Below, one piece after another: positions 1 through 24,432 of a stretch of 24,432 bases of DNA. The notes under the pieces are model-generated. The model ran no database searches. It had not been told where the DNA came from and saw only the letters and a program-made list of their open reading frames with translations. Position numbers and translations under genes: made by a program. Source of the DNA: a virus (Duplodnaviria; Caudoviricetes); IMG/VR virus record IMGVR_UViG_3300031965_000131, positions 1-24,432 of that record. One strand, 5' to 3'. Each line of letters begins with the position of its first letter. Position 1 is the first letter of the stretch.

Positions 1-22
1 GGGGTCACGTAGGCGGCTCGTC

Positions 23-241
23 TCATGCACCCTCCTTTCCCATGGACAGACCGCTGAACCACTCCCCGATAGCACCGGGCCAGATGCTCCAGGAGCGGAC
101 CACGAGCCTCGACGGGGAAGGTCGCCGGCCAGTCGCGACCGGCATGAGGATCGCGGCCACGGGGACCGTGCCATCGGCCGGACCCATGCGGGCGGCCTCG
201 AGCATTCGGTAAAAGCTCTTCCAGGCATCCTCGTCCTTCAT
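23..241 (-). CDS. Hypothetical phage early protein
   Basis: 72-aa ORF coupled by ATGA overlaps to both neighbours, with a GAGG-type RBS; no recognisable motif. Confidence 0.6.
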   Translation of the reverse strand: MKDEDAWKSFYRMLEAARMGPADGTVPVAAILMPVATGRRPSPSRLVVRSWSIWPGAIGEWFSGLSMGKEGA

Positions 242-1239
242 GCGGCACCCTCCTCTGCCCCCTCAGGGGGCTTCCGGCTGTTCCCGTTCCCTCCGGTGAC
301 TGCACCGCTCTCGAGGAGGGCCGCGGGCACCGGAGAATGGACCTGGCATGGACATCGGGCGCGCCGTCGGAGGTCTTCTTCTTCAAGACGTGCCCTTCCG
401 GCCTCCCAGAACCGCTCCAGAGCGCCGCCGACCTTCTTGGCCAGGCCCAGGGGCTCGCGAAGCCTCTCCATCTCGACCGAGAGATCCGGGCAGCTCCACT
501 CCTCGAGAGGGGTCTCCAGGCGTCTTGAGTCGGCGAGCCGCTCCTGGATCCAGGCCTCGGGGTCGCGGACGCCCTTGTGGGCTTCGGCGAGACGAAGGAG
601 TTCCACGCTGAGTCGATCGATCTGCTCTGGAGCCGCCTCGAGGCGGGCGAAGAGGTCTAGCAAGCGGCGGGCCAGAATCTGGCCATAGAGCCGCTCCAGG
701 ACCGCCCGAGCCGGTCCCGCTGTAGTAGAAGTAGATGTAGAAGTAGGAGTCCGTCGACCCCGTCCGGTGTGACCAGGGGTTAACGGCAAGTGTTGTTGAG
801 CACTTACGGCTTCTTCAGACGGAACTGCAGGTGGAACCCAGGCGGAACTGACCCGGAACTCAGGCGGAACTGACCCGGAACTCGAAAAAGATGAAAAAAA
901 ACGATCGGCGGCCCGGCGCCAGACCGAATCGGGGGTCTCGACGGCCGGGTTGTACTCGATGATCCGGACCCCGCGCTCGCCCCGCCCAACCACCGTCACG
1001 ATCCCCCACTCGATGAGCCGGCCGAGCATCTTCCGGTATTGGCGGTCCGTCCGCCGGTGCCCCCGCCTGGCCATCCGGCCCGGATGGAACGGGAACGGCC
1101 CGTCGACCTTCCACCTGGACGAGTGGGTGATGCGGGCCGTCTCACACATGTCCAGGATCTCCTGGGCAGTCGGTGTGAGCATCGGGACGGGGAAGCCCGC
1201 ACGCCGCGCTTCCATGCGCCAGCCGCGTCGACGGCTCAC
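238..1239 (-). CDS. Phage replication initiator (N-terminal winged HTH, lambda O-like organisation)
   Basis: N-terminal wHTH-like segment (QYRKMLGRLIEWGIVTVV); low-complexity linker containing DNA iterons and a TSTSTST tract; helical C-terminal domain; lies in the early operon. Confidence 0.6.
   Translation of the reverse strand: MSRRRGWRMEARRAGFPVPMLTPTAQEILDMCETARITHSSRWKVDGPFPFHPGRMARRGHRRTDRQYRKMLGRLIEWGIVTVVGRGERGVRIIEYNPAVETPDSVWRRAADRFFSSFSSSGSVPPEFRVSSAWVPPAVPSEEAVSAQQHLPLTPGHTGRGRRTPTSTSTSTTAGPARAVLERLYGQILARRLLDLFARLEAAPEQIDRLSVELLRLAEAHKGVRDPEAWIQERLADSRRLETPLEEWSCPDLSVEMERLREPLGLAKKVGGALERFWEAGRARLEEEDLRRRARCPCQVHSPVPAALLESGAVTGGNGNSRKPPEGAEEGAA
821..902. repeat. Iteron array, putative replication origin inside the initiator gene
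   Basis: GGAAC at 821, 833, 844, 855, 866 and 877 (11-12-bp period); exact tandem GGCGGAACTGACCCGGAACTC at 841 and 863; adjacent A-rich tract 885-901. Confidence 0.7.
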
Positions 1240-1514
1240 GGCCGGGCTCCTTCCTCGGGCGTGCGGGTTCTTTCCTCGGTGTGGGCGTGGGGTGGGCAGT
1301 AAAGGATTGGCTCGGCCTCAGCGGAGGCCCCGAGGGCGTGGAGGTCGCAGAGGCGCCGGTCGCAGGTCCTGGCCCGGCCTCCACGGCGGACGGGGTAACG
1401 GCAGAGGTGGCGGCCTGGCAGCCCGCAGTAATGGCAGAGGGGCCGCCGGCTCGCCCTGGGCCCGCAGGACAGCGCCATTGTCCCGTCCGGGAACCTTTGG
1501 ACCTGATAGCCCAT
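1236..1514 (-). CDS. Small Cys/His-rich (Zn-binding) phage protein
   Basis: Start reassigned to ATG 1514 after a GGAGG RBS; CHYC...HLC...TCDRRLCDLH...YCPPH pattern; GTGA overlap with the next gene. Confidence 0.7.
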   Translation of the reverse strand: MGYQVQRFPDGTMALSCGPRASRRPLCHYCGLPGRHLCRYPVRRGGRARTCDRRLCDLHALGASAEAEPILYCPPHAHTEERTRTPEEGARP

Positions 1515-1533
1515 CTTGAGCCCTCCGTGGCTC

Positions 1534-1773
1534 TCAGAGATCCCCGTTGTGGCCTTCTGTGGGGGGCCTGCACCCCCTATGGGCAAACTGAAACGACCTG
1601 GCACGTTGGAGCCACTTCTCGACTCGAGCTGGGCACTCGAGGCGTTCTTGGGCCCCGCAGCGCCTGCAAACGAACCCGAACGGCTCTTGGGATCCGTCCG
1701 TGGCTCGAATCCAAGTCGCTCGGGACGCCACCGGCGACGATCCCGAGCCCCCACGATCCAACTTCCTCATCAC
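1534..1773 (-). CDS. Small Zn-ribbon phage protein
   Basis: CRRC and HRGC motifs; GTGA overlap with the upstream gene. Confidence 0.6.
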   Translation of the reverse strand: MMRKLDRGGSGSSPVASRATWIRATDGSQEPFGFVCRRCGAQERLECPARVEKWLQRARSFQFAHRGCRPPTEGHNGDL

Positions 1774-2065
1774 TGGGGCCTCCGAGGCGGGGCAGGCTCG
1801 AGCGTGTCCATGGGATCGACGCCCGCGAACCTCCGGGCCGCCTCGAGCTCGCGCAGGAGCTCGACCAGGAGCCGGTCGAGCTCGGAGAGCTCGCGGGGGC
1901 CGACGATGTCTGGACAGGGTGATGCCCTCCCCACCCAGGCCGTTGTCATAGGGCCCCAGCTCGCCGCAGGCGGCACAGCGGACGACGTCGCCCGGTTCCG
2001 GGTGCCGCGCCCCGCCGGCCGACGGCGATCGCTGCCTGGGTCTTCTTACGGGGGCTGCTTCTCAT
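1770..2065 (-). CDS. Hypothetical protein, probably one gene with two +1 indels
   Basis: ATG 2065 overlaps the upstream stop (ATGA). Three frames join as MRSSPRKK.../GDVVRCAACGELGPYDNG.../CPDIVGPRELSELD...; 296 nt minus 2 is a multiple of 3. Confidence 0.4.
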
Positions 2066-2472
2066 GGCTGGTTTTCCGGAGGGTAGTTCGACCAGATGGC
2101 GCCACCAGCCTCATGGCTGCCGGCGTGGCCCCGAGGAAGTACGCAGATGAGCACGACGTCTTTCAGAGAGACGAGCTCGTCAGGGGGCGCAGTCATTCCG
2201 CAGCCCGGACCCGTTGCTTCGACAGGCAGTTGCCGCTGTTCGTCTTCGACGTCGGCGCACCAGTCGTCGTGCTGCCGCTGGAATGCGGCTCCGAGCAGCT
2301 CGAAGAAGGGGCCGGGGTCAACGAAACACCGGAAGCCCCGTTGGTCGGATGGCGTCGCGGCGGAGCCTTCTTCGAGGTCTTCTTCTTGGTTGAGCTCGGC
2401 GACCTTGAAGTCGAGCTGGAGCAGGCCACGCTGGATGACCTCGACGCTCTCGAGAATCACTTGATCTCCCAT
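2062..2472 (-). CDS. Hypothetical phage protein with C-terminal CxLPxGHxGxH motif
   Basis: GGAGG RBS; 136 aa; motif CVLPRGHAGSH. Confidence 0.7.
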   Translation of the reverse strand: MGDQVILESVEVIQRGLLQLDFKVAELNQEEDLEEGSAATPSDQRGFRCFVDPGPFFELLGAAFQRQHDDWCADVEDEQRQLPVEATGPGCGMTAPPDELVSLKDVVLICVLPRGHAGSHEAGGAIWSNYPPENQP

Positions 2473-2475
2473 GGT

Positions 2476-4119
2476 TCATTTCCTCCCGCTATGCTTCGAT
2501 GCCTTCTTCTTGGGCGCTTTCTTCTCCAGCTGCCGGCGGACTCTGGCGGCGATCGCCTGACGGTTGACGCCGAGAGCCTTGCAGGCCAGATCCACGGGTG
2601 CTTTGCCGGGAGACACGTCCCAGGTGGAATGGATGATCCACCCGCTCACGAGTAGCTCGAGGGCCAGGAGGCGCGCCTCGGCCGAGGTCATCTTGCCCAG
2701 GAGCGCACGGAGCGCACCACAGTGATCAGGCCCACCGAAGCGGCGCTTGGGCGGCTCAATTCCGCGGCGTCGACAGACTTCTCTCGCGGCGTCCGCCCAG
2801 ACCTCCGCAATGACGCCGGCGGCCACGGCGTGCCAGATCTCGGTCTTCTCCTGATGCTCCGCCGCGGTCATGACCTCGGCCACGACAGCGCGTCCGGCTT
2901 CGACTTGGGCCAGGCGCTTGCGCCGCTCCACAGTGTTGCGACTGTCGCCGGCGCGCTCCCTCGCCGTGGCGCGCTTCGCCCACTCGTACTTCGACCCCAG
3001 AGCCGCGGCGGCCTCCTTCCGCGGCACCAGCTCGTGGACCACTCCGTCCTCGCCGACAGCGACGACGCCCCCACCCAGATCCTCGATGGTCTTCTTGCCG
3101 AGAAGCTGGCGGAGCGGTCGGATCTTCGGGTCCAGATGCTCACGTTCTGAAAGGTTTAAGTAACTGCCGCTCCCCAAGACCCCAGCCCCGCGGATCGCCT
3201 TCTCGGCCTCCTTGCCCTCGAGGACCGTTCGACCCATCGCGGCAGCCTCCTCGAGCGCCCTCGTCTGGAACGCTTCGCGCTTCTTGCCGAAACAGGAGTG
3301 GTCGAGACAGGAGTCGTTGCGGGAGGTGTCCCCGAAGAGCTCAGGCTGGGCGCCAGTCCGTTTGGGGCAGGTGGAACAGGCGCCGGCCTCGGGCACGAGC
3401 TCGGCGTCGGTGAGCTTCCAGGGCGCCGCCCTGAGGTACGTCATGAAGTCCTCTGCGGCCTCTTTCGCCTCGGCGAGCGTCATGGGCTCGACGCACACTC
3501 CGCTGAATCTCTGCATGGGCTTCCCCGTTCGGCCATCGACGCCCGCGAACCTCCGGGCCGCTTCGAGCTGCTGGTCGGAGGCGAGCTTCGTAACCAGGAG
3601 CGCCGTCGCGGCCGTCAGCCGGCCGCCGGTGAAGAGCCGCCGGGCCTCGTCGGGGAGCCTGATCAGCTGGAGGCGGCTGTAGATGTAGGCTTTGCTCTTC
3701 CCCACCTGGGCGGCGAGGTCCTCGACGGGGTGGCCGTGGAGTTCATGGAGCTGGCGGTAGCACTCAGCCTCTTCGAGTGGGTGGAGATCCTCGCGCTGGA
3801 GGTTCTCGATGATCATGAGTTCGATCGCCTGGCGGTCGTCGAGCTCCCGGATGACGACGGGAAGCCACTCCAGGCCCGCCTCCCGCGCGGCGCGCAGCCG
3901 CCGATGGCCGGCCAGGACCTCGAGGGTGTCCCCCGTCCCGTTGCGACGGACGACAAGGGGTTGGAGTATCCCGTAGGAGCGGACCGACTCCACGAGCTCG
4001 GCCATCCTGGCTGGGTCCACGGTCCGGCGGGGGTTGAGCTTCGACTCGCGGAGCGTCGAGATTTCGACGCTAGCCAAGGCTCCGTGCTTGGGCGCGTCGG
4101 TGGTCGGGTTCGTTTCCAT
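2476..4119 (-). CDS. ParB/RepB/Spo0J-family protein (PRTRC-like, with Cys cluster)
   Basis: NPRR, ELVESVRSYGILQPLVVR, LAGHRRLRAA (CTP-binding box), IENLQREDLHPLEEA, HTH, then CSTCPKRTG...CLDHSCF. Confidence 0.92.
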   Translation of the reverse strand: METNPTTDAPKHGALASVEISTLRESKLNPRRTVDPARMAELVESVRSYGILQPLVVRRNGTGDTLEVLAGHRRLRAAREAGLEWLPVVIRELDDRQAIELMIIENLQREDLHPLEEAECYRQLHELHGHPVEDLAAQVGKSKAYIYSRLQLIRLPDEARRLFTGGRLTAATALLVTKLASDQQLEAARRFAGVDGRTGKPMQRFSGVCVEPMTLAEAKEAAEDFMTYLRAAPWKLTDAELVPEAGACSTCPKRTGAQPELFGDTSRNDSCLDHSCFGKKREAFQTRALEEAAAMGRTVLEGKEAEKAIRGAGVLGSGSYLNLSEREHLDPKIRPLRQLLGKKTIEDLGGGVVAVGEDGVVHELVPRKEAAAALGSKYEWAKRATARERAGDSRNTVERRKRLAQVEAGRAVVAEVMTAAEHQEKTEIWHAVAAGVIAEVWADAAREVCRRRGIEPPKRRFGGPDHCGALRALLGKMTSAEARLLALELLVSGWIIHSTWDVSPGKAPVDLACKALGVNRQAIAARVRRQLEKKAPKKKASKHSGRK

Positions 4120-4655
4120 CAGTCCTCCAGTTTCAGATTGAAGGTCTTGTCGTGCGCGACGTAGAGGCCACGACCGGTGCGGCGTACCAAGCGGAGAGCC
4201 ACCATCCCGTACTTGTAGCGAAGCAAAGCGTCCGCGACGTTCTTCCGAGTGCTGAGCGGCCTGGTAGTGGCTCTCAGGGCCGCTAGGATCTTGGCCCCGC
4301 GTCGCTCCTTCGACAGCCGGCCGACGACGAGGGGGAGCACAGCCGTGCCTTTGCCACTGGTGTCGCCAGAAGGGGGCGAACCGTTCCGACGCCGGCGCGC
4401 GCGGGGGCCCTTGCTTTCCCCTGGTCCCAGGATGGCCCGGGTAACCTTCGATTCGTCGGCGCCGTGCGTGACCAGTTCCATCTTCGGTGCAACTACCTCC
4501 GGGTCCGGCTTTGGGGGCCGATTGTCCGCCGCGGTGATAGAGGTGGTGGGACGAGAAGGTGGAGCCTCCCCGCGGAGGCGACGGATCAGCTCCACCAGGT
4601 CGTCCAAAGTTTCTATGTGGATCCGGATGCCAGCGACTTCGACTTGATAGCTCAT
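4119..4655 (-). CDS. Hypothetical protein, possibly with a C-terminal DNA-binding (wHTH-like) domain
   Basis: Start reassigned to ATG 4655 (ATGA overlap, GGAGG RBS); C-terminal LVRRTGRGLY. Confidence 0.6.
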   Translation of the reverse strand: MSYQVEVAGIRIHIETLDDLVELIRRLRGEAPPSRPTTSITAADNRPPKPDPEVVAPKMELVTHGADESKVTRAILGPGESKGPRARRRRNGSPPSGDTSGKGTAVLPLVVGRLSKERRGAKILAALRATTRPLSTRKNVADALLRYKYGMVALRLVRRTGRGLYVAHDKTFNLKLED

Positions 4656-4993
4656 TGCGATTCCCTCCGACGCTCCGAGTACCAATCCTCGAGCGGCCCG
4701 TCGCCGAGGCCGAAGCGCGCTCGGATACCGGCGGCGTTGCACCGCTGACCCCTTCCCGTTCCGTCAGGAAGCGTGTGATCTCGCCGGGACCTCCTCGGCG
4801 GGTCTGACCCGAGAGGAACCTCCCGCCCCGAGGCGAGTGACAGACCCGCCTCGCATCGGGGGCAACAGATGTGACAGGCTTCGATTGCGGTCAGGGCTTC
4901 GGTGCAGGCCAGGCAAGTCCGCCCTCCGCCGAGCCACTGCCGGAAGTCGTAGACCCGCAACCCGCATCGGTCGCACTTCTGCGTCCTGGTCAT
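4652..4993 (-). CDS. Multi-CxxC Zn-finger protein
   Basis: Internal GGAGG-N8-ATG at 4993 within the 324-aa ORF; CDRC, CLAC, CHICCPRC. Confidence 0.5.
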   Translation of the reverse strand: MTRTQKCDRCGLRVYDFRQWLGGGRTCLACTEALTAIEACHICCPRCEAGLSLASGREVPLGSDPPRRSRRDHTLPDGTGRGQRCNAAGIRARFGLGDGPLEDWYSERRRESQ

Positions 4994-5626
4994 ACCTCCG
5001 TCCTCCCCGGGGACAAGAGGACCCAAGCCGAATTCATTACGGCAGAGAAGGCAGGTGGATCTCCGAGGTCCTCGCGTGCCTCTTTTTCCACGCTGGTTTA
5101 AGCGCCGCGACGCGGCCGCACCAGGAAGCGTCTCCTCGGGCCCGCCAGATGGATCTTGCCCACAGGACCCACGAGCACCGTCCCGGAGCGTCTGCGTCAT
5201 GAATACCACTGACGACAATACCGTGTTCTGGGGCGATGCGGTTCCAGCCTCTCCACAGCAGGCGCTGCAGAGATCGGCCTCGACCCAGTAGCAGGAGCTC
5301 CCAGTTCGCTCGACGCAGTCTCCGCAGTCGTCGTCGGTACAGCCGCACACACGGCAGCGACGGGCGTCGACGGGTGAGGATTGCCCCGATAGCAGGCGGA
5401 GCAGCTCCCCTTCACCGGCGAGCTTCTTGTGGATCAGTTCGAGGACCTCACCGACGTGACCAGTTGAAGCGGCCTCGGAGAGGTAGGTGTGGTAGAGATG
5501 AGGGGGCTGGCGATGCTCAGTTTCAAGAAACTCGGCGAAGCCGATCAGCTGATCGGCGACGCCTCGCATCTCCTTCGTGCTTCGGAATGCGAGTGTGAAG
5601 CCGAAGGGAGTTACGATCCCGAACAT
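4994..5626 (-). CDS. Cys-rich hypothetical protein(s); boundaries uncertain
   Basis: CRVCGCTDDDC...CYWVEADLCSAC motif typical of phage early genes; the middle part may contain compensating indels. Confidence 0.5.
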
Positions 5627-5886
5627 GAGGCTGCCCTCCTTTGGTGGTGCTCGTCCGTGGCCTGGCGTATGAACGTACTGACGTCCTCAAGACACCCGCC
5701 ACTCCAGACGGTCTCTGGCACCGGGTAAAAGCAGTAACTGCGCCAGGCCCCATTCCACCTGACCTGGCCTAGAACGTCGCCGGTCCGATTGTTCTGGATC
5801 GACCACCGGTGTGTTTTCGCCCCCGGTCGGGTTCCGTTGCTGTCTTCGCACTCGAAGTGGATGAATAAGAACTGTGTCCTCATCAC
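5611..5886 (-). CDS. Conserved hypothetical phage protein
   Basis: LGQVRWNGAWRSYCFYP...GCLEDVSTFI resembles a recurrent phage family; GGAGG RBS. Confidence 0.75.
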   Translation of the reverse strand: MMRTQFLFIHFECEDSNGTRPGAKTHRWSIQNNRTGDVLGQVRWNGAWRSYCFYPVPETVWSGGCLEDVSTFIRQATDEHHQRRAASCSGS

Positions 5887-6191
5887 TTCCTCCGGCCTCT
5901 TTCCAGAGAGTCAGAAAGCGCGATGGTCGCCTCTGCGATGCACCGGCATTGCCCGTCGTGGTCGGTGCAGCGTGACTGGGTTCCGAACCAGAGGTAGAAG
6001 TTCCGCGTATGAGTTGCGCCTCGGATCACGCCTTCCCTGCGTGCCGGTTCGTCGATGGCGACGCGCACACTCCGGACAACCGCCGCGACGCTGAAGACCA
6101 AGGCGGACGAAACGACAGCGGAAGTCACAGCCAAGAGGACCAGGCGAGACGCCACGAGTGGGATTCGATCGCGCCGGCGGCTTGGCCTCAT
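5883..6191 (-). CDS. Small membrane protein
   Basis: Start ATG 6191 (ATGA overlap); one hydrophobic segment LVLLAVTSAVVSSALVFSVAAVV. Confidence 0.6.
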   Translation of the reverse strand: MRPSRRRDRIPLVASRLVLLAVTSAVVSSALVFSVAAVVRSVRVAIDEPARREGVIRGATHTRNFYLWFGTQSRCTDHDGQCRCIAEATIALSDSLERGRRK

Positions 6192-6448
6192 AGCAGTCCC
6201 TCGCGGGCTACGCGGCGGGCGCGGTAATCGATTCCCCGAAGCTGACGGCAAGTCCGATGCCACAGTCGGCAAAACCTAGCGGCCCTGGTTCGATGGCCGA
6301 CGACGTCGGAGGCCCACGCCGCGTATCCCGCGCTCGCGAAGTCGTCACTCCCGGCAGTTGCAGCCACACGTCGGGCTTGGGTCAGCGCCTCGCGGTAGAG
6401 CCGGTAGAAGCCGTCTCGGCGCCGCTTGATGATCTCCAACGAGATCAC
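6188..6448 (-). CDS. Hypothetical protein
   Basis: GTG 6448 overlaps the upstream stop (GTGA) and the ORF fills the operon gap exactly. Confidence 0.6.
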   Translation of the reverse strand: MISLEIIKRRRDGFYRLYREALTQARRVAATAGSDDFASAGYAAWASDVVGHRTRAARFCRLWHRTCRQLRGIDYRARRVAREGLL

Positions 6449-6999
6449 GGCGCCGATCCCCCTTGGTGCAGGCGCACGATCTCTCCCGTCCCCCCGCACT
6501 CCGAGCACGTGATGGGTTTGATGATCCCCAGCTTCACCGAGAGGTCTGAACCGGGAGGCAGCTCCTCCCACGCGCGCCACGGAGTTCCGTCGTCGTCGTT
6601 TGCGATCTTCCCGCAGCCGTCGCAGGTCTGGCATTTCACGACTGACGATTCAGCACCGATCGTTTCTTCCAGGTCGTCGTCCTCTATCCCGGTGTTGTCC
6701 CCTTCTTGAGGAGCCTCGGTCGGAGGAGTTCCTGTCGATTGAGGAAGCTCCCATCGCTGGATCGGCGCGGGCGCCTGGATCACGGCTGCCCGCGCAACCT
6801 CCTCGCTCGTGGGGTGGATTCCGTAGACGGAATCGGGGTTGTAAAACTGGCTGACGATCGGCTCGGCCTGGCCCGCCGAGAAGAGATCGATTCGGATGAA
6901 TCCTTTGCCGGCGATGTCCTGCTCGGTCATGCGACCCACAAGCCGACGGTGACCCATGAGCTCGAGGACGCCCCATTGATTGAACTGCTGATCGCTCAC
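6445..6999 (-). CDS. Conserved phage protein with C-terminal DnaJ-type Zn finger
   Basis: WGVLELMGHRRLVG...FIRID...QFYNPDSVYGIHP N-terminal domain; CQTCDGCG and CSECGGTG repeats. Confidence 0.8.
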   Translation of the reverse strand: MSDQQFNQWGVLELMGHRRLVGRMTEQDIAGKGFIRIDLFSAGQAEPIVSQFYNPDSVYGIHPTSEEVARAAVIQAPAPIQRWELPQSTGTPPTEAPQEGDNTGIEDDDLEETIGAESSVVKCQTCDGCGKIANDDDGTPWRAWEELPPGSDLSVKLGIIKPITCSECGGTGEIVRLHQGGSAP

Positions 7000-7346
7000 G
7001 TGATCTCCCCTTCCTCTCCGGCTGGAGCCAGTGGCAGGGGCAGGAGCTCTTGGTAAGCCTCGAGCTTCATGTCCCGGCGGCGCTGGAACAGGACCGAGGA
7101 GTAGGACTTGATGGAAGGGACGCTGGCCTTGCAGACGATACCGAGCTCTGCGACGTCTCGGTCCTCCGAGGGCTTGAACGTGAATTCGAGGACAATTTTT
7201 CGGGTGGCCTTGGCCCGTGTCCTCGGATCGTCGATCGAGTCGAGGACCTCCCGGAGCTTCACGGCGAAGAAGGTCCCGGCCGCTCCACCCCCGATCAAGC
7301 CCAGTGGGACGTTTGTTAAGGCCGGTTCCTTGTCCTTCCTGGTCAT
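6996..7346 (-). CDS. Conserved phage early protein (family often labelled 'replication terminator protein')
   Basis: GGAAG..F...LREVLDSIDDPRTRAKATRKIVLEFTFKP.EDR pattern; AAGGAG RBS before ATG 7346. Confidence 0.7.
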   Translation of the reverse strand: MTRKDKEPALTNVPLGLIGGGAAGTFFAVKLREVLDSIDDPRTRAKATRKIVLEFTFKPSEDRDVAELGIVCKASVPSIKSYSSVLFQRRRDMKLEAYQELLPLPLAPAGEEGEIT

Positions 7347-7506
7347 CACACTCTCCTTTTCAATGCCTCCCCCCGCGCGGCGGCGAATACAGAGCCTTTG
7401 GTCACCGCCGCGCGTGGGTTTTGGTTTTCCCTTCGCCACAAGCCTGTTTTTCCACCGGTCACTTCATGGGCATCACTCTCCTTTCGTTCGAGTCCAGGGG
7501 GCTAAC

Positions 7507-7809
7507 CTAGAAGAGCTCAAGCTGACCGCGCGCCGGGCGCCACGTGATGCTGAGTCGCGCCGTGATGGCGCAGATTTTGGACGGACCGTTTTCCACGAAG
7601 CCGTTGTCACGGAGCTCGGGGAGACGTCTCGATGGGACGTGACGCTCGAGGCCCGTGTTCCGGGCGATCTCGGCCGCGGTCTGCCCTGGAAACCGCTCCA
7701 CCTCCTCGAGACAGATTTCCCGCTGGCGCCTCCCTGTTCCGTGCTCCTCGATTGCCCCAGCCGCCGCGTGTGACGTGGCGGGGTCGCTCGAACGCGCGAG
7801 GGCCATCAC
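7507..7809 (-). CDS. Winged-helix DNA-binding protein
   Basis: ARSSDPATSHAAA...PGQTAAEIA...SRRLPEL...G...C, a common phage wHTH family. Confidence 0.85.
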   Translation of the reverse strand: MMALARSSDPATSHAAAGAIEEHGTGRRQREICLEEVERFPGQTAAEIARNTGLERHVPSRRLPELRDNGFVENGPSKICAITARLSITWRPARGQLELF

Positions 7810-8101
7810 CGTGAGTCCGCCGGTAGACCGATCTCAGCCATGAGATCCAGGACCCGCTGAAGCTGGCCCCGCATCTCGCTGCTCATCAGGGCGGCGTAGT
7901 TCTGGGCCGAAGCGATGGCGATGTGCAGGTGAGCGGACTGGAGAAGTCGGAGACGCGAGAGGAGCTCAGTCTCCCCGTGGATCTTCATGGCCGAGGACGA
8001 GAGACAGATCGAAAAGCTGGCCGACGTCTGCCATGGCGCGTCCTTTGGGCGATTGGGACGAGCGTCGTCGCCTGATGCAGGCTCATCGCCTCCTCGAACA
8101 T
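7806..8101 (-). CDS. First early gene, hypothetical helical protein, probably with two +1 indels
   Basis: GAGGG RBS and ATG 8101 (MFEEAMSL...), a middle frame (AMADVGQLFDLSLVL) and a final frame (AMKIHGETELL...); 296 nt minus 2 restores the frame. Confidence 0.45.
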
Positions 8102-8162
8102 TGCACCCTCGCGCCCGCCTGTTGCGGAAGCTCGCCTCGCGGCCGGGCACGACGGCGAGCTC

Positions 8163-8191
8163 TTGACGGGGCAAAGGCGCTGCGGTACAAC
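8163..8191 (+). promoter_or_regulatory. Putative sigma70 promoter directed at the tRNA fragment
   Basis: TTGACG-17 bp-TACAAC; the -10 is imperfect. Confidence 0.5.
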
Positions 8192-8227
8192 TGGACCTGT
8201 CCATGGTGGCCTCCGGTCTTGTGGCGG

Positions 8228-8422
8228 CCCCACGGAGCTAACTTGTTGTACTAACCCCTCTTTGAAAGGCTCGCAATCCTATCGATCGACGGGGGCCGTA
8301 GTTCAGTCTGGTTAGAACGCTGGCCTGTCAAGCCAAGGTTCCAAACCAGGTCCCCGAGATAGGGTTCGCGGGCTAACTTTCTGAAGGGCATGTTGTTCCC
8401 AAGTCGGAGTTAGCTCGTGGGG
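8228..8422 (+). ncRNA. Putative long rod-like RNA hairpin with the tRNA anticodon loop at its apex
   Basis: Nested pairings 8228-8243/8408-8422, 8264-8268/8377-8381, 8268-8274/8368-8374, 8275-8283/8358-8366, 8291-8297/8349-8355 (or 8308-8313/8344-8349), 8321-8324/8332-8335; several mismatches are G-U on the + strand. Confidence 0.55.
8292..8335 (+). other. 5' half of tRNA-Asp(GTC), putative attP core
   Basis: GGGGCCG-TA-GTTC AGTCTGGTTA GAAC-G-CTGGC CTGTCAA GCCA: canonical acceptor 5' strand, D arm and anticodon arm, but no proper T arm, acceptor 3' strand or CCA; ~320 bp downstream of the integrase. Confidence 0.8.
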
Positions 8423-8458
8423 CGCCCGGTGTTCGTTGCACCGGGCGTCCACTTTTTT
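8420..8458 (+). terminator. Rho-independent terminator
   Basis: 12-bp GC stem GGGCGCCCGGTG/CACCGGGCGTCC with a 7-nt loop, followed by ACTTTTTT. Confidence 0.8.
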
Positions 8459-8466
8459 AACACCCC

Positions 8467-8589
8467 GAAACAGATTCGACCCCACAAAAAGAATCCGCCG
8501 TTGAAAGCTGAATCGGGTGAGAACCTGATTCGCGGCGGATCGATCGTGGGGTCGAAGCTGTTTCATCCTCACCCTCCCTTCAGCTTTCG
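8467..8589 (-). promoter_or_regulatory. Structured leader with alternative pairings (attenuator-like)
   Basis: Pairings 8467-8473/8558-8564, 8475-8485/8546-8556, 8493-8500/8533-8540 and 8510-8518/8523-8531, versus 8503-8512/8579-8588 plus 8515-8521/8568-8574. Confidence 0.6.
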
Positions 8590-8595
8590 GGAGTC

Positions 8596-8625
8596 ATCCT
8601 AATTGCGCCACGTCGGCGCCCGCAA
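8596..8625 (-). promoter_or_regulatory. Putative leftward (early) sigma70 promoter
   Basis: TTGCGG-18 bp-TAGGAT preceded by a T-tract; the predicted start (~8589) matches the 5' edge of the structured leader. Confidence 0.5.
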
Positions 8626-8654
8626 GAAAAAAACTCAGGGCCGGAGGAAGTATT

Positions 8655-9526
8655 TTATAACCCCAAGTCCAGAACCTCGATCCGCCGGCTCTCCCAGTCC
8701 GGTGAAGCGAGCACATAGCCCATCGTCGACTGGATTCGGCGGTGGCCCATCCACTGTTGGACGACCGCGAGCGGGGTATTGGCCATGACGAGCCGCGTCG
8801 CGAAAGTCCGCCTCAAATCGTGGAGCGTGCAAGGCTCGATCCCGCCGCGGGCCGCTGCCCGGGCGAGGGCCTTGCGGACATCGACGAACGGACGCCCGGT
8901 CGCCGGGTTGGGGAAGATCCACGGCTGGGCCGTGGGCAGCCGCTCCGCGATGATCTCCCGCGCGGGGCGGGCGAGCGGGAGGTTCAGGCGGCGGCGCCCT
9001 TTGCTGACGACCAGGTGGAGGACCGTGCCCCCGTGGGTGACCTGGTCGCGCTGGAGATCGAGCGCTTGCCGCTTCCTGAGCCCGGTGTAGTACACGATCG
9101 CGAAGATGTCCGCGAACGGTTGTTCGGCAGCCATGATCAGGCGGGTGATCTCATCCTCCGTCAGGGCTCGGCCGGCTGTCTCCGGGACGGGAAGGAACGC
9201 CGGCGCCGGCGCGCCTGTCGCTCCCGCCTTTGAGGATTCCCCACCGTCTTGATCTCGACAGGATCCGGCAGACGAGCCGAAGGCAGTGATTGACCGTCTG
9301 ATGGGAAAGGCCCTTCTGGAGCAGCTTTCCAGCGAATTGATCAAGGGTCTCGTCCTGTTATACACTGCCCTGGCACGTCACCGAGGAGCGGGAGAAGGTG
9401 ATTGCGAAGCCTGGACTCATCGGTCGCGTGAGATGTGAGGCGGTTGCGGCTCCAGTCGCGGAGCCATCGGTCGGCGAGGACGGAGAAGCCGACAGTGGTC
9501 GACTTCAGAAGCGGCTCCCTGGCCAT
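8655..9526 (-). CDS. int: Tyrosine integrase (~289 aa), frameshifted twice (sequence error or pseudogene)
   Basis: Core-binding domain split over two frames (FSVLADRWL...LRNHLLPLLGD / DETLDQFAGKLLQKGLSHQTVNHCLRLVCRILSRSRRWGIL); catalytic TGLR, SK, HDLRR, MGH and TMGY in a third frame. Confidence 0.9.
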
Positions 9527-9644
9527 GGATCTGTCTCTCCCATGACCGTCCCTGGCGTGACGAACTCTTCCTTGAAGGGTGACCACGACGGGACCCGAGC
9601 GGGGAGGCGAGGCTTGCGGCTGTCAGCCCAGGGTTGAGGTCGTT

Positions 9645-9673
9645 AATCTACCAAAGAGAAGGCTCTAGGTCAA
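9645..9673 (-). promoter_or_regulatory. Integrase promoter
   Basis: TTGACC-17 bp-TAGATT with an extended -10 TG. Confidence 0.7.
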
Positions 9674-9786
9674 TGGGGGCCACTTTTAGGAGGTTGATTC
9701 AAAATGTACTACTGTCTGCAGTGCGGAGGGACTCCGGATCGGTTGAAGACCAGGACCCGAAGCCCTCAAGAACCGCGCGAAGGAGG

Positions 9787-10380
9787 TCACACCCCCCGCA
9801 GCCTCGCCCTGACGCTCCCCGCCAGCTGATCCTCGAGGCTCTTGGGCGGAGCCGGGGTCTCGTTTCCGGTGATGCGCGAGACCCACTTGCTCATGGCGCC
9901 GCGCTTCTCCGCCGACCGGCCGATCGTGTAGACACCGACGACGCCCGCCCAGACCCAGAGGAAGTCGGAAAGGATCTGGTTCGAGGCGTCGAGGATCTGC
10001 TGAAAGACCGCCTCGGTCCCGCCGACCAGGTGCTGGAGCACGATGTAGCGCAGCCCAAGGATCTCTCCGAGGACGATCACGACGAGGCCGCTGTAGATGA
10101 CCGTCGGTCTCGCCCGCTTCGTGAAGTTGTCACCTTGCTGGATTTCCGCGAGCATGACGTCCCGCCGCGCGGCGATCTCCGAGCGTACCGTCTCCTCGAC
10201 GCCTTTTTCGTACTCGGCGACGACGGCGCCGATCTGCAACTCGTATTCGCGCTTGGCCGCCTCCGCCGCCGCGCGGGCCGCGGTCTTCTCGTCGGCCGTC
10301 TGAACGAAACGGTCCACGCCATCGGCGACGCCGTCGATGAGGCTCTTCCCGACCCCGACTAACTTATCGATGAGTCCCAC
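9787..10380 (-). CDS. Holin, GTA 3TM-holin-like
   Basis: VDRFVQTADEK, coiled segment, FTKRARPTVIY, hydrophobic helices and GVYTIGRSAEK; directly after the endolysin. Confidence 0.8.
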   Translation of the reverse strand: MGLIDKLVGVGKSLIDGVADGVDRFVQTADEKTAARAAAEAAKREYELQIGAVVAEYEKGVEETVRSEIAARRDVMLAEIQQGDNFTKRARPTVIYSGLVVIVLGEILGLRYIVLQHLVGGTEAVFQQILDASNQILSDFLWVWAGVVGVYTIGRSAEKRGAMSKWVSRITGNETPAPPKSLEDQLAGSVRARLRGV

Positions 10381-10784
10381 TGCGCACCTCCTTGCTGAAA
10401 GATCTCGAGCTGAAAGGGGAAATCCCCGTAGAGCCCGAGAAACGCCTCGAGGGCCTCCCGACTCTCAAGCACCGCCCAAAGTCCTCCGAGCGATCCGAGC
10501 CGGTTACCGAGTGCAATGCAGCCCTCGACGTCGTGCATGGTGTTCCCGCGGTGGAATAGAATATGGGAGCGGCCGGGCACGCCGAGGACCTCCACCGTGT
10601 CGTAGCCTCCACGGTTGTAGCGTCTGGGCTCGCACCTATACGTGCCCTCGGGGATGCAGGAGATGCTGGGCCTATTGTCGAGCCACGGCCGCTCCACCGT
10701 GTAAAGGGTGAACTCCCCCAGGTTGAGGCGCCCGAACGTGCCCATGGGCGAGTAACAGAATCGTCCTAGTCGATGGGTTATCAT
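10359..10784 (-). CDS. DUF5675-family putative L,D-peptidase endolysin
   Basis: GTFGRL...TVERPWLDN...SCIPEGTY...VPGRSHILFHRGN...EGCIALG signature. Confidence 0.88.
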   Translation of the reverse strand: MITHRLGRFCYSPMGTFGRLNLGEFTLYTVERPWLDNRPSISCIPEGTYRCEPRRYNRGGYDTVEVLGVPGRSHILFHRGNTMHDVEGCIALGNRLGSLGGLWAVLESREALEAFLGLYGDFPFQLEIFQQGGAQWDSSIS

Positions 10785-11050
10785 GGGATCATCCTCACGA
10801 GTCTTTCGAGGAGCTTGCGGATCATCGTCCGGTCCTCCTCGCCGATCGGTGCGGGCGGCCCTGCCGCTCCCGAGAGTTGGTTCTGCGCGACGATCGTCTC
10901 GAGCCTTTCGATCCTCTGACCGCGCAGGTGATAATCCTCGACCGCGTCGAACACGATGGGGGCGAGGAGCGGGAGGAGTTTCAGAGCCGTCCGCCTCGTA
11001 AGGCGGACCCGGACCGTGAAGCCTCCTCCATCAGTCGACCCGGTCCCCAT
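10781..11050 (-). CDS. Small lysis-module protein (one hydrophobic segment plus coiled coil)
   Basis: GGAGG RBS; lies between lysis genes. Confidence 0.6.
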   Translation of the reverse strand: MGTGSTDGGGFTVRVRLTRRTALKLLPLLAPIVFDAVEDYHLRGQRIERLETIVAQNQLSGAAGPPAPIGEEDRTMIRKLLERLVRMIP

Positions 11051-11642
11051 GTCCTGACCTCCCCGAGGCGACGCTCACGCCTAGGAGGATGAACAGAACC
11101 GCGGTGTAGAGCGCCATCCCCGTCGCTAAGCCTTCGACGTAGCCCGACAGGATCGGGAGTCCGGCGAGGATACCCAAGAGGGCAAGGATGGAGACGCCAG
11201 CAGAGGCACTGACGATCCACCGCCAGGGTTTACCGAACATCCAGCAGACCCCTCCGATCCCCACGCACATGAAGCCGAAACCCGTCAGTGGGCTCGGCTG
11301 ACCGCGGACGATGTACGGCAGATCCAGGGCAAGGACATCGAAAGCGCGGATGAGACGGACCATCCCGCCACCCCCTGGCTGAAACGAGTCCACGACGAGC
11401 CCAATAAGGCCGAAAGACGCCGCTGCGCCGACGAACTCCGACCACTCGCCCAGACCGTCGCCCGAGGCCACGTAGACGACGATCCCGGCAAGGATGAACC
11501 CCACCGCGGTCACGGGTAGTATCGGTGTCATGCTGTGCCATGGGGCTCGGAGGACGGCCTGTCCAAGAATCCAGCCGCCGGCGAGGATGACGAGTCCGGC
11601 GGCCGAGACGAGGATCGGAAGGAACTTAAGAAGCTGCTTCAT
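11031..11642 (-). CDS. Multi-pass membrane protein resembling the N-terminal membrane sensor domain of histidine kinases/diguanylate cyclases
   Basis: ATG 11642 (ATGA overlap); motifs GWILG..VL, PVTAVGFILAG, PSPLTGFGF, GMALYTAVLFILLG; about 6 hydrophobic helices. Confidence 0.7.
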   Translation of the reverse strand: MKQLLKFLPILVSAAGLVILAGGWILGQAVLRAPWHSMTPILPVTAVGFILAGIVVYVASGDGLGEWSEFVGAAASFGLIGLVVDSFQPGGGGMVRLIRAFDVLALDLPYIVRGQPSPLTGFGFMCVGIGGVCWMFGKPWRWIVSASAGVSILALLGILAGLPILSGYVEGLATGMALYTAVLFILLGVSVASGRSGHGDRVD

Positions 11643-11827
11643 GTTCGCCCTGCTGCCAGCGTGATGATCCACGTCAGGAGCGCCGTGAATCCGGCGACGG
11701 TGATGGCGATCACGCCACCGACGACGGCGCGCCGGATCGTGCGCATCGACTCCTCGAGCCCCGTGACACGCGTTTCTAGAACGATGAGGATGTCGTGATC
11801 GGATCGGTTATCGACCATGCTCTCCAT
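11639..11827 (-). CDS. XhlA-like holin/hemolysin
   Basis: Short coiled coil (LETRVTGLEE) followed by a single C-terminal TM segment; first gene after the tail tip. Confidence 0.65.
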   Translation of the reverse strand: MESMVDNRSDHDILIVLETRVTGLEESMRTIRRAVVGGVIAITVAGFTALLTWIITLAAGRT

Positions 11828-11866
11828 GCCCTTCCTCGTCTCCCGTCTGCCAGGACGAAGACTTTC

Positions 11867-14320
11867 TTACACCCGATCGAACTCCCATTCGATTTCTCGG
11901 ATCGCCACGTGGGTCCGGGTGGCTCCCCACGTCTTGATCTTCACCCGCAGGTGATTGTTCAGCCGCCCGAGCCCCGACTCGGAGATCTCGAGCGCCTCGT
12001 CGTAGGTCCAGGACGTGCCCGTAACTCCGATCTCGGTGTGGACGAGGGTGTCGAGTTCCCCGTAGACGAAGATGTCGTACTCGGTCAGTGGTTCCGCGGC
12101 GTCGGTCTTCCCGGAGTCGGAGTAGCTCCACGTTCCGAGCCGGTTGCGGTGCGACCACGACACCGTCAGCTCCCCGCTGATCGACGCGGGATAGCCGACG
12201 TCGTTGAATTCGACGGCGGTCGGACAGTAGACCCGTTCGGATCGGGGAGGGTCCTGGGCCACGACCAGAGAATCGAGGCAGGAGTTGAACGGGAATTCAC
12301 CCGAGTTGTTGTAGGGCTGGAAGCGTAAGTCGTTGTTGATCGAGGCGCTTGGCGGGACGGGGCCCAAGATGTTCAGGATCTCGCTGCCGTATGACAGAAA
12401 CCAGACCCGGGTGCCGGACGGGTAGGCGGTCGGCGCCGTGTCGAGACACCCGCGGGCGAGGACCTGCAGCGTCACGGTCCCGTCTCCCTGGACGACGTCC
12501 CGGAACGCGATGAACTCCTCGAAACCTCCTGACTCCAACCAGGCGACGTTGATGCCCCGCGAGTAATCCGGGGCGCTGACCGAGTCCACGCGGCCGCTGT
12601 CGGGTCCAGAGATCACGACGATCTCGTCGGTCAGCTCGTCGATGGCGGATTGCAAAGTCCCAGACGGCGTGAGGAATGGGACCGTGTAGGGCACGAACCA
12701 TCCCCCCTCCGGCCTCTTGACGTGGACCTTGTAGCCCATCGTGATGCCGACCGCTCCCCGCGCGGCCACCACCACCGCCTGCTGGACGTCCGCTCCCTGG
12801 TAGCCGTAGTCCTTCACGGCCTCGTAGGGGGCCGACATCGCGCCCTGGTCGGTGAGGGCCGGGACGTCGCCGGCGGGATCCTCCCAGCCGGTGGGCGGCG
12901 GCGGCGTGTAGCCGGTCCAGGACACCCCGAAGACGTCTTCCATGGCCTCGATCTGGATCCGGCCCGAGTCGAGCCGGCCGGTCCCGACGCGGACGACGCG
13001 GCAGACCATCCCCAAGATCCCCAGGGGCGGCCAGACGAGCTTGAAGACCGTGCCGGGTCGAAAGCTCCAGGCGGAGCGGTCGGCCTCGATCGTGAGCGTC
13101 GCGAGCGGGTAGGAGAGAGCCGCCAGCGCCCGGGCGGCGCCCTTCTGGGCGTTCGTCGCGGTTGAGAACCCCCTCATCGTCAGTTCCTGGACGGAGACCT
13201 CTCCGCCCTGCAGCTCGATCGAAGCCAGGTCCTGGGCCTGGACCGTCTTCTCCACGAAGCCGCCGGCGCGGTCCACGTAAGGGACGCGGATCTGGTTCTT
13301 CAACTCGCCCCAGGAGGGCCGGCCGAAGGAGGTGACGGTGCAGGAGTCGGAGTCGAGGACGGGCAGGTCCTCCTCGTCGTAGTCGAGGCGGACGAGCCGG
13401 ATCGTGAGGAGCCCGCTCGAGGGCTCCACGTAGATGATCCCGTCGATGTGGCGGAGGATCTCGATGATGAGGTCCCTCGCCGGCGTCGTCTGGTCCTGGA
13501 GCATGGAGAGGCCGAACTCCTCGGTCGCGAGGGTCTGACCCACGGAGCGGAAGGCGTCGAGGTCGAGGAAGCCCGCCGGGAGACCAAGGCCGTTGTCCGA
13601 CGGCGCGCTCGTCAGGAGGTCGTAGATCATGTTGGCGGGGTTGGCGTCCCCGTCGATATTGTGGGCGCCTCCGCTGAGGCCGAGCCCGTTAGGGCACCGC
13701 CTGACGACGGCAGCGACGGGTTTGATGTAGGGACTTGTCCCCAGGTAGACATGGCGGAAGACGGCGTAGCAGATCCGTCTCCAACCCGGCAGGTCCTCCC
13801 CAAGTGCGGCCTCGAGGTAGTCGTCGGCCGTCTGAACCGGTGTCCCGCGGTAGACGAAGACGTCGCCGACAACACCTCCATCGGACTCCTCACCGCCGAA
13901 GAGGTTGGGCTCTTGGATCAAGATCTCGGTCCGATCCGCCTGCACGTCGAACGAGACGTTCACGGGGACCCGGTCATCGAAGCGCAGCTCGAGGATCTCG
14001 TCGATTTCACCTGAGCACAGGACGAGCTGAATCCCCAGGGAGTACCGGTAACCGGTGGTGACGTTGGTCGATGAGAAGAGGCCGGTCCGGACCCGCTCCT
14101 TGATCGCCTGCACCTCGAGATCCCCGTACCAGGTGACCATGGGGCCCGCGATCTTGCATGTGCCCCACACAACGGGGATCGCCCGGCCCTCCCCTATCGT
14201 CGGGAACTGGAAATCGCCGAGCGCGGAGGGCGCCGGCGTGTCGAACTTGGGCTTGGGCCGCAAGACCTCGTAGAGGAGCGTCCCCACGACGTAGATGAGC
14301 GCCGTGACCCACCACGCCAT
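11867..14320 (-). CDS. Tail tip / central tail hub protein (phage-tail_3 type)
   Basis: Start ATG 14320; FQFPT.EGRAIPVVWGT...WYGD, DANPANMIYDLLT, RGCLDTAP and SWSHRNR motifs. Confidence 0.9.
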   Translation of the reverse strand: MAWWVTALIYVVGTLLYEVLRPKPKFDTPAPSALGDFQFPTIGEGRAIPVVWGTCKIAGPMVTWYGDLEVQAIKERVRTGLFSSTNVTTGYRYSLGIQLVLCSGEIDEILELRFDDRVPVNVSFDVQADRTEILIQEPNLFGGEESDGGVVGDVFVYRGTPVQTADDYLEAALGEDLPGWRRICYAVFRHVYLGTSPYIKPVAAVVRRCPNGLGLSGGAHNIDGDANPANMIYDLLTSAPSDNGLGLPAGFLDLDAFRSVGQTLATEEFGLSMLQDQTTPARDLIIEILRHIDGIIYVEPSSGLLTIRLVRLDYDEEDLPVLDSDSCTVTSFGRPSWGELKNQIRVPYVDRAGGFVEKTVQAQDLASIELQGGEVSVQELTMRGFSTATNAQKGAARALAALSYPLATLTIEADRSAWSFRPGTVFKLVWPPLGILGMVCRVVRVGTGRLDSGRIQIEAMEDVFGVSWTGYTPPPPTGWEDPAGDVPALTDQGAMSAPYEAVKDYGYQGADVQQAVVVAARGAVGITMGYKVHVKRPEGGWFVPYTVPFLTPSGTLQSAIDELTDEIVVISGPDSGRVDSVSAPDYSRGINVAWLESGGFEEFIAFRDVVQGDGTVTLQVLARGCLDTAPTAYPSGTRVWFLSYGSEILNILGPVPPSASINNDLRFQPYNNSGEFPFNSCLDSLVVAQDPPRSERVYCPTAVEFNDVGYPASISGELTVSWSHRNRLGTWSYSDSGKTDAAEPLTEYDIFVYGELDTLVHTEIGVTGTSWTYDEALEISESGLGRLNNHLRVKIKTWGATRTHVAIREIEWEFDRV

Positions 14321-15123
14321 CAGTCGATCCTCCCGGTGAAGGGGTTCCGGCCCGGAAGGCGCGACCACCCAAGGTGGTTGACGAGGTTGTCGAACTTGCC
14401 GAGGCAGGTGGCCTCGAGGTGGTCGCAGCCCCAATAAGCCCAGACCTCATCGAGGGAGGCGAGCCCGGGGAGGGGGGAGATGAGCGTGACGGTGTCTCCG
14501 ACGTGGTCCGCTATGAAACGTGTCTCGCTCGACTCCTGATTGACGAGCCGTCCCGCGCTGAACCATCCATCGGGCCGAAGCGCGAAGTCGTTCGAGACGA
14601 CGGTCTTTCCGTCGACGGTCGTCACGGTGATGGGATCCCGAGACGTCGTCGGGTTCGCGCCGCACCCGGCCGAGTAGAGGACGTGGTTGCAGGGGTTCTG
14701 CATGGCGAGCACCGGCACGGGCCGGGAGAGGAGCGCCATGAGGCTCGCGCCGACTAGGACCGCCTGGGACTCCTCGAAGCGAGCCCGGATGATCCGGCCG
14801 CTGTAGATCGCCACGGCCAGGCTCTCCTCGCCTCGGTGAGCCCTGTAGACGGTGACCCACATGGGGCTCGATGGGAGATCTCCGATAAAGGGGGTGGCGA
14901 TGGGATTAGTCCGCGACACCGCAAACTCAATCGTCTCCCCCGTGTCCTCCTGAGAGAAGTCGAGCTCGGTGCGCGTGATGACCTCGGGCGTGAAGCCGCC
15001 CGACGGCAGCGTGATCTCGCGGTCGGCCGAGGTGAAGAGCCACGTCTGGTCTCCCAGCGCGAAGCGGAATCCCTCGACCGGCTGGCCAGCATGGCGGCTC
15101 TTCTCTCTGGCGTCGTAGGTCAT
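14320..15123 (-). CDS. DUF2163 / BR0599-family tail hub protein
   Basis: FTSADREI...CNHVLYSAGCG...GCDHLEATC..KFDNLVNHLG...P..NPF. Confidence 0.9.
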   Translation of the reverse strand: MTYDAREKSRHAGQPVEGFRFALGDQTWLFTSADREITLPSGGFTPEVITRTELDFSQEDTGETIEFAVSRTNPIATPFIGDLPSSPMWVTVYRAHRGEESLAVAIYSGRIIRARFEESQAVLVGASLMALLSRPVPVLAMQNPCNHVLYSAGCGANPTTSRDPITVTTVDGKTVVSNDFALRPDGWFSAGRLVNQESSETRFIADHVGDTVTLISPLPGLASLDEVWAYWGCDHLEATCLGKFDNLVNHLGWSRLPGRNPFTGRID

Positions 15124-15740
15124 ACGGGCGCCTCGAGGGGGATCTCACGAGCCAAGATCGTCGCCTCGGCGAGGTTCCCGGTGGGATAGGAGATCTCCAC
15201 GAGGTCCTCCTCGAGGCGGCAGAGCTTGAGGAACGAGATCACCGTGTCGGCCTTCGGGTAATCCCGGACGGCGATCGGATCGAGGGTCACGGTTTCCGTG
15301 ATTTCGTCGGCTGGGTCGGTCGCGTCGGCGACCCGGTAGAAGTCCATGGAGCCGTTCCGCAAGGTCCAAAAGGCCAGATGCCGGCGGGCACCGGTGGTCC
15401 CCCACATCTGCTGGCGGAACCGGACCCAACGGATCGTGACGATCGATTGATCCTCGAGGACGTCCTCGGCGAGAGACAGGTCCCACTGGAAGCTGGGCAT
15501 CCAGAAGGGGATGGCGCGGCCGACCCGGGCGTCCAGGAAGGCCCGCATTTCGGCGATCTCGGGGCGTCCGAAGGCGGTCCAGGTGAAGGGCCGCCCGGGC
15601 GCCGGCGCCGGCGACTGCTCGTCGGCGACGCGCTTACCGGTTTCCGAGTCGAGGAGCGCAAACTTCCTGCGGAGCCGCTCCTCGATCGCCCCCAACCGGT
15701 TGTAGTTGAGGTCGAGGACCTCGTAGCCCAGGTAGGTCAT
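15120..15740 (-). CDS. Virion structural protein, C-terminal half of a D3112-type distal tail protein
   Basis: ATG 15740 (ATGA overlap); TYLGYEVL, FLDARVGRAIPFWMPS..DLSL, ISFLKLCRLEED. Confidence 0.8.
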   Translation of the reverse strand: MTYLGYEVLDLNYNRLGAIEERLRRKFALLDSETGKRVADEQSPAPAPGRPFTWTAFGRPEIAEMRAFLDARVGRAIPFWMPSFQWDLSLAEDVLEDQSIVTIRWVRFRQQMWGTTGARRHLAFWTLRNGSMDFYRVADATDPADEITETVTLDPIAVRDYPKADTVISFLKLCRLEEDLVEISYPTGNLAEATILAREIPLEAPV

Positions 15741-15991
15741 GGGAGAACCCATTCAATGAGAGCGGACAGGACGCCCCCAAGGGCCCACGGAAGGACGTCG
15801 AGGAGCGCGGGGCGCCACTTCCCGCCGCTCAACCGCTCCGAGAGGACTTCCCACGCGATGCCCAGAATCGCGGCCACCGGGATCGCCACGAAGGATTGAC
15901 CGGCGAGCTGCGCGGCGAGGAGGCCGCCCAGCGCTCCCCAGGCGACGTGGGCGGAGAACGACTCCGTCTTTTTTCCCAGCAGTCGCGTCAC
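15737..15991 (-). CDS. Small (84 aa) membrane protein inserted in the tail module
   Basis: GTG 15991 overlaps the upstream stop and its own stop overlaps the next ATG; three hydrophobic segments, H..WG and GIAWE...D motifs. Confidence 0.75.
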   Translation of the reverse strand: MTRLLGKKTESFSAHVAWGALGGLLAAQLAGQSFVAIPVAAILGIAWEVLSERLSGGKWRPALLDVLPWALGGVLSALIEWVLP

Positions 15992-17064
15992 GGCCTGAAC
16001 CCGTCGATGTCGAAGGTCAGCTCCGTCGACGCCATCATGAGCGACTCCCACGTCAGCCCTTCCTCCTCCGATAGGCGGCCGACGACGAGGGGGAGGACAG
16101 CCGTGACGCCCGCGGTCCACGCCTTGCGCAGGCCGAGGGACAGGACGAGCTGATCGGCCTCGACCGATTCGATGGTCTGTGCCTCCCAGTTGTAGGGATC
16201 CGTCCACAGCAGGACGAGGCCTCCGGGTTCGAAGGGGATGTCCGTGGTGTCACAGTAGACGAGCAGATCATCGGGGACGGCGTCCTGGGCGAGCTCGGCC
16301 CGGAATTGCCAGCGCGCGACCCCGAAGGGCCGAGCCTGATTGCCGAAGAGGATCGCGCCGGCCATCTGTGCGTCGCGCAGCTCGTTGAGGAGCGCCGCGT
16401 AGGTGATCGTCCCGATCGGCACCTCGCGCAGCTGGATCCGTTGCTCCATGCCCCGGAAGGACTCGAGGATGTCGGTCATGTAGCCGAACGTCTCGCGGAC
16501 CGGCTCCGCCCAGTTCGGCGGGAACGGGAACGGGATCAGCCGGAAGCCCAGGATCCGGATGTTCGTCCCCGCCGGGTCGAGGGACGTAAAGACCCACGTG
16601 ATCAGGTTGTCGATCAAGGGGTCCCCCTCGGCGAAGACCTTGATCTCGTAGATCTGGGAGTCCGACGACGGGAAGTGGGCGGGCTGGCCGAGGTGGTCCA
16701 CGACCTCGATCCCGGCGGGCCCGGCGACGGTGATCTCCTCCATCGTCTTTGCGCGAGAGTGGAAGGCGTTCCAGACCTCGACTTCGATCTCCTGCTCGGA
16801 GACGACAGCCCCGAGATCTCGCCGGCGAGGGATCACGTGGATCCGGTTGAGGATCGCGAGATCCTGGACGGGAGCGCCGGCGCCGGTCATCGCGAACGCG
16901 TCCGGGCGCGGATCGGCCAGCCCCCCGGGTGTGCCGCCGAGAACTGACACGAGGTGCAGAGGCTGGGCAGTCGGGAGATCAAGGACCGCTCCGGAAAGGT
17001 CCGTCGACGCTCCAGCTCCCGGGCCCAGGTGGAGCGGCGCGGGGATTTCGACCGCGGCTGGCAT
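15988..17064 (-). CDS. Virion structural protein, N-terminal half of a D3112-type distal tail protein
   Basis: NRIHVIP..DLG.VVSEQ...VWNA, FPPNWAEPVRE, EQRIQLR motifs. Confidence 0.85.
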   Translation of the reverse strand: MPAAVEIPAPLHLGPGAGASTDLSGAVLDLPTAQPLHLVSVLGGTPGGLADPRPDAFAMTGAGAPVQDLAILNRIHVIPRRRDLGAVVSEQEIEVEVWNAFHSRAKTMEEITVAGPAGIEVVDHLGQPAHFPSSDSQIYEIKVFAEGDPLIDNLITWVFTSLDPAGTNIRILGFRLIPFPFPPNWAEPVRETFGYMTDILESFRGMEQRIQLREVPIGTITYAALLNELRDAQMAGAILFGNQARPFGVARWQFRAELAQDAVPDDLLVYCDTTDIPFEPGGLVLLWTDPYNWEAQTIESVEADQLVLSLGLRKAWTAGVTAVLPLVVGRLSEEEGLTWESLMMASTELTFDIDGFRP

Positions 17065-17067
17065 CGT

Positions 17068-18135
17068 CTAGGCGGCCTTACGGACCGCGAAGAACGGGAA
17101 GAGCATGTAGTCCAGACCGCCGACCTGATAGATCTCGCCGGCGGCGAAGCCGTTCCCGACCGCCTCGGTCCAGAAGACGGTGGGAGGATAGCCGACCGGG
17201 GCCCACCGGTCTCCCGGGTCGGTCTCCAAGAAGCAGTGGAGGGGCAGCAAAAGGGCGCCGGCGAAAGCGCTCTGGAGGGTCCGTTCCCCGGGGCCGCCGG
17301 ACCCGTCGTCCCAGAGATACTGGTAGTTGGGGTACTCGTCCTCTTCCATGCCTCCCTGCGCGGCGAGGCACTTGTTGAGCGCGTCGCGCATCCGACGGCC
17401 CGTCCAGCCGTAGCTATCGTTCTCGCTCTTGCAATCCGAAATCCAGCGGTCGGACCACGAGGCGATGTCGACGAAGACAAACGCGGTCGCGTGGGTCAAA
17501 AGTGACCCGGACGTCGCCGAGGTATCCTCATCGGTGTGAGACATCGGGGGGTAAGAGGTGAGGTCGAAGCCTCGGCGAACGGAGACGTCGCCGGCCTCGG
17601 CGGTGTTCAGTCGCGCGCTCGAGCTTGCGAAGAAATACGGGAAATCCTCGGGGAGAGACGCTCGTTGCATCGAGGGACCCCATCCCATGTGGCAGAAGAT
17701 CCCCGGGGACCGCTCCACCACCACCGTGATGTGGTCGTTGCCGTCGTCGAAGAAGTGGTAGGCCGCGACCGACCCAGAGGGGAGGTTCATCCCGCAGCCG
17801 ACGATCGTCGTATCGAACGGTCGCCGCGGTCCGCCGGGCTGGGCGTCCCAGGGGGCCCCGGCGCTCCAGCCGGTCCCCAGGTAGAACCCGATCCCGTAAC
17901 CGCCGTTTCCGAGGTCGTGGAAGCCGCCGCCGACGAACTTGGTCCAAATCCGCTCATTCATGGCGGCGCGGAAGTTCAGATGGAGGCTCCCGGACTTCAG
18001 GAGGTGCGCTCTCCATCCCGCGCCGTCCGCCGCGGAAAGGTTGATGGTCCATCCCTGGTTGGAAAGCCATGTCACCAAGGTCTGGAGGAGATTCGTAGGG
18101 GAGCTAGAGATCCCCGTCTGGTAGCTCGCGGCCAT
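17068..18135 (-). CDS. Virion structural (tail) protein
   Basis: SYQTG....LL..L..W...GWT N-terminus and GEIYQVGG.DYMLFP C-terminus typical of post-tape-measure proteins. Confidence 0.8.
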   Translation of the reverse strand: MAASYQTGISSSPTNLLQTLVTWLSNQGWTINLSAADGAGWRAHLLKSGSLHLNFRAAMNERIWTKFVGGGFHDLGNGGYGIGFYLGTGWSAGAPWDAQPGGPRRPFDTTIVGCGMNLPSGSVAAYHFFDDGNDHITVVVERSPGIFCHMGWGPSMQRASLPEDFPYFFASSSARLNTAEAGDVSVRRGFDLTSYPPMSHTDEDTSATSGSLLTHATAFVFVDIASWSDRWISDCKSENDSYGWTGRRMRDALNKCLAAQGGMEEDEYPNYQYLWDDGSGGPGERTLQSAFAGALLLPLHCFLETDPGDRWAPVGYPPTVFWTEAVGNGFAAGEIYQVGGLDYMLFPFFAVRKAA

Positions 18136-18137
18136 TT

Positions 18138-19775
18138 TTAGTCCAGCCCAACCGCGCAGAAGTCGTCACGGTCGTTGCGAAAGATATTGGGGAGCACGAT
18201 CCAGTCGACCTGGCCGCTCCGGATCAAGGTCTCAGCCGTCAGGCCCTGACCGGACACAACCGCGATGCCCGGGAGCTGCGCGGGCGTGTTGTACCCCATC
18301 CCGACGTTCCCGATCATCATCATGACCGGCCAAAGGTCGTAGTTGCCGTCGGGGCCGGGATCGAGCTGGGAGAGACCGCAGCGGGTCGGCCACAGGATGT
18401 GCCGATCGACGTTGGGCGTGCCGGTGATACTGTCGCTGAGCGTCCCCTCGAGGGCCTTCCAGGCGCCGTCGAGGTTCCGAACCCTCAACTGCGAATGCCA
18501 GGGGGGCTGTTCGCCGGAAGCGCTCGGTGCGGCGCCCACGTCGGCGTGGGTGGGTGCGCGGTGCCGATTGTCGGAGAGAGACCAACGGTAATCTGTGTCG
18601 TTCCAAAGGAGGAACTCCCCGTGAGAGAGACTTCCACCGAGGACCACAGGATAGGGCCACTGGTTGGGAGAGTAGTAGGGCTCCGCAAGACCCAGGACCG
18701 CGATCTCGTACTGGGTCGAGATCTTGGCGATGACGATGACGCGCCGGCCGTCGCAGATGAACCAGTAGGGGATGGTGTCGTCCCAGAGCGGCAGGTAGAG
18801 GTTCCCTTGGAACCCCGCCTGCTGATAGAAGCGCGAGGTGGAGAGCCACGCGTCCATGCCGGCCAATTCCCAGTTGAAGTAGTCGGCATCTTGGCGCTCG
18901 AAGGCGTGGATGCCCACGAAGATCTCGGAATCCCCGTCGTTGCCCGGAGCCTGCCAAACGTACTCGTTGAAACAGGCGTCGACGTCGTCCGACTGCCGGA
19001 ACATCCGCAGATTCCCCATCCGACACTGCGTGAAGCGAAGAGACGTGATGTGCCACCGGTACAGGGTGGCAGCCACCGGGGAGGCGATCGCGAACGTCTG
19101 TGGAATACCGTCGGCGAAGATGATCCCGGCCTGGGTGTCGAGCGTCACCCAATCCCCACCATCCCAATACTGGAGTTCCCAGTCCTCTGGGTGCTGCCCG
19201 GTTGCTTCCCAGGCCGTCAGCTCGTAGGAGTCGATCGTCTCGGCCTCGAAGAAGGTGATCTCCACGTTCTGTGGAATCGTGACGGATCCCAGGTTTTCCC
19301 AGGACCGAAGCGAGAGCGCAGAAAGATTGAACGGCCAGATGTTGAGCTTTCCGTCCACGAGGTTCTGGGCCCCGTTGATGCCTTCGTTGACCTGCGTGGC
19401 CAGGATCCGGCAGCCGCGCGACCGCCGTAGGCTGGTCCACTTGGGAGCTGTCGAGAGCGTGAACTCATCGCCGGCGACGAAGGCCGTGCCGCCGGCTGTC
19501 AGCAGAAACTCGATCTTCGCGTGGGAGAAAGGCGTGCCCACGGTCGCCGGGCCGATCGACCCCGAGACGCTCCCGACGACGTCGAAGGAAGTCGCGGAGG
19601 TCGCGGTGATCTCGAAGGTCTCGGCGACCGAGGACGCCCCGCCGGAATAGGCGGTGAGCGTGCCGTTACCGGTGCCGGCGTAGGAAAGCCCGAAGGCCGA
19701 CCCCTTCCCCGTCAGGAACGTGTGGAGCCGCTCCAGGAGGTCGTTGTAGTCGTCGGCCGTCCCGGTGACGAACAT
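18138..19775 (-). CDS. Virion structural (tail) protein with an inserted discoidin/F5-8-type C domain
   Basis: TGTA.DY.DLL..L N-terminus; YWFICDGRRVIVIAK and QWPYPVVLGG; internal NLVDG...IDSYEL...PEDWELQY..G.DWVTLD...YRWHIT. Confidence 0.8.
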   Translation of the reverse strand: MFVTGTADDYNDLLERLHTFLTGKGSAFGLSYAGTGNGTLTAYSGGASSVAETFEITATSATSFDVVGSVSGSIGPATVGTPFSHAKIEFLLTAGGTAFVAGDEFTLSTAPKWTSLRRSRGCRILATQVNEGINGAQNLVDGKLNIWPFNLSALSLRSWENLGSVTIPQNVEITFFEAETIDSYELTAWEATGQHPEDWELQYWDGGDWVTLDTQAGIIFADGIPQTFAIASPVAATLYRWHITSLRFTQCRMGNLRMFRQSDDVDACFNEYVWQAPGNDGDSEIFVGIHAFERQDADYFNWELAGMDAWLSTSRFYQQAGFQGNLYLPLWDDTIPYWFICDGRRVIVIAKISTQYEIAVLGLAEPYYSPNQWPYPVVLGGSLSHGEFLLWNDTDYRWSLSDNRHRAPTHADVGAAPSASGEQPPWHSQLRVRNLDGAWKALEGTLSDSITGTPNVDRHILWPTRCGLSQLDPGPDGNYDLWPVMMMIGNVGMGYNTPAQLPGIAVVSGQGLTAETLIRSGQVDWIVLPNIFRNDRDDFCAVGLD

Positions 19776-19777
19776 CT

Positions 19778-22312
19778 TCAGTTCCCCAGGGCCGCGCGGA
19801 TCGCGCGGCGGTTCTTGCTCATGGCCTTGACCAGGATCCGCTGCCCGGCTGGACTTTCGAGGTGGCTGAGGATGAGGCCCTCGTCGAGCCCGATGAGGAG
19901 ACGACCGTCCAGGCTCCCCGCGGTTCCCCGACGGCCTTCCCCTACGAGCCCGCCCGCGGCGAACTGCGGGATGTAGGGCCTGACGGAAGGCACCTGAACC
20001 AGACCCCGGCCGCTCCTGTTGAGCGCCTCGAGGTGCTCGAGAATGCCCGGTTCTCGCACGATGGCCGCGCGCACCAGATACTCGCCTCGGGAGAACCAGG
20101 CGAGGTTCGAGTCGGAGGTGCCTGTTCCCCCGCCTCGAAGAAGGCCTCCCGTGGCCTTCTTCGGGGCCCCTCCGCCGGCGAATCCCGGGATCGAGGAGAT
20201 GATGGAGGTCGCGATCTTCTGGGCGGCGAGTCGTCGGAGGTCGGCCAGGATCGAGAGCACCATGTCCCGGAATGCCTCTCGGACGGACTTCGATCCGGTG
20301 ACCCCCGTATCGAAGAACTCGGCGAGCGCGTCACGGCCGGCGTCGAGTGCGACTGCGGCAAAGGTCTCGAGCGATCCCCGAGCACCTTCGATGGAGAGCC
20401 CGAGATTGTGGACGGCGTCCGAGAAGGCCACGGCCTGGGCGATCTTTTCCGGATCTCCCGTCGCCCGGGCTGCCGCCTCGAGGCCCTGGGCCAGGCGCTC
20501 AAGGGCCGCGAGACGCTCCTCCTCGATCGCGAGGAGCTGCTGCTCGCCCTGGACCTGGGAGAGGAGCCCTGCCGAGATCCGGGCCTCGATCTCCGCTCGG
20601 GCGGCGTCGAGTTCGGAGAGCGCACCTTCCGCCTGCCGTTTCGCCTCGTCGAACCGTATCCCCGTCTCGAGGGACCGGCGCAGGCGGTCCAGCGTCGCCT
20701 GCCGCTCCGCGTCCGGGGCTCCCTGCTTGCGAAGGAGGAGATCGGCCTTCCTGATCTCCTCGTCGATCCCCAGGAGCGCCGCCTCGAGGCGCTTGCCCTG
20801 GGCTTCGAGGATCTCCTTCTCGATCGCGAGCCGTTCCTGGCCGAGCTTGCGGACGGCGTCCCGCTCCTCGGCAAGCAGCGCCGCGACCGCTTCGCCATGC
20901 TCGAGGCGAGCCTTGGCCAGTTCCGCCTCGATCTTCCCCTCTTCCTGGAGCCGGCGGCCGGGATCGGGCTCGGCCTCGAGGAGGCCGCGCTTCTGCTCAA
21001 GGACCTCGATCTCCTTCGCGAGAGCATCCTCCGCAATCCGACGGCGCGCGGCGAAGTAGGCCCGGATGTCTTTGAGCCCTTCCTCGAAGGCTCGCTTCTC
21101 GGCCGCGTTGCGCAGGCCCGCCATCGTCCTGGCGAGGGCCAGCTCGCGGTCGAGGGTCGCTTGCATCGCCTGCGCTCGCTTGGCGGCGAGTTCAGAAGGA
21201 TCTTCTGTGAGATCTCCTGGCGGCGTCTCTTCGCGCGGCTTGGGTGGGGGCGGTGTGGTTGTCAGGAGTTCGAACCGAGCTTTCATGCGCTCCGCCAACG
21301 CAGCATTCTCTGCCTCGATCGTCTGGTTCGCGGCTCGTGCGAACGCCTTCGCCTCATCGAAACGGCCGCGGACGAAAGACCAGAACGCTCGAGCGCTGGA
21401 GTCGACCTTGATGAGCAGGAACCCCAGATAGGTGCCGATCAGGTCAAAGCCGGCGCGCACAACGGTGACCATGAACTTCACGACGAGGCCCATTCCTTGT
21501 CCGAAGTTCTCCCAGACCTGCGTCGCCCGCTTGATGTCCCCACCCACGATCTGGAGTGCCTGGGAGAGATGCGGTACGAGGCCCGCGGCAATCCTTGTCC
21601 CGATGCCCTCGGCCTGGGCCTTCAGGAGCTCGAAGTCACTGTTCATTTGGCGGGCGGAATCGGCGAGCTTGGTGTCGATCAGGACCCCGAGCTCGCGGGC
21701 ACGCTCGATCACCCTCCCGAGCCCTTCGTCCGCCAGGGCGTTCATCGTCGGGATCAGGTTCGCCCCCGAGCTCCCGAAGATGTCCATGGCCGTCTTGGTC
21801 TTCTGGATCGGGGCAGGCATTTCCGAGATGCGCTTCGCTATCAGCTCGAAGATCTCGACGGAATCCTTTCCCTTAAAATCCCGGATCGTGAGCCTAAGAT
21901 TCCGAAGAGTGGCAATCGCCTTCGGGTTTCCCTGGGCTGCCTCGGCGAGGAACTTGTTTTGGTTGGCGAGCGCCGCTCCCATCTCCTCGAGGCTGGAGGC
22001 GGAAGTGCGGGCCACGAGGTGGAGAGCGGAGAGATGCTCGGTCGAGGCCCCGACCTTCTGGCCAAGCTTCCCGATCTGGTCGGCCGCGTCGGTTGAGGAT
22101 TTGATCCACTGCTTGAACTGGGCGACCCCGAGAGCAACGCCAATGAATCCCAAGAGCTTAGTCGTCGATCCGAGGGCGCGGTTGAGCCCGAGGAAACCTC
22201 GGGATTGCTTGGCTGAGGTCTTCTCGGTCTCGGCTTGGACCTTTTTCAGCGCCGCGACGACTTCCGCGACGCCTTCGGCCGACAATCGCACGCGAACATC
22301 AGGAGTCGGCAT
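19778..22312 (-). CDS. Tape measure protein
   Basis: 844 aa, helical and Ala/Glu/Arg-rich; IFGSSGANLIP and ATGGLLRGGGTGTSDS..AWFSRGEYLV motifs. Confidence 0.92.
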   Translation of the reverse strand: MPTPDVRVRLSAEGVAEVVAALKKVQAETEKTSAKQSRGFLGLNRALGSTTKLLGFIGVALGVAQFKQWIKSSTDAADQIGKLGQKVGASTEHLSALHLVARTSASSLEEMGAALANQNKFLAEAAQGNPKAIATLRNLRLTIRDFKGKDSVEIFELIAKRISEMPAPIQKTKTAMDIFGSSGANLIPTMNALADEGLGRVIERARELGVLIDTKLADSARQMNSDFELLKAQAEGIGTRIAAGLVPHLSQALQIVGGDIKRATQVWENFGQGMGLVVKFMVTVVRAGFDLIGTYLGFLLIKVDSSARAFWSFVRGRFDEAKAFARAANQTIEAENAALAERMKARFELLTTTPPPPKPREETPPGDLTEDPSELAAKRAQAMQATLDRELALARTMAGLRNAAEKRAFEEGLKDIRAYFAARRRIAEDALAKEIEVLEQKRGLLEAEPDPGRRLQEEGKIEAELAKARLEHGEAVAALLAEERDAVRKLGQERLAIEKEILEAQGKRLEAALLGIDEEIRKADLLLRKQGAPDAERQATLDRLRRSLETGIRFDEAKRQAEGALSELDAARAEIEARISAGLLSQVQGEQQLLAIEEERLAALERLAQGLEAAARATGDPEKIAQAVAFSDAVHNLGLSIEGARGSLETFAAVALDAGRDALAEFFDTGVTGSKSVREAFRDMVLSILADLRRLAAQKIATSIISSIPGFAGGGAPKKATGGLLRGGGTGTSDSNLAWFSRGEYLVRAAIVREPGILEHLEALNRSGRGLVQVPSVRPYIPQFAAGGLVGEGRRGTAGSLDGRLLIGLDEGLILSHLESPAGQRILVKAMSKNRRAIRAALGN

Positions 22313-22646
22313 GCCTTGGCCGTCCTCTCAAGATGTCCGGGGGTCTGGGGGGATTGGTGCGGGACTTCTGGTGGGGCGCCGTGATGCACCAACAGAGGAG
22401 CTGGTGGCGGTAGTCCTCCATGGCCAGCGCTCTCATCCGCCGGCGGTATGAAGAGAGAGCGACGCGGAGGGGCCAGCGGATGATCCGCTCCGCGCGTTCG
22501 TGATCTCCGTCGGCGATCTCTCGGACGAGATCCGTCCAGGACCCGTAGCGGCCGGGCCCGCTTTCTCCGCCGTCGCGGTCGGGATCGCCTCGTCGGACGA
22601 GGACGTCTTCGAAGTCCACAAGGAGACGATCCCGGTCTCGAAAAAA
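22299..22646 (-). CDS. Tail assembly chaperone extension (gpT-like), reached by -1 frameshift
   Basis: Open -1 frame ending at the tape measure start; T TTT TTC slippery heptamer at 22640-22646 in the correct phase. Confidence 0.7.
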   Translation of the reverse strand, partial: FFRDRDRLLVDFEDVLVRRGDPDRDGGESGPGRYGSWTDLVREIADGDHERAERIIRWPLRVALSSYRRRMRALAMEDYRHQLLCWCITAPHQKSRTNPPRPPDILRGRPRHADS

Positions 22647-23020
22647 GAGGCGAGAAGGGAGAGGACGAGGCTTCGGATCCGGGCCTTGTCCTCGGGTTCG
22701 CGGAGCCGGCCAAGGAAACGCGCGGTCTCCTCGCCCATCTCGCGGGTCCACGCCTCCCCCGGGTCTCTGTCCCTTGGAGCCGCTTCCTCCGGGACCAGGA
22801 GGCACCCGAGGAGGTCGAGGATGGTCCCGCTCTCGACCGTCGCCTCGAGGAGCCGGCGGGCAAAGGCCTCAGGGCTTTCCCCGGCCTCGATCGTGACCTC
22901 GTCGATCCGGGCCCGCCTGACGAGCGCCAGGAAGTGGAAGTCCTGATCGACGGTAGATTCCCCCAGCGCGAGGAAGGTTCGGCCGGCGAGGACGTGCTTT
23001 TCTGGCGTCTCCGGCGTCAT
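22433..23020 (-). CDS. Tail assembly chaperone (gpG-like)
   Basis: ATG 23020 (TAATG overlap); lies between the major tail and tape measure genes. Confidence 0.8.
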   Translation of the reverse strand: MTPETPEKHVLAGRTFLALGESTVDQDFHFLALVRRARIDEVTIEAGESPEAFARRLLEATVESGTILDLLGCLLVPEEAAPRDRDPGEAWTREMGEETARFLGRLREPEDKARIRSLVLSLLASFFETGIVSLWTSKTSSSDEAIPTATAEKAGPAATGPGRISSERSPTEITNARSGSSAGPSASLSLHTAGG

Positions 23021-23787
23021 TACGCGACCTTGATCATCAGGAAGTGAGGCTCGTTCGGATGGACCACGGCGTCGGACTCGATGTCCCCGACCATGGTCCA
23101 TTGGCCGTACTCGTCGGCGATGAAGCCGAGCGCCCCGTCAGAGCGGATCGAAGCCCGCCAGATCTCGATCTCGTACTTGGGACCGCGGGCGGGATCCCCG
23201 ATGAATCGCAGGTAGCCCTTGACGGAGGTCTGGTTCATGCCGCGGACGGTGGGAAGCGCGATCGTCCCGTAGGTGTAATCCACGAGCAGATCCGAGCCGT
23301 CGGCGATCGCTCCGCCCTCGACGATGTAGATCCTGCCGGAGACGGCGTCGACCAGGTAGTCGTCGGTGACGTCGTAGGTGGTGCCGGCCGGGTCGCTCGT
23401 GACGACGACGGCGCTCACATCCCGGAAGAGGAGCGGGTAGTAGCGGCCTTGGAGGACATTCCCGACAGCCTCATCGGTGATGCCGGCGGTCGACTGCGAG
23501 AGGGTCGAGTTGTCCCCGAAGAGGGCCATGGCGAGGTTCTCCTTGGAGAACTCGTCGCCGGCGATCCGCAGCGCGAGGGTCGTCCTCAAGACGTCCGACG
23601 CGATGAGATCGGCCGCCTTGTCCGCTGAGCTGTACTTCTTGATGTCCTCGGAGGTCGGAGTGACCTCGAACGTCGGACAGTTGCCCAAGAAGAGCTCGCC
23701 TGTTCGCAGGCCGGCGGAATCGAAGCGATCGAAGTAGATCTTCCCGCGGCCCAGCAGGATGTTATTTCCGTTCACGTTCTGGGGCAT
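23020..23787 (-). CDS. Major tail tube protein
   Basis: LGRGKIYF...FLGNCP...SKENLAMALFG...DYLVDAVSGRI...LRFIGD; GGAG RBS. Confidence 0.88.
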   Translation of the reverse strand: MPQNVNGNNILLGRGKIYFDRFDSAGLRTGELFLGNCPTFEVTPTSEDIKKYSSADKAADLIASDVLRTTLALRIAGDEFSKENLAMALFGDNSTLSQSTAGITDEAVGNVLQGRYYPLLFRDVSAVVVTSDPAGTTYDVTDDYLVDAVSGRIYIVEGGAIADGSDLLVDYTYGTIALPTVRGMNQTSVKGYLRFIGDPARGPKYEIEIWRASIRSDGALGFIADEYGQWTMVGDIESDAVVHPNEPHFLMIKVA

Positions 23788-23805
23788 AGCTCCTCCCGGC
23801 CCTTT

Positions 23806-24276
23806 TTAGGCGGCCTGCTCCGCGTCGTCGGCGCGGGACTGGTAGTAAATCCGGAACCTCGTGGTCGCCCGGCAGAATGAGGTTTCCGCTTGCTCGTACT
23901 CGAACCTCGTGTCCACCTCGTCGGGCGGGTCGTTGGCCAGTCCCCCGAGGCTTCCGGCCGCGGCGAGAGCTTTGGTCGCCCAGGCGAGAGTCGCGTCAGC
24001 CGCCTTGTCGGGCTCCTGGCCGCTCCCCGCTTTCTGAAGCGTCTCGATCGCCACGAGGACGTGCCGGCGGACGACGGGCCCGCGCGATGTGCGTCGCTCC
24101 TTTGGATCGCGCATCGCCTCCACGACCTCTTGGGACTGGTAGATGGTGTTGGCGGGGAGCTGGTCGACGTTGGGGGAATCGATCCGCGTCCGTATGAACT
24201 CGGGCAATCCGGCCGGGCGGGCGGTGTTGAGGGCCGTCACGGCGGCCGCAACGATCTGTTCGCGGATCGTGCTCAC
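23806..24276 (-). CDS. Tail terminator / tail completion protein
   Basis: SIREQI-like N-terminus, SLGGLA, C-terminal F.IYY; position upstream of the major tail gene. Confidence 0.78.
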   Translation of the reverse strand: MSTIREQIVAAAVTALNTARPAGLPEFIRTRIDSPNVDQLPANTIYQSQEVVEAMRDPKERRTSRGPVVRRHVLVAIETLQKAGSGQEPDKAADATLAWATKALAAAGSLGGLANDPPDEVDTRFEYEQAETSFCRATTRFRIYYQSRADDAEQAA

Positions 24277-24432
24277 GGCGTCCTCAGGACAATGCGCGTC
24301 ATGGCGCCGTCACCGTAGGGGCCGGTCCTCAGGACCTTCCGGGCCGCCCCCGCGACCGTTATGTCGACTCCCGAGGCGAGGCCTGGGAGGGATCCGGTCT
24401 CGATGTGGACCGATTCGTCGCCGGCCATGATG
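24273..24432 (-). CDS. Head-tail joining protein (3' part; runs off the window)
   Basis: Open frame ...GVDITVAGAARKVLRTGPYGDGAMTRIVLRTP*, GTGA overlap with the next gene. Confidence 0.65.
   Translation of the reverse strand, partial: IMAGDESVHIETGSLPGLASGVDITVAGAARKVLRTGPYGDGAMTRIVLRTP

Follow-up and report, generated by a model that had tools for sequence, protein, structure and literature searches.

Conservative site-specific recombination permits a precise excision that restores the host gene. A 5' tRNA fragment is recorded for 159 of 3,919 islands (~4%) in Table 1 of the Islander report (PMC4383910), and recombination at the 5' side is described as considerably less frequent in the relevant part of PMC6563490, which cites Zhao and Williams 2002 (J Bacteriol 184:859). 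The section on pTN3-like integrases in the Badel 2021 review (PMC8371274) states that these enzymes make use of a tRNA's 5' half, that expression of the rebuilt tRNA comes from the integrase promoter, and that bacteria seldom show the arrangement; the passages on pTN3 in PMC5495485 give a core of 41 bp and a rebuilt tRNA that loses its original promoter. In tRNA-dependent lysogeny, as outlined by Guerrero-Bustamante and Hatfull (2024; PMC10865867), a core of 8-17 bp is accompanied by a complete phage tRNA. Passages of the mv4 preprint, PMC11610982 and PMC11476347 contain nothing specific to the type of site described here.

The site that we analysed lies in a window of 24,432 bases (65.5% GC), which is a whole virus record. 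The identified genes in the window are all on the minus strand and, reading from the right end, comprise tail genes, genes for a DUF5675 protein and a holin, a tyrosine integrase gene with its stop at 8655, a non-coding gap, and then small phage-family genes and a ParB-like gene. In the tail region, one open frame at 11867-14434 spans both a match to a tail-assembly chaperone (residues 39-113, phrog_1180) and a large tail protein (phrog_1101) without an intervening stop. The original prediction that phage genes flank the site was borne out, with the tail, holin, DUF5675 and integrase genes to the right and the small phage-family and ParB-like genes to the left; it is DNA of the element, not of a host, that borders the tRNA fragment on both sides. 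We consider it probable (roughly 0.63) that the site is an attP of the reversed (5'-fragment) type, belonging to a once-temperate tailed phage and probably vestigial now. In favour of an attP we counted the exact 44-nt identity to the starts of bacterial tRNA-Asp genes, ending just past the anticodon loop; the layout, which runs from tail through lysis and integrase genes to the site and then the early genes; and the promoter-like and terminator-like sites, which are on the correct strand and bracket the half-tRNA. Against it we counted the -10 hexamer, which is imperfect and overlaps an ORF, the broken integrase gene, and the observation that about as many edits would also turn a tRNA 3' half into the sequence right of the anticodon loop (the right arm).

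Like the Islander 5'-fragment islands, the site combines a tRNA 5' part, extending through the anticodon loop, with a neighbouring tyrosine integrase gene, but it differs in that only the unintegrated form was seen, the integrase gene is frameshifted, and an inverted repeat of ~200 nt is present, no such repeat being described in the parts of PMC4383910 used for comparison. It resembles archaeal pTN3, as described in the cited parts of PMC8371274 and PMC5495485, in the proposed use of a tRNA 5'-half core and in the proposed reading of the rebuilt tRNA from an element promoter. However, whereas the pTN3 attP is inside the integrase gene and its tRNA is on the integrase promoter, the candidate att core here is outside the integrase frame, i.e. 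not of the pTN3/SSV type, lies 320 nt past the stop of the PF00589 integrase gene, and has a separate promoter-like site; in addition, the integrase gene points towards the site from the other side. The proposal shares with tRNA-dependent lysogeny, in the outline given in PMC10865867, a lysogen for which phage DNA has to supply a tRNA of the type that was disrupted, but the element here offers a 44-nt half and there is no complete tRNA within the 24.4-kb window, which is part of a genome. The original prediction regarded the logic of this attP as unusual; a 5'-type attP does fit, but the class, although rare, is already described (Islander Table 1; PMC8371274).

The 44-nt 5' half of tRNA-Asp(GTC), which is the candidate att common core, occupies 8292-8335 on the plus strand. 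An exact 38-nt pattern used as a genome query matched 15 species genomes, every match being a complete tRNA-Asp(GTC) gene; all 44 nt are common to four of these bacterial genomes, with the other 11 sharing 39-41 nt, and each of the 15 has a G and a normal 3' half at the point where the window has an A. A tRNA-Asp(GTC) 5' half is therefore present as had been claimed, with the refinement that identity to the cellular genes stops one base short of the anticodon stem's end. The anticodon loop at 8325-8331 (plus strand) is the predicted 7-bp strand-exchange region, a role assigned by reference to tRNA att sites of the anticodon-centred class. Read on the minus strand, the loop is also a perfect -35 hexamer, with no fitting -10 hexamer at 16-18 nt; host tRNAs have the same sequence. 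ARAGORN found no tRNA in the window, and the Rfam tRNA model scored 28 bits at 8292-8355, below its 29-bit cut-off, with the T region deleted in the alignment. As judged by ARAGORN, Rfam and folding, 8292-8355 lacks the 5-bp T-stem, the 7-nt T-loop and the discriminator/CCA end of a canonical tRNA; when a four-arm fold is forced, the resulting arm has 4 bp with a 3-nt loop and the fold is 5 kcal/mol weaker than the rod described below.

A promoter-like TTGACG-17-TACAAC, also claimed earlier, is present at 8163-8191 on the plus strand (TTGACG at 8163-8168, TACAAC at 8186-8191), facing the tRNA half across a leader of ~95 nt. It is the sole match to TTGAC-N17-19-TAnAA in the window, where 0.05 would be expected by chance and which 5 of 100 shuffles reach, the pattern having been picked after the site was already seen; it is absent from the list produced by a consensus scan because its -10 hexamer is without the last T. 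The promoter-like site falls within the start of an opposite-strand ORF (7806-8204, minus strand), the first of the leftward, early-type cluster, which encodes 132 residues of no known family. This ORF has a good ribosome-binding site (GGAGG 5 nt ahead of the ATG), and its coding signal in a codon model is clear in the 3' part only; a homologue search returned only itself, and an Atlas search nothing above 0.80. A small gene at 7507-7809 encodes a winged-helix protein that belongs to a phage family (Atlas score 0.96; phrog_1123) and, lying near the site, is a candidate regulator or directionality factor. At 8069-8118 one contig from soil run X3 switches to the opposite strand, which may reflect a small inversion or a chimera.

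On the half's other side, an intrinsic-terminator-like hairpin with a 13-pair stem and a T run lies at 8420-8458 on the plus strand. Its stem is the longest of 13 terminator-like sites in 1-20000, a region in which shuffles give 10.7 sites, and the hairpin would close the plus-strand unit before it ran antisense into the integrase gene. A second long hairpin (8467-8564) and a small one (8574-8593) follow downstream of the integrase gene; the span 8467-8593 has a fold z of -8.5, is the second-best inverted-repeat window (z 8.7), and comes near the threshold of no Rfam family. Positions 8503-8512 are complementary to the 10-nt loop of the small hairpin (8579-8588), making a pseudoknot possible, and in a related contig from X3 (depth 3.1) the stem's one mismatch becomes a pair while a C run and a G run are both longer. 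Read on the minus strand, 8467-8593 gives an inner hairpin and then a T run, nested in an outer stem. This nested arrangement is reminiscent of the lambda tI/sib layout.

The tyrosine integrase gene (8655-9526, minus strand; PF00589, E 2e-22) is split over three frames, with one switch near 9360 and another between about 9230 and 9180. A profile built from 19 distant homologues matches it as three colinear pieces (positions 84-126, 143-172 and 187-361; E 0.004, 0.024 and 7e-45), and a codon model trained on the other genes of the window changes frame at matching positions but keeps each of the long structural genes in one frame. The catalytic domain is intact. The upstream pieces are weak singly (a Pfam SAM-like match at E 0.09, below the cut-off, and a PHROG integrase match at E 0.013), searches of the middle piece against Pfam and PHROG gave no match, and nothing above noise matched profile positions 1-80, where the N-terminal arm-binding domain of a lambda-type three-domain integrase would lie, in any frame up to 9800, a search of low sensitivity for a decayed gene.

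The same phage is present in soil runs X1-X3 (X1 may be the sample behind the window) and in L142, a 38.6-kb assembly of its own that aligns to 4302-9820 over 5,520 bases with a single gap. No RNA data set is among those listed as containing the phage. At the frame switches, L142 and contigs of X1, X2, X3 (first switch) and X4 (second switch) all have identical letters, so that the break in the integrase gene is real; an assembly error was rejected as its cause on this agreement among four runs and L142. A minor contig of X2 (depth 3) skips 167 bases, 9307-9473, in the 5' part of the gene, which would be a further sign of decay. The split gene probably no longer yields a working integrase and, with the integrase split over three frames, the candidate attP module is probably vestigial. 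A promoter-like site upstream of the integrase gene (9645-9673, minus strand) is the sole consensus match in 1-20000, where shuffles give 1.5.

What sets the site apart is an imperfect inverted repeat of ~200 bases (8222-8426) centred on the anticodon loop. The dyad described earlier around the 7-nt loop is present as written, its arms offset by 1 nt, and proves to be the core of this much longer repeat. Alignment of the arms over 8230-8420 gives 62 matches, and the outer part of the repeat, considered without the tRNA sequence, beats 2000 of 2000 shuffles. After composition correction the repeat ranks first among 2420 windows, with z 10.9 where the background reaches at most 5.8; the raw score is barely above GC-rich chance matches (50 versus 49), and only the composition-corrected scores separate the two. 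The plus strand folds with a z of -3.6 and the minus strand with a z of -5.3, a stability that none of 200 shuffles reaches for either; the mismatches (five of the G-U type on the plus strand, three on the minus strand and eight others) do not clearly point to one strand as the one that folds. In the predicted plus-strand fold of 8198-8460, rod pairs have probabilities >0.97 and the D-stem 0.001, while the anticodon stem-loop stays formed and caps the tip of the rod (0.82-1.0); the rod is predicted at -27.9 kcal/mol, compared with -22.9 kcal/mol for a forced cloverleaf-like fold. Three of the window's four copies of the motif GCTAAC fall inside the repeat (8237 and 8372 on the plus strand, 8409 on the minus strand; range 8237-8414), and may be protein-binding sites. 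A hairpin end of the protelomerase type was rejected, the protein being of PF00589 and the centre an asymmetric tRNA loop.

As a control, 105 distinct whole tRNA-Asp loci were scored with the same script, and one of them (L008) has a similarly strong repeat (z 9.2, versus 8.8 for the window). In L008, and to a weaker degree in L013, leader and trailer pair so as to extend the acceptor stem of a complete tRNA-Asp; such leader-trailer pairing is hence uncommon, yet occurs around ordinary tRNA genes. These two loci come from Zixibacteria and an uncultured bacterium, and a separate long hairpin is present in the Val-Asp spacer of L008, L018 and L021. Literature listings on a long hairpin across a tRNA attP gave no direct description, and the older 5'-fragment and Mx9 literature may hold a precedent. 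The attP of myxophage Mx9 reportedly targets the 5' region of a tRNA-Gly gene and is inside int. Lambda sib is an RNase III hairpin downstream of int, from which it is separated by integration, and lies beyond att. The present site differs from both, in that the Mx9 attP is said to be within int, and in that sib is beyond att whereas the repeat here straddles the predicted crossover.

The mechanism suggested by this anatomy is as follows. The integrase would exchange strands in the 7-bp anticodon loop of a host tRNA-Asp gene. A whole tRNA would be rebuilt at the early-gene end of the prophage, its transcription starting from the phage promoter at 8163 and passing through the phage leader, while the leftover host 5' half would come to lie at the integrase end; there, transcription from the host tRNA promoter would be stopped by the phage terminator. 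In 10 of the 15 matching genomes that same host promoter serves an upstream tRNA-Val. The repeat spans the predicted crossover and so would be whole only in the unintegrated state, in which, according to the predicted fold, the right arm would form a long rod with the leader and half-tRNA and so conceal the D-arm; on integration the pairing would be lost and the tRNA could fold. The rod may have been selected, may be left over from an inverted duplication, or may be a set of protein sites arranged symmetrically. The original prediction that a host tRNA is rebuilt from a phage-supplied 5' half and promoter is the best fit to the anatomy, but the split integrase gene and the absence of a junction contig in five runs count against it.

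The right arm, however, also has a second reading. Its core-proximal part (8332-8356, plus strand) mirrors the D-loop and acceptor strand of the tRNA half, but can also be read as a shrunken tRNA 3' half composed of a 4-bp mini arm and an acceptor-like strand, which makes a collapsed phage tRNA gene, the decayed phage tRNA that the original prediction named as its refutation, a real rival. On this reading the locus was a whole phage tRNA-Asp transcription unit, with promoter, leader, tRNA, trailer and terminator, in which the variable loop and T-arm collapsed, for example after death of the integrase, when a complementing tRNA of the kind used in tRNA-dependent lysogeny was no longer needed. 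It would account for the end-to-end Rfam alignment of 8292-8355 with a shortened T region, for the acceptor-like strand, which is in register and shares GGTCCC with the four exact-match genomes, for the likeness to the leader-trailer helices that extend the acceptor stem in L008 and L013, and for a decaying integrase gene, including the minor 167-base skip in X2; a phage tRNA beside int has a precedent in PMC10865867. The likeness of the right arm to host 3' halves is only modest, with 11 to 567 of 2000 shuffles being equally good across eight hosts, and the right half of the phage sequence mirrors the left half better than a host right half does. By hand count, about six edits would lead to the right arm, whether the starting point is a tRNA 3' half or the left arm copied in inverted orientation. 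All of the changes from a tRNA lie right of the loop and none in the 44 nt to its left, which favours an attP over a collapsed tRNA; at least six edits are needed by a rough hand count, and the chance of such a distribution, were they spread randomly over the gene of an assumed ancestor, is ~0.006. Together with the lack of a separate short att core above background, and with no relative having been found that carries a whole tRNA here, this leads us to regard the collapse as unlikely, if the strongest of the competing explanations.

Elements of both accounts would be combined in an RNA switch set by recombination. Here a whole phage tRNA gene with a leader-trailer stem would have served as the attP, its 3' half shrinking to an antisense arm; the 200-nt rod would lock the half-tRNA of the free phage, and integration would open it to give a phage-driven host tRNA-Asp. 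We hold this, the boldest of the readings, to be unlikely.

It is very unlikely, in our judgement, that the free phage makes from this locus a functional non-coding RNA of ~260 nt, i.e. a long rod or a tRNA mimic with a shrunken T-arm that was kept though integration was lost, and that might serve as an Asp anticodon-loop decoy against tRNA-cutting defences, or control read-through transcripts as a regulator of the RNase III type. The complete promoter-to-terminator unit, the strong fold, the anticodon stem-loop formed at the tip (0.82-1.0), and the intact site beside a broken integrase gene are all compatible with such an RNA. However, there are no homologues and therefore no covariation, the mismatches favour neither strand, and two frameshifts in ~870 nt require no change in 44 nt, so that an intact site is no sign of continued selection.

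To return to the reversed attP, we looked for its integrated forms, for relatives and for a host. No attL or attR junction was seen among the listed contigs of five runs, in particular none at 8325-8335, where the original prediction had placed diverging reads; instead, the site is bridged unchanged by contigs in X1 and X2, and L142 has the same form. Since only low-depth contigs were available, this absence weighs little. A stricter contig search of all 15 records gave loose ends only from pieces covering 8291/8292-8335 with 1-3 differences, as cellular tRNA genes would be expected to give. No tRNA-Asp half with its break at the same position was found in the viral contigs or in 120 genomes, and in metagenomes the pattern occurs only in this phage. 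In a broader viral scan, 127 of 127 were whole tRNAs among the matches listed; the exact 38-nt pattern had no match in viruses, and BLAST of the site against named phages returned short tRNA-Asp stretches only. As to a second short att core, none stands above background: the best look-alike, a core-like palindrome at 9616 near the integrase gene, scores 21, a value that three unrelated sites exceed and three more equal, and was rejected.

It had also been expected that tRNA genes from the same sample would reveal the host, but the cellular tRNA-Asp contigs in the runs differ from the site by at least one letter and no host was assigned; nor can one be assigned from the four exact-match loci, which have 37-51% GC against 65.5% for the phage. 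In one of five genomes checked (G002) there are two matches to a tRNA-Asp-like gene, and a host may possess a second tRNA-Asp-like gene. The cost that the original prediction attached to losing that prophage end is conjectural, and precise excision would restore the host gene.

The relatives of the integrase are distant, comprising seven viral loci at 26-29% identity and, besides itself, 19 proteins at 26-34%, while 117 phage records matched at <30% identity among the matches listed. No relative carrying the module was found via the integrase, the flanking genes or the tail protein, although distant intact integrases may have escaped these searches. No viral relatives were found for the ORF at 7806 or for the ParB-like gene, and 80 DUF5675 loci gave no match to the integrase or att region and no tRNA. 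The tail protein has 41 relatives, 17 of them with at least 5 kb downstream, and searches with 290 tRNA queries found no tRNA half in any. One such relative, L258, has a XerC-like recombinase gene (19466-20476) in an early-type operon with no tRNA trace nearby. A low-threshold ARAGORN run gave only noise and was set aside.

That the integrase is without a close relative (best ~34% identity) and that phages sharing the tail protein are without the module would suit a mosaic scar, in which an integrase-bearing block recombined into a phage-borne tRNA-Asp to leave an attL-like joint, with the 3' half cut off and the repeat arising at that time, but no displaced 3' half lies elsewhere in the window (part of the genome) and the lysis and tail genes continue directly past the integrase in the usual temperate-phage order, making this the least likely of the explanations considered.

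The overall results indicate that the site is a real feature and probably a variant of a known rare class, probably vestigial, that is set apart by a long repeat across the crossover. Its value is limited, since it comes from a single phage lineage whose integrase is broken, with no host assigned and no homologues from which to judge covariation. Attachment sites of the reversed tRNA type are rare (~4% of the islands in the Islander table, PMC4383910) and have been little studied in bacteria. The site raises the questions of how such reversed sites originate and how a promoter-driven half-tRNA is handled while the element is unintegrated. The unit of promoter, leader, half-tRNA and terminator, set within a repeat that integration would break, makes these ideas testable with a 300-bp fragment.
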